From: a virus
Lineage: Duplodnaviria > Heunggongvirae > Uroviricota > Caudoviricetes
Length of the DNA: 28,156 nucleotides
Reading direction: 5' to 3' (one strand)
IMG/VR virus record: IMGVR_UViG_2802429240_000006
Coordinates: 1-28,156 of that record
Part shown: positions 1-28,156 of the stretch, piece by piece
How the letters are laid out: each line of letters starts with the position of its first letter
How positions within the stretch are numbered: position 1 is the first letter of the stretch
Notes under the pieces: model-generated
The model's input: only the letters and a program-made list of their open reading frames with translations
Database searches by the model: none
What the model was told of the DNA's origin: nothing
Position numbers and translations under genes: made by a program

Positions 1-1068
1 TTGCAGCAGGAGTATATTGCTGAATACACCCGCTCCGGTATATCTCCGGTGGCATGGTGTGAAGCAAGGGGACTGAATTACGCAACAGCCCGTCGTTACA
101 TCAAAAAACCTCCGAAAAATGCGCAGGCAGAATTGCGCAAAACTGCGCAAAAAAGTGCGCAGAAAAAACCTGCGCAGACTGCGCAAAAGCGGAACGGAAA
201 ATCTCAGAAAAAAAAGTCAGTATCCGATGCGTGCCTGAATGAGGGCGATGCGGAAGAAATTTCATTCTGTCCCGATGAATTCGGTATTTCAGACCAGCAG
301 GCGAAATTCGCAATGCTGGTTGCCCAGGGGAAAAAACTCGTTGAGGCATATCGCCTGGCAGGATACGAGTCAGAGGGGAATGCGGCCTACGTAACCGCCA
401 GCCAGCTCCTAAGAAATCCTAAGGTTTTTCGCGCTATCAGCTACTTCCGCAATCAGTACCAGAAACGCTATACCGCAGACCTGGATTTACTGGTGAGTCA
501 GTTGATGGCCATTGTCCAGGCCGACCCCAATCAGTTGGCACAATTTCGCCGTGTTAACTGCCGTTATTGCTGGGGCGAGAATCACCTCTACCAGTGGCGT
601 GATATTGCAGAATTCGATAAGGCAGCGGCACAGGCCTCCAGAGATGGCAAACCCGAGCCGGAATATGGAGGCCTTGGCTTTGTTGATAACGCCATACCCA
701 ATCCGGACTGCCCGAAGTGCTGCGGTGAGGGAACGGGGCAGCTTTATATGGCTGATACCACTCTGCTTGATGGGGATGCGCGGCAATTATATGCAGGGGC
801 AAAGCTCGGAAAATTCGGCGTTGAGATCCTGCTGGAGGATAAGGCTGCCGCCCGGCGTGAACTTATCAAGCTGATAATGGCGACGAAAGGAAGTTCTGCT
901 GGTGGTGCAACTGACAGTCGCAATGATCTGGAGCTTGAAGGACTGAGGCTTCGCAACGAAAAGCTACGCACTGAGATTGAAAACCTCAAAAAAGGCGTGG
1001 GTGGTGAGAATAACGAAATAATTATCCACAACTCTCTGCCGATGCCGGGAGTGGATAATGTCGATTGA
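1..1068 (+). CDS. Terminase small subunit, possibly 5'-truncated by window edge
   Basis: ORF runs from base 1 (TTG); N-terminal HTH-like region, A/Q/K-rich linker, conserved small-terminase-like segment (MLVAQGKKLVEAYRLAGY), Cys-rich CxxC...CxxCC segment, C-terminal coiled coil; overlaps the next gene (ATG at 1058). Confidence 0.55.
   Translation: MQQEYIAEYTRSGISPVAWCEARGLNYATARRYIKKPPKNAQAELRKTAQKSAQKKPAQTAQKRNGKSQKKKSVSDACLNEGDAEEISFCPDEFGISDQQAKFAMLVAQGKKLVEAYRLAGYESEGNAAYVTASQLLRNPKVFRAISYFRNQYQKRYTADLDLLVSQLMAIVQADPNQLAQFRRVNCRYCWGENHLYQWRDIAEFDKAAAQASRDGKPEPEYGGLGFVDNAIPNPDCPKCCGEGTGQLYMADTTLLDGDARQLYAGAKLGKFGVEILLEDKAAARRELIKLIMATKGSSAGGATDSRNDLELEGLRLRNEKLRTEIENLKKGVGGENNEIIIHNSLPMPGVDNVD
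120..185 (+). repeat. Six copies of the hexamer TGCGCA spaced 9-15 bp apart inside the 5' part of the small terminase gene
   Basis: Read directly: TGCGCA at 120, 134, 144, 156, 171, 180; encodes the peptide repeat (x)AQK. Confidence 0.5.
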
Positions 1069-2386
1069 AATCTACCTCCCAAAACCTCATGAGGGGCAAA
1101 TAGCTGCATGGACGGCGGCAATAGAGGAACGCTTCCACGCGGTATGCTGTGGTCGTCGCTGGGGTAAAACGGTGATGCTGGTGAACATCGCTACCAGTTT
1201 CGCTACGCGGAAATTTGCCGTTCCTACCACCGGGCAACTTATCGCGGGTAGGGTGGGGATTTTTACCGCGCAATACCGCCAGTACCAGGAAATCTGGGAT
1301 GAAATTAGCGCCGTTCTGCAACCGCTGATCCTCAGTCAGTCAAAAAATGAAAAGCGCATCATTCTCCGTAATGGGGGGCGCATCGACTTTTGGGTAACGG
1401 ACAATAACAAACTGGCCGGGCGTGGGCGTAAATATCACGCTGTGCTGATTGATGAGGCCGCATTCACTAAATCGCCGGAAATGCTCGAGGAAATCTGGCC
1501 CCGAGCGATACGCCCGACGCTTGTCGATTACCGCGGCTGTGCGTGGGTATTTTCCACACCAAACGGTATCGACGAGAGCAATTTTTTCTACGCGATATGC
1601 CACGATGAATCCCTGGGATTTGTTATGCACCATGCGCCAACTTCATCGAATCCGTATATTCCGAAAGAAGAACTGGAGGAAACGGAGAAGAAATCCGATC
1701 CGCGCGTCTGGCAGCAGGAATATCTTGCAGAGTTCGTAGACTGGTCCAAAGACGCGTTACTCGATGTCGATAAGCTGCTGGTGGACGGTCAACCAATTGA
1801 GATGCCGCCGTACTGCGACATGATTTTCGCAGTGATGGATACAGCGCTGAAAGGCGGGACCGAAAATGATGGTACTGGCGTGGTGTATTTCTCTTATGAG
1901 TCAACGTATTCGGACGAGCCAAAACTGACGATTATTGACTGGGATGTGACGCAAATTAAAGCGTCATTGCTTCCTGAATATATCCCCGGCGTTTATGACA
2001 ACCTCGAGCGCCTCGCGAAATTATGCCGTCCGCGTCTGGGCAGCCAGGGAATTTTTATGGAAGACGCCGCGATGGGGGCAATCCTCAACCAGAAGGCGGA
2101 AACCGAAGGCTGGGATATGACGCCGATTAAATCGGCACTAACCAGCAAGGGCAAAGACGAACGGGCGGTGATGGCATCCAGCTACCACTATCAGGGGATG
2201 TGCAAAATCGTCCGGGAGGCTTACGACAAGACCGTTTCATTCAAACGCACCACCGCAAACCACCTCATAAAACAAATCGCCGGGTTCCACCTGGCAGACA
2301 AAGACGCGCATAAACGTGCTGATGACCTTTTCGATTGTTACACCTATGGATTGATCATCGCGCACGGTAATTACGCGGCGTTGTAA
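1058..2386 (+). CDS. Terminase large subunit
   Basis: 442 aa; Walker A-like GRRWGKT near N-terminus; position directly after the small subunit with translational coupling. Confidence 0.8.
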   Translation: MSIEIYLPKPHEGQIAAWTAAIEERFHAVCCGRRWGKTVMLVNIATSFATRKFAVPTTGQLIAGRVGIFTAQYRQYQEIWDEISAVLQPLILSQSKNEKRIILRNGGRIDFWVTDNNKLAGRGRKYHAVLIDEAAFTKSPEMLEEIWPRAIRPTLVDYRGCAWVFSTPNGIDESNFFYAICHDESLGFVMHHAPTSSNPYIPKEELEETEKKSDPRVWQQEYLAEFVDWSKDALLDVDKLLVDGQPIEMPPYCDMIFAVMDTALKGGTENDGTGVVYFSYESTYSDEPKLTIIDWDVTQIKASLLPEYIPGVYDNLERLAKLCRPRLGSQGIFMEDAAMGAILNQKAETEGWDMTPIKSALTSKGKDERAVMASSYHYQGMCKIVREAYDKTVSFKRTTANHLIKQIAGFHLADKDAHKRADDLFDCYTYGLIIAHGNYAAL

Positions 2387-2401
2387 AAAATCAGGATATT
2401 T

Positions 2402-3829
2402 TTGATGGCAGAGATCGAGATTACTGGCGGCCTCGGTTCAGCACTGATGCATATTCTTGAGGCTGAAGAAATTCAGCCGGGAACCGACACTGGCTATGAA
2501 TTGTGTAAGCAGCTGTGGCAATTCCATCCTCTGGGCGGAAAACTTGTCGAAAAACCCATACTGATGGCGATGTGTAAGCCGCGCCAGTATAACGTGGAGA
2601 CAGACCCTGACGAGAGGGTTGTGAGGCGTTTTCAGGAGGTATGGGAACGCATGAAGGTCAACGAGAAGATTAAAAATCTGTTTTTTCTGTCTCGTTGCTA
2701 CGGTGCCGCAGCGATCGGCGTGGGCACCGACAGCGTTCCATGTCGTGAACCGCTTCCGACGTTCGGACTGACAGAAGATGACGTGTATATCAACGCGTGG
2801 GACCCGTTGAACGCTTCCGGTTCGATGGTGACTGACCAGAACCCCAACAGCCCGTTTTTCCAGGAAGCCAATAAAAAACTGAAGATTGGTGGGAAAGACT
2901 GGCATCCGTCACGCACACTGAAAATCTTCAACGGCACACCGATTTATCTGGAGTTTCAGAGTTCATCGTTCGGATTCACCGGACGAAGTGTGTTTCAGCG
3001 CGTTCTTTATTCCCTGAAATCCTATATCAACACGATGGAGGCGAATGATCTCGTCAGCCAGAAGGCGGGCGTACTGGTAGCTAAAGTTGTGCAGTACGGT
3101 TCGAAACTTGACGGGATCATGGCTGCCGCCACGGGACGAAAAAGGGAAAACGTCAAAGAGGCAAAAAATAAAGGTGTGCTTAGTATCGGGAAGGATGAGG
3201 ACGTTACCTCGCTAAATCTACAAAACATCGATGGTGCGCTAAACGCTGCACGCGACAATATTATTTCCGATATTGCGTCAGGGAGTGACGTTCCGGCGAT
3301 CCTCATCAAAGAGGAAGCCTTTTCGAATGGTTTCGGTGAGGGGACCGAAGATTCGAAAGCCATCAGCCAGTATATCGATGGTGTACGCCAGCAGATTGAA
3401 CCTGTGATGGATTATTTCGAACGCCTGGTGCAGTACATCGCCTGGAACGAGGAATTTTATCAGTCGCTGAAAAATGATTACCCGGACATCATAACTGATG
3501 ACTATAAAACCACGTTTTACCAGTGGCGACGTGAATTTACCGCGACATGGCAGGAGCTGGTGGAGGAGTCGCCGGACAAACGCCGGGAAAGCGACAGTAA
3601 AGTGATTCAACAGGCGATAGCACTTTTCTCTGCCGTGTCGCCACAGGTTGATCCTGAAAACCGTGCCGCCGTCACTGAATGGCTGGCAAGCCTTGTTAAT
3701 GCCACGCAAACCTATGGCGAAGCTCCACTCATCATTGATGTGGACGCGCTGGCGAATTATGAACCACCGAAGCAGGAGACGCCTGATGGCAATTTCCAGC
3801 CGGGCGGTGAGGAAGAAGAAACGGATTAG
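2402..3829 (+). CDS. Portal protein (putative)
   Basis: 475 aa directly downstream of large terminase; acidic C-terminus (GEEEETD); gene order. Confidence 0.6.
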   Translation: MMAEIEITGGLGSALMHILEAEEIQPGTDTGYELCKQLWQFHPLGGKLVEKPILMAMCKPRQYNVETDPDERVVRRFQEVWERMKVNEKIKNLFFLSRCYGAAAIGVGTDSVPCREPLPTFGLTEDDVYINAWDPLNASGSMVTDQNPNSPFFQEANKKLKIGGKDWHPSRTLKIFNGTPIYLEFQSSSFGFTGRSVFQRVLYSLKSYINTMEANDLVSQKAGVLVAKVVQYGSKLDGIMAAATGRKRENVKEAKNKGVLSIGKDEDVTSLNLQNIDGALNAARDNIISDIASGSDVPAILIKEEAFSNGFGEGTEDSKAISQYIDGVRQQIEPVMDYFERLVQYIAWNEEFYQSLKNDYPDIITDDYKTTFYQWRREFTATWQELVEESPDKRRESDSKVIQQAIALFSAVSPQVDPENRAAVTEWLASLVNATQTYGEAPLIIDVDALANYEPPKQETPDGNFQPGGEEEETD

Positions 3830-4619
3830 GACGCTGTATGAGGTTCTGACGGATGCCGTTAACTACTACGTAAATCACGGGTGGGATAGCGAAAAATCAT
3901 TGCTCGAATGGTGCCGGAAACTCCGTGTAGCCGCTCAGCGAGAAACCCCTGATGATACCGTAGCCAGAAAACACCTCACCGCTATCTACAGCCGTCTTGT
4001 CATCGACGGCGGGGCATTACGGGATCAGCCTCCTGACGGCCCTAAAAAAATCACTGTTGAAAAACTGAAACCTGAGTTTCGTAAGGAACTCGACAGGCGA
4101 ATTTTCGCCAGTGCCAACCTGATAAAACTCAACCGCGAACAGGCTATCGAGAAAACCATACAGCGTTTTCAGGGATGGGTTACGTCCATTCCGCCTGACG
4201 GGGTAAGCGAAATTGATCGCCGGGAAGTGAAGTCCGGTTTTCAGAAGTCCGTGAAGGATATGGATTTTATCAGTCGCCGGGTGGCAATTGATCAGGGGCA
4301 TAAGCTGGCAAGCAACGTTAAGTATCTGCTGGCTGTTCAGAGTGGAGCGATTGCTCTGCGCTGGCATTCTAACTGGCGGCGTCCGGGCTACAAATACCGA
4401 CAGGACCACAAAGAGCGCGACGAGAAAATTTATCTCCTCCGCGATTCGTGGGCGCTGGAGCAGGGGCTGATTAAGCCCGTATATGGTTTTTATGACGAAA
4501 TCACTGCTGCCGGGGAGGAGGTTTATTGCAGTTGCGATGCACTGCCGATCTACGCCCCTCAGAAACTACCCGACGAATTTTTAACGGAGAAGGGCAAACG
4601 TGAGTTTAACCGAGCTTGA
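3786..4619 (+). CDS. Putative head morphogenesis / minor head protein
   Basis: ORF in the frame of track ORF 3648..4619; ATG 3786 chosen (overlaps portal end), GTG 3807 is an alternative start; position after portal. Confidence 0.4.
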   Translation: MAISSRAVRKKKRIRTLYEVLTDAVNYYVNHGWDSEKSLLEWCRKLRVAAQRETPDDTVARKHLTAIYSRLVIDGGALRDQPPDGPKKITVEKLKPEFRKELDRRIFASANLIKLNREQAIEKTIQRFQGWVTSIPPDGVSEIDRREVKSGFQKSVKDMDFISRRVAIDQGHKLASNVKYLLAVQSGAIALRWHSNWRRPGYKYRQDHKERDEKIYLLRDSWALEQGLIKPVYGFYDEITAAGEEVYCSCDALPIYAPQKLPDEFLTEKGKREFNRA

Positions 4620-5922
4620 AGTGGCAGAACGCATCAGGGACGGAACCGTACCGTCTCCGGTGAAATTCTCCAACATGTGGCTGGTGAATTTGCGAATAAC
4701 CGGAACCGGGCTTGCCTATCGCGCCGGGCTGAAAGAGCACGTCTGGCGTGATCCAAAGCTCTATCTGAACGAGGAGTTTTTAAGGCGATGCAATGGCCTT
4801 CCGGTTATCGCAAACCATCCTGACGACGCAGTTCTGACGGAGGAGGACTTTAAATCGCGGATCGTCGGTAGCGTCATGCTGCCGTATATCCGGGGTGATG
4901 AGGTATGGGCGGTGTGCCGCGTTTACCTCCAGAGCATTGTTGAAGAAATCACTGAGGGGGATGTTTCGACAAGCCCGTCGGTGGTGTTCAACAGCACATC
5001 AGGAAATGTGGAAGTACAGGAAGGTGACACCAATTTTTTAATCGAAGGCGTTCCTTTCCTTGTTGATCACATCGCCCTGGTGACGAAAGCCCACGGCTCG
5101 CTGGGCGTGTGGGATAAAGACCGGATCCCCGCAGGGGTTGAAGTGACAAATACAGGTGAAATTGAGATGGAAAAAGAAGAACTCCAGGCCCTGTTACAGG
5201 GGGTGGTGAACGATGCCCTGAGCGGCATTAATCAGAAAATCGATGGAGTAGTCACGCGCATGGACTCACTGGAACAGCGGGACAAAGCGCGGGCGGATGC
5301 CGAAGAGCAGGCGAAAAAAGAGGCCGAAGAAAAGGCCAAAGCCGATGAAGCCGCAGAGGAACAGCGTAAAGCTGATGAAGCTGCGGCAAAGGAGGCGGAA
5401 GAAAAAGCCAAAGCTGACGAGGCAGCAGCCAAAGATGCTGAGGAGAAAGCAAAGGCTGATTCCGAAGCGGAAGAACAGCGTAAGGCCGACGAGGAGGCAG
5501 AAAAAGAACGCAATGATTCTGCCCTGGCAGAAGCGCAGGCAAAAGCCGACTCCGCATTCAGTGCCTGCGGTAAAAACGCGCCAGCACCGTTTTCTGGTGA
5601 AAATGCGCTGGACTACCGCAAGCGTGCGCTAATCGCTATGCAGAAACACTCTCCAGCACATAAGGACGTCAATATTCGCGCGATTGCGGATTCTGCAACG
5701 CTGGCTGTGCTTGAGGACGCAATTTTCAGTGCCGCCCGTCAGTCCATCGAAAAAGAAATGATGAGTACGCAGGGGCAACTGCATAAACGTATCCGCAACG
5801 ATGAAGCCGGGCGTCGCATTACTGAATATCAGGGCGATCCGAACGTCTGGCTGAGTGCCTTCAAAATTCCGGGGCGTCGTCTGGCAAAAATTAACACTCA
5901 AGGGAGCCTGAACAATGGCTGA
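4600..5922 (+). CDS. Putative capsid scaffolding protein (possibly protease-scaffold fusion)
   Basis: GTG start with GGAGAAGGG RBS; globular N-terminal domain followed by long A/E/K-rich coiled-coil repeat region; position before capsid genes. Confidence 0.45.
   Translation: MSLTELEVAERIRDGTVPSPVKFSNMWLVNLRITGTGLAYRAGLKEHVWRDPKLYLNEEFLRRCNGLPVIANHPDDAVLTEEDFKSRIVGSVMLPYIRGDEVWAVCRVYLQSIVEEITEGDVSTSPSVVFNSTSGNVEVQEGDTNFLIEGVPFLVDHIALVTKAHGSLGVWDKDRIPAGVEVTNTGEIEMEKEELQALLQGVVNDALSGINQKIDGVVTRMDSLEQRDKARADAEEQAKKEAEEKAKADEAAEEQRKADEAAAKEAEEKAKADEAAAKDAEEKAKADSEAEEQRKADEEAEKERNDSALAEAQAKADSAFSACGKNAPAPFSGENALDYRKRALIAMQKHSPAHKDVNIRAIADSATLAVLEDAIFSAARQSIEKEMMSTQGQLHKRIRNDEAGRRITEYQGDPNVWLSAFKIPGRRLAKINTQGSLNNG
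5290..5520 (+). repeat. Degenerate tandem coding repeats (~30-36 nt units) encoding EEKAKADEAA / EEQRKADEAA
   Basis: Read directly, e.g. gaagaaaaggccaaagccgatgaagccgca vs gaagaaaaagccaaagctgacgaggcagca. Confidence 0.6.
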
Positions 5923-6532
5923 TATTAACTTTCATCCGTTTAAAAACCGTGGAGCATTTGGTGGCCTTTTTAACGTCGAATCCCGTGGGCTGATGCAGGG
6001 GGATGCGCAGGATGATCCGGCAATTCGTCTGCAACTTTGCTCCGGACGACTGGACAGCAAAATCAGTGAACCGGTATGGGGTGGTGTCGGTGTTATCGAG
6101 TGCATCGCTCCCGCGAAAGACAGCGTTAACGGGGCGGTTATCAAGCAGGCCACGAAGGACGCCTGTAACGCATTTACAGTCTTTAATCAGGCATTTCATG
6201 GCATTACCACGCCGGATAATCCGGTGCCGTTATATCTCGCGGGTGGCTTTGTTCACTATTACCGCGTTGGCTCAGGCGCCCGCATTCCTCTCCCGGTCAG
6301 CGCAGAAGTTGTTGCGCTGGCTGATGGCAATAACACCGTTGCTGCCAGTGGTTTTGTGTGGGATCTGACGAAAAACGTGGTTGATGTTTATTCGGGAACG
6401 CCCGGAGCTAACCCGAAAGTGGACATTAAGTTGCTGATGGTTTCAGTTGACGGAAACCTGACGGTGAAAAAAGAGGACGGCGGTAACGTTGTCTGGGAAA
6501 TCGGTAAGCCGTGCGGCCTGTTTTTAATTTAA
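5915..6532 (+). CDS. Putative head structural protein (decoration or minor capsid)
   Basis: ATG with AAGGGAG RBS; 205 aa between scaffold and putative major capsid gene. Confidence 0.35.
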   Translation: MADINFHPFKNRGAFGGLFNVESRGLMQGDAQDDPAIRLQLCSGRLDSKISEPVWGGVGVIECIAPAKDSVNGAVIKQATKDACNAFTVFNQAFHGITTPDNPVPLYLAGGFVHYYRVGSGARIPLPVSAEVVALADGNNTVAASGFVWDLTKNVVDVYSGTPGANPKVDIKLLMVSVDGNLTVKKEDGGNVVWEIGKPCGLFLI

Positions 6533-6546
6533 GGGGATATTAATTA

Positions 6547-7575
6547 ATGAGCGCATTTACTCCCGCGACTACTATTGTGTCGCCGTCAATGGTGCTGCCG
6601 GAAATGATCGTGCAACAGAGCATGGCTTCCGGGGCGTTTGAAGTCCTGGCTGGCGGTGCTCCAGCGGTAAAAATCAGTTCCAGTGATTTGATGGTCTATC
6701 AGAAATATTTGCGTATGACCTCGCAGGCGCAGGTCAGCCAGTCTCTGCCGGGCCAGTTGCCGTCTTCCAGTATTTCTGGCGGCTATGACGGGATGATGAC
6801 TTACCGAATTTCTTCCCGCTCGCAATACAGCTATCTCGATACTGATGCAGCAGATCGCTGGGGATATTCTCTGATTGAGGGCTTGCGCCTGGCTAACCGC
6901 CAGGGACACGCTCAAATGTTGCGTAATATGCTGCTGTATGGTGTGAATGCAGCTAATAACGAGGGGATCACCAACTCACCTAACGCAGTGACGCTGAATC
7001 TGGGCAACGACAGCAAAGGCAATGATTCTTACACCACCTGGGATTCCGGCGAGATGGCTAAATTTATGCTTGGCCTGATTGCTGACCAGAAAACCCGCAT
7101 GTTGCTGCTGGGGCAGCCATTAACGACTGTCATTCTGAGTCCGCAGCGATTCATGAAGGCGCTGGAGTGGACAGGAATTGTTGAGCTGACCAGTTACCAG
7201 CGTCCTGGTGGTGGTACCGGAACGGTGGGAACGGTGGTTAAAGACGTCGCCGATAAGGCAACAGGCGATGATATCATTTTCTGCCAGGACGACACGCTGA
7301 TCGGTAAGGGCGCTGGTGGTAATGACCTGATCATCGTTACGAACCCGACGATTGAGGTGCCGGAAGCGCGTCACGCCATTAATACCAATATTTTCTCCAC
7401 GCTGGTACCGAACCAGCAGGCCGTCAACGTGATGTTCTGCGACATGGCAGCGCCGACGGAAATCCCGTCCCCTATGCCGGATGGCGGCCTGACCACATTG
7501 TATACCATGCGCGCGACGCCGGGCTGGAACTTCCGCCCGGAGGGGATCACCCTGTTGTCTGCCAAATACGCATAA
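6547..7575 (+). CDS. Putative major capsid protein
   Basis: 342 aa, GGGGA RBS, followed by a strong intrinsic terminator as is common after highly expressed capsid genes; gene order. Confidence 0.5.
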   Translation: MSAFTPATTIVSPSMVLPEMIVQQSMASGAFEVLAGGAPAVKISSSDLMVYQKYLRMTSQAQVSQSLPGQLPSSSISGGYDGMMTYRISSRSQYSYLDTDAADRWGYSLIEGLRLANRQGHAQMLRNMLLYGVNAANNEGITNSPNAVTLNLGNDSKGNDSYTTWDSGEMAKFMLGLIADQKTRMLLLGQPLTTVILSPQRFMKALEWTGIVELTSYQRPGGGTGTVGTVVKDVADKATGDDIIFCQDDTLIGKGAGGNDLIIVTNPTIEVPEARHAINTNIFSTLVPNQQAVNVMFCDMAAPTEIPSPMPDGGLTTLYTMRATPGWNFRPEGITLLSAKYA

Positions 7576-7594
7576 ACGTTCAACCTGATAACGC

Positions 7595-7619
7595 GGGGAG
7601 CTAAATGCTCCCCTTTTTT
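7595..7619 (+). terminator. Rho-independent terminator after putative major capsid gene
   Basis: GGGGAGC-taaat-GCTCCCC stem-loop followed by TTTTTT. Confidence 0.7.
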
Positions 7620-7632
7620 GTGGGAAAAATTT

Positions 7633-8103
7633 ATGAAGCTTTACATCGCTAACTGCTCACGTCAGCCGCACACGTTCAACTACAAACTCCCCGAAAAAAC
7701 GCAGTCGTTCGGTGTGACAATTCCGTCCGGACGTCAGCATATGATCGAAAATCAGTCCGATATTATCGACCACATCATCCGACAGCATGAGCCTTACGGA
7801 TTCCAGCGTTGTGACAAGGTGGACAAGAATTTTTCCGGTATCTGCTATTCCATCGATAAACCTGTGAGCGTCGGTCGCATTGAGGATTGCGCGGAGCAGA
7901 AAACGGAAAATCTGGAATCCATGTCAGAGGAAATTCTTGCGGCCAGCGCCGTATCGCTGAATAACGCAGTGGATCAGGCGGTGATTCAGAGTGGCGAAAA
8001 ACCTCAACCAGGTGGTATTGAAATGGAAATCACCGGGGAAGCGGTTAACACCGAACAGGAAAATCCGCCCAGCACAAAGCGAAATATTAAGGTTAAAAAA
8101 TAA
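7633..8103 (+). CDS. Hypothetical acidic protein with K-rich C-terminus
   Basis: ATG at 7633 (track ORF starts at TTG 7618 inside the terminator); 156 aa; no recognisable motif. Confidence 0.45.
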   Translation: MKLYIANCSRQPHTFNYKLPEKTQSFGVTIPSGRQHMIENQSDIIDHIIRQHEPYGFQRCDKVDKNFSGICYSIDKPVSVGRIEDCAEQKTENLESMSEEILAASAVSLNNAVDQAVIQSGEKPQPGGIEMEITGEAVNTEQENPPSTKRNIKVKK

Positions 8104-8543
8104 TGACCCTGCGTCCGTCACTGGAGGGGTTTATTCGCTTTGTTCGTGACGACATGAAAGTACCGGTTCACGCTATTGCTGACGATGATCCGACGCTGGA
8201 ATGTTGCTTTCAGTCTGCGATGGAGCTAATCCCTCACGATCAGGGGCTGGAGCGTTTACCCATCATCTATGTGCGAACGGTTTATAACGCTGCCGCCTCA
8301 TTTCTCCTGAATTTCGCTCCCGGCTCGTGGTTTGCCGACCTGAGAAAAAAACTCAACCTTGGGAAACTGGCTACCGGGCTTGTCAGCGCGGCAGCAGACC
8401 AGGGGACATCGGGTTCGATCACCATCAGCGACGCGCTGAGTAATCTGTCTTTGCTGGATTTGCAGATGTTACAGGATCCGTATGGACGACAGGTTGTTGC
8501 GGTGCTGATGCAGATGGGCACGGTATGGGGTTACACGCCATGA
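8103..8543 (+). CDS. Putative head-tail adaptor / head completion protein
   Basis: 146 aa; position between capsid and tail genes; overlapping stop/start with neighbours. Confidence 0.35.
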   Translation: MTLRPSLEGFIRFVRDDMKVPVHAIADDDPTLECCFQSAMELIPHDQGLERLPIIYVRTVYNAAASFLLNFAPGSWFADLRKKLNLGKLATGLVSAAADQGTSGSITISDALSNLSLLDLQMLQDPYGRQVVAVLMQMGTVWGYTP

Positions 8544-8980
8544 AACTTTGTTTTGGGGTTATCGACCAGCCGTATGACTACGGCGACGAGCCGGGAAAAA
8601 CCACGTTTGACGTGGCCTGTGACCTCGAGGAGCGATACGAAATTTTTACGCACTTCTGGGAAATGCATAAGGACGAGATTATCCAGGAGGCAGGGGAGAT
8701 GGTTGCGTTCCAGCTCATTCGCCATCTCAAAAATAAAGTGCCGTTGCCACCTGTGCAGGTTATGGGCGATACCCGCGGGATTTTTCACCGTTTTCTGGAA
8801 GCCGAGGAAATGGCCGGGATGACGATTAACGGAAACCCTGTGCCAACTCAGGCCGCGCTACTGGGCGTTAACTCCAGGCTTAAGGACAAATATACCGGAG
8901 AGCGACGTCCGTCATTCATAGACGGCGGCCTGTTTAAGGGCAGCTTTATAGCGTGGATAGATAATAATGCCGAGTCTTGA
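8540..8980 (+). CDS. Hypothetical head completion / neck protein
   Basis: ATG at 8540 overlaps upstream stop (ATGA); 146 aa. Confidence 0.35.
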   Translation: MKLCFGVIDQPYDYGDEPGKTTFDVACDLEERYEIFTHFWEMHKDEIIQEAGEMVAFQLIRHLKNKVPLPPVQVMGDTRGIFHRFLEAEEMAGMTINGNPVPTQAALLGVNSRLKDKYTGERRPSFIDGGLFKGSFIAWIDNNAES

Positions 8981-9911
8981 GGAATTAGCCGAACAGCACA
9001 GTTCGCAGCTCTCGTCCGTTCTTAAATCCGCAGTTGAAACCATCTCGTCAGACCAGGAAATCACGTTCAGGCTCTATGTCCGGCAGGTTCTGCCGCTGGA
9101 TGGCTTTGTCTATTGGGTTAATGCGGAAATCATCAGTTGCGATGAACTGTGTCGCCTGAATATTGAGTCACCAACTCGTCTGAAAATCAAAGGCAGTCTG
9201 CATCGTCAGGTTATTGCGATTCAGGACGAGTCTGTCTCGAAGGATGTGAACAACATTATTTTCACGCCTGTTCAGCAGGTTGATGATTTTAATGTGGAAA
9301 ATCCCGATGCGATCTATCTCGGTGAGTATGGCGGCGTCCAGTTTGCTTTTTCACGAATGGAGAGCCGTTATCAGCAGTCGGGTATTTTTCATTATCGCGG
9401 TATGGCGATTTTACCAACCATGCGCTCTCAGATTATCGACTGCGAGGAGGATATCAGCGACGAGCAGATCATCTCCAACAGCATCCCGATCTGGCTGCAA
9501 ATGAAAGATGCCGCGACCGTGTATCCGTCTTACCTGGTACCGCAGAACCTTCGTCCTCCGTATATCGCGGTGGATGTTCGCAACAGTATTCCTTTGCAGG
9601 TGGCTCCTGTTGTTTTCGGCGGTGAGCGGTTTCAGCTCGTCCAGGATTCGGTTCGCCTGACGCTTTACGGATTCAGCAACAAAATGGCGCTGGATCTTGT
9701 CGACTCGGTGGTGAACAGGGCGCTGGAGGAGGAAAAGTTTGGCGTAACCAATATTCCGGTGGTTCAGGACGCAAAGTCGGGACAGGTTGAAATCAACGCT
9801 CTGGCGAAGAAAAAAATTGTCGATTTTGACGTGAATTACTACCAGAGCACCGCCCGGGAAATATCCCGGCAGTTGATTGAAAAAGTTATTTGTAAATATG
9901 AGGTTAAATAA
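8967..9911 (+). CDS. Hypothetical neck or tail completion protein
   Basis: 314 aa; position immediately before putative sheath gene. Confidence 0.35.
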   Translation: MPSLEELAEQHSSQLSSVLKSAVETISSDQEITFRLYVRQVLPLDGFVYWVNAEIISCDELCRLNIESPTRLKIKGSLHRQVIAIQDESVSKDVNNIIFTPVQQVDDFNVENPDAIYLGEYGGVQFAFSRMESRYQQSGIFHYRGMAILPTMRSQIIDCEEDISDEQIISNSIPIWLQMKDAATVYPSYLVPQNLRPPYIAVDVRNSIPLQVAPVVFGGERFQLVQDSVRLTLYGFSNKMALDLVDSVVNRALEEEKFGVTNIPVVQDAKSGQVEINALAKKKIVDFDVNYYQSTAREISRQLIEKVICKYEVK

Positions 9912-11248
9912 TGGGATTTAATATCGTCACGGTGAATGTGTCCCAGACCATCGGGGCCATACCCTCGAATCTGCAACAGATGGCTGCGATTCTCTCGTTT
10001 GGTTCCACGACTCATGAGCCGGGAAAGCCTGTATTACTCACCCGTAATCAGGATATTAACGATCTGGTTAAAAATCCGATTGCTGCGTTGTCGGCGGCTG
10101 CCGCAGGAAAATCTGCGGCAAACGTCACCGTTACGATGACGCTTCCGGAAGGGAGTAACATCCGACGCGAAAACAGTTCTGAGGTGAAAATTGTGGTGTC
10201 CGGGTGTTCGCCCGACGCGTGGAATGGCGAATATACTGCTACCGTCACGGATGAAAAAACACTGACCTGGACGATTGCTGATTCTCAGCTTTCCGGTTCG
10301 CCAGTGACACTGGGGCAGTTTTCCATTGTCGGCAGTGAAAATCTGGTGACGGCAGTAAACACGTTTTTTGCCCAGGGAAATTCAGTCGGGATTTACCTGC
10401 TGGAGCTGGGAGTACAGAAAGGCGGGGTCAGTAAGGAAATCGCTGCACTGAAAGCTTATATGGAAGATCCGCTCCTGCGTTTTTATGCGTATCTGGTGCC
10501 GCAGCCGTGGGATGGTGACGCAGAATTTATCAGTCTGGCAAAACTCCACACCGCCAACGAAGCGATGCAGTATTTCTTCGTGCTGACGAAAACGCCGGAC
10601 GACACGAATTACGTTTCGCCTTATGCCGGTATTAAGTCGGTTATTGCAACGGAGGATGATACGTACCCGGCGACAAACGCGGCAGCAGCCGTAATGTGGA
10701 ACTATGTTTCCGCATCACCTTCAGAAATCAACAAGGTGCCGCCGATGGCATTTCGCTATCTGCAGGCGGTAAACGCCCACAAGGGCAAAAATTCCATTCT
10801 GGCCACGATGACAAAGCAGAATATTAACTACGTCGATACGGGTGCTGAGGGTGGAATTTCCAACACGATTCTGGTGAAAGGCGTTACCAGTGACGGTAAC
10901 GATATGACGTACTGGTATTCCGTAGACTGGGTGCAGATTAACGTCGATATGCAGCTCGCCAACACGGTGATCAACGGCAGCAATAACCCAATTAACCCGC
11001 TTTACTACAACCAGGACGGAATCGACCGTCTACAGCAGGTCGCACAGGCGGTGTTCAATACGGGCGTATCTTACGGCCTGGTCAACGGCCAGCCTGTCGT
11101 CGATGCAGTGCCTTTCCGCCAGTATATCAACACTAATCCGAATGATTACGGTATCGGGCGTTATGCAGGCCTTTCGGCCTCCTATACGCCGATGCGCGGA
11201 TTTGTCGAAATCATTTTTAACATCAATGTGACAATGCAGCTTTCGTGA
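9911..11248 (+). CDS. Putative tail sheath protein
   Basis: 445 aa followed by a 147 aa gene, a frameshifted chaperone and the tape measure gene: the canonical contractile-tail order. Confidence 0.45.
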   Translation: MGFNIVTVNVSQTIGAIPSNLQQMAAILSFGSTTHEPGKPVLLTRNQDINDLVKNPIAALSAAAAGKSAANVTVTMTLPEGSNIRRENSSEVKIVVSGCSPDAWNGEYTATVTDEKTLTWTIADSQLSGSPVTLGQFSIVGSENLVTAVNTFFAQGNSVGIYLLELGVQKGGVSKEIAALKAYMEDPLLRFYAYLVPQPWDGDAEFISLAKLHTANEAMQYFFVLTKTPDDTNYVSPYAGIKSVIATEDDTYPATNAAAAVMWNYVSASPSEINKVPPMAFRYLQAVNAHKGKNSILATMTKQNINYVDTGAEGGISNTILVKGVTSDGNDMTYWYSVDWVQINVDMQLANTVINGSNNPINPLYYNQDGIDRLQQVAQAVFNTGVSYGLVNGQPVVDAVPFRQYINTNPNDYGIGRYAGLSASYTPMRGFVEIIFNINVTMQLS

Positions 11249-11259
11249 GGGACTGAACC

Positions 11260-11703
11260 GTGCCTAATCCAATGATCCCCGTTGGCACCCTTAACCGGGT
11301 TCGCGCCAGCGTTAAATTCACCTCTCATTCCGAACTGAATGTGTCCGCCTCATTTCTGGCAAAAGAAGGCGTCGAATTGTCCTTTCAGGGCAATATCACG
11401 GAGTTTTTACCCGCTATGACGGGAGCCGTGCAGTCGCCGCAGCCATACATGATTTTACAGGCGCGTGTTCATCTGTTGCGTAGCCAGGCGCTGGGAAAAC
11501 AATTCAAGGCGCAATGGGAAAAGAATGCCACGATCGGCGACGCAAAAGTGTATAGCGACAGCACGGTATTCGGTGACTTCGATATCTATAACACGGCGAT
11601 CACCAACGTGCAGGATATGACCTTCGCCGGGGGCGAGCCGGGTGTGGCCATCACCATTACCGGTACGTATTACATCAACTCTGAAATGTGGGATCTGGTA
11701 TGA
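11260..11703 (+). CDS. Putative tail tube protein
   Basis: 147 aa between putative sheath and tail chaperone. Confidence 0.45.
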   Translation: MPNPMIPVGTLNRVRASVKFTSHSELNVSASFLAKEGVELSFQGNITEFLPAMTGAVQSPQPYMILQARVHLLRSQALGKQFKAQWEKNATIGDAKVYSDSTVFGDFDIYNTAITNVQDMTFAGGEPGVAITITGTYYINSEMWDLV

Positions 11704-12317
11704 AAATCTCCCGAAATCTGAATCTGATTATTCCTGTCCGGACAGAAAAGGGTAATGGCTGGATCCATGCCACGCCGATCAGCAAAGAGGTGTTTAAAGA
11801 GCATTTCTTCATCCTGAGTAAAACCTTTTCTGCCATTTTTTCTGAAGGTCTTGGCGTCGTTGCGGGTCCGCGTATCGCCTGCCTTATGCTGGAACGGATC
11901 TCCTCAGATATGAACATCTGGGATGGCGAAAAGGGCGTTCGTAATACGCTCGTGAATGAAATCATTCGCCTTGCGAATCTGGTTTACCCAGTCGAAGGGA
12001 AAGGTTATGACACGCTCCCGCTTGATATGGCGCTGGAGCGCGGCATCGTTGAATTTGATGATGTGGCAGGTGAACTCGTTTTTTTTACATGCGTCTCGTC
12101 GATAAACACACCGGAGCAGACGGAGCAGATGATGCTGGCAGTCAGTGGAATGTGGAACAGTCGCACTTCATCCTTGAGTCTTACGGAATGGATTGCTTCA
12201 TTGCCGACATTGAAGCCTGTCGCCAGTTCTGGCGCGACGGCGAGCACGTTATCAGCGACATCCTCGACTACTCAGCCGGAGACGGATTCAGCGACATCTG
12301 GGCAAATTCCGGTCTGA
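11700..12317 (+). CDS. Tail assembly chaperone (zero-frame product)
   Basis: ATG at 11700 overlaps upstream stop; lies between tube and tape measure genes; contains a T8 slippery run with an overlapping -1 frame ORF. Confidence 0.55.
   Translation: MKISRNLNLIIPVRTEKGNGWIHATPISKEVFKEHFFILSKTFSAIFSEGLGVVAGPRIACLMLERISSDMNIWDGEKGVRNTLVNEIIRLANLVYPVEGKGYDTLPLDMALERGIVEFDDVAGELVFFTCVSSINTPEQTEQMMLAVSGMWNSRTSSLSLTEWIASLPTLKPVASSGATASTLSATSSTTQPETDSATSGQIPV
12079..12086 (+). other. Candidate -1 programmed ribosomal frameshift slippery site (T TTT TTT)
   Basis: Eight consecutive T at 12079-12086; zero-frame codons GTT TTT TTT; the -1 frame is open from 12074 to 12391. Confidence 0.5.
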
Positions 12318-12391
12318 ATGTAAAAACAGCAGCTCAGTTTCGTGAGCTGCGTAAATGCACGACGCCGGGAGGTGTATTGAATGTCAGGTAA
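12089..12391 (+). CDS. -1 frame C-terminal extension of the tail chaperone (frameshift product)
   Basis: ORF in -1 frame relative to the chaperone, begins just after the T8 run and ends overlapping the tape measure start at 12381. Confidence 0.5.
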   Translation: MRLVDKHTGADGADDAGSQWNVEQSHFILESYGMDCFIADIEACRQFWRDGEHVISDILDYSAGDGFSDIWANSGLNVKTAAQFRELRKCTTPGGVLNVR

Positions 12392-14369
12392 TCAGATGCC
12401 AGTTCTGACACTGGACGTTAATGAAGAACATCTTAAGCGACTTGAGGCGATATTTGAAAAGTATCGCAACGGGCTGATGATTGGCCCTGCCGGTACGCCG
12501 CTTAAAATACCTTCAAATACAGGTCCGGCAGGTGGCGCCCGGCAGACAACCACAGGCGGAGAAGCCAATCAGGCTCCCAGGAAACCATCTTCACCCGAGC
12601 CAGTTTCGGCTGCTTCCACTGATGGACGTTTAAGGGATGAAAAAGGGCGCTTTGTTGGAAGCGGGAAAACACCTGATTCGCTGGTGAACAACTATAAAGG
12701 TCGCGGCGAAACGATGTTTGATAAGTACCTCAACGGGCTGGGTAAAAACGCTCAGGGGACACTGAAAACTTACAAACAGATCAATTCAACGCTTAAAACG
12801 ACTAATTCCCGGTTAAAAAGCCTGTTTAAAACCACGGTTTCGTGGGGGGCGAAAATAGCTGCAATAGGGGTTGCGGGGCCGTTTGGCTACAGCTATATGG
12901 CAAGTAAAGTCGCAGCACAGTATAGCGTGGCTCAGGGGTTAGGGATGGAAACCGCCCAAATGCAGGCCGCACGTGCCACCTATTCGCCATATTTTTCTGG
13001 CACAGAAGAACTGGTTCAGCATCTGGCGAACGCACAGAAAAATCCAAACGATCCAAACTATGCTGGTCTGGTTAGTCTTGGAATTGATCCGCGAGATGGT
13101 GCAGCAAAGAATCTGCCCAAACTTATGAGTGCGCTTGCATCTCTAGTTAAGCAATATAAAGGTTCAGGACTTACTCAGGGGATTCTCAACGGACAAGGAC
13201 TTGGATTTGTTGATGTCGCGACAACTAACCAGGTGGAAGCGAATCTGGACAAGATCCCCCAACTGAATGAGAAATTTGCAGCAAATACCCGGTTACTCGG
13301 CGCTTACCTCACGCCAGCTATGCAGTCAGGTTATCAGGACACGGTGAGTAACCTGATGGTAAATGGAAACAGAATATCAAATTCCTGGTATGCAGCTCTC
13401 GCCAGATATAACCCACTAATCAGAGGTGCATCAGATGGACTGACATCCAATATTGAAGGTTTTCTGAATGGTGGAAATTTTAAAAAAATTCTCACTGAGG
13501 CTGGCGAAGGGCTGGAGAAACTTGGTAAGTGGCTGAATAGCGAACAATTTAAAAATGATCTTGACGATTTTTCTCTGGCGGTGAGTCGGATTGCAAAAGC
13601 AATATGGTCAGCTATCAAATGGATCGGTGGGGAAGATAAATATCTCCCCGGAACCGGAGTTGGTGCTGAACAGGCAGATCCAGTTCTTGCGGCATTTGGG
13701 AATAAATATCTCGGTGGTGCGTTGCCGGGAGCAAACCCGATGACAAATCAGTATACGGGTGAGTTTTATAAACAGGATGATGTATATAAAAATTACCGTA
13801 TGCCTAATGATTTAAAGAGAAATATTCAGAACTTTGTAGAGCAAGCCAATAATACTTATCGACTTCCTAAAAATATGATGTCAGCTATCGCGGAGGTTGA
13901 ATCTTCGTGGAATCCTCTGGCAAGAGGAACTCCAGATGAAAAAGGTAGATTCGCTAAGGGGTTGTGGCAATTCTGGGATAGCACCGCAAAACAGTATGGT
14001 CTGGTGGGTGATGATGTTTATGACCCAAATAAATCCACTCTTGCGGCTGGCCGCTTTTTAAATGATCTGAATCGGCGTTATAAAGGCGATGTGGCAAAAA
14101 TGCTTACGGCATATAACGGAGGTCGTATTGATAGAGATGGAAATCTAAGTTTGAGAATGGAGACTGTAAAATATTTAATTAAATTATTGCCTCAGATACA
14201 GGGAGCCTTGGATCAACACCCTGGTATTATGAATCAGCTAAGAAATGCCAGAGATAACCTTCAGGGTGCTGGCAAAAATGCCCGCGCAATAATTGAGCTT
14301 CAGGTGCGACAATCGCCTGGTTCCGACATACTGGCACAACTCGCCGGAACGCAACAAATACCGGGGTAA
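12381..14369 (+). CDS. Tail tape measure protein with lytic transglycosylase (SLT) domain
   Basis: 662 aa directly after the frameshifted chaperone; SLT signature AIAEVESSWNP ... GLWQF ... AYNGG at about nt 13860-14130. Confidence 0.7.
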   Translation: MSGNQMPVLTLDVNEEHLKRLEAIFEKYRNGLMIGPAGTPLKIPSNTGPAGGARQTTTGGEANQAPRKPSSPEPVSAASTDGRLRDEKGRFVGSGKTPDSLVNNYKGRGETMFDKYLNGLGKNAQGTLKTYKQINSTLKTTNSRLKSLFKTTVSWGAKIAAIGVAGPFGYSYMASKVAAQYSVAQGLGMETAQMQAARATYSPYFSGTEELVQHLANAQKNPNDPNYAGLVSLGIDPRDGAAKNLPKLMSALASLVKQYKGSGLTQGILNGQGLGFVDVATTNQVEANLDKIPQLNEKFAANTRLLGAYLTPAMQSGYQDTVSNLMVNGNRISNSWYAALARYNPLIRGASDGLTSNIEGFLNGGNFKKILTEAGEGLEKLGKWLNSEQFKNDLDDFSLAVSRIAKAIWSAIKWIGGEDKYLPGTGVGAEQADPVLAAFGNKYLGGALPGANPMTNQYTGEFYKQDDVYKNYRMPNDLKRNIQNFVEQANNTYRLPKNMMSAIAEVESSWNPLARGTPDEKGRFAKGLWQFWDSTAKQYGLVGDDVYDPNKSTLAAGRFLNDLNRRYKGDVAKMLTAYNGGRIDRDGNLSLRMETVKYLIKLLPQIQGALDQHPGIMNQLRNARDNLQGAGKNARAIIELQVRQSPGSDILAQLAGTQQIPG

Positions 14370-14372
14370 AAG

Positions 14373-15041
14373 ATGTCACTTAATTACTTTGGGCAGGCTT
14401 TCAAACTGGCGTTTGAAGTATCGCCCATTCTTTTAGTTGATGGCATAGCGTCGAAAATTCCCGGCGGGGTGATGCCGATTGCTGTTTTGACCGAAGGCCT
14501 AAGCATTGCGAATGGTCTGCTGCATGGAGAGATTCATACACGCTCGATGGCGGCATTTACCCCGATGGCGGGGACAACGTTAGTCCAGCAGGATATTTGC
14601 AACCTGAATTTCTATAACCAGGTAACGGCAGCGAATGCGACCGTCAGGAAGCCTAACCGGGTAGTCATGCAGATGATCCGTCCGGCATCTACGGAGGACG
14701 GTGGCTACACCACGAAGGGAATGACGTTCACGGCGCTGAAAATGGCGCTTGATATGCATAACCAGTATGGCGGTTGCTACACCGTTCTGACTCCCTCGTT
14801 TATCTACACGCGCTGCCTGATGCGGTCGTTTGTCGATACCTCCGGCTTCTCTGAGCAGAACAAGCAGGTTCAGCACACCTGGCAGATTGAGTTTGAGCAA
14901 CCATTGTCGTCTGTCGAACAAACGGTAAAGACGCTGGCGAGCGTTCTGGATAAATTTGACAAAGGGATGCCGTCAGACGGGCCGCTATCGTGGTCAGGTA
15001 TTAAGAACCAGGTCGTGCAGGAGTTTGGTATTGGCTTATGA
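14373..15041 (+). CDS. Putative tail/baseplate protein
   Basis: 222 aa immediately downstream of tape measure; no motif recognised. Confidence 0.35.
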   Translation: MSLNYFGQAFKLAFEVSPILLVDGIASKIPGGVMPIAVLTEGLSIANGLLHGEIHTRSMAAFTPMAGTTLVQQDICNLNFYNQVTAANATVRKPNRVVMQMIRPASTEDGGYTTKGMTFTALKMALDMHNQYGGCYTVLTPSFIYTRCLMRSFVDTSGFSEQNKQVQHTWQIEFEQPLSSVEQTVKTLASVLDKFDKGMPSDGPLSWSGIKNQVVQEFGIGL

Positions 15042-15304
15042 CAACGTTAATTCCTTTTAAACCTGACGGGCGAGGCCCGTTTCAGTTCACGGCCAGAATT
15101 GGAGAATATGAAACATTCGCCCGCGTTCCGTTTAATCTGTATGCAAATCGTTACTACCTGGAACTGAAAGACAGTTCTGGCGACGTGATTGTGTACATGC
15201 CGTTGATCGCGTCACCTGACAGTTACGACATCAATCTGGCGCTGCCTTGCTCACCGGGGAAACTTGTTTTTCGCGAAAGTACGAATCAGTTTGAGGTTTC
15301 GTAA
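15038..15304 (+). CDS. Hypothetical small tail protein
   Basis: 88 aa, start overlaps upstream stop. Confidence 0.35.
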   Translation: MTTLIPFKPDGRGPFQFTARIGEYETFARVPFNLYANRYYLELKDSSGDVIVYMPLIASPDSYDINLALPCSPGKLVFRESTNQFEVS

Positions 15305-16311
15305 TGCGTTATTACCGACTGGAAATTATTAATCCTAAAACAGGAAAGCCGCCAGTGGATTGCAATGGAAAACCCATTGGGCCTTTTGATACCAGTGAAA
15401 CACCAGGATGTGGGTTGCATGTTGAATTTGACTTTGAAGTAACTGGTCTGGATGTAGTCTGCTCGGGTACGATGCTGACTATCTATGGATTACCAATTGA
15501 CATGCTGAAGCAAAGCGTGAGTTTGCAGGGGTGTCTGGTCCGTATGAAAGCGGGCTTTGTTGAGGGATTGCCTTTGGCAAATCCACAGCAACAGGGTGAG
15601 GTTATTTATGGCGAAATTTATCTGGCCTATGCCAACTGGATCGGCACGAACCAGACCTTAAACCTGGTAATAAATCCAACCGTACGCAAAACAGATGATG
15701 GTAAACCGTTCTCTATCGAGGGGGAGGGGCTTAAAGGGGAAAAGGTTGGTGATGTAATCTCCCGTGCGTTGCAAAAGGCATTTCCGAATAAGTTGATCGA
15801 TTGTACTGTCAGCGACAGCCTCGTTTTGCCGGAACCGTGGAATGGAACCTACGAAGATATTGGCTCGCTGGCTATGGTCCTCCGTAGTGCTTCAATTGCA
15901 ATGATGCGCGATGAGAAATACAGCGGAATTGCCATCAGTATTCTTTCCGACAGAATACGAATTTACGATAACGCGTCAGCAAAGTGGGGTGAGCCAAAAA
16001 CAATTCATGCCCATGAACTGGTCGGGCAGCCGACATGGATAGCGCCGTTTACCGTCAGTTTCAAATGTCCTATGAGAGGCGATATCAGATGTGGTGATGT
16101 GGTTAAACTGCCGGAGGGGCTATATTCTGGCGCTGCGTCGATTGTGATGGCTAATACAACGGCACCCAGCGTTATCGCAAAAAATTCGACCACGTTTACC
16201 GGGAAATTTCTTGTGAAATCAGTCAGACACATTGGTTCGTATCTGACAGCCGATGGCGATGCCTGGGTGACGGTATTTGAGGCATATGCTGAGAACTGGG
16301 CGAGGGTGTAA
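15304..16311 (+). CDS. Putative baseplate hub protein
   Basis: 335 aa, gene order between tape measure and spike-like gene. Confidence 0.35.
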   Translation: MRYYRLEIINPKTGKPPVDCNGKPIGPFDTSETPGCGLHVEFDFEVTGLDVVCSGTMLTIYGLPIDMLKQSVSLQGCLVRMKAGFVEGLPLANPQQQGEVIYGEIYLAYANWIGTNQTLNLVINPTVRKTDDGKPFSIEGEGLKGEKVGDVISRALQKAFPNKLIDCTVSDSLVLPEPWNGTYEDIGSLAMVLRSASIAMMRDEKYSGIAISILSDRIRIYDNASAKWGEPKTIHAHELVGQPTWIAPFTVSFKCPMRGDIRCGDVVKLPEGLYSGAASIVMANTTAPSVIAKNSTTFTGKFLVKSVRHIGSYLTADGDAWVTVFEAYAENWARV

Positions 16312-17024
16312 TGTCAAACGCTCAAAAATTACCGTTTCTCCGAACGCTGTCGGAGATGATGACCAGTTCTGGTAACCAGCAAGCCGAGCTTAAAGGCCGC
16401 GAATTGCCCTGCCATGTTGTCGATGTCAGTGGGCAGATAGTGACCGTTCAGTTTGATATGTTGCCAGAGGGGATCAACTTTCCGCAGATAACAATCCCTG
16501 TCGCCACATTCCCGTATATCCGTTACCCGATACAGCCGGGGGATCGAGGAGTAACAATTGCCGCTGATGTATCCCTGCGCGGTGTGTCCGGATTGGGAAC
16601 CGGTATGGCGACGCTCTCTTACTCGATGTCGCTCACTCCACTGTTTTTCGTGCCACTGGCAAACAAGGACTGGTCCGACGAAGATCCGCAAAAAATCGTT
16701 TTGTACGGTCCGGATGGCGCGATCCTCAAAACAGAGGACGGCAGTAGCTCGGTAACGGTGGCACCGGAAGAAATCAGGCTAAAGTCGAAAGCTGTTTACC
16801 TCGAGGCCGAAGATATCTTCATGAACGGTCAAATTCACCTCAACGGACCGATCGTCCAGGACAAAGCCCAGATGAAGGATACAACCGCTTCGCTGATTGG
16901 CCCTCTCAAAGTCGAGAAGGATGCAGTTATCAACGGCGTGAGCGCCAGCGGTCACAGCCACGATGTGACTGGCGTTCAAAGCGGCAACAGCACGATCACG
17001 TCGAAGAAACCAAATCCGGGTTAA
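16311..17024 (+). CDS. Putative baseplate spike protein (gpV-like)
   Basis: 237 aa; C-terminal GHSHD motif reminiscent of the HxH tip motif of P2 gpV-type spikes; gene order. Confidence 0.5.
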   Translation: MSNAQKLPFLRTLSEMMTSSGNQQAELKGRELPCHVVDVSGQIVTVQFDMLPEGINFPQITIPVATFPYIRYPIQPGDRGVTIAADVSLRGVSGLGTGMATLSYSMSLTPLFFVPLANKDWSDEDPQKIVLYGPDGAILKTEDGSSSVTVAPEEIRLKSKAVYLEAEDIFMNGQIHLNGPIVQDKAQMKDTTASLIGPLKVEKDAVINGVSASGHSHDVTGVQSGNSTITSKKPNPG

Positions 17025-17062
17025 TACCGGTTCATTTCACTTTAAATACTACCCATAAAACG

Positions 17063-17100
17063 AAAACCCCGACTGCTGGCCCAGTCGGGGTTTTCTGTTT
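17063..17100 (+). terminator. Rho-independent terminator (potentially bidirectional)
   Basis: AAAA-CCCCGACTG-ctggcc-CAGTCGGGG-TTTTCTGTTT; 9 bp GC-rich stem, A tract upstream and T tract downstream. Confidence 0.7.
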
Positions 17101-17128
17101 CTGACCTTGAATAAGGCAAGGAGAAGTC

Positions 17129-17266
17129 GTGTTTGATTTTAGCAAACTGATTCGGGAGATTCGAGTTATGGCTGAAAAATTATCCACCTGGAAGTTTTTG
17201 CTTATTTGGTTGGTCTTTCTGATTCTGGCGTCTGGTTATTTTGTTGGCCAGATCCGATGGTGGTGA
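17129..17266 (+). CDS. Small hydrophobic (single transmembrane segment) protein, 45 aa
   Basis: GTG start preceded by AAGGAG at 5 nt spacing; translation VFDFSKLIREIRVMAEKLSTWKFLLIWLVFLILASGYFVGQIRWW; stop 8 nt before the next start; below the size cut-off of the ORF track. Confidence 0.4.
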   Translation: MFDFSKLIREIRVMAEKLSTWKFLLIWLVFLILASGYFVGQIRWW

Positions 17267-17273
17267 GGGCACG

Positions 17274-17621
17274 ATGAGAACATGGGGCCGCGTCACCGAC
17301 GCGAACGGCAACAAAAAATGGGTTGCTGTAGAATCTGATGCCAACGGTGATTTCTCCTACGGCTGGCTGACGACGCTCATTCAGACGTTAAAGCTGGGGT
17401 TGGGGGAGTCGCCGTTTTACGCGAATTACGGTATTCCAGCGCAGCAGTGCATCGTGCAGCAAATTTACCCGGACTACTATGTGAACATGGTTCAGCAACA
17501 GTTTGCCGGGTATTTTGCATCGCTGGCAATTTCAAAGGTAGATGGGGCAGAGAACCCCACCTATAACATCGATGTTGTGTTTTTTAATGGGACCAGTTAC
17601 CGGACGCAGGTTCCGGTTTGA
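17274..17621 (+). CDS. Putative baseplate wedge protein (gp25 / gpW-like)
   Basis: ATG at 17274 (M12 of track ORF 17241..17621) with GGTGAGGG RBS; 115 aa; GESPFYANYG resembles the GxxPFxxxxG motif of T4 gp25. Confidence 0.4.
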   Translation: MRTWGRVTDANGNKKWVAVESDANGDFSYGWLTTLIQTLKLGLGESPFYANYGIPAQQCIVQQIYPDYYVNMVQQQFAGYFASLAISKVDGAENPTYNIDVVFFNGTSYRTQVPV

Positions 17622-18157
17622 GGCAAGTTTTCGGGCATCAGTTGGGCCAGTGGCGTGTTAAGAAGTTCATCGCGTGGCATGACAATCCATCCACTTTTGC
17701 GTAGTAAGTGAATTGCCCATTCTGTGGTTATAACTGAGCCTGATTTATGGTGCTCAATGTGGGTAACCGAGCCGTTTCTGACGCGCATGATGATGTCAAC
17801 ATTCAGAGGGGATTGTGTGCTGGTGGTATCCTCGCGCAGTTTTTTCTCGCACTCGATGAAGTATCGGCGGATCTGGTGGCCTTTTTCGTTGCGCTCAACC
17901 ATCGCCAGCTCTTTGGCGGTGTCCAGGGTTAGGTGGTAGTCTTTAGCTGGTCTGCCTCTACCGATTTTTTCCCGATTTTGGGAAATAATCAAAAAGTCCT
18001 GATTTTCTACGAATTCATACTCGCTGATTCGCTCGGTGATCCATGTAGCAAAGCGTTTACCTACTTCGAGAAAGGCGTGCAGATCGCGAGCATTACAGAG
18101 AAGGATTGTTTCGTTTGAGACAGTTCCGTTGAAAACGGGGATCAGTTGGGTTGTCAT
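17597..18157 (-). CDS. Phage antirepressor (AntA N-terminal domain plus KilA-C-like C-terminal domain)
   Basis: Start at ATG 18155-18157 (M85 of the 270 aa track ORF) with AGAGG RBS; motifs NARDLHAFLEVGKRFATWI and GRGRPAKDYHLTLDTAKELAMV...RRYFIECEK typical of phage antirepressors. Confidence 0.75.
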   Translation of the reverse strand: MTTQLIPVFNGTVSNETILLCNARDLHAFLEVGKRFATWITERISEYEFVENQDFLIISQNREKIGRGRPAKDYHLTLDTAKELAMVERNEKGHQIRRYFIECEKKLREDTTSTQSPLNVDIIMRVRNGSVTHIEHHKSGSVITTEWAIHLLRKSGWIVMPRDELLNTPLAQLMPENLPQTGTCVR

Positions 18158-18430
18158 GATGACCTCTGTTTGTTTTCTTCGAATTACCACTATCTGAGTG
18201 GTGCCAGGAGGTTCGAAACGGCACAAACAAAGCCGCGGACTTATTCCCCTTTCGGGTGTTGTATTCGTCGCCCTCCCGACATTGATCGGGGATGTGACCG
18301 CACATGGTGCCATCACTAAATAGTAGGCATAAAAAATCCAACACTGACGGGGTTGGTTGTGACCGTGTTTGTTGAGGTTTCGACGCCTCATGCGCCCAAT
18401 CATACTCAATTGGGCGCGGTTGTAAAGAGC
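18158..18430 (-). promoter_or_regulatory. Long structured leader / control region upstream of antirepressor, containing a 9 bp perfect inverted repeat
   Basis: GCGCCCAAT-catactca-ATTGGGCGC at 18392-18417; further GC-rich hairpins; no convincing ORF. Confidence 0.4.
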
Positions 18431-18664
18431 TTAGTTAGCAATGAAAATTGAATTAAAGTAGTTACCATCTTTTGAGGCAATCACTTTACCTGAACTACGT
18501 GAAATAATGTTAACTCGCATATTTATTGTTGGGTTTGCGGTATACATCATAAATTTAAGTTTATAATTCCTTTCAAGCATGATTCGTTTGGATGGTGCTT
18601 GCTTATCAAAAAAATTAGTTGGTCCCATATTACCCGTGACTGAAAGGTTACAAGAGCTCGGCAT
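18431..18664 (-). CDS. Hypothetical small protein (77 aa) in AT-rich cassette; coding status doubtful
   Basis: ORF from track; no good RBS before the first ATG, internal ATG at codon 13 has a weak GGG; AT-rich like the lipoprotein gene. Confidence 0.3.
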   Translation of the reverse strand: MPSSCNLSVTGNMGPTNFFDKQAPSKRIMLERNYKLKFMMYTANPTINMRVNIISRSSGKVIASKDGNYFNSIFIAN

Positions 18665-18723
18665 ATATAATTCAAAGCTTCTGCTATCATAGCAAAATAG
18701 TTCGGCTTCATATGGAAAGCGTT

Positions 18724-19155
18724 TTATCGAAGCAGTATTGAATTCTTTTTCATTTTTTTTGATTCTTCCTCTGCTTCCCTTTTAATATCTTCTATTCTCT
18801 TTTGTTGTTCGCGTTCTTCTTTTTCTTTTTGAGCTTTTCTTTCATCTTCAGTCACAAAAACAACATGTACATCATTTGACCATCTGCCAGTTGATTGTAG
18901 ATAACCTTGAGAATATGAGCCATCAGATAATGTAGCGATTGCTGGTCGCTCAGTAAAATCATCTGAACCATAAATCATGCCACCTGTGTAATCAATTCTT
19001 GTGGCTTTAATTGCTCTGTGGCTATTTATAGTATTTAGTATTCTTTCATTTGTGTACCCACTAATTAACAAACCGTCGGCAAGGTTAGTTTGTTGTTCGT
19101 ATGGAACGCAGCCAACTACCGAAAATGAAATCAATAAAGAAATTAACTTTTTCAC
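18724..19155 (-). CDS. Lipoprotein with ER/K-rich charged C-terminal tail (accessory / moron gene)
   Basis: GTG start with AGGG RBS; signal peptide MKKLISLLISFSVVGC with lipobox VVGC, Cys followed by V (not D); C-terminus ERKAQKEKEEREQQKRIEDIKREAEEESKKMKK; strongly AT-rich relative to flanking genes. Confidence 0.65.
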   Translation of the reverse strand: MKKLISLLISFSVVGCVPYEQQTNLADGLLISGYTNERILNTINSHRAIKATRIDYTGGMIYGSDDFTERPAIATLSDGSYSQGYLQSTGRWSNDVHVVFVTEDERKAQKEKEEREQQKRIEDIKREAEEESKKMKKNSILLR

Positions 19156-19176
19156 AACTTACCCTTGAGATTAACT

Positions 19177-20403
19177 ATGTCAGAAATACCAATTACTATG
19201 ACCAGTGCGGGTGCGCAGCCTACGCCACCCAATGATTTGCTTGCGAATCTTATCACCAGAGTTGCTGAAAAAGTACCTGGATATACAGCCAACCTTCCGG
19301 CGGGACTTATTACAGACCTTGCCAGCACGGCAGTCGGGGCGCTGGCATTAATAGACCAGGCGCGGGTTGATCTTATTAACTCCGTAAGCCCATACGGCGC
19401 GAATATTCCGTTACTGATGCAACTCGGAAACATATATGGAGCACAGAAGGGATTAAGTACAAATACGGCTGTATACGTGGTGTTTGAGGCGTTGCCGGGG
19501 TTTGGTATCCCTAAAGGATTTGTGGTTGGAGACGGTAACTACCAGTATGCGGTTTCCCGCGATACGGTGGTGCCGGAAAGTGGGCAGACTGAACCAGTCT
19601 ACTGTGTGGCCACTACGTCAGGCTCATGGGCTGTACCGGAAGGGACCGTGACGCAGGTCATTACATCAGTACCCAAAGACCAGCCTGTAAAATGCACCAA
19701 CCTAACCGCAGGGATGCCAGGTCAGGAGGCGCAAACGTGGGCATCATACCGCGCCGAAGTCATGGAGTCCGGCATGTTTGGTGTGCAGGGAACACCGGAT
19801 TGCTTTAAAGCGATGCTCAAATCAGTAAGCGGTGTGCGAGAAAACCTGATTTCTTTCCGGCAGTCGTCGTTGGGGAAATGGGTTGCGGTTGTTGGTGGCG
19901 GTGATCCGTATGATGTGGCTTATGCGATTTACAAATCTGTACCGGATATTTCGAAACTGACCAACGATGTTAGCAATCCATCCGGTGCGGCAGTGGAAAA
20001 ACGCACGGTTTCAATAACCGTTTCGCCGGACGTTTATCAGGTGCCGTTCGTTATCCCGTCATCACAAAACGTCATGGTGCTAATCACCTGGAACACGGTG
20101 TCTGATGATTATGTTGATCCGGCGGGTATTGCTATGGCTGTGCAGCAAAACGTTGCTGATTACATCAATTCTATTGAAGTCGGTCACCCGATAAATCTGC
20201 TGCGAATCCAGGATATTTTTACCAGCTCCGTAAAATTGCTGGTTGATGCGACGTTGATCTCAACAATCAGTGTGAGCATTGGTATTAACGGCCATATTGT
20301 TCTTCCGGCAAAAGACACAAGCCTGGTTTATGGCGATACCTATTCCTATTTTTCAACGGTGGCATCACAGGTTCAGGTCAACAAGTATGCAATATCTGAC
20401 TGA
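19177..20403 (+). CDS. Putative baseplate protein J-like
   Basis: ATG 19177 (track start TTG 19165); ~408 aa; position before I-like and tail fiber genes. Confidence 0.5.
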   Translation: MSEIPITMTSAGAQPTPPNDLLANLITRVAEKVPGYTANLPAGLITDLASTAVGALALIDQARVDLINSVSPYGANIPLLMQLGNIYGAQKGLSTNTAVYVVFEALPGFGIPKGFVVGDGNYQYAVSRDTVVPESGQTEPVYCVATTSGSWAVPEGTVTQVITSVPKDQPVKCTNLTAGMPGQEAQTWASYRAEVMESGMFGVQGTPDCFKAMLKSVSGVRENLISFRQSSLGKWVAVVGGGDPYDVAYAIYKSVPDISKLTNDVSNPSGAAVEKRTVSITVSPDVYQVPFVIPSSQNVMVLITWNTVSDDYVDPAGIAMAVQQNVADYINSIEVGHPINLLRIQDIFTSSVKLLVDATLISTISVSIGINGHIVLPAKDTSLVYGDTYSYFSTVASQVQVNKYAISD

Positions 20404-21013
20404 GAAAATTCTCCCTGCTTATCCATTTGTGCAGTACAGAGATGATCCGAATGTTGTTGCGTTCTTTGATGCATACAATGAAATTGCTCAGGAATACCTC
20501 GATTCACTCAACAATCTGGCATTGCCATGCTGGACATCGGAATCAATAACCGGGCAATTGCTGGACTGGATTGCACTCGGGATTTATGGCGTTGAAAGGC
20601 CTTTACTACAGGTTTCCGAGGAGGCTATTGCACGCGGCGCATACGATACCATTGAATACAATACGATCCCGTATGCCGCAATGCGGAATTACGTTCCGGG
20701 GCAGGCATCGTATGTACCTGATGATTATTTCAAACGAATATTAACGTGGAATTTTTATAAGGCTGACGGTTCGCATTTCTGCATTGACTGGTTAAAGCGA
20801 CGTGTGGCGCGGTTCATTCATGGAAAAAACGGAATAGACCCGCCGTTGCAGCACACTTTTGATGTGAGTGTGACAGTATCGGACAGCGTTTTTTCTATTC
20901 AGATACCAGAGTATGGCGATGGTATAGGCTATTTTCTGAAAGATGCCATTGACCAGAAATATGTAAAACTCCCTTTTATTTATTCCTATGCAACAACGGT
21001 GATTCAAAAATGA
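20387..21013 (+). CDS. Putative tail protein I-like (fiber attachment)
   Basis: ATG at 20387 (M37 of track ORF 20279..21013) overlapping the upstream gene end; 208 aa; gene order J-I-fiber. Confidence 0.4.
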   Translation: MQYLTEKILPAYPFVQYRDDPNVVAFFDAYNEIAQEYLDSLNNLALPCWTSESITGQLLDWIALGIYGVERPLLQVSEEAIARGAYDTIEYNTIPYAAMRNYVPGQASYVPDDYFKRILTWNFYKADGSHFCIDWLKRRVARFIHGKNGIDPPLQHTFDVSVTVSDSVFSIQIPEYGDGIGYFLKDAIDQKYVKLPFIYSYATTVIQK

Positions 21014-22521
21014 TTCTTGGATTTGGCAATAACGTTGTTTCAGCACTGGCTGGTGATATCACCACGATTCAGACTGATATTCCGGTAATGCCCGGTACAG
21101 GGGCTAAATTTGCAAAATTGCTTTCTGCCGATTTTGAAAATAAATCGAACGGGCAACGTGTCTATGCAAAAATTACGCTTACCGATAATAAAGAGTCTGC
21201 ATTTGAGATTTGTCACCTGGTATCGGTAAGCGGTGATGTGTTGAAAGTCATTCGTGGGCAGGAAGGAACAACCGCGAAAGGTTGGTCCCTTAATGACGTT
21301 GTGGCTAACTTTGCCACGCGTGGTTCGGAAAACCATTTCGTACAGATAGCGCAGCTTCAGAGTGGTCATTATATTGCGGGAGTTGCTGGCGGCACTGCAA
21401 ACGCGCTGACTCTGGAGCTTCCCGCGACGTTTTTTGTTAATGGAGGTACAGACTGGACGCTACGAACCCCGATTATCGTTTTCCCCGTTCAGAACAATAC
21501 CAATGCCGCGACACTTCAATTAACACTGGGCGGAAAGGTTCTTGGTACGTTCCCGCTTTATAAGGGGAACAAGTCCGAGCTGGTAGCGAACGATATCATT
21601 AAAGGCATTCCCTTAATTTGTCTTCTTGATAGCGAGAAAAGCTATTTCAGCGTGATAAACCCTGGCAATATCTATTCAGATTTTGATCTGCGATATGTAA
21701 AAAAATCTGGTGATTTGATGACCGGGGAACTGAAAATCCGTGGTGTTAATGCGCTGAGGATTTTCAACGAAGCCTTTGGTCTGATTTTTCGTCGTTCGGA
21801 AGAGTGCCTGCACCTTATCCCTACCAGTGAAGGTCAGGGCGAGAATGGCGATATTGGTCCACTTCGACCGTTCACTATTAATCTGCGGACGGGTGAGATA
21901 TCCATGTCGCATAAAGTGTCTGTTGGCGGCGGTTCTCAGGTCAATGGTGCGCTGGGTATCGGCGTTCAGAACGCGCTGGGTGGAAACTCAATTGCTTTCG
22001 GGGATAACGATACAGGTATAAAACAAAACGGCGACGGCATTCTGGATGTTTATGCGAATGGACAGCATGTATTTCGTTTCCAGAATGGTGGGGCGATAGC
22101 GTTAAAAAATATTCAAGCCGGAAATGCTAAAAAATTCACGTTATCCAGCGCCAACAACTCCACGAAAAACGCAGCGTTTAATTTATGGGGCAATTCGTCC
22201 CGCCCTGTAGTTGCAGAGCTTGGCGATGATTCCGGCTGGCATTTTTACAGTCAAAGGAATACGGATAACAGCATAACGTTCGCTGTAAACGGGCAGATGG
22301 TTCCATCAAACTACGGAAACTTTGATGCCCGCTATCAGACCAAAACAGGCGGTGTGCAGGATGTGCGTCTGGGAAGCGCCATTGGTATTGGACGCGGGGG
22401 AAATGCGCCATCAGGTCATTTACTGAGTGGTGTTGATGGCGGTGAAAGTGTGGACTGGGCCAATGCACGCCCGGTGCAGGTTCTGATTAATGGCGTCTGG
22501 CGAAATGTAGCGAGTTTGTAA
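21010..22521 (+). CDS. Tail fiber protein (first fiber)
   Basis: 503 aa after the J/I-like genes, followed by a tail fiber assembly gene. Confidence 0.45.
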   Translation: MILGFGNNVVSALAGDITTIQTDIPVMPGTGAKFAKLLSADFENKSNGQRVYAKITLTDNKESAFEICHLVSVSGDVLKVIRGQEGTTAKGWSLNDVVANFATRGSENHFVQIAQLQSGHYIAGVAGGTANALTLELPATFFVNGGTDWTLRTPIIVFPVQNNTNAATLQLTLGGKVLGTFPLYKGNKSELVANDIIKGIPLICLLDSEKSYFSVINPGNIYSDFDLRYVKKSGDLMTGELKIRGVNALRIFNEAFGLIFRRSEECLHLIPTSEGQGENGDIGPLRPFTINLRTGEISMSHKVSVGGGSQVNGALGIGVQNALGGNSIAFGDNDTGIKQNGDGILDVYANGQHVFRFQNGGAIALKNIQAGNAKKFTLSSANNSTKNAAFNLWGNSSRPVVAELGDDSGWHFYSQRNTDNSITFAVNGQMVPSNYGNFDARYQTKTGGVQDVRLGSAIGIGRGGNAPSGHLLSGVDGGESVDWANARPVQVLINGVWRNVASL

Positions 22522-22523
22522 TT

Positions 22524-23072
22524 ATGATGCACTTAAAAAATATTACGGCACAAAATCCCAAAACAATTGAGCAATACCAGCTGGCGCGGCAGCATAAATT
22601 TTTATTGTGGCTGTTCTCCGATGATGGTCAGGAATGGCACGAAGCCCAGGAAAAATTTCAGCCAGACACTCTGAAAGTTATTTATGTTGAAACTGGCGAA
22701 GTGGTCTGGGTTGGAAAAGACATCACCTCAATCTGCCCGGAAAATAAAAGCGTGATTGAGCTACCGGATATTACCGCCAATCGTCGCATTGAGGCGTCGG
22801 GTTACTGGTTTTACCGCAATGATGAATTTGTTTTCGATTACAAATTAAAAGCAGAAGACGAGCGTGATGCACTGTTAAAACAGGTCAGCATCATGACCAG
22901 CGAATGGGAAAAAGACCTGCTACTGGGATTAATCAGCGACGAAGACAGGGAAAAACTGAAAGCATGCCGTATTTATGCGAAAGCACTACAGCAGATGACA
23001 TTCAGCCAGATTACAGATAAAGCATCGTATGCCGCGATTGTATGGCCCGTCTCTCCTGAAGCCTCTTCCTGA
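22524..23072 (+). CDS. Tail fiber assembly protein (Tfa-type chaperone)
   Basis: 182 aa; C-terminal region LKACRIYAKALQQ...AAIVWPVSP resembles the conserved C-terminal WP..P motif of Tfa chaperones. Confidence 0.5.
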   Translation: MMHLKNITAQNPKTIEQYQLARQHKFLLWLFSDDGQEWHEAQEKFQPDTLKVIYVETGEVVWVGKDITSICPENKSVIELPDITANRRIEASGYWFYRNDEFVFDYKLKAEDERDALLKQVSIMTSEWEKDLLLGLISDEDREKLKACRIYAKALQQMTFSQITDKASYAAIVWPVSPEASS

Positions 23073-23095
23073 TTTAATTTATCGCGAGAAAAACT

Positions 23096-26000
23096 ATGTC
23101 TGTAGTGATATCAGGTGCGCTGATAGATGGCGCAGGCATCCCTATGTCCGGATGCCACATAATTCTGAAATCCCGGGTAAACACCTCAGAAGTGGTGATG
23201 CGCACAGTTGCTGACGTGGTGACAGGAAACTGTGGCGAGTACTGTTTTAAGGCGCAGACCGGAAAATATTGCGTATATCTGAAACAGGACTGGCGCGATG
23301 AGTACTGTGTTGGCGACATTGCTGTATACGATGACTCAAAGCCCGGCACGCTGAACGACTTTCTGACTGCCCTTGATGAAGGCGACCTCAAACCCGACGT
23401 GGTGAAACGCTTTGAGGAAATGGTGGCGCAGGCGCAGCAGAGCGCGGAAGCGGCAGCGGAAAGCGAACAACAGGCCGGGAAACATGTTGCTGATGCGCAA
23501 CAAATCAAGAGCGACTGCGAGACGCTGGCGGATAACGTACAGCAGAATGCAGAAGCCGTTGCCGAAGATAAAAAGCAGGTGGCACAGCTGGCATCATCTG
23601 CCACACAGGATGCGGCACGCGCAGAGCAGGCCGTCAAGGATGCCGACCTGATAGTCCAGAAAGCGGTCGATAAACTTGGTGAAGCTGCAACGCTGACCGG
23701 TGAGGCAAAAGCCAGCGCCGAAGCGGCAGCAAAAAGCGAGCAGAGCGCGAAACAGCACAGGGACGAGGCGCAACGGATAGTTGATGACCTGAAGGGAACC
23801 AACGCCAGCACGACGCAAAAAGGCCTGGTGCAACTCTGTAGTGATACAGACAACGACAGCGAAGAACTGGCAGCCACACCAAAAGCCGTCAAAGCCGTCA
23901 TGGACGAGACGAAAACAAAAGCGCCGCTGGACAGCCCGGCGTTCACCGGCACGCCCACCACACCAACCCCGCCGGACGATGCGACCGGGCTGGAGATGGC
24001 GAACGCGGCATTTGTCCGCAAACTGCTCGCCACGCTGGTTGACTCATCACCGGAAGCCCTCGACACGCTGAACGAGCTGGCAGCGGCACTGGGCAATGAC
24101 CCGAACTTTGCGACAACAATCATGAACGCGCTGGCGGGTAAACAACCACTCAGCGACGTGTTAACCGCTATCAGTAATCTGGAAGAGCGGGCAGATAACC
24201 TTCTGTGCTTTAATCAGGACGGGAATGCTTCACTGTCTCCGCTGTCGGAGAAAGCCCGGTCACTGCTGGCACAGGCCACAGTGGAAGCCATGCGCAATGA
24301 GCTTGAGCTGAAAAGCGCAGCGGTAAGGGACATTCAGACAGACATTTACGACAGCACGGAAGGCCGTGTTGCGCTTCCCGGTGCGTATGGTTACGGAATG
24401 ACGGACGCCGGAGCACGTTCAGTTATTGCCAGCGATATGGCGACTGTAGCCAGAACTGCACACAACCTGCACCCGGGACGGTATTACACCTTTTCCACAC
24501 AAACGGAAGAGACGACCGGAATAACAGAAATTATCTGGCTGGATAACAACTGGGGCGACAAAACCAGCCAGACAGCAACAAAGCTGGTTCTGTTTTTTGG
24601 AAAAGACGGACGGATTCTTATGACCGTTCGTGGCGATAATATCTCCGCCCCGGTCACCTGGACGAATCTGACGCCACAACTTGGCAATGCAGCACAGAAG
24701 GATGCGCAGGAGAATATTTACGACCGCACCGAAGGTCGTCTGGCGATTCCCGGCATGTTCGGTTTCGGGAAAATATTTTCCAGTAGCGACAGAACTGAAT
24801 TTAAATCAGGGACTGATTTTCTCAGGTGGGTAAAAACAGCAAAACCCGGTCGTTATACCGTATTTGCGGACACAAATGTGGTGGTACCTGGCATACAGAC
24901 AAACGGTGTTATTGAAATTATCTGGCCACAACCTAAAACCAGCCCGAATGATGAGTATGCCTATAAGATAATTATTTATTACGGTGTTAATGGTCATATT
25001 TATTATAACCGTTGCGCGGTGGCATCAGATGGTGGTTATCTGGTTGGCTGGGAAAACCTGAAGGTTGATGAGGCTTCACTCAGGGCACTGATTGAAGCCC
25101 GCGCACCACTGAAAAGTCCGGCACTGACCGGAACTCCGACAGCACCAACACCGCCGGATGATGCAGCAGGTAATGAAATAGCCAATGCGGAGTTTGTCCG
25201 CAAACTGCTCGCTGCGCTGGTTGACTCATCACCTGAAGCCCTGGACACGCTGAACGAGCTGGCAGCGGCGCTGGGTAATGACCCGAACTTTGCGACAACG
25301 GTCACTAATGCACTGGCAGGTAAACAGCCGCTTAATGACGTGTTAACGGCTGTCAGCCAGATAATACCGGAAGAAAACACGCTGCCTTATTTCAGTGAAG
25401 AGGGCCGGATTTTACTGGCGCAGCTGTCAGAAAAAGCCCGCGCATTACTGGCACTGGACACACCTGAAGCCATGCGCACGGAGCTTGAGCTGAAAGCGGC
25501 TGCGACGATGGAACCCCAGAGCGATATCCGCGACCGTACACCGGGCAGGCTGGCGCTGTCCGGTATGCATGGATTTGGTCAGGCATTTGCCAGCACTGAA
25601 GCCCTGGCGTTTGAGGGACTGTCTGATTTCGTTGAATGGCTGAAGAAAGTCACGCCGGGGCGGTATGCGGTCAGTATTACAGATTCATCACAACTGCTTA
25701 CCGGTACCACGCAATTTAACGGCATTATTGACGTGATGTGGTCCCCGTACGCCAACAGTGAATCTGACACAGTCCGCAAATTTAAAACCCTGATGTGTTA
25801 CAACCAGTATTATCAGGGTGAACACTGCATTCACTATATGCAGTACCGGTACAACGACAGCGATAACAGCTGGAACATGTCATCGCGGGTAGTTGTCTAC
25901 GACGGAGATTCACTGGCGTACCTGTTGTCCAGGATGGCGGGCTCAGGCTCATATTTCAAATACCCGGCAGTGGGTGTTCCGGTGCTGGCTGTTTATCGCG

Positions 26001-26239
26001 GAACAACTTCCGGGGATAAAGAAATCAAAATTGGCCTGGGTGATGTGGTGCAGGGGTCACAACTGGGCGGAGTTAATCTTTCGTGCACAATATCTTCTGC
26101 CGGGCCTGGCTCTTACGGTTCAACACCAAGTGCAGGAGCAACAGGGTACACTTTTCCGGGGCGTTATATGGCGTTATCCGGGGTCAGGGACTCTTACGGA
26201 ACAAGCGGTCGTATCTGCCTGTTTGTGCGCATCGAGTAA
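23096..26239 (+). CDS. Side tail fiber protein, lambdoid Stf-like (second fiber)
   Basis: 1047 aa; N-terminus MSVVISGALIDGAGIPMSGCHIILKSR...VYDDSKPGTLNDFL closely resembles the E. coli prophage Stf N-terminal domain; conserved fiber motif LAATPKAVKAV; two internal duplicated modules. Confidence 0.8.
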   Translation: MSVVISGALIDGAGIPMSGCHIILKSRVNTSEVVMRTVADVVTGNCGEYCFKAQTGKYCVYLKQDWRDEYCVGDIAVYDDSKPGTLNDFLTALDEGDLKPDVVKRFEEMVAQAQQSAEAAAESEQQAGKHVADAQQIKSDCETLADNVQQNAEAVAEDKKQVAQLASSATQDAARAEQAVKDADLIVQKAVDKLGEAATLTGEAKASAEAAAKSEQSAKQHRDEAQRIVDDLKGTNASTTQKGLVQLCSDTDNDSEELAATPKAVKAVMDETKTKAPLDSPAFTGTPTTPTPPDDATGLEMANAAFVRKLLATLVDSSPEALDTLNELAAALGNDPNFATTIMNALAGKQPLSDVLTAISNLEERADNLLCFNQDGNASLSPLSEKARSLLAQATVEAMRNELELKSAAVRDIQTDIYDSTEGRVALPGAYGYGMTDAGARSVIASDMATVARTAHNLHPGRYYTFSTQTEETTGITEIIWLDNNWGDKTSQTATKLVLFFGKDGRILMTVRGDNISAPVTWTNLTPQLGNAAQKDAQENIYDRTEGRLAIPGMFGFGKIFSSSDRTEFKSGTDFLRWVKTAKPGRYTVFADTNVVVPGIQTNGVIEIIWPQPKTSPNDEYAYKIIIYYGVNGHIYYNRCAVASDGGYLVGWENLKVDEASLRALIEARAPLKSPALTGTPTAPTPPDDAAGNEIANAEFVRKLLAALVDSSPEALDTLNELAAALGNDPNFATTVTNALAGKQPLNDVLTAVSQIIPEENTLPYFSEEGRILLAQLSEKARALLALDTPEAMRTELELKAAATMEPQSDIRDRTPGRLALSGMHGFGQAFASTEALAFEGLSDFVEWLKKVTPGRYAVSITDSSQLLTGTTQFNGIIDVMWSPYANSESDTVRKFKTLMCYNQYYQGEHCIHYMQYRYNDSDNSWNMSSRVVVYDGDSLAYLLSRMAGSGSYFKYPAVGVPVLAVYRGTTSGDKEIKIGLGDVVQGSQLGGVNLSCTISSAGPGSYGSTPSAGATGYTFPGRYMALSGVRDSYGTSGRICLFVRIE
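23925..24175 (+). repeat. Internal direct repeat copy A within the Stf gene
   Basis: Near-identical to copy B, e.g. 24036-24118 vs 25216-25298 differ at only a few positions by eye. Confidence 0.6.
25105..25355 (+). repeat. Internal direct repeat copy B within the Stf gene
   Basis: See copy A; encodes KSPALTGTPTAPTPPDD...VDSSPEALDTLNELAAALGNDPNFATT. Confidence 0.6.
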
Positions 26240-26252
26240 CGGGGAATAAAAC

Positions 26253-26825
26253 ATGAAAATCAGAGCGGTAAAAGGCATCAGAAACGCCCATTATCTCGAA
26301 AATGGTGCGGTTGACTGCGAGGTGTTATTTGAAGGTGAAACGGAATTCGTCCTGTATACCGCCATGCAGGATGATACCGCCCCGACAGGCCAGCGCATCT
26401 GGGAGGAGTTACAGAGCGGCAAATGGGGTGAAATCGCCCCGTTCACCGTCACGCCTGAACTTATCGCAGCGGCAAAAGATGCCAAAAAGATGGAAATCGA
26501 GGCATGGCGCGCAGAACAGGAGTCGCAGCCGTTCACGTTCGAATGGAACGGTCGCACCTGGAATGCTGGCCCCGACTCAATGGCTCGTCTTTATCCGGCA
26601 GTAATGGCATCAAAGTCTGACACAGCGCGAAAAACCATGGTATGGGGCGATGCGGAAAACCAGCAGGTGAAACTGTCGATGCAGAAACTGGATGAGCTGC
26701 TTACTGCAATGGCGCAGGCACAGGTCGATCGCAATGACGAGATATATCGTCGCCAGCGTGAGATGAAGGATGAACTGAATAGTCTGGAGGATTTGAATTC
26801 GGTTAGGAATTTTATCGTGGAATAA
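26253..26825 (+). CDS. Putative tail fiber assembly / chaperone protein for the Stf-like fiber
   Basis: 190 aa immediately downstream of Stf with GGGGAA RBS; no Tfa C-terminal motif recognised, so the call rests on position. Confidence 0.4.
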   Translation: MKIRAVKGIRNAHYLENGAVDCEVLFEGETEFVLYTAMQDDTAPTGQRIWEELQSGKWGEIAPFTVTPELIAAAKDAKKMEIEAWRAEQESQPFTFEWNGRTWNAGPDSMARLYPAVMASKSDTARKTMVWGDAENQQVKLSMQKLDELLTAMAQAQVDRNDEIYRRQREMKDELNSLEDLNSVRNFIVE

Positions 26826-26830
26826 CAGAA

Positions 26831-26865
26831 GCTGCGGCACGTCGTATGCAAGAACGTGCCGCAGC
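26831..26865 (+). terminator. GC-rich hairpin after the last phage gene (terminator-like, no T tract)
   Basis: GCTGCGGCACGT-11 nt-ACGTGCCGCAGC, 12 bp perfect inverted repeat starting 6 nt after the stop codon. Confidence 0.35.
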
Positions 26866-27133
26866 TGGCTGACGTACGTTCGATAATGCGAAACTGAATG
26901 AAAGTCAGCCGGAAATAATCTTACATAATTGTTGAGAAATTATTCAACTCATAGATTGCTTATTTCTGCCTGGATTGGTCTGAAATAGTCCCGAAATTTT
27001 CTCTAAAAAACTCGAAAAAAATGGTAACTAATTGAATGCATTAATATGCAATGGTATGTGTTTGGGATTAAAAGATGAGCGTAATTTTGCTTAACACATT
27101 AATTTAAAAAGGGTTTCTTGTTTGTTGACGAAA

Positions 27134-27159
27134 ACAGGAATCGTGTTCGGTCTCTTTTT
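27134..27159 (+). other. Sequence resembling the 3' end and terminator of sRNA gene sdsR (ryeB); candidate prophage attachment core (attR side)
   Basis: ACAGGAATCGTGTTCGGTCTCTTTTT matches, from memory, the 3' terminal ~26 nt of SdsR with one mismatch; resemblance degrades upstream of ~27125. Confidence 0.35.
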
Positions 27160-27174
27160 ATCTATAAAGCCAGT

Positions 27175-27205
27175 TTGATAATGGCATTACTGCTTTTCCC
27201 TCACT
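27175..27205 (+). promoter_or_regulatory. Candidate sigma32-type promoter for pphA
   Basis: TTGATAA (27175-27181), 16 nt, CCCTCACT (27198-27205), loosely like the heat-shock consensus; pphA is reported to be heat-shock regulated. Confidence 0.25.
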
Positions 27206-27307
27206 GACTTCACAATCAACCATAACACACACTCTACTGCTTCAGTCCAGGCTTTTTTAACATTTTTGTTAAAATAATGTGATCTTATGCGCGGGAGTAA
27301 GGAATTG

Positions 27308-27964
27308 ATGAAACAGGCAGGCCACATCTATCAGAGAATTGATGGTAGTCAGTGGCGACATATTTGGCTGGTGGGTGATATTCATGGCTGCCTGGCGCAA
27401 CTGCGAGAGAAATTATGGTTCTGCCGGTTTGACCCGTGGCAAGACTTGTTAATCTCGGTTGGTGACGTTATCGATCGTGGCCCGGAGAGTTTGCGTTGCC
27501 TGCAATTACTGGATCAACGCTGGGTCAGGGCGGTAAGAGGCAATCATGAGCAGATGGCGATGGATGCGCTGGCATCGCAGCAGATGTCTTTGTGGTTTAT
27601 GAATGGTGGCGACTGGTTTGCCGCACTGACAGAGCACCAACGTGAGCAAGCGAGAAGGGCGCTGGAAAAGTGCGGGTCTTTGCCGTGGATAATTGAATTA
27701 AGCTGTAGTAGCGGACTGCATGTCATCGCCCATGCGGATTACCCCAATGATATTTATGAGTGGCATAAGGAAGTCGATCTGCATCAGGTGTTGTGGAGTC
27801 GCTCGCGATTGCGTGAAGGCCGAAAAGGGCAGAGAATTACCGGCGCTGATCATTTCTGGTTTGGTCATACGCCATTACGCCATCGCGTAGATATCGGTAA
27901 CTTGCATTATATTGATACCGGCGCGGTCTTTGGTGGAACACTCACGTTGGAACGACTCCAGTAA
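27308..27964 (+). CDS. pphA: Serine/threonine protein phosphatase 1
   Basis: 218 aa from ATG 27308 with AAGGA RBS; metallophosphatase motifs GDIHG, GDVIDRG, GNHE; sequence recognised as E. coli PphA (PrpA). Confidence 0.9.
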   Translation: MKQAGHIYQRIDGSQWRHIWLVGDIHGCLAQLREKLWFCRFDPWQDLLISVGDVIDRGPESLRCLQLLDQRWVRAVRGNHEQMAMDALASQQMSLWFMNGGDWFAALTEHQREQARRALEKCGSLPWIIELSCSSGLHVIAHADYPNDIYEWHKEVDLHQVLWSRSRLREGRKGQRITGADHFWFGHTPLRHRVDIGNLHYIDTGAVFGGTLTLERLQ

Positions 27965-28156
27965 TTAAAAGTCACTGTAATCTTGCGCAGGCCGCCAGAA
28001 CCCATCAATGAAATCTTCAACGGGAAAACAGCCACCGTGGCGGATCCGTTGATCGTCCATTGAGTAGAGGCACTGCTGTTCCGTATTGTAGACATCAACC
28101 ACAATATCTTCACAACCAGCGTCCAGATAGCAAACAAAAAGTACCAGCGCGAACAT
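27965..28156 (-). CDS. yebW: Small conserved protein YebW
   Basis: 63 aa ORF whose start codon is the last three bases of the window; sequence MFALVLFVCYLDAGCEDIVVDVYNTEQQ recognised as YebW, the known neighbour of pphA. Confidence 0.75.
   Translation of the reverse strand: MFALVLFVCYLDAGCEDIVVDVYNTEQQCLYSMDDQRIRHGGCFPVEDFIDGFWRPAQDYSDF

Follow-up and report, generated by a model that had tools for sequence, protein, structure and literature searches.

The locus considered here raises the question of how one gene, lying between the putative tail tube gene and the tape-measure gene of a prophage, is decoded when two overlapping reading frames are open over part of its length. The window, by which we mean the whole stretch of 28,156 nucleotides that was analysed, is an enterobacterial (E. 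coli) prophage. Positions 9900-14400, from the sheath gene to the tape-measure gene, are 96% identical to Escherichia phage Rac-SA53, the chaperone locus (window 11600-12500) is 100% identical to E. coli TUM9757, and a related locus was found in 92 of 5426 complete E. coli genomes. Our comparison of distant relatives makes it likely that the gene between the tube and tape-measure genes is decoded in two ways via a -1 ribosomal slip. The features on which the argument depends, in order along the window, are the following:

9911-11248, plus strand: tail sheath gene, 445 amino acids, matching phrog_205 (tail sheath, E = 4.6e-53); contractile-tail context
11260-11703, plus strand: putative tail tube gene, 147 amino acids, positioned directly after the sheath gene; phrog_6566, function unknown
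11700-12317, plus strand: zero-frame chaperone-like ORF, 205 amino acids, 22.3 kDa; phrog_11810
12080-12086, plus strand: slippery heptamer T_TTT_TTT, in the phase X_XXY_YYZ, within the T8 run at 12079-12086
12086-12391, plus strand: -1 frame extension, 101 codons and a stop; phrog_14324, with a conserved motif and an all-alpha domain predicted by AF2
12087-12317, plus strand: dual-coding overlap of 231 nt, read in the zero and -1 frames, both open in every relative and conserved beyond the recoding null described below
12367-12372, plus strand: Shine-Dalgarno sequence GGGAGG of the tape-measure gene, inside the -1 extension and 8 nt upstream of the ATG at 12381
12381-14369, plus strand: gene for a tape-measure-like protein, 662 amino acids, with a C-terminal SLT lytic transglycosylase domain (PF01464, E = 1.2e-20)

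The order of sheath, tube, chaperone-like gene and tape-measure gene is shared with the loci of RothC, Chronis, QDWS and PdC23 and with metagenome loci, and the RothC homologue of the SLT-containing 662-amino-acid protein carries the annotation tape measure protein. Baseplate hub and wedge genes come after the tape-measure gene. The ATG of the chaperone-like gene at 11700 overlaps the stop codon of the putative tube gene as ATGA; PGAP places the start of that tube gene at 11272. In every annotation examined (Rac-SA53, vB_Apl-pPE4, RothC/D, Chronis, PdC23, QDWS and the PGAP annotation of the 92 E. coli genomes), the 205-residue ORF is a "hypothetical protein", and a frameshift is marked in none. 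PHROGs splits the two frames into phrog_11810 (201 amino acids) and phrog_14324 (97 amino acids), both of unknown function, and a preprint on the "Felixviridae" that covers some phages of this chaperone-like family does not mention a frameshift (10.1101/2024.12.02.626457).

Across the T8 run the zero frame reads GAA CTC GTT TTT TTT ACA. The slip site falls at codon 129 of the 205-codon ORF; another 76 codons follow in the zero frame, up to 12317, such that residues 1-129 constitute a shared N-terminal part and residues 130-205 a zero-frame tail. The earlier note on this DNA missed the 76-codon continuation. In the -1 frame, a TGA occupies 12071-12073; from 12074 onward this frame is open, with an ATG at 12089, until the TAA at 12389-12391. 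Both the run at 12079-12086, with zero-frame codons GTT TTT TTT, and the -1 frame open over 12074-12391 are present in the sequence as that note had described them. It had also placed the end of the -1 ORF exactly at the start of the tape-measure gene, which needs correction, as the -1 stop instead overlaps that start (ATG 12381) by 11 nt.

The heptamer T_TTT_TTT at 12080-12086 is the sole in-phase X_XXY_YYZ heptamer where the -1 frame is open. A tandem -1 slip on it is predicted to yield ...ELVFF|YMRLVDKHTG..., reproducing the fusion sequence proposed previously. The predicted fusion would have 230 residues (25.7 kDa), with the expected junction peptide GIVEFDDVAGELVFFYMR, for which the predicted zero-frame counterpart is GIVEFDDVAGELVFFTCVSS...NSR. 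The two products are predicted to share 129 residues and to differ by alternative, conserved C-termini. Runs of T7 or A7 are no rarer than chance in the window (13 matches compared with 12.0 +/- 4.7 expected), and the weight of the T run comes from its phase and its conservation, not from its rarity.

The conservation was assessed among 626 relatives found by a search of 1.84 billion cluster representatives. DNA was compared for 16 lineages with 28-45% amino acid identity and a GC content of 0.37-0.64, comprising the Escherichia/Pseudescherichia group, the Klebsiella phages RothC and Chronis, Shewanella phage vB_Sb_QDWS, Pantoea phage PdC23 and 12 metagenomic or viral contigs; the DNA of the distant loci was gathered contig by contig from single proteins. 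Synonymous sites are saturated at the lineage distances compared. At the aligned Phe-Phe site, the lineages have these runs:

NNT TTT TTT A[CT]N with T8: 8 lineages
NNT TTT TTT A[CT]N with T7: 5 lineages
ACC TTT TTT (C, then T6): 1 lineage
T9, frames fused: 1 lineage
T6, frames fused: 1 lineage

A T7 or T8 run is found at this site in 13 of the 16 lineages, while Phe codons elsewhere in these loci are TTT 307 times versus TTC 530 times. One lineage with a count of TTT 5 versus TTC 55 nonetheless has GCT TTT TTT. Given the Phe-Phe protein sequence, the joint probability of T-TTT-TTT is ~1e-21 with the 13 lineages treated as independent, a value that, like the other joint probabilities given below, overstates significance because the lineages share ancestry. 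Residues were counted in 81 representatives, no two of which share more than 50% identity. Residue 128 is Phe in 80 of the 81 and residue 129 is Phe in all 81, and residue 130 is Thr, Ile or Met in 77, residues encoded by A[CT]N codons, whose -1 reading is Tyr and not a stop. The -1 ORF has 93-117 codons in every lineage, and its stop is offset from the tape-measure start by about -10 to +10 nt, again in every lineage. The conservation of the slip heptamer, of the -1 ORF and of the position at which it ends reaches down to ~30% amino acid identity. Together, these observations speak for a programmed -1 shift on U_UUU_UUU, and the change of frame at the T run that the earlier note had suggested, fusing the N-terminal part to the -1 ORF, gains support from conservation in the 16 lineages.

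The -1 ORF could instead be a separate small gene of 100 codons, expressed from its own ATG at 12089 without any recoding, as the phrog_14324 model assumes. An ATG does lie 3 nt past the run in the Escherichia/Pseudescherichia group, and some annotators call such a gene (phrog_14324 and P0126, each 97 amino acids). However, no Shine-Dalgarno sequence is located 5-10 nt from the ATG at 12089, the nearest candidate, GGTGA, ending 15 nt upstream, and an ATG right after the run is confined to the Escherichia/Pseudescherichia group. In 12 other lineages there is no ATG near the 5´ end of the -1 ORF, and the first start codon, where one exists at all, lies 66 to >200 nt downstream; even so, conservation of the ORF begins at the T run and takes in an invariant Tyr directly after the slip. 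Given that most lineages have no start near the beginning of the -1 ORF, independent initiation cannot be the general route of its expression. The independent start at ATG 12089, which had been named previously as the alternative to a frameshift, fails as a general mechanism, and we regard a separate small gene as very unlikely.

In-frame versions of the protein are present in databases (P0001, P0124 and P0132), and these would fit a different explanation, in which a single gene has been broken by a homopolymer error or a mutation, the true run being T9 or T6, or in which a frame is open by chance. Several observations argue against this possibility. The run is T8 in the complete E. coli genomes and phage records examined, and it is T7 or T8 in the large majority of lineages, as listed above. 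The contigs with T9 or T6 still carry the displaced zero-frame tail in the other frame, intact and conserved. The zero-frame tail past the slip has at least 52 codons in all 81 cluster representatives (median 59, maximum 100). We considered the single-ORF fusions with 30-40% identity (P0124, P0132 and others) as "Rosetta-stone" evidence for the fusion protein and rejected them as proof, their DNA having T9 or T6. Since this DNA retains an intact displaced zero-frame tail, the single-ORF fusions are most likely run-length miscalls or recent mutations.

A further argument against decay or a chance-open frame concerns the overlap itself. Past the slip site, the zero-frame tail follows the pattern ...FF[TIM]..S......LW....T.L..TE[FYW]..SLP.. 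and then a Ser/Thr-rich stretch ending in [IV]P[STHV], while the -1 tail has the unrelated pattern YG...F..D[IV][DE]..R.[FY]WR[DE]G...LD[YW]...GF...[FY]R.R. The strongest motifs of both frames, TE[FWY]..SL in the zero-frame tail and YG...F..D in the -1 tail, share the same nucleotides at ~12182-12208. In a recoding test on 11 lineages, the protein of one frame was held fixed, synonymous codons were redrawn from each lineage's own usage, and pairwise identity was read out in the other frame, with the following results:

Overlap, zero frame given the -1 protein: observed 0.274, null 0.169 +/- 0.008
Overlap, -1 frame given the zero-frame protein: observed 0.282, null 0.149 +/- 0.007
Control, N-terminal part, -1 off-frame: observed 0.173, null 0.167
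Control, N-terminal part, +1 off-frame: observed 0.202, null 0.190
Control, -1-only segment, zero off-frame: observed 0.168, null 0.184
Control, -1-only segment, other off-frame: observed 0.160, null 0.164

For the overlap, the observed value exceeded that of all recoded sets in either frame, while the single-coding controls matched the null. The probability that the zero frame stays open given the -1 protein is 0.07-0.56 per lineage (joint ~1e-7), and the probability that the -1 frame stays open given the zero-frame protein is 0.014-0.20 per lineage (joint ~1e-15). Variable sites within the E. coli group were also counted by zero-frame codon position. At positions 1/2/3 there are 26/20/97 variable sites in the shared N-terminal part, 17/28/27 in the overlap and 5/11/5 in the -1-only segment; in the overlap, the least variable position is the one that is non-wobble in both frames. 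On the basis of the recoding, openness and codon-position results, the overlap is truly dual-coding and is under purifying selection in both frames. Both the conservation above the recoding null and the low joint chance of two open frames speak against a broken gene or a fortuitous frame, which we consider the least probable of the explanations, with hardly any likelihood left to it.

How the frame is changed at the run is a further question. We infer both the ribosomal nature of the shift and its efficiency. In the proposed mechanism, most ribosomes would stay in the zero frame and make the 205-residue protein. With Phe-tRNAs on the UUU at 12081-83 in the P site and on the UUU at 12084-86 in the A site, some ribosomes would slip back by one base, as U_UUU_UUU would let both tRNAs re-pair perfectly. 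From there the slipped ribosomes would continue with UAC AUG ... in the -1 frame until 12391, giving the 230-residue protein. Among -1 motifs in E. coli, heptamers of the form H_HH.U_UU.Y belong to the most efficient, and U_UU.U_UU.U is among the motifs selected for >0.1% frameshifting without stimulators in this organism (PMC4066793).

The same fusion could be produced by transcriptional slippage, whereby RNA polymerase stutters on the A8 template to give a minority of U9 mRNAs. The corresponding U7 mRNAs would encode a truncated 135-residue product ending ...VFLHASRR. E. coli genes contain fewer UUUUUUU heptamers than expected, whichever of the three frames is considered, with transcriptional slippage named as a possible cause (PMC4066793). 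Public assemblies also contain variants in run length (T9 in L013 and six Logan contigs, T6 in L020, and the T7-type truncated P0121), which indicates that the run is slippage-prone for polymerases in general. The transcriptional slippage sites of dnaX and of Shigella mxiE, spa33 and mxiA resemble this one in having a homopolymeric A/T run and in giving alternative C-termini from one gene. However, productive slippage in bacteria has been described at A/T runs of 9, as in these four genes (PMC5009743), whereas the run here is 8, and 7 or 6 in several relatives. It is just T7 in five lineages and T6 in one. In ~44% of the 81 representatives, the second codon base of residue 127 is not T, and the run is therefore at most T7. 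The conserved unit is the exactly phase-locked ribosomal heptamer, and the run never passes codon position 3 of the second Phe codon. We therefore regard transcriptional slippage as unlikely, though it deserves more weight than a separate small gene or a broken one, and a ribosomal -1 slip as the probable mechanism.

The -1 slip would operate without an evident stimulatory element. The earlier note had raised the possibility of a downstream stem-loop or pseudoknot; none was found in the window (folding z-scores of +1.2 and +1.4), and across 12 lineages downstream folding was not significant in 11, with just one z-score below -2. Nor did we find a conserved upstream Shine-Dalgarno-like stimulator that includes the window. 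One candidate, GGAGG or GAGG ~16 nt upstream in 8 of 12 lineages, was rejected, as it is encoded by a conserved Glu-Val and is missing in the window. It also stands further upstream than the dnaX stimulator.

Structure predictions bear on what the two C-termini could be. For the zero-frame product, the AF2 model (81 sequences, pLDDT 87.5, pTM 0.78) has an alpha/beta domain running through the slip site, which is spanned by a helix at residues 119-135. Residues 130-170 have a pLDDT >90, the protein being folded to ~170, and residues 171-205 are predicted to be disordered. In the 76-residue zero-frame C-terminus, a folded helical segment would therefore precede a disordered, Ser/Thr-rich tail whose last residues are IPV. 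For the fusion, the sequence modelled was that of the T9 allele P0001, and the model (pLDDT 77.7) is of moderate quality because the alignment had just 13 sequences. The N-terminal fold and the junction helix are retained in it, followed by a disordered linker at ~136-148 and an all-alpha domain at 152-221. The -1 C-terminus, with 101 residues, would thus consist of a linker and a small all-alpha domain.

Searches of Pfam, NCBIfam models and PDB sequences gave no match to the chaperone-like protein or its relatives, and fold searches of the PDB and BFVD gave no significant match to a chaperone. In BFVD, one uncharacterised protein alone was found at E < 0.001; several annotated myophage tail assembly chaperones appeared at E = 0.06-0.7, which is suggestive though non-significant. 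Given that there is no detectable sequence or fold kinship to characterised chaperones, the chaperone label rests on gene order and architecture. These features resemble those of the known tail chaperone class (lambda G/GT, P2 E/E+E' and TAC-N/TAC-NC) in four respects: the gene lies between the tube and tape-measure genes, the overlapping -1 ORF has no conserved start codon and ribosome-binding site of its own, the overlap contains a conserved in-phase slippery heptamer, and the -1 ORF ends at, or overlaps, the tape-measure start. The locus differs from lambda and P2 in that the long form here does not contain the whole short form.

The P2 tail operon has the order FI-FII-E-E'-T and a -1 slip on T6G (PMC3931495). 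P2 resembles the prophage in having a contractile tail and the order of sheath, tube, chaperone and tape measure, and its -1 ORF has no ribosome-binding site of its own and overlaps the tape-measure start. T7G or T7C slip sites are found in P2-like phages of Xanthomonas and Stenotrophomonas, with T-rich sites being the rule (PMC3931495). In contrast to the situation here, where 76 conserved codons follow the slip, the -1 frame of P2 reaches just 37 nt back into E, with the slip near the E 3´ end. No sequence or fold similarity was found between P2 gpE and the chaperone-like protein, which has no Pfam match.

The similarity to lambda G/GT, which the earlier note had taken as the paradigm, holds for part of the architecture. 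The gene lies directly upstream of the tape-measure gene, and two products with a common N-terminal part would arise via a -1 shift, as in lambda. The fit fails where the slip is placed in the middle of the gene and where the zero-frame tail is conserved and predicted to be partly folded. Lambda is a siphovirus with the slip sequence G_GGA_AAG near the G 3´ end, and GT holds essentially all of G. Here, in contrast, there are mutually exclusive conserved C-termini from the 231-nt dual-coding segment. Lambda G/GT was studied by Levin in 1993 and by Xu, Hendrix and Duda in 2004, 2013 and 2014, and the shift reportedly needs no stimulatory RNA structure, as found by Levin in 1993; at this locus, too, no stimulatory RNA structure is evident. 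The proposal for lambda assigns tape-measure binding to the shared part and tube-subunit binding to the -1 domain (PMC5009743).

A similar division of labour might apply here. If the lambda G/GT and P2 E/E+E' systems are a guide, the tape-measure protein would be coated by the shared part and the tube protein recruited by the -1 domain, with both products departing before the tail is completed. We infer a chaperone function for the gene product from this analogy. A parallel in the way the case is made is provided by the TAC-N/TAC-NC proteins of Pakpunavirus and Andersonviridae, for which a downstream "hypothetical" ORF is the C-terminal part of a frameshifted chaperone; the motif there is a conserved poly-T GTTTTT, and the case was built on a -1 frame that stays uninterrupted in divergent genomes (PMC12846349). 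The two share an unannotated ORF, a poly-T slip motif and a comparative argument, but the TAC-N motif is near the TAC-N 3´ end and the protein family is a different one.

A frameshift in itself is what a phage specialist would expect; this one would bring an orphan protein family under the frameshift rule for tail chaperones. The moderately interesting part is the conserved fork in the middle of the gene, with its 150-230-nt dual-coding segment. We see an even chance that the slip site is a fork between two domain architectures and not a simple "extension" signal. With the same balance of probability, U_UUU_UUU in the middle of a predicted helix may swap a folded zero-frame segment and a disordered tail ending in [IV]P[ST] for an all-alpha domain, and may do so in a widespread, unannotated chaperone family that includes the proposed Felixviridae and many enterobacterial prophages. 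Given that the long product does not include the whole of the short one, it is of interest to ask which task of the zero-frame tail has to be missing from the long form. Should each tail have an essential partner of its own, the segment would rank among the longest conserved dual-coding stretches associated with a frameshift in a tail chaperone, with a logic that differs from that of lambda G/GT.

These observations also have practical consequences. The gene pair merits annotation as a frameshifted chaperone pair rather than as "hypothetical protein". Phage recoding or codon optimisation must spare the 231-nt dual-coding segment and the T run. Finally, the T run is a hotspot of homopolymer miscalls, which lead to false "fused" or "truncated" proteins in the databases.

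Length variants of the T run at the proposed −1 frameshift site of the chaperone gene are present in public assemblies. A T9 allele, in which both frames are fused, was found in six contigs and corresponds to the database protein P0001, and the database proteins P0002-P0004 and P0121 point to other indels or to a T7 truncation. Among metagenome contigs, one carries T9 and another T6. Variant sites, along with the chaperone locus of a further relative (L024), lie at the following contig positions:

L022 and L023, 980-988: run-length variant sites (Logan contigs, runs ERR200279 and SRR18964995)
L013, run from 2898, and L020, around 1873: run-length variant sites
L024, 969-1535: chaperone locus (ENA metagenome contig)

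The run-length variants arise through homopolymer error or else are genuine alleles, in which case they would yield one isoform only.

In L024 the codons at the slip site read ACC TTT TTT ACG, leaving only a U_UUU tetramer, with mismatched re-pairing in the P site. Despite this imperfect site, the −1 ORF is retained, with 99 codons that end at the start of the next gene.

Upstream of the slip site, GGAGG or GAGG was found at a fixed distance of about 16 nt in eight of the 12 lineages (L007, L011, L015-L019 and L021). Neither motif occurs at 12052-12072 of the window, which has AGGTG in their place, ending 7 nt upstream of the heptamer. Since GGAGG/GAGG lies in the codons for a conserved Glu-Val, the motif may simply follow from the encoded protein rather than act as a Shine-Dalgarno-like stimulator.

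The window contains further 8-base homopolymers, one of them within the baseplate gene block, in a region on the strand opposite to that block:

17597-19155, minus strand: AntA/AntB anti-repressor gene (PF08346, phrog_14211) and lipoprotein-like ORF
19155..18724, minus strand: 143-aa ORF with a lipoprotein-like N-terminus (window sequence)
18753-18760: A8 on the minus strand (T8 on the plus strand), within ORF 19155..18724
208-215, plus strand: A8, the window's third 8-base run, in the first long plus-strand ORF (1..1068)

The 143-aa ORF, which begins MKKLISLLISFSVVGC..., had no match in PHROG or Pfam. Its codons at the A8 run are TCA AAA AAA ATG, giving an in-phase A_AAA_AAA heptamer, and a stop codon follows 11 codons further on. 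Past the run, the −1 frame is open for 109 codons, to about 18434, and ends just upstream of the anti-repressor gene. The ORF could be a homopolymer-broken gene or a second recoding site of the window.

No full-length match to 18380-19200 was found among 5426 complete E. coli genomes. These include TUM9757, which is identical to the window at the chaperone locus, yet has no such match. The opposite-strand region, with its anti-repressor gene and lipoprotein-like ORF, is therefore variable cargo.

The tail module of this E. coli prophage also shares 94% nucleotide identity with PP818812.1 (L002), whose record bears the name Actinobacillus phage vB_Apl-pPE4. A match this close is unexpected given the Pasteurellaceae host, and its source may be an E. 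coli prophage that was induced or present as a contaminant.

Follow-up and report, generated by a model that had tools for sequence, protein, structure and literature searches.

Why should a 45-codon gene for an apparent membrane protein lie between two baseplate genes of a tailed phage? The question arises from a sequence-only reading of the IMG/VR record IMGVR_UViG_2802429240_000006 (Caudoviricetes), of which positions 1 to 28,156 were analyzed here; this whole stretch of 28,156 nucleotides is referred to as the window. On its plus strand, a spike (V-like) gene for 237 aa (16311-17024; bppV in phage Rac-SA53, with a weak GpV Apex motif) precedes the small ORF at 17129-17266, and a gene for a 115-aa, weakly gp25/W-like protein of phrog_7986 (17274-17621) follows it. 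Both neighbors are given as context, and the second lies outside the cassette described below.

The small ORF and its predicted product

The reading frame was confirmed from the sequence and its translation. It starts with GTG at 17129, ends with TGA at 17264-17266, and encodes the 45-aa peptide MFDFSKLIREIRVMAEKLSTWKFLLIWLVFLILASGYFVGQIRWW, a member of phrog_6632. The near-consensus ribosome-binding site that had been noted was found in place, AAGGAG at 17118-17123 on the plus strand with a 5-nt spacer to the GTG. The distance to the downstream gene, previously given as 8 nt, has to be corrected to 7 nt, with the next ATG lying at 17274; a GAGG run overlaps the stop codon of the small ORF. 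The description of the ORF as unlisted holds for the 60-aa track on which that reading was based and does not hold elsewhere. In Rac-SA53, whose sequence agrees with the window here at ~96% identity, the ORF is annotated as rac58, a hypothetical protein, some RefSeq E. coli genomes annotate it in the same way, and it has its own PHROG.

The claim of one clear hydrophobic segment was borne out on two scales, with a best 19-residue Kyte-Doolittle window of 2.16 at residues 24-42 and a mean Eisenberg H of 0.90 across residues 23-40. The N-terminal segment (residues 4-21) is amphipathic (muH 0.59). An AlphaFold model of the peptide, made with a small alignment (pLDDT 81.6), contained a helix at residues 4-17, a break, and a helix at residues 20-44, which are predicted to be an amphipathic helix and a transmembrane (TM) helix, respectively. 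The N side carries charges of +5/-3 and the C side one positive charge, and from this distribution we infer an N-in, C-out topology. The product would then reside in the inner membrane, with the amphipathic helix on the cytoplasmic side, a single TM helix, and a short C-terminal RWW tail (the peptide ends in QIRWW).

The phrog_6632 HMM matched the peptide over its full length (residues 1-45 on profile positions 1-45, E = 2.1e-28, 98.9 bits); examples of this family are rac58 of Rac-SA53, SEN34_23, and EC_CP1639_39 of CP-1639. A profile search of 1.84 billion protein cluster representatives returned 39 clusters, and homologs were found in phages of Escherichia, Salmonella, Yersinia, Citrobacter, Brenneria, Providencia, and Pseudomonas. 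Homologs at 40-60% identity keep the pattern ...SK(L/I)I.E.R.M.(E/Q)(K/R)L..W(K/R)F ahead of the TM segment, which is still hydrophobic at 40% identity. Pairwise comparison of the window copy with the copies of an Stx-phage, SPN3UB, and SEN34 gave dN/dS values of 0.08-0.38, and changes at second codon positions were the rarest class in every pair (zero against the Stx copy). The frame of 45 codons was intact in all 80 viral contigs that were recovered with the protein. These comparisons mark the ORF as a real protein-coding gene under purifying selection. The first impression was correct in this respect, and also as to the single TM segment, the good ribosome-binding site, the strong terminator upstream, and the closeness of the next gene.

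Pfam and NCBIfam scans of the peptide yielded no family and no holin or toxin match, and a PADLOC scan yielded 0 families and no defense-system match. The peptide sequence was absent from the supplements of the O157 Sakai ribosome-profiling paper. A search of the full-text literature returned nothing relevant on the peptide, phrog_6632, the RWW ending, or Rac-SA53.

Distribution of the cassette and its late-gene junctions

The sole part of 16300-17700 that matched Stx and other lambdoid phages was a plus-strand segment at 17055-17266 comprising the hairpin, the leader, and the 45-codon ORF. The matches, at ~83-84% identity, extended from query position 756 or 764 to 967 (17055 or 17063 to 17266) and ended exactly at the stop of the ORF. 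Because homology between the different contexts starts at the hairpin, nothing upstream of it belongs to the cassette. The terminator hairpin belongs to the mobile unit and does not mark where the preceding operon ends.

In Stx and other lambdoid prophages, the cassette is located between the genes for endolysin and Rz. Among the 80 viral copies, Rz was the next gene after a 1-nt gap in 59, and the W-like gene followed after a 7-nt gap in 20. The homolog of Salmonella phage SEN34 lies between spike and wedge genes, and the gene downstream of it is unrelated to the W-like gene of the window. Pseudomonas siphophages carry a homolog in an island between the tail-tip genes K and I. Other homologs were found between a DUF2513 gene (after a Mu-F-like head gene) and a head gene of the Pa193_gp24 family, ahead of a T7-gp14-like gene on a podovirus-like contig, and amid ParE, RelB, and HicAB modules upstream of a terminase gene. 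The cassette was co-directional with the late genes in every context seen. No insert was present between rrrQ and rzpQ of the E. coli K-12 Qin prophage. When complete E. coli genomes were searched, 2,119 of 5,426 matched part of 17040-17290 and 900 matched at least 80% of this stretch. By this distribution, the ~210-bp cassette at 17055-17266 is mobile and polymorphic. An integron-type attC origin was considered and rejected, the hairpin being a near-perfect GC stem with A/T-tract flanks that lies upstream of the ORF and has terminator geometry; no integrase was seen in the cassette neighborhoods.

Related inserts occupy the R/Rz gap, where the same leader precedes a 60-aa family and TM ORFs of 43 and 28 aa follow in some genomes. 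The gaps of three E. coli prophages (L009, 2575-2901; L010, 2567-2895; L011, 2703-3051) contain small single-TM ORFs of 60, 43, and 28 aa, sometimes three in a row, and the 28-aa ORF has the ending IRWW and resembles a two-family chimera. In prophages Sp15 and Sp9 of O157 Sakai (L318, 2249-2964; L319, 758-1473), the endolysin-Rz gap is filled by an antirepressor gene and then a 48-aa TM ORF 7 nt upstream of Rz. A single accessory region upstream of a terminase gene (L014) holds three cassettes of hairpin plus small TM ORF, belonging to two families (4001-4135, 4703-4879, and 6229-6384) and interleaved with ParE/RelB-type toxin-antitoxin pairs.

Comparison of relatives identifies the V/W junction of the window as a polymorphic cassette slot. 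The W-like protein is encoded at 77-100% identity in 80 viral contigs, 20 with the 45-codon ORF and 60 without it. In close relatives that lack the ORF, the same hairpin and leader are followed by other small TM ORFs or by tandem combinations, the alternatives at V/W including VINFSGGDW... (53-55 aa) and MQPNSSAPKDKF... (65 aa). Distant relatives have no insert at this junction, the V stop overlapping the W-like ATG. Absence from close relatives with conserved flanking genes had been named as a finding that would speak against the ORF. Such absence was formally observed; the ORF was never found disrupted where present, and its absence is due to cassette exchange and polymorphism.

The resemblance of the downstream gene to gp25/W is weak. 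Its structure model (pLDDT 76.6) had T4 gp25 chains as the top full-length Foldseek matches, but these were weak (E 0.08-0.3, TM ~0.34), and a Pfam scan of the 115-aa protein gave no match. Convergent with this gene and overlapping its 3' end by 25 nt is ant, an AntA-type antirepressor gene (18154 to 17597). Read-through from ant, if any, would run antisense over the small ORF up to the bidirectional terminator. Between a sigma-70-like promoter site (18426 to 18399) and ant, Rfam gave a match to sRNA-Xcc1 (RF02221; 18195-18280, minus strand) with 70.9 bits, which exceeds the gathering score. A 143-aa ORF at 18724-19155 on the minus strand has a lipoprotein signal, MKKLISLLISFSVVGC, a Lys/Glu-rich C terminus, and a weak JetC-like match in PADLOC (E = 1e-4); this ORF and ant make up an insert on the minus strand that separates the W-like gene from a Baseplate_J-like gene (19165-20403). 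As the Sp15 and Sp9 gaps and the window show, cassette slots repeatedly bring antirepressor genes and small TM ORFs together. The record PP818812.1, "Actinobacillus phage vB_Apl-pPE4," is 96.9% identical over 16300-17700, and its recorded host looks doubtful.

Leader hairpins and the putative antisense promoter

The strong terminator that had been recognized just upstream of the ORF was confirmed in a terminator scan as a 14-bp GC-rich hairpin (8 GC) at 17062-17095. It has an upstream A-tract and a downstream T-tract, which provide T-runs on both strands, and is classified as a bidirectional intrinsic terminator. Minimum-free-energy folds predicted, with moderate support, an additional short hairpin at 17105-17121 on the plus strand (CCTTG-N7-CAAGG), whose 3' arm lies over the Shine-Dalgarno (SD) sequence. 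Seventeen diverse family members share this layout of an A-tract, a GC hairpin, a T-tract ending ~30-35 nt before the start, and then a short hairpin overlapping the SD. In an alignment of 18 sequences, 94.8% of the cells of the terminator helix were paired, 7 of 13 pairs had changed on both sides, and the observed covariation score was reached by 0 of 500 shuffles. For the SD hairpin, 78.9% of the cells in the 18-sequence alignment were paired and 3 of 5 pairs were compensated, e.g. CCATG/CATGG and CTTCTG/CAGAAG. Judged by covariation in these alignments, the leader hairpins are conserved. Rfam returned no family for the leader region and only sub-threshold, terminator-driven matches.

The viral collection was also scanned with the hairpin pattern alone, independently of the ORF. 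From at least 120 loci, at least 108 distinct instances were obtained, with at least 51 distinct peptides of 38-60 aa, and all 51 peptides listed have a TM segment in the C-terminal half. Among the 51 cassettes listed, the peptide starts 33-41 nt after the hairpin in 46; the start codons are GTG in 28, TTG in 12, and ATG in 11, which makes 40 of 51 GTG or TTG. The RWW ending occurs in 33 of the 51 peptides listed, despite N-terminal halves from many unrelated families. A shared 5' leader and an often shared 3' end around a variable middle fit exchange by homologous recombination.

A putative extended -10 box, TGCTAAAAT, was predicted by comparison on the minus strand at 17136-17144, within codons 3-6 of the ORF. 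All 15 cleanly aligned family members share the pattern TG.TA...T without exception. The invariant sites include third codon positions, codon 4 always ending in T and codon 5 always in C (Ser always AGC, Ile always ATC), compared with a TTT:TTC ratio of 8:8 at the comparison codon F23 in aligned family members. At codon 3, the residue varies (D, N, E, Y, H) and the middle A is constant. In all 51 cassettes listed, a minus-strand TAnnnT was found at ORF positions +3 to +16, mostly at +4 or +7. The same motif occurred in 0-9 of 51 in eight other 14-nt windows on either strand and in 12 of 51 on the plus strand of the +3 to +16 window. Matches to TATAAT of at least 5/6 were found in 29 of the 51 boxes listed and an extended TG in 22; the background rate of TGNTANNNT is 0.0008 per position. 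In these alignments, the minus-strand -10-like box is positionally invariant, and an antisense promoter inside codons 3-6 is probable. Its -35 region is poor (TCGAAT), and the site was not called in a generic promoter scan. Alternatively, the conservation of A...TA.CA could reflect a signal on the plus strand or a joint left by recombination.

Taken together, the putative -10 box and the minus-strand terminator predict an antisense RNA of ~75-80 nt at 17053-17131 on the minus strand. The predicted RNA has a fold of -33.2 kcal/mol (z = -5.1) and the shape of a classical sRNA; its 5' end is unpaired and complementary to the SD and start codon, and a small hairpin, the terminator hairpin, and a U-tail follow in that order. 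The Hfq-CRAC sRNA table of O157 Sakai (PMC4104026, Table S2) contains no peak at the Sp4 copy of the leader. Several described sRNAs were considered as the leader RNA and rejected by location: AgvB, AsxR, and Pas belong to the pR' moron site; among the Hfq-CRAC peaks of Tree et al. 2014, EcOnc12 was placed downstream of Rz, EcOnc33 antisense within an esterase gene, and EcOnc22 at another moron, one of 39 aa, in the I-J gap of Sp15. In that tail gap of O157 Sakai Sp15 (L317, 1991-2232), the 39-aa ORF is not a TM ORF and has its own hairpin and terminator. EcOnc22, an Hfq-bound sRNA candidate of ~85 nt antisense to it, is a loose precedent for antisense sRNAs in late-operon inserts.

Expression, function, and comparison with known systems

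A scan of 16000-18600 for plus-strand sigma-70-like promoters found none, and the possibility of one located between hairpin and SD was rejected, no conserved -10-like element being present there. With no plus-strand promoter and a hairpin upstream, transcription of the ORF would require polymerase to read through the hairpin. Rac-SA53, a near-identical phage, encodes Q, two holins, and the endolysin ~18 kb upstream of the ORF, and its late operon is Q-dependent. The holin-endolysin region of this phage (KU052037.1; L012, 22191-24628) has no annotated Rz/Rz1; genes for heat-labile enterotoxin IIa come after the endolysin, and pertussis-like toxin genes come after Q.

We propose that a promoterless cassette of ~210 bp has been inserted co-directionally into late-operon junctions, here between the spike (V) and W-like genes and in most E. 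coli prophages at the endolysin/Rz junction. Its control region would consist of the bidirectional terminator, the SD-pairing hairpin, a usually weak GTG or TTG start, and the -10 box on the opposite strand. The peptide would be made only when terminator-resistant late transcription, presumably Q-modified in this Rac-type phage, reads through the hairpin, and an antisense RNA of ~75 nt from the start codon to the terminator hairpin would silence leak-through. In the lysogen, expression of the peptide would be prevented by the terminator, the occluded SD, the weak start, and the antisense RNA acting jointly. A gene in a mobile cassette with gated, late-only expression appears to us the best description of the locus, with somewhat more speaking for it than against it.

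Layered repression is typical of toxic membrane peptides, and the product may therefore be membrane-active and potentially toxic late in infection. That it acts on the membrane late in the lytic cycle, e.g. in lysis timing or host killing, is a guess that may well be wrong, although it is far from idle. A precedent is hokW-sokW in Sp5, where, according to PMC8621323, a small toxin helps in the release of the prophage. The only link of the present protein to lysis is its position. As read from the sequence, the architecture favors a tightly repressed, late-expressed membrane peptide over an exclusion factor expressed in the lysogen. Antitermination is not known in SEN34, the Pseudomonas siphophages, or the podovirus-like contig, which also host the cassette, and a strong terminator inside an essential operon of such phages is hard to explain under the gating model.

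The evidence on translation and distribution bears directly on two other explanations. If the ORF were untranslated, its conservation would reflect RNA and terminator elements alone, and the leader and first codons are indeed conserved at the nucleotide level. This is highly improbable in view of dN/dS values well below 1, the rarity of second-position changes, a TM segment that stays hydrophobic at 40% identity, and a frame and length that are preserved in every copy. We see next to no case for an accessory of baseplate or tail assembly whose translation is coupled to that of the W-like gene, as the special link drawn in the sequence-only reading would imply. The position 7 nt upstream of the W-like ATG and the GAGG run over the stop would suit such coupling, but the 59 endolysin-Rz copies, the unrelated junctions elsewhere, the 60 of 80 phages that have the W-like gene and lack the ORF, and the unrelated gene downstream in SEN34 speak against it. 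A baseplate role is contradicted by the distribution of the cassette.

Two further explanations would place the action of the peptide in the lysogen. A type I toxin-antitoxin system proper, with a membrane toxin and an antisense antitoxin serving maintenance or abortive infection and not the lytic program, would account for the small size and hydrophobicity of the peptide, the predicted cis-antisense RNA spanning SD and start codon, the SD-occluding hairpin, and the location of some copies among ParE/RelB/HicAB modules. Such systems are common in prophages, and hok/sok is annotated in Rac-SA53. This explanation is nevertheless unlikely, given a unit that contains no promoter for a toxin mRNA and has a strong terminator directly upstream of the gene. 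The strict co-orientation with late operons in every context is as expected if transcription depends on them, and there was no Pfam or NCBIfam match to known type I toxins and no Rfam match to an antitoxin RNA. The other explanation is a classical moron expressed in the lysogen, with a role in superinfection exclusion or modulation of a host membrane protein, for which HK97 gp15 reportedly is a model. An insert that is present or absent between conserved late genes, a small product predicted to reside in the inner membrane, and the wide choice of small TM proteins in the same slots, which an arms race would predict for such cargo, are all in keeping with it. The promoter-gene-terminator layout is absent, however, the terminator being upstream and no sigma-70 promoter being found; the weak GTG/TTG starts and the occluded SD argue for repression in the lysogen, and PADLOC gave no match. 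A moron of this kind is rather improbable.

If the late-gated cassette is extended to the sister families, a broader and more tentative reading emerges, on which we would not insist. The cassettes may form a large, undescribed class of promoterless units, in which a bidirectional terminator and a cis-antisense sRNA gate interchangeable tail-anchored micro-proteins, most of them ending in RWW. By way of their conserved 5' leaders and 3' ends, they would be shuffled among late-operon junctions of gammaproteobacterial phages of the myo, sipho, and podo types. The logic of such a class would resemble that of type I toxin-antitoxin systems, but with late, antiterminated transcription as the trigger. 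Since different cassettes have the leader in common, a resident prophage could use its antisense RNA to silence the cassette, and perhaps a coupled gene, of an incoming phage. Should the antisense RNA not be real, the locus comes down to a small hypothetical membrane gene of the ordinary kind, apart from the unusual terminator linked to it.

The matter concerns many genomes, the ORF being present in ~900 of the 5,426 complete E. coli genomes and part of the hairpin-leader in ~2,100, including Shiga-toxin phages. In most cases the ORF is found within the lysis cassette, and it is missing from many genome annotations. Should the peptides act on the membrane and be released by late antiterminated transcription alone, they would be overlooked participants in lysis timing and, in Stx phages, could also affect toxin release. 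The combination of terminator, occluded SD, weak start codon, and antisense RNA would be a compact natural switch that is off unless antiterminated, and the codons under the -10 box would be a clear example of an amino acid sequence constrained by a promoter on the opposite strand.

The peptide family as such is already catalogued as hypothetical. The ORF is a full-length member of phrog_6632, a family without assigned function that is described without the linked hairpin and leader, the mobility, and the sister families found here. Searches of the literature and Rfam gave no description of the linked terminator/antisense region, of RWW-ended sister families, or of the cassette behavior. Like the holins, antiholins, and lysis accessories (lambda S, P2 LysA), the product is a small membrane protein encoded most often between endolysin and Rz. 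It differs from them in having no holin family match and in occurring in phages that already have holins; the cassette is also found far from lysis genes, ~18 kb away in this phage.

Short antisense RNAs that arise within or next to their target are found in temperate phages as P22 sar/ant, lambda OOP, and P1 c4, which the RNA predicted here would resemble. P22 sar, as summarized in a passage of PMC12197685, pairs over the ribosome-binding site of ant (immI). The Rfam similarity of the leader to sar is sub-threshold and terminator-driven (E = 0.15), and in the cassette, in contrast to these phage RNAs, the target is a membrane micro-protein and the unit is mobile. The type I systems hok/sok, ldr/rdl, tisB/istR, and zor/orz share with the cassette a small hydrophobic membrane peptide and a hairpin-sequestered SD; a cis-antisense RNA over the translation start that ends in a Rho-independent terminator, as predicted at ~75 nt for the cassette, would be a third common trait. 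Unlike theirs, the peptide mRNA of the cassette has no promoter of its own and a terminator directly upstream, and the peptide combines an N-terminal soluble helix with a C-terminal TM segment and has no sequence relation to known toxins, nor the predicted RNA to known antitoxin RNAs.

Morons in the sense of Juhala and Hendrix (HK97 gp15, lambda bor, lom) are likewise extra DNA between conserved late genes, and the cassette is similarly variable in its presence among close relatives and carried across unrelated phages. In morons, a promoter is located upstream and a terminator downstream of the gene, whereas the cassette has its terminator upstream, no promoter, and no downstream terminator. 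With this arrangement, the expression logic of the cassette would be opposite to the lysogen expression of morons.

Follow-up and report, generated by a model that had tools for sequence, protein, structure and literature searches.

Antirepressor operons of phages P1 and P7 (c4, which controls icd-ant), P4 (CI) and N15 (the anti-immunity RNA) carry, in their leader and on the same strand, a small structured RNA whose exposed loop and junction bases match both an upstream target next to a terminator and a downstream target at the ribosome-binding site, with a recognition sequence that varies between phages. Processed c4 and CI RNAs have a closed stem followed by NCC(A), and RNAs of this C4 family act in trans in P1, P7 and P4, the mechanism being described for P1 and P4. 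In phage P22, the immI region (mnt-arc-ant, with sar RNA antisense to the start of ant) places an antirepressor module in the late/structural region beside the exclusion gene sieA, and its transcription runs opposite to, or separately from, that of the late genes. Phages T5 (Llp) and phi80, N15 and HK022 (Cor) make lipoproteins in the infected or lysogenic cell from genes that lie beside those for tail or receptor-binding proteins, llp being divergent from them. Finally, P2 and P4 carry moron and defense hotspots in which the flanks are conserved, some relatives have no insert at all and many alternative AT-rich cargos occur, toxin-antitoxin modules among them.

Here we compare these systems with a slot at the junction of the W-like and J-like genes (W-J) in the baseplate operon of a temperate, Rac-SA53-like E. 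coli myovirus, found in a window of 28,156 nucleotides (the whole stretch of viral DNA analyzed). Taken as a whole, the explanation that we favor, with moderate confidence, is that the W-J junction is a cargo hotspot that in this phage holds two independent minus-strand modules: an immI-like unit in which a c4-like RNA, sRNA-Xcc1, governs the antirepressor gene ant, and a gene for a superinfection-exclusion lipoprotein, truncated in this copy. The parts of the locus are as follows.

17274 to 17621, plus strand: W-like baseplate gene, 115 aa, the left conserved flank (phrog_7986).
17597 to 18157, minus strand: ant, 186-aa predicted antirepressor with an AntA N-domain (PF08346; phrog_14211/377).
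18163 to 18184, minus strand: downstream target with two elements, a UUCGAA box (18184-18177) and then site 2, ACAAACAGAGG (18173-18163); site 2 overlaps the Shine-Dalgarno sequence of ant.
18195 to 18280, minus strand: sRNA-Xcc1 gene (RF02221; 70.9 bits, where the gathering score is 53; E 3e-12; match over model positions 1-87 of 87).
18331 to 18356, minus strand: hairpin with a T6 run that resembles an intrinsic terminator, located after site 1 and before the sRNA and identified by reading and folding the sequence.
18365 to 18389, minus strand: upstream target, a GAGG..CCUC hairpin containing UCGAAA (18389-18374), then site 1, AACAAACAC (18373-18365).
18399 to 18426, minus strand: promoter-like site of the ant leader, TTTACA-16-TATGAT, 10 of 12 consensus matches, at the left edge of the conserved ant module.
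18431 to 19155, minus strand: AT-rich 241-aa gene for a predicted outer-membrane-type lipoprotein (lipobox VVGC, Cys16), variable cargo, split by a 1-nt deletion.
19177 to 20403, plus strand: J-like baseplate wedge gene, the right conserved flank (Baseplate_J, phrog_6).

The 1,555 bp between the end of the W-like gene (17621) and the J-like ATG (19177) contain two protein genes, ant and the lipoprotein gene, and one RNA gene, sRNA-Xcc1, all on the minus strand, in agreement with the ~1.5-kb opposite-strand insert described in the initial annotation. That annotation had divided the insert into an antirepressor, a doubtful 77-aa ORF and a lipoprotein gene; the antirepressor stands, but the three protein genes do not, because the 77-aa ORF belongs to the lipoprotein gene, and the sRNA gene in the ant leader had been missed. 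The 3′ end of ant converges on the W-like gene and overlaps its last 25 nt. The W-like label reflects position and size (115 aa) only: a profile search of the product returned phrog_7986, of unknown function, as its sole match, and there was no match in Pfam or PDB sequences. The J-like product matches Pfam Baseplate_J (E 8.7e-8) and phrog_6 (E 1.4e-38).

Base composition separates the two modules. No 725-nt stretch of the 28-kb window is lower in GC than the lipoprotein gene (0.345 versus a mean of 0.496, sd 0.038), whose GC3 is 0.22-0.31 versus 0.45-0.62 in the flanks; ant and its leader are phage-like at 0.49-0.50. The AT-richness first judged by eye is therefore borne out by computed GC and GC3, but the separate horizontal acquisition that had been read from it is not: all family members are similarly AT-rich (GC 0.32-0.38) and members only 27-37% identical occupy the same slot, so composition is no sign of recent acquisition. 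The lipoprotein GTG (19155) and the J-like ATG (19177) are divergent and 21 nt apart, as had been noted, and each promoter had accordingly been placed inside the other gene's coding region, a placement that holds for the lipoprotein gene and fails for J. A promoter scan of 17000-19700 returned the ant-leader site as the sole promoter-like site, with none on the plus strand and no consensus sigma-70 promoter for the lipoprotein gene. Given this lack of a plus-strand site in the scanned interval, and since empty-slot relatives leave no room for a J-specific promoter, late transcription must run antisense through the cassette to reach J, as the initial annotation had supposed. By eye, just weak -10-like hexamers can be seen for the lipoprotein gene, within J codons 5-8.

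Comparison with relatives shows the slot to be variable. The W-J gap is empty (48-61 bp) in 9 of 79 related viral contigs, and the remainder carry 28 distinct cargo types, some 23 of which encode an exported protein. Replacement of one cargo by another is seen in the same way in complete E. coli genomes. Homology to other cargo types breaks off at 18427 and resumes at 19125-19177, and the W-like gene is 70-97% identical in relatives. With its conserved flanks, empty state and many unrelated inserts, the W-J junction is a real cargo (moron) hotspot, as had been suggested, and the view that the cassette is accessory rather than structural is supported. The likeness to the P2 and P4 hotspots extends to the alternative AT-rich cargos and the presence of toxin-antitoxin modules, whereas the W-J slot differs in lying between baseplate genes and in carrying mainly exported proteins rather than known cytoplasmic defense systems; PADLOC returned no match for 10 cargo proteins. 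The literature that we searched contained no description of this slot in Rac-SA53-like myoviruses. Its roughly 28 cargo proteins, for the most part exported and of unknown function, form a compact, well-delimited catalog that could be screened for phage exclusion. Searching genome contigs with the J protein returned a single locus.

The ant product matches AntA (PF08346) at 98-99 bits against a gathering score of 27, which predicts antirepressor function. Its start is the ATG at 18157, as called in relatives (L003) and preceded by AGAGG; both features mark a longer ORF of 270 aa from a TTG at 18409 as an over-call. The N-terminal half of ant, together with the leader, has ~78-79% DNA identity to ant loci of Stx phages (matches 17831-18389/18426), and the C-terminal half is restricted to this lineage of phages. 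The initial annotation had likened the arrangement to P22, and the likeness holds as far as an immI-type second immunity region in the late operon, beside a candidate exclusion gene and transcribed against the late genes. It does not extend to the control of ant: the cassette contains no mnt or arc ORFs and no Pfam matches to them, Ant is of the AntA rather than the P22_AR type, and the sole match to sar RNA, at 21.6 bits, falls below the gathering score of 43 and lies at 17042-17096, on the other strand and outside the cassette. The neighboring gene also differs, SieA being an inner-membrane protein and the product here a predicted lipoprotein. Control of ant instead looks like the leader-encoded antisense RNA of P1 and P4.

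This resemblance lies in the 270-nt leader upstream of ant, which holds the promoter, the terminator and the sRNA-Xcc1 gene. The promoter is kept in relatives and takes the form TTGACA-18-TATGAT in other lineages; the terminator-like hairpin is likewise kept, and was missed by a consensus scan because of its 9-nt loop. A palindrome over the promoter, GCGCCCAAT-N8-ATTGGGCGC, was considered as a conserved operator and rejected, as its arms do not covary in relatives. The RNA gene lies 38 nt from the ant ATG on the same strand and comprises a 9-bp closing stem followed by ACCA, a first hairpin (AAUACAA..GGGGAAU), a second hairpin with the loop CUUUGUUUGUG (18232-18222) and a junction GUUUCGAA (18219-18212). 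The downstream target is complementary to the junction and the hairpin-2 loop, and the upstream target pairs with the 3′ half of the RNA at -27.1 kcal/mol (RNAduplex), a value matched by 1 of 500 shuffles. As in P4 and N15, where upstream targets and a terminator precede the C4-family RNA and downstream targets follow it, the recognition elements flank the RNA in the order terminator-side, then ribosome-binding site.

The families nonetheless differ. The window RNA belongs to RF02221, and neither C4 (RF01695) nor isrK nor c4-a1b1 matched at E up to 1 in 18100-18450 or 16900-19400, whereas P4 and N15 score 75-79 bits with the C4 model in the same tool. Moreover, no icd-like ORF separates the RNA from ant, and for this RNA processing and action in trans are features that we infer from the likeness. 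Three candidate members of the same system were set aside: the N15 CA RNA and the P4 CI RNA are not of the sRNA-Xcc1 family, since N15 carries C4 and isrK and CI is itself a C4 RNA preceded by isrK/c4-a1b1, and the phi24B pair of 24B_1 RNA and d_ant lies at another locus with its target within the gene.

A three-way covariation ties the loop to its two sites. Near-identical leaders with different loops (that of L007 reads CCUCACUGA) carry matching changes at site 1 and site 2. As loops of 7-11 nt pair in shifting registers, we chose an alignment-free permutation test over a column-wise count and applied it to 62 distinct loop types: a 6-mer complementary to the loop was present at both sites for 47 of the 62, compared with 3.5±1.8 (maximum 10) in 1000 permutations, and a complementary 7-mer for 31, compared with 0.9±1.0. 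The remaining 15 loop types lack a 6-mer shared by both sites, and some leaders (L083, L036) match one site only. The conserved UCGAA box near the sites occurs in just ~40% of representatives. In all parts of the family the end of site 2 lies 8-11 nt ahead of the start codon, and the protein encoded downstream has a KilA-N, AntA, Rha, ORF6N, P22_AR_N or Bro-N domain in 28 of 29 cases. Within the slot, sRNA-Xcc1 precedes every full-length antirepressor, of AntA and Bro-N types alike, and it also precedes the ant gene of Stx phages.

These observations bear on the idea that sRNA-Xcc1 is chiefly a trans regulator of host or virulence genes and stands upstream of ant by accident. Work in Xanthomonas and Xylella ties the RNA to HrpG/HrpX control and predicts many host targets, yet its variable loop tracks the two sites that flank the RNA at its own locus (47 of 62 loop types, where 3.5 would be expected), an antirepressor-type gene follows in nearly every case, and a loop that changes from phage to phage is ill-suited to a conserved host target. 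We therefore regard a primarily host-directed role as very improbable.

The working model that we prefer is the following. Transcription from the predicted sigma-70 promoter at 18426-18399 would yield a leader with site 1, the terminator, the 86-nt sRNA-Xcc1 and site 2 over the ribosome-binding site, followed by ant. The RNA would be cut from this leader and accumulate in the lysogen, its ends and processing being predicted by analogy with c4 and CI, and its variable hairpin-2 loop and conserved UUUCGAA junction would pair with both targets, blocking ant translation at site 2 and probably favoring early termination at site 1. It would act on the resident copy and, in trans, on an incoming phage that shares the loop; a phage with a different loop would escape, and its Ant would then inactivate the resident repressor. 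Site 1 may also serve in cis as a decoy, so that Ant is made in a burst until free sRNA has built up.

Alternatively, the RNA could work in cis alone, as a structured leader or riboregulator in which the loop would hide the ribosome-binding site until site 1, by competing for that loop, exposes it again, with no diffusible RNA and no heteroimmunity. In the minimum-free-energy fold of the whole leader the loop region is indeed paired in cis to site 2, both sites always share a transcript with the RNA, and covariation is expected equally under cis and trans action. Against this, the closed stem followed by ACCA resembles the processed c4 and CI RNAs, and the structurally parallel C4 family acts in trans. 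Furthermore, reports from Xanthomonas and Xylella describe sRNA-Xcc1 as a discrete sRNA, and in EHEC it is an untranslated species of ~89 nt (PMC5331693). In uninduced EHEC EDL933 it is very abundant, reaching 25,609 RPKM, and its ribosome coverage value is 0.02, figures that describe the RNA itself wherever the measured copy lies relative to ant (PMC5331693 Table 1). On balance a purely cis-acting leader seems to us quite unlikely, and a processed RNA that acts in trans remains our preferred reading.

More tentatively, and at somewhat less than an even chance, sRNA-Xcc1, which is at present annotated across Proteobacteria as an orphan or virulence-linked sRNA, could be a second widespread family of programmable immunity RNAs, one that gates at least six antirepressor protein families through a swappable loop complementary to two flanking sites and thereby defines heteroimmunity groups among many temperate phages, Stx phages included, with the W-J slot adding an undescribed, baseplate-tied family of exclusion lipoproteins. 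If so, an Rfam family flagged as unexplained in pathogens (EHEC, Xylella, Xanthomonas, Haemophilus) would gain a function, and RNA control of antirepressors, known from P1, P7, P4 and N15, would involve no fewer than two RNA families and serve six domain families of antirepressors. Loop sequences read from genomes would then predict prophage immunity and inducibility by incoming phages, including Shiga-toxin phages, where induction drives toxin release.

The second module encodes a protein with intact homologues of 241-242 aa. Its predicted signal peptide ends in a lipobox (MKKLISLLISFSVVG-C16) in which Gly15 and Cys16 are invariant among 10 homologues (26-85% identity), as in bacterial lipoproteins, and lipidation is predicted on this basis. 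The residue at position +2 governs lipoprotein sorting, and the Val found there suggests the outer membrane. The family is very rare: 1.8 billion representatives yielded just 8 clusters of it at 50% identity. A second, word-indexed search of proteins, run with the family profile, contributed one further member, P0012. It is also confined to the W-J slot: all seven members with readable context (P0001-P0003, P0006, P0007, P0011 and P0012) adjoin W and/or J. The gene found no match by megablast against 5,426 complete E. coli genomes, nor the protein by tblastn against 50,697 phage records or in Pfam, PHROG, NCBIfam or PADLOC. The family diverges far more quickly than the genes around it, members being 27-37% identical where W is 70-85% and J 65-70% identical. 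An AlphaFold model (pLDDT 85.8 with a 10-sequence input, 50 with 3 sequences) predicts two domains joined by a long helix, and fold searches of PDB and BFVD with this model returned nothing significant.

We propose that a lysogen would make this lipoprotein and that it would act in the envelope, most likely excluding superinfecting phages. Like Llp and Cor, it is a phage-encoded lipobox protein, in this case encoded beside baseplate and fiber genes and fast-evolving; unlike them, it is 3-4 times larger, with two domains and a long helix, and it has no sequence or fold similarity to them. It could also be an envelope factor with another purpose, such as an inhibitor of lysozyme or peptidoglycan hydrolases or a Bor-like factor for serum resistance or colonization, or a decaying protein of no benefit. 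No structural match reaches a useful threshold, and the family is limited to one slot of one phage lineage, beside baseplate and fiber genes. This confinement, together with its far faster divergence than that of its neighbors, is more in keeping with an arms race between phages than with a host-directed function, and we consider a non-exclusion role somewhat unlikely.

The window copy of this gene is broken. The 77-aa ORF (18431-18664) and a 143-aa ORF (18724-19155) are fragments of the single 241-aa gene: where a 99.7%-identical copy (L003/L004) reads TCC-AAAAAAAA, the window reads TC-AAAAAAAA, at 18753-18762, and this 1-nt deletion leads to a premature stop at 18724-18726. The product is truncated after the long helix, which may abolish or change whatever function it has. 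Gain of one A in the adjacent A8 run, as RNA polymerase slippage might bring about, would give TCA AAA AAA AAT and hence the wild-type protein. A sequencing or assembly error in an otherwise intact gene is a conceivable source, given that a single base is missing beside an A8 run and that only 2 of 725 bases otherwise differ from the intact copies. We nevertheless find this explanation doubtful, and a genuine deletion more plausible, as the absent base is a C and not an A, and as the fragmentary P0005, another allele, is in a shifted frame from a nearby point when read at the protein level.

The window covers the late region of a temperate myovirus. It most resembles Escherichia phage Rac-SA53, at 94% identity, and the record entitled Actinobacillus phage vB_Apl-pPE4, at 97%; ~90 complete E. 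coli genomes out of 5,426 contain close relatives. The second record (PP818812.1) matches the window's lineage of E. coli prophages at 96-97% over the baseplate genes, so its attribution to an Actinobacillus host looks doubtful. The baseplate genes are arranged as follows.

15304-16311, plus strand: hub-like gene
16311-17024, plus strand: spike-like gene
17129-17266, plus strand: 45-aa membrane/hydrophobic ORF (phrog_6632)
17274-17621, plus strand: W-like gene, 115 aa, labelled from position and size only
Between the W-like and Baseplate_J genes: gap of 1,555 bp (the slot), minus-strand reading throughout
19177 (ATG), plus strand: Baseplate_J gene
Downstream of the Baseplate_J gene, plus strand: next wedge gene, then fibre genes

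The W-like product had no Pfam match and no PDB sequence match. Among 80 viral contigs retrieved with the conserved W protein, 79 contained the W-J pair. In nine of these, each a more distant relative (J 54-71% identical), the slot is empty, with W and J only 48-61 bp apart; the occupied contigs carried 28 different inserts, 469-3,135 bp long and uniformly AT-rich (GC 0.33-0.46). Comparison with related phages, which the initial annotation had proposed as a check for a variable hotspot, thus supports one: the cassette is real, accessory and located in a true hotspot, and both hotspot and antirepressor are ordinary in kind.

The commonest cargo, present without the antirepressor gene (ant) in 21 contigs, is a plus-strand protein of 386-391 aa that carries an HSDR_N domain (type I restriction R, N-terminal nuclease-like; for example contig L014, 1795-2955, and contig L150 with 20 similar contigs); it had no PADLOC match and is a candidate single-gene defence protein. 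Other inserts include ant with one or two secreted proteins, ant with an LprI-family protein, a YafO toxin module and several lipoproteins. A signal peptide or lipobox protein occurs in ~23 of the 28 cargo types, mostly on the minus strand adjoining J, and PADLOC matched none of 10 cargo proteins. Because homology between differing cargo types stops at 18427 on the left and restarts at 19125-19177 on the right, the ant module is semi-conserved and the lipoprotein gene is the swappable part. In some relatives, a YafO-family toxin gene and an upstream 190-aa partner lie between W and ant (contigs L012, 909-1899; L007, 4204-5194; and L186), a third insertion point within the slot.

The cassette had been described as three genes. 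Its antirepressor stands, with an AntA match at 98 bits; the 77-aa ORF and lipoprotein gene do not stand as separate genes, giving a revised content of two genes and one RNA gene. The ant gene starts at ATG 18157, preceded by AGAGG, and encodes 186 aa, as called in relatives; a 270-aa ORF was rejected because its start is too early. The gene is mosaic, with a break at 17831: its N-domain and leader (17831-18426) share ~78-79% DNA identity with Stx-phage ant loci, and its C-terminal 78 codons occur in the Rac-SA53-like lineage only, their end overlapping the W gene by a fixed 25 nt.

The RNA gene is sRNA-Xcc1 (RF02221; 70.9 bits against a gathering score of 53), the sole Rfam hit within the window, at 18195-18280 on the minus strand in the ant leader.

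18426-18399, minus strand: promoter TTTACA-16-TATGAT
18389-18374, minus strand: GAGG..CCUC hairpin
18373-18365, minus strand: site 1, AACAAACAC
18356-18331, minus strand: hairpin, then T6 run
18280-18195, minus strand: sRNA-Xcc1, then small hairpin
Within 18184-18177, minus strand: UUCGAA
18173-18163, minus strand: site 2, ACAAACAGAGG, including the Shine-Dalgarno sequence
18157, minus strand: ant ATG

The leader combines this anatomy with three-way complementarity, the hairpin-2 loop of the sRNA (CUUUGUUUGUG) being complementary to both site 1 and site 2. The predicted duplex of the sRNA 3′ half with the site 1 region (-27.1 kcal/mol) was equalled by 1 of 500 shuffles, and the weaker one with the site 2 region (-21.7) by 13 of 500. 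A purely cis switch of ant by its leader is possible, because the loop pairs with site 2 in the full-leader fold.

Across phages, sRNA-Xcc1 lies upstream of all full-length antirepressors in the slot, including the Bro-N type in a distant relative, and of the Stx-phage ant. Leaders otherwise ~86-93% identical carry quite different loops, each with a matching change at both sites (CUUGUA with UACAAG; CUCACUGA with UCAGUGAG; UCUUUUUGC with GCAAAAAGA). An IMG/VR pattern scan added 120 loci, from which one representative was taken for each of 62 distinct loops. A loop-complementary 6-mer was present at both upstream and downstream sites for 47 of the 62, compared to 3.5±1.8 (maximum 10) when loops were permuted among loci 1000 times, and loop-complementary 7-mers for 31 loops, compared to 0.9±1.0. 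Downstream sites end 8-11 nt 5′ of the start codon, and the median distance from the upstream site to the RNA core is 106 nt. Targets in E. coli-type leaders are bipartite, because the conserved sRNA junction, UUUCGAA, has a match of its own in a UCGAA(A) box on the 5′ side of each site. Of 29 downstream proteins from loci with distinct loops, 28 carried an antirepressor-type domain, of six kinds: KilA-N (8), AntA (5), Rha (5), ORF6N (4), P22_AR_N (3) and Bro-N (3). We consider these patterns new evidence, at the level of sequence, for sRNA-Xcc1 as a putative loop-programmable regulator of antirepressor genes. A tandem pair of modules with different loops occurs in Stx-type phages (phage TL-2011c, 2865-2950 and 3400-3489; contig L059), one before ant and the other before a 94-aa ORF consisting of the AntA N-domain only, each loop complementary to its own flanking sites.

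In the papers searched, sRNA-Xcc1 appears as an integron sRNA under HrpG/HrpX control and as cargo of Xylella vesicles; it has also been noted 5′ of an ORF6N gene (APSE phages) and 5′ of symE (Xanthomonas integrons). Without induction, EHEC EDL933 has it among its most abundant non-coding RNAs (25,609 RPKM; ribosome coverage value 0.02; PMC5331693). Our literature search found no paper tying it to antirepressor control.

The initial annotation had likened the arrangement to P22, a reading that fails on content: the cassette contains no mnt- or arc-like ORFs, a sar match is sub-threshold and located elsewhere, and P22-type control is not present, the control looking P1/P4-like instead. P4 CI RNA and N15 anti-immunity RNA, both Rfam C4, each follow isrK/c4-a1b1, a model of upstream targets plus terminator, in the same part order as in the window. 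Like C4-type RNA, the window RNA is ~87 nt, with a terminal closing stem then NCC(A) and two internal hairpins, the second with a variable loop. Given the shared part order and the lack of any match to the C4, isrK or c4-a1b1 models, it would work like c4/CI RNA but is not a C4 family member.

By analogy with the immunity mechanism of P1 and P4, a constitutive promoter would produce leader transcripts that are then cut to release the sRNA. Free sRNA on site 2 and the UUCGAA box would block ant translation, and on site 1 may influence termination at the leader terminator. The same sRNA could act in trans on an incoming phage with an identical loop; one whose loop differs would express Ant, lifting repression. 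Because the predicted duplex is stronger at site 1 than at site 2, site 1 could also be a cis decoy, letting an early burst of Ant through.

A second point of interest is a rare lipoprotein family tied to the W-J slot. The only homologues among 5.8 billion proteins have 241-242 aa and span two ORFs, the 143-aa lipoprotein and the 77-aa ORF first flagged as doubtful, which are one gene (18431-19155, minus strand). A near-identical copy (723 of 725 bases) reads GAA TCC AAA AAA AAT and the window GAA TC AAAAAAAA TG; one C is absent at 18761/18760, creating a stop at 18724-18726 that cuts the window copy off after the helix. Hypothetically, polymerase slippage on the A8 run with one added A would yield the exact wild-type protein. 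As first described, 21 nt separate the lipoprotein and J-like start codons; a promoter search turned up nothing for the lipoprotein gene.

The lipobox Gly15-Cys16 and two further cysteines are kept in 10 of 10 homologues. An AlphaFold model from 10 sequences (mean pLDDT 85.8) predicts an alpha/beta N-domain (residues 36-102), a 38-residue charged helix (103-140) and a beta-rich C-domain (149-240). The family forms just 8 clusters among 1.8 billion representatives, and all 7 members with readable context occupy the W-J slot, alone, with AntA or with Bro-N (the 1.1-kb contig of homologue P0009 was too short to judge). Identity to the window protein falls to 27-37% in distant members, with W at 70-85% and J at 65-70%. 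The AT-richness noted by eye was borne out, the gene being the lowest-GC 725-nt stretch of the window (0.345 vs 0.496±0.038; GC3 0.22-0.31). It does not point to recent acquisition: all family genes have GC 0.32-0.38 beside J genes at 0.51-0.57, so low GC is a lasting family trait and no mark of recent arrival. Our favoured inference is that the lipoprotein would be a lysogen-expressed envelope protein excluding related phages, given its export and fast divergence, its linkage to the baseplate and fibre genes, and the predominance of exported proteins among the alternative cargos. Fragmentary copies in other E. coli assemblies (P0004 and P0005; locus tags ACLB1E_23470 and ACLB1Q_06505) could reflect recurrent inactivation or assembly error; in P0005, a different allele, the frame is shifted a few bases from the window lesion.

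Variation also extends upstream of W. Directly 3′ of the spike gene and 5′ of the 45-aa ORF is a strong terminator-like hairpin, bidirectional, with a 14-bp stem (17062-17095). The segment containing the hairpin and the ORF (17055-17266) has matches, often unannotated, in roughly 800 E. coli genomes at ~84%. The V-W junction is likewise variable, with a Rha regulator inserted there in contig L009. One metagenomic relative (contig L005, 9094-11082) has two holins and a glycoside hydrolase 108 endolysin upstream of W in the hub/spike position, and mosaicism therefore reaches upstream of W too.

What the first reader, a model, noticed from the sequence alone, without database searches (positions are those of the whole stretch)
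18724..19155. AT-rich lipoprotein with a long charged ER/K tail: candidate superinfection-exclusion or receptor-masking factor
The 143 aa product has a textbook lipoprotein signal peptide (MKKLISLLISFSVVGC, lipobox VVGC). The residue after the Cys is V rather than D, which by the classical sorting rule predicts outer-membrane localisation. The mature protein ends in a ~40 residue E/R/K-rich segment that looks like a single charged helix. Phage-encoded lipoproteins such as Cor (phi80/N15) and Llp (T5) block re-infection by masking outer-membrane receptors, but this protein is larger and I recognise no similarity to them, so the function is open.
Basis: partly seen in the sequence, partly recalled or inferred. 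Interest (0 to 1): 0.65.

Follow-up and report, generated by a model that had tools for sequence, protein, structure and literature searches.

The report
Frameshifted two-domain prophage lipoprotein gene
The 143-residue "lipoprotein with a charged tail" is the front 60% of a rare, uncharacterised 241-residue two-domain prophage lipoprotein whose gene is broken here by a one-base loss at a run of A's, so the "tail" is really a spacer helix between two domains.

Summary
The ORF 18724..19155 (minus strand, GTG start, 143 aa, lipobox VVGC, 34% GC) is real. It is not a complete gene. Restoring one base at the A-run 18753-18760 gives a 241-aa protein that is identical to a protein found in other Escherichia assemblies. 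The ER/K segment is therefore a roughly 38-residue helical spacer between an N-terminal alpha/beta domain and a C-terminal beta-sandwich. Both domains are under purifying selection.

The family is very small: 9 representatives among 1.84 billion proteins, all Enterobacterales. It matches no Pfam, PHROG, NCBIfam or PADLOC model and has no convincing fold match. Cor and Llp align with it only over the signal peptide. The gene always sits on the opposite strand, 21 nt from the baseplate J start, in Rac-SA53-like contractile-tail prophages. Related prophages carry other AT-rich exported proteins in the same slot.

Near-identical alleles differ at the A-run (in frame, -1, +1, +3) on three sequence backgrounds. 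The run is a mutational hot spot, and the window carries an OFF allele. Function is untested. My best guess, at low confidence, is an outer-membrane-anchored periplasmic factor in phage exclusion. One point against own-receptor masking is that fibre-tip type does not co-vary with the gene.

The parts
18431..19155 (-). Whole lipoprotein gene as it stands in the window: a 241-codon gene interrupted by a 1-nt deletion (OFF allele)
   Evidence: Adding one base gives 241 aa, identical to P0016 and 239/241 identical to P0001. Intact 241-242 aa genes occupy the same slot in L002-L005.
18724..19155 (-).
   Evidence: The exact 143-aa product is found on 7 contigs of public assemblies.
19108..19155 (-). 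Signal peptide with lipobox V-V-G-C (Cys16 codon 19108-19110); Val at +2, Pro at +3
   Evidence: G15-C16 is invariant in the 10-sequence alignment.
19162..19166 (-). Ribosome-binding site AAGGG, 6 nt before the GTG. It lies inside the 21-nt gap to the divergent baseplate J start (ATG at 19177)
   Evidence: CAAGG(A/G)TAA-N-TT-(A/G)TG is conserved in the Escherichia and Erwinia loci.
18850..19086 (-). N-terminal alpha/beta domain (residues ~24-102: two short helices plus a 4-stranded antiparallel sheet)
   Evidence: AF2 model md75045095689, pLDDT 74-94. dN/dS 0.10-0.30.
18734..18849 (-). Spacer helix (residues 103-140), ER/K-rich, containing the frameshift site
   Evidence: One continuous helix, pLDDT 91-94. 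72% charged with 14 i/i+4 opposite-charge pairs. Spacer length is 32-39 aa in all members but its sequence is not conserved, with dN/dS 0.35-0.5 or more.
18753..18760 (-). A8 homopolymer (T8 on the + strand) at the frameshift. The window reads TC-A8-TG, in-frame alleles read TCC-A8-TG or TC-A9-TG
   Evidence: Protein-level variants at -1, +1 and +3.
18434..18733 (-). C-terminal beta-sandwich domain (residues 142-241 of the intact protein). It is out of frame in the window but free of stops and substitutions; stop TAA at 18431-18433
   Evidence: The Cys155/Cys169 pair is conserved. dN/dS 0.22-0.26.

Best explanation
The feature is an OFF (frameshifted) allele of a 241-aa prophage cargo gene that encodes a two-domain lipoprotein.

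Shown here. The precursor has a conserved Lgt/LspA-type lipobox. It is followed by a small alpha/beta domain, a ~38-residue rigid helical spacer and a beta-sandwich domain with a conserved Cys pair. Both domains are under purifying selection. The gene occupies a fixed slot in Rac-SA53-like myoviral prophages of Escherichia, Salmonella, Erwinia and Enterobacter: opposite strand, 21 nt from the baseplate J start. In the window one base is missing at an A-run, so translation ends after 133 native residues and the C-domain is lost. The A-run is a mutational hot spot. Near-identical alleles carry in-frame, -1, +1 and +3 versions on three different sequence backgrounds.

Inferred. After lipidation the protein is sorted to the inner leaflet of the outer membrane, because there is no Asp at +2. 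The ~5-6 nm helix holds the C-domain away from the membrane-proximal N-domain, towards the peptidoglycan layer. The full-length protein most likely acts in the envelope to interfere with entry of competing or related phages. That is superinfection exclusion in the broad sense, and more probably at a periplasmic step than by masking the phage's own fibre receptor. The window's allele is probably inactive or weakened, apart from a small fraction of full-length product that RNA-polymerase slippage on A8 might restore.

My confidence by layer is about 0.95 for a truncated allele of a two-domain lipoprotein, about 0.8 for a hypermutable tract, and about 0.3 for an exclusion function.
For: Truncation. 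Homologues are 241-260 aa. A one-base repair gives a protein identical to P0016. The DNA alignment shows a single missing base and only 2 other differences in 726 nt against L002.

Real allele rather than a read error. The same 143-aa product occurs on 7 contigs from at least 4 assemblies. These prophages sit at different chromosomal sites and their flanks are 2.7% diverged.

Hot spot. In-frame forms are P0016, P0017, P0021, P0001 (in frame) and P0024 (+3). The -1 forms are P0013, P0020 and P0022. The +1 forms are P0023 and P0026. These fall on the G59/Q117, D59 and R117 backgrounds. An in-frame TC-A9 allele is seen in L014. No truncation near this site was seen among alleles that lack the run, apart from fragments from two error-rich assemblies; one run-less Salmonella allele (P0019) is disrupted elsewhere.

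Lipoprotein.

Architecture. The AF2 model built with 10 sequences has pLDDT 85.8.

Selection. dN/dS is 0.1-0.3 in both domains.

Conserved slot. L002-L005, L009, L016 and L017 all show it.

Conflict-type evolution. The lipoprotein is 36% identical between the Escherichia and Erwinia phages, while the neighbouring baseplate proteins are 47-84% identical. The slot holds alternative AT-rich exported proteins in E. coli W/LY180 and Rac-SA53.

Precedent. Lipoprotein genes inside structural modules of mEp phages exclude superinfecting phages (PMC11893012).

Slippage. Runs of 8-9 A are slippage-prone in transcription and replication (PMC1088944; PMC4256274).

Against: Fibre-tip type does not co-vary with presence of the gene. 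L019, which carries the lipoprotein, and E. coli W, which carries different cargo, have fibre tips 94% identical, whereas L018 and L019 both carry the lipoprotein and are only 71% identical.

No sigma70-like promoter was found within 445 nt upstream and no intrinsic terminator downstream. Expression from the prophage is therefore unproven.

Frequent OFF alleles, plus a Salmonella form with a disrupted N-terminus (P0019), fit dispensable, decaying cargo as well as they fit switching.

The missing base could formally be the C of TCC rather than an A.
Confidence: 0.55

Rival explanations
1. Adaptive contingency locus. The A-run is a maintained on/off switch (phase variation) that lets lysogen populations hedge between expressing and not expressing the lipoprotein.
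For: ON, -1, +1 and +3 tract states occur on three allelic backgrounds within a cassette that otherwise differs by 3 nt or fewer. The +3 in-frame variant suggests repeated slippage. About 16 of 36 listed contigs carrying the tract allele are OFF. The Erwinia-type clade has a different A8 run at YCYNKKNF, and one of three loci there has A9 and is truncated.
Against: Sibling alleles (SNKREKEF, SNKRAKEF, SNKQKKEF) lack the run entirely and are intact, so the tract is not a conserved family feature. A-runs are expected in a 34% GC, Lys-rich gene. No switching rates have been measured. Counts are of contigs, not independent lineages, and only 15 of the 36 cluster members were listed.
Confidence: 0.25
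2. Plain gene decay. The lipoprotein is dispensable cargo being lost, and the A-run is simply where it breaks first.
For: OFF alleles are common. Another disrupted form, P0019, retains only the C-terminal 141 aa in 6 Salmonella contigs. The slot has been overwritten by other cargo in related prophages. The gene is absent from all 5,426 complete RefSeq E. coli genomes.
Against: Both domains show purifying selection over long divergence. The OFF allele's C-terminal 100 codons carry no further damage. The slot and spacing are conserved from Escherichia to Erwinia.
Confidence: 0.3
3. The 143-aa protein, an N-domain plus a free ER/K helix, is itself the functional product and masks an outer-membrane receptor as Cor and Llp do.
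For: The exact 143-aa product recurs in several assemblies. The signal peptide, lipobox and N-domain are intact.
Against: Every in-frame family member keeps the C-domain under dN/dS of about 0.25. The last 10 residues are out-of-frame junk. There is no similarity to Cor or Llp beyond the signal peptide. Fibre tips do not co-vary with the gene.
Confidence: 0.07
4. Two products from one gene by transcriptional slippage. RNA polymerase slips on the A-run so that both truncated and full-length proteins are made and both are needed, as for tssM of Citrobacter rodentium.
For: A8/A9 runs are slippage-prone (PMC1088944). tssM uses an A11 run this way (PMC4256274). The downstream frame is fully open in the OFF allele.
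Against: The window has only A8, where slippage is usually a few per cent. Most family members have no run at this site. In-frame and out-of-frame alleles coexist, which argues against a fixed recoding design.
Confidence: 0.08
5. Host-benefit factor unrelated to phages, for example serum resistance or adhesion (as for Bor, TraT, Lom), or an orphan periplasmic immunity or inhibitor protein against a bacteriocin, T6SS effector or lysozyme.
Against: No Pfam hit of any kind for any of the 10 members. The fold similarity is below usual significance. The gene stays tied to one phage lineage and one slot rather than spreading among other elements.
Confidence: 0.2
6. Sequencing or assembly error at a homopolymer, with the gene intact in the organism.
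For: The break is at a homopolymer. Two other assemblies (L007, L008) show fragments of this gene only because every phage gene there is broken.
Against: All other genes in the window are intact. The identical OFF allele occurs in at least 4 independent assemblies, in prophages at different sites and with diverged flanks.
Confidence: 0.04

Closest known systems
Cor (phages N15, phi80, HK022) outer-membrane lipoprotein, FhuA-dependent superinfection exclusion
   Same: It is a phage-encoded lipoprotein precursor encoded inside the tail gene region. It has a lipobox and no Asp at +2.
   Different: Cor is 78 aa with a single small domain and lies on the same strand next to the tip-fibre gene. hhalign against the family profile aligns only the signal peptide, with probability 16%. 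The protein here is 241 aa, has two domains plus a spacer, and is on the opposite strand.
Llp (phage T5) lytic-conversion lipoprotein that blocks FhuA
   Same: It is a phage lipoprotein that protects against reinfection, and the n-region (MKKL...) is similar.
   Different: Llp is 77 aa. hhalign aligns residues 1-20 only. tblastn of P0001 against 50,697 phage records finds nothing.
Lpp021 / Lpp010 lipoproteins of mEpimmI coliphages (PMC11893012)
   Same: These are lipoprotein genes located within the structural gene cluster of temperate coliphages, and exclusion has been shown experimentally. They are the best functional precedent.
   Different: No sequence match to P0001 was found in the phage collection. 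Their exclusion tracks the receptor used, whereas here the fibre tips do not co-vary with the gene.
T4 Spackle (Sp) and P1 Sim: periplasmic proteins that block a post-adsorption entry step
   Same: They are a possible mechanistic analogue. An exported protein acts in the periplasm against the incoming tail tip or lysin. This phage's tape-measure protein carries an SLT lytic transglycosylase domain.
   Different: This is recalled from the literature and not tested here. They are not lipoproteins, and no homology was detected in any library.
ER/K single alpha-helix (SAH) spacers
   Same: The Escherichia/Salmonella linker is 72% E/K/R/D, has 14 i/i+4 opposite-charge pairs and 10% hydrophobic residues, and is predicted as one helix.
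   Different: It is an internal spacer in an exported bacterial lipoprotein, not a tail. Distant homologues keep the length but are only 38-51% charged.
Poly-A tract frameshifting in C. rodentium tssM (PMC4256274), and slippage-prone A/T runs in bacteria (PMC1088944)
   Same: A run of A's at the point where the reading frame breaks, with the downstream frame fully open.
   Different: tssM has A11 with demonstrated transcriptional slippage. Here the run is A8 and is polymorphic at the DNA level among strains. No RNA data are available.

Membership tests
Bacterial lipoprotein precursor (Lgt/LspA/Lnt substrate) | Positively charged n-region, hydrophobic h-region, lipobox [LVI][ASTVI][GAS]-C | tested here: met
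   The sequence is MKKLISLLISFSVVGC. The PROSITE-style pattern matches 9 of 11 family sequences, and G-C is invariant.
Bacterial lipoprotein precursor (Lgt/LspA/Lnt substrate) | Actual cleavage by LspA and acylation of Cys16 | not testable with these tools
   This needs globomycin sensitivity or palmitate labelling.
Outer-membrane-sorted lipoprotein (Lol pathway, +2 rule) | No Asp at +2 of the mature protein | tested here: met
   The +2 residue is V, I, A or T in all members. Localisation itself is an inference.
Cor family (N15/phi80) | Sequence similarity of the mature protein | tested here: not met
   hhalign probability is 16% and covers only the signal peptide. No PHROG match. No tblastn match in phage genomes.
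Cor family (N15/phi80) | Small single-domain mature protein (~60 aa) encoded next to the tip-fibre gene on the same strand | tested here: not met
   N15 Cor is 78 aa on the + strand after gp21-23. The protein here is 241 aa on the opposite strand beside baseplate J.
Llp (T5) | Sequence similarity of the mature protein | tested here: not met
   hhalign aligns residues 1-20 only.
Superinfection-exclusion factor (functional class) | Reduces plating, adsorption or DNA entry of the cognate phage | not testable with these tools
   The indirect proxy was negative: fibre-tip type does not co-vary with the gene.
ER/K single alpha-helix | High E/K/R content with i/i+4 charge pairing, low hydrophobicity, predicted continuous helix | tested here: met
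   72% charged, 14 i/i+4 pairs, helix 103-140 at pLDDT 91-94. This holds only in the Escherichia/Salmonella clade.
ER/K single alpha-helix | Stable as a monomeric helix in solution (not a coiled coil) | not testable with these tools
   This needs CD, SAXS or analytical ultracentrifugation.
Moron (independent transcription unit inserted in a phage operon) | Deviant base composition and orientation relative to flanking genes | tested here: met
   34% GC against 50%. The gene is on the opposite strand between + strand baseplate genes.
Moron (independent transcription unit inserted in a phage operon) | Own promoter and terminator | tested here: inconclusive
   No sigma70-like site lies within 445 nt upstream, either in the tool scan or in my relaxed scan, and there is no intrinsic terminator. 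The upstream DNA is baseplate J coding sequence.
Simple-sequence contingency (phase-variable) locus | Homopolymer inside the ORF with length polymorphism giving ON and OFF alleles among close relatives | tested here: met
   Tract states seen are TCC-A8, TC-A9, TC-A8, +1 and +3, on three backgrounds.
Simple-sequence contingency (phase-variable) locus | Tract conserved by selection; high reversible switching rate | tested here: inconclusive
   The tract is absent from sibling alleles. A different A8/A9 tract exists in the Erwinia clade. Switching rates are not measurable here.
Unimolecular spanin | N-terminal lipobox plus C-terminal transmembrane helix | tested here: not met
   The C-terminus...KDGNYFNSIFIAN, is part of a beta-sandwich with no hydrophobic helix. 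Where a lysis cassette is seen it is separate from this gene (L005).

The most novel reading that the evidence does not exclude
A new family of prophage-encoded envelope proteins. Each is an outer-membrane-anchored 'ruler' lipoprotein whose rigid ~6-nm helix places a beta-sandwich domain at a set depth in the periplasm, where it blocks tail-tip penetration or DNA entry by related contractile-tail phages. Its expression is switched on and off by slippage at a poly-A tract. That would be a rare example of simple-sequence phase variation of a phage-exclusion gene in Escherichia and Salmonella.
Probability: 0.1. Interest if true: 0.7.

Novelty: new variant of a known kind. Interest (0 to 1): 0.4.

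Why it matters
Prophage cargo that acts at the cell envelope shapes which phages can infect a strain, yet only a handful of such proteins (Cor, Llp, SieA, Imm/Sp, Sim) are understood. This family belongs to no described protein family and gives no convincing fold match. It is tied to one slot of one prophage lineage across several enterobacterial genera. Its architecture of two domains separated by a fixed-length helix suggests that distance from the outer membrane matters for its action.

The recurrent on/off alleles at an A-run give a natural experiment, because isogenic ON and OFF lysogens already exist in public strain collections. There is also a practical lesson: the annotated 143-aa protein in several assemblies is a truncation product and should not be modelled as a complete protein.

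Tried and rejected
- **Near-identical DNA.** Megablast of 18400-19200 found no match in 50,697 phage records. In 5,426 complete E. coli genomes it found only the 65-nt baseplate J edge.
- **Family libraries.** Pfam (the 143-aa ORF, then all 10 members), PHROGs, PADLOC, NCBIfam and a PDB sequence profile all returned no family.
- **Structure from 3 sequences.** pLDDT was 50 and the model was unusable. It was redone with 10 sequences.
- **Recurrent frameshift evidence from P0004 and P0005.** Rejected, because those assemblies have every phage gene fragmented.
- **Pure 'A-run lost an A' reading.** This had to be qualified. Against L002 the missing base aligns to a C of TCC. The in-frame TC-A9 allele in L014 makes loss of an A equally plausible.
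- **Pattern scan for tract variants.** IMG/VR gave none. The metagenome scan gave one contig.
- **Genome-collection scan with P0001.** It found nothing. The scan with the distant sub-alignment found one locus, in Erwinia.
- **Own-receptor masking.** Tested through co-variation with the fibre tip, and the result was negative.
- **Promoter search upstream of the gene.** Nothing convincing was found.
- **Spanin reading.** Rejected because there is no C-terminal transmembrane helix.

Full report
**1. The observation**

It has a GTG start and encodes 143 aa beginning MKKLISLLISFSVVGC. An AAGGG ribosome-binding site lies 6 nt upstream. The stretch is 34% GC in a 50% GC window. The last ~40 residues are E/R/K-rich.

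The ORF is not a whole gene. The database search returned 241-242 aa proteins that cover 96% of the query and continue for another 100 residues. On the coding strand the window reads ...GAA TC AAAAAAAA TG... at 18753-18760. Adding one base there gives a 241-aa protein that is 239/241 identical to P0001 and identical to P0016.

The downstream 100 codons are intact in the other frame as far as the TAA at 18431-18433. The small ORFs 18431..18664 and 18547..18711 overlap this region; the first is in the frame of those codons and encodes their last 77 residues. The real feature is therefore 18431..19155, and the 'long charged tail' is an internal segment.

**2. Is the frameshift real?**

The window is 100% identical to contig JABWNS020000001.1 of GCA_013369115.2. 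All other phage genes in the window are intact. The exact 143-aa product is on 7 contigs. The three further loci retrieved (L019, L020, L021) come from other assemblies, and at least two prophages lie at different chromosomal sites: rsmF/pphA for the window and ompN/uspF for L019. Two of them (L019, L020; seen as L012, L013) have flanks 2.7% diverged from the window, yet their cassettes differ by 1 nt or less.

Two other fragmentary homologues, P0004 and P0005, come from assemblies in which every phage gene is broken. I discarded them as evidence. A simple sequencing error is therefore unlikely.

**3. The tract is a hot spot**

- **DNA level.** L002 and L003 read TCC-A8 (in frame). L014 reads TC-A9 (in frame). 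The window and L011-L013, L019-L021 read TC-A8 (-1).
- **Protein level.**
  - In-frame SKKNEKEF forms: P0016, P0017 (G59D), P0021 (Q117R) and P0001.
  - The +3 form SKKKNEKEF: P0024.
  - The -1 forms ending SKKMKKNSILLR*: P0013, P0022 (G59D) and P0020 (Q117R).
  - The +1 forms ending SKKK*: P0023 and P0026 (G59D).
- **Independent events.** Each of three backgrounds has both ON and OFF versions. Without intragenic recombination this needs about six independent indels, in a cassette that otherwise differs by 3 substitutions or fewer.
- **Alleles without the run.** Sibling alleles lacking the run (SNKREKEF, SNKRAKEF, SNKQKKEF) show no truncation near this site, apart from the two error-rich assemblies set aside above.
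- **Counts.** Among the listed contigs that carry the run, about 20 are in frame and 16 are out of frame. These are contigs rather than lineages, and only 15 of 36 cluster members were listed.
- **A second tract.** The Erwinia-type homologue has a different A8 run, at YCYNKKNF. One of three loci (L017) has A9 there and stops at residue 167.
- **Literature.** Runs of 8-9 A are known to be slippage-prone in both replication and transcription (PMC1088944). A poly-A run rescues a truncated tssM by transcriptional slippage (PMC4256274).

Whether this is an adaptive switch or simply the place where a dispensable gene breaks cannot be decided here. A Salmonella form with a damaged N-terminus (P0019) shows that decay also happens elsewhere in the gene.

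**4. The protein**

- **Family size.** A profile search of 1.84 billion representatives found only 9 proteins, 241-260 aa, 26-37% identical and all with the same architecture. Named sources are Escherichia, Salmonella, Enterobacter ludwigii, an 'Enterobacteriaceae bacterium' and Erwinia sp. OLFS4.
- **Lipobox.** The lipobox Gly-Cys is invariant, and the +2 residue is never Asp.
- **Cysteines.** A Cys pair (C155/C169) is invariant, and most distant members have a second pair in the N-domain. This fits an oxidising, extracytoplasmic location (inference).
- **Structure.** AlphaFold2 with the 10-sequence alignment gives pLDDT 85.8. It predicts a small alpha/beta domain (residues ~24-102), one continuous helix (103-140) and a beta-sandwich (149-240).
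- **Spacer.** It is 32-39 residues long in every member, but its sequence is free (dN/dS 0.35-0.5 and higher). It is 72% charged only in the Escherichia/Salmonella clade.
- **Selection.** Both globular domains are under purifying selection, with dN/dS 0.1-0.3. The two-domain protein is therefore the selected form, and the window's product lacks a constrained domain.

**5. Context**

The window is the late region of a Rac-SA53-like contractile-tail prophage. It is 94% identical to KU052037 over the baseplate genes. The lipoprotein gene lies on the opposite strand, between the 115-aa baseplate gene and the AntA gene on one side and baseplate J on the other.

Its start codon is 21 nt from the J start codon. 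That spacing and the ribosome-binding site are conserved from the Escherichia to the Erwinia phages. The Erwinia-type phages (L009, L016, L017) have only the lipoprotein in the slot. Between the two phage types the lipoprotein is 36% identical, while the neighbouring baseplate proteins are 47-84% identical.

Related E. coli prophages carry different exported proteins in the same slot:
- a 179-aa protein in E. coli W/LY180 that shares the first nine residues, MKKLISLLI;
- rac61 and rac62 in Rac-SA53.

All of these are 31-37% GC. The slot is therefore a cargo site for AT-rich exported proteins, and the lipoprotein looks like its oldest occupant.

I found no sigma70-like promoter within 445 nt upstream, which is baseplate J coding sequence, and no intrinsic terminator downstream. 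Expression in the lysogen is therefore assumed, not shown.

**6. Mechanism**

These steps are inferred, not shown. After lipidation the protein is sorted to the periplasmic face of the outer membrane. The N-domain sits near the membrane, and the ~5-6 nm helix holds the C-domain deeper in the periplasm.

The best functional guess is interference with phage entry. Four observations point that way:
- lipoprotein genes inside structural modules of temperate coliphages do this (PMC11893012);
- the slot's contents turn over;
- the protein evolves faster than its neighbours;
- the gene stays tied to one phage lineage.

Against masking of the phage's own receptor, fibre-tip type does not follow the gene. 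L019 (lipoprotein) and E. coli W (other cargo) have fibre tips 94% identical, whereas L018 and L019 (both lipoprotein) are 71% identical. A periplasmic step, such as the tail tip or the SLT-bearing tape measure, or a non-phage role (serum resistance, inhibitor or immunity protein) remains open. I put the exclusion function at about 0.3.

**7. Comparison with known systems**

Cor (N15) and Llp (T5) align with the family profile only over the signal peptide. They are a third of the size and lie on the same strand as the fibre genes, so this protein is not a member of either family. It is not a spanin, because it has no C-terminal membrane helix. It resembles ER/K single-helix spacers in one clade only.

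**8. Verdict**

What is there is a rare, uncharacterised, two-domain prophage lipoprotein family in a conserved cargo slot, carried here as an OFF allele produced at a hypermutable A-run. It is a new family within a familiar kind of phage cargo. Interest is moderate, and would be higher if the tract proves to be a true switch or the spacer a true ruler.

Noticed in passing
window 18195-18280 (-): Full-length Rfam match to sRNA-Xcc1 (RF02221): 70.9 bits against a gathering score of 53, E 2.7e-12. It lies in the ~240-nt leader between the lipoprotein stop and the AntA antirepressor start at 18157. It may be a cis-element or small RNA associated with ant genes.
   Followed up: no
window 18392-18426 (-): This is the only sigma70-like site in 17100-19600: TTTACA-16-TATGAT, 10 of 12 matches, at 18426..18399. 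It overlaps a perfect 10-bp palindrome, GCGCCCAATT...GATTGGGCGC, whose hairpin is -19 kcal/mol (z -3.1). It looks like a promoter with an operator for the ant transcription unit, not a terminator, because no T-run follows.
   Followed up: partly
window 12079-12086 (+), inside ORF 11688..12317: A T8 run forms a T TTT TTT slippery heptamer in the gene between the tail tube and the SLT tape-measure gene. The -1 frame stays open for about 105 codons and ends just past the tape-measure start at 12381. This is the layout of a programmed -1 frameshift in a tail assembly chaperone, as in G/GT.
   Followed up: partly
window 17597-19176; L001 4066-5020; L010 17226-19094; L004 3605-5194: The slot between the 115-aa baseplate gene and baseplate J is a cargo hot spot on the opposite strand. 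It holds ant plus alternative AT-rich signal-peptide proteins, and in L004 also a YafO-type toxin gene. The E. coli W cargo shares its first ~20 nt (MKKLISLLI) with the lipoprotein, so one exchange junction lies inside the signal-peptide coding region.
   Followed up: partly
L017 2276-3017 (IMG/VR UViG_2917413769_000001) versus L016 7974-8717 (Erwinia sp. OLFS4): The Erwinia-type homologue has its own A-run at a different site, AAC-A8-TTTT in YCYNKKNF. L017 has A9 there and is truncated at residue 167.
   Followed up: yes
PP818812.1 (L015): 'Actinobacillus phage vB_Apl-pPE4' is 94% identical at the DNA level to this Escherichia Rac-like prophage over the baseplate region. The stated host looks doubtful.
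   Followed up: no
window 18431-19155; L016 7974-8717: The lipoprotein gene is 34-36% GC (GC3 25-27%) in both the Escherichia and Erwinia phages, although synonymous sites between them are saturated (dS > 2). The AT-richness is therefore maintained rather than a fading trace of recent import. One possibility is xenogeneic silencing or regulation.
   Followed up: partly
window 17129-17266 (+): A 45-aa ORF with a hydrophobic C-terminal half (...WKFLLIWLVFLILASGYFVGQIRWW) lies between the baseplate V-like gene and the 115-aa gene. An ORF of the same length is annotated as rac58 at the corresponding position in Rac-SA53. It could be a small membrane protein inside the baseplate module.
   Followed up: no
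window 17054-17103: A 22-nt inverted repeat, 86% complementary, with A-rich and T-rich flanks lies just after the baseplate V-like gene. It looks like a bidirectional terminator.
   Followed up: no
cluster of P0001 (protein P0019): Six Salmonella contigs carry only a 141-aa C-terminal product starting at V101. This implies a separate disruption in the N-terminal half of the gene in that lineage.
   Followed up: no
window 23074-24123 (-) and 23501-24000: A 349-aa antisense ORF lies inside the 1047-aa side-tail-fibre gene. It coincides with a strong AT skew (0.515) and 59% GC. It is probably a by-product of a repetitive fibre shaft sequence.
   Followed up: no

Follow-up and report, generated by a model that had tools for sequence, protein, structure and literature searches.

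A two-module fibre and putative chaperone locus at the late-operon end of a Rac-SA53-like prophage

Two tail-fibre genes, each followed by a gene for a partner protein, are annotated in phages phiP27 and Rac-SA53, and this layout, borne by about 3% of complete E. coli genomes, is neither unusual nor new. Genes L54-L57 of the Stx2e phage phiP27 (NC_003356) encode, in order, a fibre, a Tfa protein, a PF08400-type fibre and a DUF4376 protein, and tail1-tail4 of the LT-II phage Rac-SA53 (KU052037) follow the same four-gene order. Counterparts of the single components are also described. In the Mu S/U system (S'/U'; PDB 5yvq) the chaperone gene lies directly downstream of the fibre gene, and Mu additionally carries an invertible G segment with an invertase. 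The Stf fibre of Ur-lambda (PDB 9e7m) combines a PF08400 beta-sandwich anchor with a coiled coil and PF03406/collar motifs, and cryo-EM has shown that it docks at the exposed tube/gpM junction (PMC12617516). On a contractile tail, gp40 of the Vibrio myophage XM1 has a homologous N-terminal domain of about 100 aa and a coiled coil of about 100 aa, and its anchor was seen by cryo-EM to bind the virion at the neck (PMC10457771). The DUF4376 chaperone class has likewise been described. Members in Alteromonas and Campylobacter phages are fibre chaperones by experiment (PMC7289586, PMC10579305, PMC7882524), and fibre function needs the DUF4376 protein in Alteromonas V22 and for the Campylobacter CJIE1 H-fibre (PMC7289586, PMC7882524). 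Such a chaperone was modelled as a trimeric cap, with a reported fold likeness to the intramolecular chaperone domains of the K1F and T5 fibres (PMC10579305). V22 gp27, A5 gp9 and the CJIE1 H-fibre partner are proteins of approximately 190-240 aa with a C-terminal PF14301 domain, encoded directly after the fibre gene.

Four genes at the end of a contractile-tail prophage

The window, meaning the whole 28,156-nucleotide stretch of DNA analysed here, belongs to a Rac-SA53-like temperate myovirus prophage adjoining pphA in Escherichia marmotae. Its entire structural module is common to Rac-SA53 at about 95% DNA identity, and NCBI records identical to the four fibre and chaperone proteins (WP_105291246 to WP_105291249) come from Escherichia sp. 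14.0985 / E. marmotae, assembly GCA_013369115.2. The original prediction had placed two consecutive fibre plus chaperone modules in this region. All four of the predicted ORFs were recovered on the plus strand at exactly the expected positions and lengths (Table 1), with domain matches far beyond chance, and every product matched PHROG tail-fibre families, with E-values from 1e-54 down to 1e-291. Both fibre ORFs are full length and have identical copies in other assemblies. Since the fibre genes of relatives are of the same length, neither fibre is truncated, and the possibility that one of them is a degraded pseudogene was rejected.

The genes are tightly packed, the successive spacings from the 205-aa gene through fibre 1, Tfa and fibre 2 to the DUF4376 gene being -4, 2, 23 and 13 nt, and a promoter/terminator scan revealed no internal promoters or terminators above chance between the modules. 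The hairpin listed in Table 1 begins 5 nt past the DUF4376 stop, at the prophage end; it is not followed by a T-run and is absent from the terminator scan output. An antisense ORF of 349 aa (23074-24123) had no gene support and was put down to the GC-rich sequence encoding the fibre 2 coiled coil, where G+C is 0.55-0.58 versus about 0.46 in fibre 1. A sheath gene is present (9911-11248, phrog_205, 4.6e-53) and the tail is therefore contractile, as had been proposed. The upstream baseplate genes had been described as J/I-like. The J assignment was upheld by the PF04865 match, whereas the 205-aa protein is I-like by position alone, as it had no match in a Pfam search and its UniRef homologues are named DUF2612. 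Overall, we consider it probable that two receptor-binding modules, independent of each other, close the late operon: the native baseplate fibre of the phage and a portable Stf-type add-on.

Table 1. Positions of the fibre and chaperone genes, their parts and neighbouring features in the window.
Feature	Coordinates	Strand	Match or remark
Baseplate J/gp47-like wedge protein	19165..20403	+	PF04865 8.7e-8; phrog_6 baseplate wedge 1.4e-38
205-aa baseplate protein, P2 gpI position	20396..21013	+	phrog_8212 2.6e-118; marker of tail type
Fibre 1, 503 aa	21010-22521	+	
Fibre 1 aa 1-235, putative baseplate anchor specific to tail type	21010..21714	+	phrog_25419 1.2e-120
Fibre 1 aa 236-503, distal shaft and putative Mu S-type receptor-binding tip	21715..22521	+	5yvq_A
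Tfa, 182 aa, putative fibre 1 assembly chaperone	22524-23072	+	PF02413; Mu U homology
Fibre 2, 1047 aa	23096-26239	+	
Fibre 2 aa 1-133, Stf-type anchor, 'StfN2' subtype	23096..23494	+	PF08400
Fibre 2 ~aa 100-237, Ala/Glu/Gln-rich predicted coiled-coil rod	23393..23806	+	
Collar repeat copy 1, motif PTPPDDA...SSPEALDTLNELAAALGNDPNFATT	23921..24174	+	254-nt direct repeat
Fibre 2 globular domains D1 (aa 404-520) and D2 (aa 528-660)	24305..25075	+	
Collar repeat copy 2	25103..25356	+	254-nt direct repeat
Fibre 2 aa 798-1047, D3 and C-terminal tip, presumed receptor-binding end	25487..26236	+	
DUF4376 protein, 190 aa, presumed fibre 2 chaperone/cap	26253-26825	+	PF14301; phrog_1141
Perfect 12-bp hairpin, 13-nt loop	26830..26866	+	read directly from sequence

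A Mu-like fibre module followed by an Stf-type fibre with a DUF4376 partner

By homology, module 1 encodes a baseplate fibre of the phage Mu S/U kind together with a Caudo_TAP chaperone. Fibre 1 matches Mu S over aa 414-502 (PDB 5yvq_A, 7e-12) and contains a T4 gp34 repeat at aa 382-435 (5e-11). The adjacent protein matches PF02413 Caudo_TAP (1.4e-20) and Mu U (PDB 5yvq_B, 9.5e-34), in agreement with the 503-aa fibre and Tfa-type chaperone that had been predicted, and at the DNA level the module matches the Mu S'/U' junction. The fibre 1 N-terminus, in contrast, is unrelated to that of Mu and appears to fit a different baseplate. Residues 1-235 weakly match a fibre of which PDB 8jov contains 18 copies, and they are under purifying selection (dN/dS 0.03), as is the C-half of Tfa (dN/dS 0.15). 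In the arrangement that we propose, the N-terminal ~235 aa would fit the phage's own baseplate, the distal half would form the Mu S-type tip, and Tfa would fold and probably cap this tip, which its variable N-half would recognise. Unlike Mu, the window has neither an invertible segment nor an invertase: a single, chance-level pair of 16-nt inverted repeats was found and no invertase gene lies between the fibres and the prophage end, so that a Mu/P1-like invertible tip segment was rejected. Matches to P1 Sc/cix were traced to a shared collar motif only.

Fibre 2 was predicted to carry a lambdoid Stf-type N-terminus. This stands at the family level, as aa 1-133 match PF08400, 'prophage tail fibre N-terminal' (1.2e-61), and the anchor is homologous to lambda Stf aa 1-93 (PDB 9e7m, 1.4e-16), but not below it: with approximately 45% identity to the lambda anchor, 95-99% identity in four phage records and less than 60% in 302 others, the anchor is a separate Stf subtype, which we term StfN2. 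Residues 1-193 also match aa 1-184 of the XM1 collar spike gp40 (PDB 7kjk_A3, 6e-10), the two coiled coils aligning up to aa 193, although gp40 terminates in a tailspike domain and is encoded well away from the baseplate genes. Further along, fibre 2 contains a PF03406 match (7.6e-16) and two collar repeats, the first of which matches the constant part of P1 S. The two 254-nt copies are 81% identical and 1182 nt apart, and the corresponding protein repeat (aa 287-481 versus 681-882) is 56% identical (2e-71). D1 and D2 each begin with the motif DxxDxTxGRxAxxGxxGxG and are 32% identical (6e-17), while D2 and D3 share 42% (1.5e-22); a Pfam search of D1 and D2 returned no family. Recombination between the collar copies would delete 394 codons and leave 653 aa, and fibre 2 variants of 652-654 aa do exist in three loci (L009, L018 and L030), matching this prediction; relative to the 652-aa forms, the fibre in the window has an extra 394-aa collar-D1-D2 cassette. 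Compared with lambda Stf, fibre 2 has a different tip, and its partner is a DUF4376 protein instead of Tfa. We propose that a beta-sandwich anchor of ~95 aa and the coiled coil would mount fibre 2 on the virion, and that the remainder would be a long shaft, made up of the two collar repeats plus the three paralogous globular domains, with a receptor-binding tip at its end.

The suggestion that the 190-aa protein, which lacks the classical Tfa C-terminal motif, may belong to a different chaperone class proved correct. Residues 73-177 match PF14301 DUF4376 (4.4e-15) and the protein matches phrog_1141 (1e-86), whereas the Pfam search gave no match to PF02413. A divergent Tfa was not supported, as BLAST found nothing and hhalign against the Tfa profile gave a probability of 30%. 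PHROG 11571 matches aa 27-114 in the N-half of Tfa as well as aa 55-184, the greater part, of the DUF4376 protein, a pattern suggestive of domain shuffling. An AF2 model (pLDDT 91) consists of a small N-terminal beta domain followed by a helix/hairpin/helix/hairpin/long-helix domain, a predicted layout of N-terminal beta part, helical body and beta-hairpins like that of the V22 gp27 type. The presumed client is an Stf-type fibre, unlike those of V22 gp27, A5 gp9 and the CJIE1 protein. Fold searches did not recover the resemblance to intramolecular chaperone domains and gave prefoldin-like matches, which are probably generic helical hairpins. The C-terminal domain is under purifying selection (dN/dS 0.15). 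By analogy with the described members, the protein would fold and trimerise the fibre 2 tip; its variable N-terminal beta domain would suit the particular tip, and trimer formation would probably be driven by its conserved helical domain.

Variation of the two modules and proposed attachment of the second fibre

Relatives were compared in two sets, the first comprising 84 loci that share the 205-aa baseplate marker. In the close clade, almost every complete locus had the order fibre 1, Tfa, StfN fibre, DUF4376, whereas distant relatives (Serratia and others) had fibre 1 and a chaperone only. Identity over fibre 1 aa 1-235 was 97-100% where the marker was at least 97% identical, 82-94% where the marker was 92-97% identical, and 47-76% in distant relatives; the distal part ranged from 33 to 100%. 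Thus the N-terminal ~235 aa of fibre 1 follow the baseplate type while the tip and chaperone vary. Rac-SA53 differs from the window in its fibre 1 tip, Tfa N-half and fibre 2 tip. In phiP27, with its unrelated Mu-like head, neck, sheath and baseplate, only the fibre cassette is common to the window: fibre 1 aa 1-235 are not present, the distal half from aa 230 on is 72% identical to L54, and identity is 94.5% for Tfa, 74% for the first 223 aa of fibre 2 and 77% for the DUF4376 protein, although the phiP27 fibre 2 is much shorter (490 aa). Taken with the variation among the 84 loci, these comparisons bear out the mosaic module exchange that had been anticipated.

Co-variation was computed over 24 distinct relatives. 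The fibre 1 tip co-varied with the Tfa N-half (rho 0.92), and the fibre 2 tip with the N-terminal 70 aa of the DUF4376 protein (rho 0.89) but not with its C-terminal domain (rho 0.21). These correlations could in part be plain genetic linkage of neighbouring DNA. Between the two tips, rho was 0.28; both modules are variable in related prophages, and the tips assort independently. We propose that the tips would be swapped independently by recombination at conserved linkers, namely at fibre 1 aa ~230, at the block formed by the Tfa C-half and the Stf anchor, and at the collar repeats. The virion would therefore carry two different adhesins. The dual or broadened host range raised in the original prediction is plausible.

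The second set comprised 77 loci bearing the StfN2 subtype, which 143-187 of 5426 complete E. coli genomes (~3%) contain. The subtype was found, at 78-100% identity, on tails of four types, of which three are contractile and the fourth is that of lambdoid siphoviruses: 36 loci were of the Rac-SA53 type, 18 of the Mu/phiP27 type, 7 of the P2-gpH type and 4 lambdoid siphovirus, with 12 unclassified. The StfN2 fibre gene nearly always came second and last among the fibre genes, and some lambdoid siphoviruses carry it as a second Stf in addition to a first. In 71 of the 77 loci, on all four tail types, a Tfa gene ends less than 200 nt upstream of the anchor. This constancy would fit both products forming one branched or serial fibre, with the fibre 2 anchor docking on fibre 1 or on tip-bound Tfa, a single composite adhesin resembling the branched fibres of some T5-like and N4-like phages. 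A docking partner carried within the cassette would also explain its portability, the cassette being all that phiP27 and the window share among virion components, and North et al. (2019) reportedly found that Mu Tfa stays bound to the fibre tip. Nevertheless, we judge a composite fibre improbable. In four loci (L001, L042, L056 and L057) the anchor keeps 86-98% identity even where the distal half of fibre 1 is unrelated and the Tfa N-half either shows only 26-64% identity or cannot be detected, and no fibre 1 segment is common to phiP27 and L056/L057. Two further loci with ample upstream DNA (L142 and L161) have no Tfa homologue ending within 200 nt. The independent assortment of the tips also argues against it, and the position after Tfa can also be explained by both modules lying at the late-operon end. 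Moreover, in lambda and XM1, the two cases with solved structures, the homologous anchor attaches to the virion body and not to another fibre (PMC12617516, PMC10457771).

Fibre 2 is mostly deleted in eight related loci (seven distinct prophage contigs), and is therefore dispensable, at least in resident prophages. Deletions fusing the first anchor codons to DUF4376 are common (L008, L015, L022, L023, L034, L036, L040, L045, and also H149 and H150), and the module occupies the outermost position in the prophage, a site of cargo gene accumulation. Together with the only high-resolution docking mode of a close family member, which needs an exposed tail tube (PMC12617516), these points would be consistent with a hitch-hiking lambdoid fragment, functionless on a contractile tail or active only after recombination into a siphovirus. 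Such a reading seems unlikely to us, since the 1047-aa ORF is intact in the window and in independent genomes, and strong purifying selection acts on the StfN anchor (dN/dS 0.09 across 43 distinct alleles, mostly from contractile-tail contexts). In addition, 61 of the 65 classified StfN2 loci are on contractile chassis, and in XM1, a myovirus with a solved structure, a homologous anchor serves at the neck.

Returning to an independent second module, the sheath and baseplate genes mean that the lambda gpV/gpM collar site would not be available in this virion; by analogy with XM1 gp40, the neck is a plausible docking site. We tentatively suggest, as a possibility that we would not yet favour over others, that StfN2 is a chassis-independent accessory anchor for a structure common to long-tailed phages, most plausibly the neck with its head-completion and terminator rings, to which XM1 gp40 binds, and that fibre 2 is a neck fibre and not a baseplate fibre. 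The neck proteins of the window (7618-9911) had no PDB or Pfam match and no sequence similarity to XM1 gp4/gp5. Kinship of the tail with XM1, which would have favoured neck docking, had no sequence support, as the concatenated neck, tail and baseplate proteins had no XM1 match in the PDB, the sole match being a weak one of the 16311-17024 product to the phi92 gp138 spike.

The locus is a well-formed example of a known design, in which two adhesins, each with a chaperone, stand at the end of a temperate phage late operon. The DUF4376-Stf pairing in enterobacterial prophages suggests that this chaperone class also serves many E. coli and Salmonella fibres with DUF-named partners. The mapped joints, at fibre 1 aa ~230, at the Tfa C-half/Stf anchor block and at the collar repeats, may be usable for engineered fibre swaps. 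If the site bound by StfN2 proves universal, as the neck would be, the anchor could act as a general-purpose handle through which unrelated phages or phage-derived particles gain a second receptor specificity.

The fibre cassette and its surroundings

The original prediction had proposed two consecutive modules of fibre and helper on a contractile-tail phage, and both proposals held. All four genes of the cassette were recovered on the + strand, precisely at the predicted coordinates (table below), and because a sheath gene and baseplate genes lie upstream, the tail is contractile. The cassette is preceded by terminase, portal and capsid genes, the sheath, a tape measure protein with a transglycosylase domain, the hub and the spike, after which come a baseplate J-like protein (PF04865) and a 205-aa baseplate protein. 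The start of fibre 1 overlaps the preceding gene by 4 nt and the intergenic gaps within the cassette are 2, 23 and 13 nt. Scanning between the cassette genes revealed no promoter- or terminator-like sites above chance (3 promoter-like sites were seen against 10 expected), and we read the four genes as the end of a single late operon.

The structural module of this tail is poorly characterised. The neck, tube and hub proteins (window 7618-16311) matched no Pfam family and, by sequence, no solved structure; the sole structure match in that region was a weak one, between the product of 16311-17024 and the phi92 gp138 spike. In addition, the baseplate cluster is broken up by two genes on the - strand within a low-GC patch (0.40; window 17597-19155). 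Since Rac-SA53 and E. coli 52F4 carry ant at the same spot together with two different small genes, this patch is a variable cargo slot.

Features of the window and of fibre 2 (positions in nt of the window unless marked aa)
Feature	Position	Strand	Details
Tail sheath gene	9911-11248		phrog_205, 4.6e-53
AntA/AntB antirepressor	17597-18160	-	PF08346, 2.3e-28
Lipoprotein-like ORF	18724-19155	-	143 aa
Fibre 1	21010-22521	+	503 aa
Tfa	22524-23072	+	182 aa
Fibre 2	23096-26239	+	1047 aa
Fibre 2 collar segment	aa 287-400		recurring at aa 681-797
Fibre 2 globular domain	~aa 404, 528, 798		3 copies; DxxDxTxGRxAxxGxxGxG motif at head
DUF4376 protein	26253-26825	+	190 aa
Perfect 12-bp inverted repeat	26830-26866		13-nt loop; at prophage/host junction; begins 5 nt past DUF4376 stop

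The DNA 3' of the prophage belongs to the host and carries pphA and yebW (window 26900-28156). This flank is only ~84% identical to E. coli (all 5426 complete genomes), the exact PphA protein is on record from Escherichia marmotae, and identical cassette proteins are recorded from Escherichia sp. 14.0985 / E. marmotae (assembly GCA_013369115.2). Related prophages occupy the identical pphA site in some E. coli strains. The inverted repeat at the junction, which has no T-run after it, may represent a variant form of terminator or have some link to the attachment site.

Fibre tips and their helpers

Fibre 1 is divided into two parts. Residues 1-235 correspond to phrog_25419, and among relatives bearing the 205-aa baseplate marker their identity followed the type of baseplate: 97-100% where the marker was at least 97% identical, 82-94% where it was 92-97% identical, and 47-76% in distant relatives. 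This segment had a dN/dS of 0.03 and no counterpart in phiP27; it is the baseplate anchor. Residues 236-503 contain a repeat like that of T4 gp34 and a tip with homology to Mu S (PDB 5yvq_A, 7e-12); across relatives their identity spans 33-100%.

The 182-aa protein is a true Tfa (PF02413, 1.4e-20; Mu U, PDB 5yvq_B, 9.5e-34). The 190-aa protein was rejected as a Tfa, having no PF02413 match and an hhalign probability of 30%. It carries PF14301 (DUF4376; 4.4e-15) and so belongs, as had been suspected, to a different chaperone class, one that has itself been described since 2020. Alteromonas phage V22 needs a family member to make active fibres, and the Campylobacter CJIE1 H-fibre likewise needs one (PMC7289586, PMC7882524); in models, these proteins cap the fibre tip as trimers (PMC10579305).

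Comparison of 24 distinct relatives revealed that the identity of the fibre 1 tip tracks that of the Tfa N-half (Spearman rho 0.92), which fits the modular picture of Tfa, as outlined in a paper citing the Mu structure, of a variable fibre-binding N-terminal domain and a conserved, trimerising C-terminal helical domain (PMC9608196). Likewise, in the DUF4376 protein, variation of the N-terminal 70 residues goes together with that of the fibre 2 tip (rho 0.89), whereas variation of the DUF4376 domain does not (rho 0.21). The DUF4376 protein thus appears to divide labour as Tfa does, with a variable N-terminal part matched to the tip and a C-terminal domain that is not. Although linkage of adjacent DNA contributes to these correlations, they are evidence that helper and fibre tip are matched within each module.

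Anatomy of fibre 2 and its possible docking site

The expectation that the second fibre begins with an Stf-like domain was borne out: its N-terminus is PF08400 (1.2e-61) and matches residues 1-93 of lambda Stf (PDB 9e7m, 1.4e-16). Together with the coiled coil that follows, it also matches residues 1-184 of gp40, the collar spike of the Vibrio myophage XM1 (PDB 7kjk, 6e-10). This anchor is followed by an Ala/Glu/Gln-rich rod, a PF03406 repeat and an internally repetitive part. At the DNA level the two collars form a 254-nt direct repeat (81% identity, 1182 nt apart), and recombination between them would delete 394 codons, leaving a protein of 653 aa. Variants of 652-654 aa exist among relatives, in which fibre 2 ranges from 465 to 1061 aa.

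Opposite the coiled coil lies an antisense, Ala/Ser-rich ORF of 349 aa (window 23074-24123, -); in all likelihood it arises from the GC-rich Ala/Glu/Gln codon usage there (G+C 0.55-0.58) and is no gene. The name 'shikimate transporter' that numerous NCBI records give to relatives of fibre 2, often fragments from contig ends (proteins P0137, P0182, P0185 and many others), is a propagated annotation error.

In Ur-lambda the tail tube is encircled, where it meets gpM, by a collar of 12 anchor domains (PMC12617516), a site that is buried on a sheathed tail. In XM1, the only solved myovirus with an anchor homologous to that of fibre 2, six trimers are attached at the neck, where they bind the head-completion and terminator proteins (PMC10457771). 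If fibre 2 likewise sat at the neck, this would account for the indifference of the module to baseplate type. Sequence searches detected no similarity between the neck proteins of the window and those of XM1. Fibre 1 and Tfa are improbable docking sites, as the anchor is conserved where both are replaced (relative loci L001, L042, L056, L057).

Mosaicism and distribution of the second module

Using the 205-aa baseplate protein as bait, we fetched 84 loci. In the close clade, almost every complete locus encodes fibre 1 and Tfa followed by an Stf-type fibre whose partner is a DUF4376 protein or, now and then, a different one. The loci of more distant relatives, in Serratia and other genera, hold no more than fibre 1 plus a chaperone, which makes module 2 an addition. 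Most of fibre 2 is deleted in 8 of the 84 loci (7 distinct prophage contigs). In recurrent deletion variants the fibre is removed and the DUF4376 gene is joined to what remains of the Stf anchor, its initial ~40 nt or roughly a quarter of it (L045; L008, L015, L022, L023, L034, L036, L040; E. coli genome hits H149, H150). The proposed mosaic exchange of modules was evident as mosaic blocks throughout when identity was followed along relatives in a sliding window, and the two fibre tips assort independently (rho 0.28; 24 distinct relatives).

The cassette layout had already been annotated in phiP27 (L54-L57) and Rac-SA53 (tail1-tail4). The cassette is all that phiP27 has in common with the window: it matches fibre 1 at 72% from aa 230 onward, Tfa at 94.5%, the first 223 aa of fibre 2 at 74% and the DUF4376 protein at 77%, and its head, neck, sheath and baseplate show no match. 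The original prediction was thus largely right but overstated the novelty, as such two-fibre cassettes are known and common. The 'Actinobacillus phage vB_Apl-pPE4' (PP818812.1; hits H2, H70, H79) is 91-98% identical to the window in structural and fibre genes, and its host label looks doubtful.

The anchor of fibre 2 is 95-99% identical in 4 phage records (Rac-SA53, two of phiP27 and the Actinobacillus-labelled phage) and less than 60% identical in 302 others, with lambda at ~45%. We sorted 77 metagenome-derived viral loci carrying this subtype by their upstream genes: a Rac-SA53-type baseplate (36 loci), a Mu/phiP27-type baseplate (18), a P2 gpH-type fibre with gpD hub (7), a lambdoid siphovirus context of gpJ, Lom and a first lambda-type Stf (4), and unclassified contexts (12). 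A Tfa gene ends less than 200 nt 5' of the anchor in 71 of the 77. The anchor is thus the hallmark of a second fibre module, terminal in position and not tied to any one tail type. In lambdoid siphovirus contigs L115, L150, L157 and L165, gpJ and Lom are followed by two tandem Stf-type fibres: a first one with a lambda-type anchor and either an intramolecular Peptidase_S74 chaperone or a Tfa, and a second one with the anchor subtype of the window. This subtype is under purifying selection (dN/dS 0.09, 43 alleles), and 143-187 of 5426 complete E. coli genomes carry it.

The dual host range raised in the original prediction is plausible. Our analysis adds a description of the domains of fibre 2 and of its internal duplication, evidence for the matching of helpers to their own tips, and the recombination joints; it further shows this Stf anchor subtype on four tail types, as a portable module for a second fibre.

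Follow-up and report, generated by a model that had tools for sequence, protein, structure and literature searches.

What stands between the last phage gene and the first host gene at the right end of this prophage, a small RNA gene or the piece of one that integration leaves behind? The window (the whole stretch of DNA analysed here, 28,156 nt) ends with a 190-aa DUF4376 protein gene of a tail-fibre module (26253–26825, plus strand; PF14301, E = 4e-15), followed by host pphA, a serine/threonine phosphatase gene and the first host gene right of the prophage (27308–27964, plus strand; PF00149, in synteny with yebW, yebV and rsmF). The open reading frame list and Pfam agree with an earlier note on this DNA that the last phage gene ends at 26825 and that pphA starts at 27308. 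The note had read the interval as the attR of a phage that integrates into the 3' end of the small RNA gene sdsR (ryeB), a reading now supported by empty sites, a free-phage attP, a fully bounded prophage and polymorphisms in lysogens. We give a probability of about 95% to what we consider the best explanation, that 26826–27160 is the attR of a prophage integrated into the sdsR/ryeB terminator, between yebY and pphA. The comparisons below establish the position of the junction, the relationships among attP, attB, attL and attR, the integrase family and the crossover interval.

A fragment of sdsR next to pphA

The earlier note had pointed, at 27134–27159, to a match with the 3' end of SdsR. The match is exact: ACAGGAATCGTGTTCGGTCTCTTTTT agrees in all 26 positions with the end of the annotated E. 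coli K-12 sdsR on its 3' side (positions 2130–2105, minus strand, of the K-12 locus L001). It occurs once in the 28-kb window and on one strand only, as do the 11-mer ACAGGAATCGT and the 8-mers GGAATCGT and TTCGGTCT.

Of the sdsR terminator, these 26 nt (plus strand) cover the 7-nt loop, the U-tract and the 3' arm, together with just two nucleotides of the 5' arm, the rest of which is absent. What the note had called the terminal hairpin and U-tract is therefore half right. The U-tract is there, but of the terminator hairpin (11-bp stem, 7-nt loop, U-tract) attR keeps only the loop and the 3' arm, which do not fold: the attR sequence has a folding energy of −5.3 kcal/mol (z = +0.31), compared with −15.8 kcal/mol (z = −3.5) for intact K-12 sdsR. 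Given the complete identity to K-12, the sub-threshold Rfam scores described below and the missing fold, we treat 27134–27159 as an sdsR 3' fragment and not as a gene.

Empty sites place the junction at 27133/27134

The host part of the window is ∼81%–85% identical to E. coli. An exact look-up of the PphA protein returned five loci, two of them empty (L085 and L086; yebY directly followed by pphA) and three occupied (L087–L089), in which a tail-fibre protein (truncated by the end of the contig in L088 and L089) is followed by a DUF4376 protein and then by pphA. From 27134 to its end, the window is identical to L085, L086 and L087 at 1023 of 1023 positions, and to an Escherichia ruysiae representative, the nearest species genome found, at 932 of 1023 (91% nucleotide identity, with PphA 92% identical in amino acids). 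By these identities, the host is a non-coli Escherichia lineage. A host-specific pattern of 56 nt had no exact match among the GTDB species representatives.

We aligned the junction of the window with the same-lineage empty sites, E. ruysiae, K-12, an E. coli attL and a phage attP. Both empty sites have the order yebY–sdsR–pphA with a full sdsR (114.4 bits in Rfam). The window equals the empty site of its own lineage from A27134 rightwards, and leftwards carries unrelated AT-rich DNA where the empty sites have the sdsR body; the junction in the occupied sites L087–L089 is identical to that of the window. Alignment to the K-12 sdsR/ryeA locus, a check that the earlier note had proposed, gave exact identity from 27134 rightwards to pphA and none leftwards. 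A second proposed check, the comparison with the empty sites L085 and L086 of the same lineage, put the prophage boundary at 27133/27134, the last phage-specific base being 27133. The note had let the resemblance to sdsR fade left of ∼27125 into AT-rich DNA; the AT-rich DNA upstream is real, but the limit is not, because identity to the host site stops at 27133/27134. A weak likeness at 27127–27132 (GAC-GAA versus GACCGAA) belongs to the phage attP arm and not to the host.

A 27-bp core with crossover confined to 11 bp around the terminator loop

The att core common to attP and attB spans 27 bp (27134–27160) and reads ACAGGAATCGT[G/A]TTCGGTCT[C/T]TTTTTA, with two positions polymorphic between phage and host, 27145 (G/A) and 27154 (C/T). 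When attL was compared by BLAST with empty E. coli sites, the match ended precisely where the core block ends. We mapped the crossover in seven E. coli lysogens sampled at both ends. At attL, all seven have the host T, then ACAGGAATCGT, then the phage A...T; at attR, all seven have the phage A, then ACAGGAATCGT, then the host G...C. The free phage PP818812 has A...T in its core. These reciprocal polymorphisms in 7/7 lysogens confine strand exchange to 11 bp, 27134–27144, a segment that holds the 7-nt terminator loop AGGAATC (27136–27142). In the SdsR terminator, ACAGGAATCGT corresponds to the complete loop AGGAAUC plus the two adjoining bases of each stem arm.

Immediately to the left, at 27127–27133, the phage carries an imperfect copy (GAC-GAAA) of the terminator 5' arm, with GACGAAA where the host has GACCGAAT; this is presumed to be the left core-type half-site. 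Its imperfection accounts both for the faint sdsR resemblance left of the core and for the failure of attR to fold into a terminator. Integrases of the lambda family bind inverted core-type sites that flank an overlap of 7 bp, and cut at both ends of that overlap. By analogy, the two stem arms would be the core-type sites here and the loop would roughly coincide with the overlap, whose exact 7 bp we infer from that model.

The integrases of the E. coli lysogen JNEC-KY178 and of PP818812 are 99.7% identical to each other, contain the lambda Int arm-binding (PF09003), central (PF22022) and catalytic (PF00589) domains, and are ∼41% identical to HK022 Int. Read from the int genes of these homologous elements, the cognate recombinase is a lambda-type tyrosine integrase.

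The phage arm is the left arm of attP

The phage side of attR, 26826–27133, is without counterpart in the empty sites. It is identical at 305 of 308 positions to the left arm of attP in PP818812.1, and at 304 of 308 in JNEC-KY178. A DUF4376 gene also precedes attP in PP818812 and attR in the E. coli lysogens, and this adjoining gene is only 76%–87% identical between the same elements, so that the att module, at ∼99%, is conserved as a unit. In PP818812.1, the order is gp70 (DUF4376-like), P arm, core, P' arm and integrase, with ∼130 bp between the core and the converging integrase gene; this arrangement identifies the region as attP and the window as carrying its left (P) arm. PP818812.1 was deposited as "Actinobacillus phage vB_Apl-pPE4". 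Its integrase is 99.7% identical to those of the E. coli prophages and its core is the enterobacterial sdsR terminator; the Actinobacillus pleuropneumoniae host label looks doubtful, and the genome may instead be that of an Escherichia prophage.

Two hairpins lie in tandem at the outer end of the P arm. The one directly 3' of the last phage gene (26830–26866) is strong (−27.1 kcal/mol, z = −5.6), has a T-rich tail on the minus strand only, and gave a sub-threshold Rfam match (32 bits) to the 3' hairpin of the Shigella small RNA CssrB; from its structure, it could act as a terminator. The second (inverted repeat I2; 26867–26910, mapped from PP818812.1 [L003] 3564–3607) is kept in all arm variants, including the Salmonella element ZC-S1_prp, which has a homologous hairpin, and is the best hairpin in the arms of RM8385 and 97-3250. 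We considered and discarded universal conservation of the first hairpin, since what the RM8385/97-3250 arm variants and the Salmonella element share is the second. As a pair, the hairpins sit opposite int across attP, the position of tI/sib in lambda.

Farther in, candidate arm-type integrase sites (TCCCGAAATT ... ACTCGAA) lie at 26989–27016 (plus strand), and a 27-nt composite repeat (D1) is common to both arms of attP. Within the 28-kb window, the 9-mer CCCGAAATT has a single exact copy, at 26990 in the P arm; the P' arm has two exact copies, arranged in tandem. Repeats of this type number one or two in the P arm and three in the P' arm. With one mismatch allowed, CCCGAAATT was not enriched across the window (eight found versus 10 expected); the only informative copies are the exact ones that cluster in attP. 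Between the core and the P' repeats there is a match to the IHF consensus; none was found in the P arm of the window. ZC-S1_prp, whose integrase is 73% identical, has the same core followed by a conserved IHF-consensus match and three tandem CYCGAAWTT repeats, the rest of the arm having diverged. On the strength of the repeats and this one cross-genus footprint, we regard the P and P' repeats as candidate arm-type integrase sites.

The other end of the prophage

The earlier note had looked to the other prophage end for the same core beside an integrase and for an intact sdsR. Both were seen in a homologous E. coli prophage: in JNEC-KY178, the element is fully bounded (∼48 kb) and reads yebY, sdsR, core, integrase, excisionase ... 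DUF4376, core, pphA. Its content includes Rac-like early genes (recE, recT and ralR), lysis genes, terminase, a baseplate-type tail and tail fibres. The sdsR at its attL is intact, scoring 118.1 bits, with a terminator fold of −15.8 kcal/mol, the same as in K-12. All seven E. coli lysogens with the same module have the core repeat adjoining the integrase at the other end. Positions 1–26825 of the window run collinear, at 85%–97% identity, with the terminase-to-DUF4376 part of the JNEC-KY178 prophage (its right 26 kb), apart from a tail-fibre segment that has been replaced; this collinearity identifies the window as the late half of such a prophage together with its right end. The attL and int of this copy lie beyond the window, and the same-lineage contigs end inside the prophage; judging from the E. 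coli lysogens with the same module, this copy probably has a rebuilt sdsR and an intact int.

In our best explanation, a temperate phage of ∼48 kb, with Rac-like early genes and a contractile-tail late module, integrated site-specifically into the intrinsic terminator of sdsR. Its lambda-type tyrosine integrase recombines the 27-bp core common to attP and attB, with strand exchange within ACAGGAATCGT, across the 7-nt loop of the terminator hairpin; the two stem arms would supply the inverted repeat used as core-type binding sites. Integration would rebuild a full sdsR at the far (attL) end, where the phage would supply the loop-distal half of the terminator and leave the fold energy unchanged; what stays at attR is the loop with the 3' arm and the U-tract, fused to the P arm of the phage.

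Alternative explanations

A match of 26 nt is short, and its shortness is all that speaks for a chance match or a generic terminator similarity. It is complete, it continues as host synteny for >1 kb (1023/1023 to the same-lineage loci), it is the only copy in the window, and the core is nearly invariant beside sdsR across Enterobacteriaceae; we give chance no credence. The earlier note had also entertained an intact but divergent sdsR, with the prophage boundary further left. Permissive Rfam thresholds lend this some appeal, with SdsR_RyeB (RF00111) aligning to 27078–27159 (22.1 bits, E = 0.18) and SraC_RyeA (RF00101) to 27163–27060 on the minus strand (26.9 bits). The respective cut-offs are 38 and 37 bits, however, genuine sdsR copies score 114–118 bits, and at gathering thresholds Rfam called nothing in the 26826–27160 region; because both scores are sub-threshold, the segment is a fragment and not a gene. 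In the alignment, the conserved sdsR 5' body (78 nt upstream of the terminator loop, including the seed region) is fully replaced in the window. Similarity between the phage arm and the K-12 sdsR body is at the level of chance: a local score of 9 was reached by 182 of 2000 shuffles, and global alignment gave 40/78 identities versus 38.5 ± 2.8 in shuffles. With a terminator that does not fold and the same DNA 99% identical to the attP arm of a free phage, a divergent sdsR is extremely improbable.

A different doubt concerns function: 26826–27160 may be a genuine att half-site that belongs to a fixed, excision-incompetent remnant, or to a prophage whose ends were parted by rearrangement, such that 27134–27160 no longer works as attR. 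Individual copies can indeed be defective, as in E. coli 97-3250, where the integrase at the sdsR site is frameshifted. In E. coli U90 (NZ_CP068035.1), the attR arm lies at 2.402 Mb (plus strand) and the attL arm with the integrase at 2.979 Mb (minus strand), 577 kb apart and on opposite strands; this points to a large inversion of the chromosome, one endpoint of which would be in the prophage. Residual DNA of 1–3 kb separates sdsR from pphA in many species, and the int end of the prophage studied here lies outside the window. Yet the visible 26.8 kb form an uninterrupted late-gene array collinear with a bounded E. coli prophage, a phage deposited as a free genome has a P arm 99% identical to this one, and empty and occupied sites with otherwise identical flanks coexist in one lineage, which argues for recent mobility. 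We consider such a loss of function unlikely and keep to the attR of a prophage in the sdsR terminator.

Occurrence and the insertion hot spot

The yebY–sdsR–pphA spacer was uninterrupted in 5189 of 5426 complete E. coli genomes. The attR arm of the window was matched (over at least 80% of the query) in 228 of the 5426, and the attL arm with its integrase likewise in 228. One int/att module thus occupies ∼4% of complete E. coli genomes as well as at least one other Escherichia lineage.

The core beside sdsR hardly varies among species representatives of other Enterobacteriaceae. Half-sites with unrelated DNA directly 5' of ACAGG were present in two Citrobacter species, Silvania, Scandinavium and Enterobacter asburiae, indicating that different elements have used the same site. 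Within this group of representatives (L014, L026, L028, L052 and L077), the half-site lies 174–237 bp upstream of pphA in L014, L026 and L052 and ∼1.3–1.8 kb upstream in L077 and L028. Many other species representatives have 1–3 kb of extra DNA between an intact sdsR and pphA. This pattern of occupancy is that of an insertion hot spot.

Such a hot spot is already known. According to later papers that cite the original work (Balbontin, Figueroa-Bossi, Casadesus and Bossi, J Bacteriol 2008, via PMC7380047 and PMC3333887), the last 23 bp of ryeB, internal to ryeA, are a recurrent integration site in Salmonella and the attachment site of Salmonella phage PhiW104, and lysogeny there lowers ryeA and raises ryeB expression. 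Elsewhere, ryeB is listed among the small RNA genes known as phage targets (Bobay et al., PMC3603311), and "RyeB" is already a target label in an island-naming scheme (PMC10111431). The last 23 bp of sdsR correspond to 27137–27159 in the window, inside the 27-bp core and overlapped by the crossover interval 27134–27144. The junction is therefore of a known kind, at the published ryeA/ryeB hot spot, and it had been recognised correctly in the earlier note. The known picture of how such phages integrate is unchanged. Our results confirm that phages also use the sdsR/ryeB 3' terminator as a live attachment site outside Salmonella. Annotators should not call the 26-nt fragment beside pphA sdsR, and should look for the real gene at the other end of the prophage.

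Comparison with known integration systems

The host locus and the target are the same as those of the PhiW104 site, as far as that site is described in the sources that cite it, and the repeated use of the site is shared too, here in Citrobacter, Enterobacter, Silvania and Scandinavium representatives. As these sources place the Salmonella site inside ryeA, lysogeny would alter ryeA. Compared with their description, the host here is a non-coli Escherichia, the phage may differ, and the crossover is narrowed to 11 bp by natural polymorphisms in E. coli lysogens.

Lambda and HK022 share with this system the set of Int domains (an arm-binding N-domain, a central and a catalytic domain), an xis adjoining int, and long attP arms. 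Where the lambda P' arm has H' and then P'1–P'3, the P' arm here has an IHF-like site and then three tandem repeats, with related repeats in the P arm. The hairpins opposite int across attP likewise have a positional counterpart in lambda tI/sib; the arm-site, IHF and sib-like functions are assigned by this resemblance and are putative. In contrast to the gal–bio intergenic attB of lambda, the target here is the terminator of a small RNA gene, and the core half-sites are the arms of an RNA hairpin.

Integration into the 3' ends of tRNA and tmRNA genes, for example by P4, P22 and HP1, offers a second parallel (Williams 2002, as cited in PMC3603311). There, too, the crossover falls in the loop of a stem-loop (anticodon or T-loops in tRNA genes), whose dyad symmetry gives inverted core sites, and because the phage carries a copy of the 3' end of the gene, one junction regains a complete gene and the other keeps a 3' fragment. 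The present target differs in being an Hfq-dependent regulatory small RNA with an overlapping antisense gene and a downstream co-transcribed gene. Although sdsR is rebuilt, its cis-regulatory context (the ryeA promoter and the read-through into pphA) is split.

Possible regulatory consequences of integration

SdsR and RyeA behave as a toxin–antitoxin-like pair, and pphA depends on read-through from sdsR (PMC6610125), which would make lysogens at the sdsR site natural mutants of this circuit. We located what remains of ryeA through its +1 position, which is fixed by the primer "BHIA+10R" (PMC6610125): the K-12 ryeA start (L001 2067) aligns with window position 27211. The retained 5' part of ryeA (∼78 nt, 27134–27211, minus strand) is fused to phage DNA, and the block upstream of it (27212–27250, minus strand) aligns with the K-12 ryeA promoter region, with CAACCATAACACACACTCTACTG invariant. 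The SraC_RyeA score of 26.9 bits is below the gathering score of 37 bits, and what derives from the host is limited to the promoter-homologous block and ∼78 nt at the 5' end of ryeA. A simple scan of 26700–27400 for sigma-70 promoters and terminators, whose loop-size rule passes over the hairpin at 26830–26866, found no consensus sites, so activity of the ryeA promoter is presumed from homology to the K-12 promoter studied in PMC6610125. At 27168–27189, after AAAGCCAG, the window lineage and E. ruysiae have ∼16 extra bases (TTTGATAATGGCATTA...) that are absent from E. coli; placed between the ryeA start and the terminator of sdsR, they make the RyeA 5' region longer than that of K-12.

All consequences for regulation are putative. 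At attR, the ryeA promoter might drive a chimeric RNA of ∼300–385 nt into the phage P arm, ending at the hairpins at 26910–26830. SdsR would be ∼48 kb away from the cis-antisense ryeA promoter and without RyeA as its partner in cis, in agreement with the published rise in ryeB. pphA would be cut off from the sdsR promoter. With the terminator of sdsR lost, it would lie downstream from the late operon of the phage, on the same strand.

A more ambitious proposal, that integration rewires the SdsR/RyeA/pphA circuit and couples phage control to it, with roles for int, the ryeA promoter and pphA, we consider quite improbable. If it were true, read-through from int, which is transcribed towards sdsR, would replace RyeA as the antisense partner of SdsR at attL, and SdsR, which depends on sigma-S, could act with RNase III to destabilise int mRNA, starting at its 3' end, a host-small-RNA version of lambda sib retroregulation that would act in the prophage state. 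The orphaned ryeA promoter at attR would yield a chimeric RNA that is antisense to the last part of the late operon, and pphA, without the sdsR promoter and terminator, would come under phage late read-through.

Other features of the prophage

Two segments of the window gave no BLAST match in the JNEC-KY178 prophage: 23597–26303, which covers most of a 1047-aa tail-fibre gene, and 12889–14315, part of a 662-aa open reading frame at 12381–14369. Both look like mosaic replacements of host-range and tail modules. Finally, the only RNA match in the window at gathering level was a full-length match to sRNA-Xcc1 (RF02221; 18195–18280, minus strand; 70.9 bits against a gathering score of 53, E = 3e-11); it is part of the prophage, flanked by baseplate/tail genes and with an antA/antB-like region nearby.
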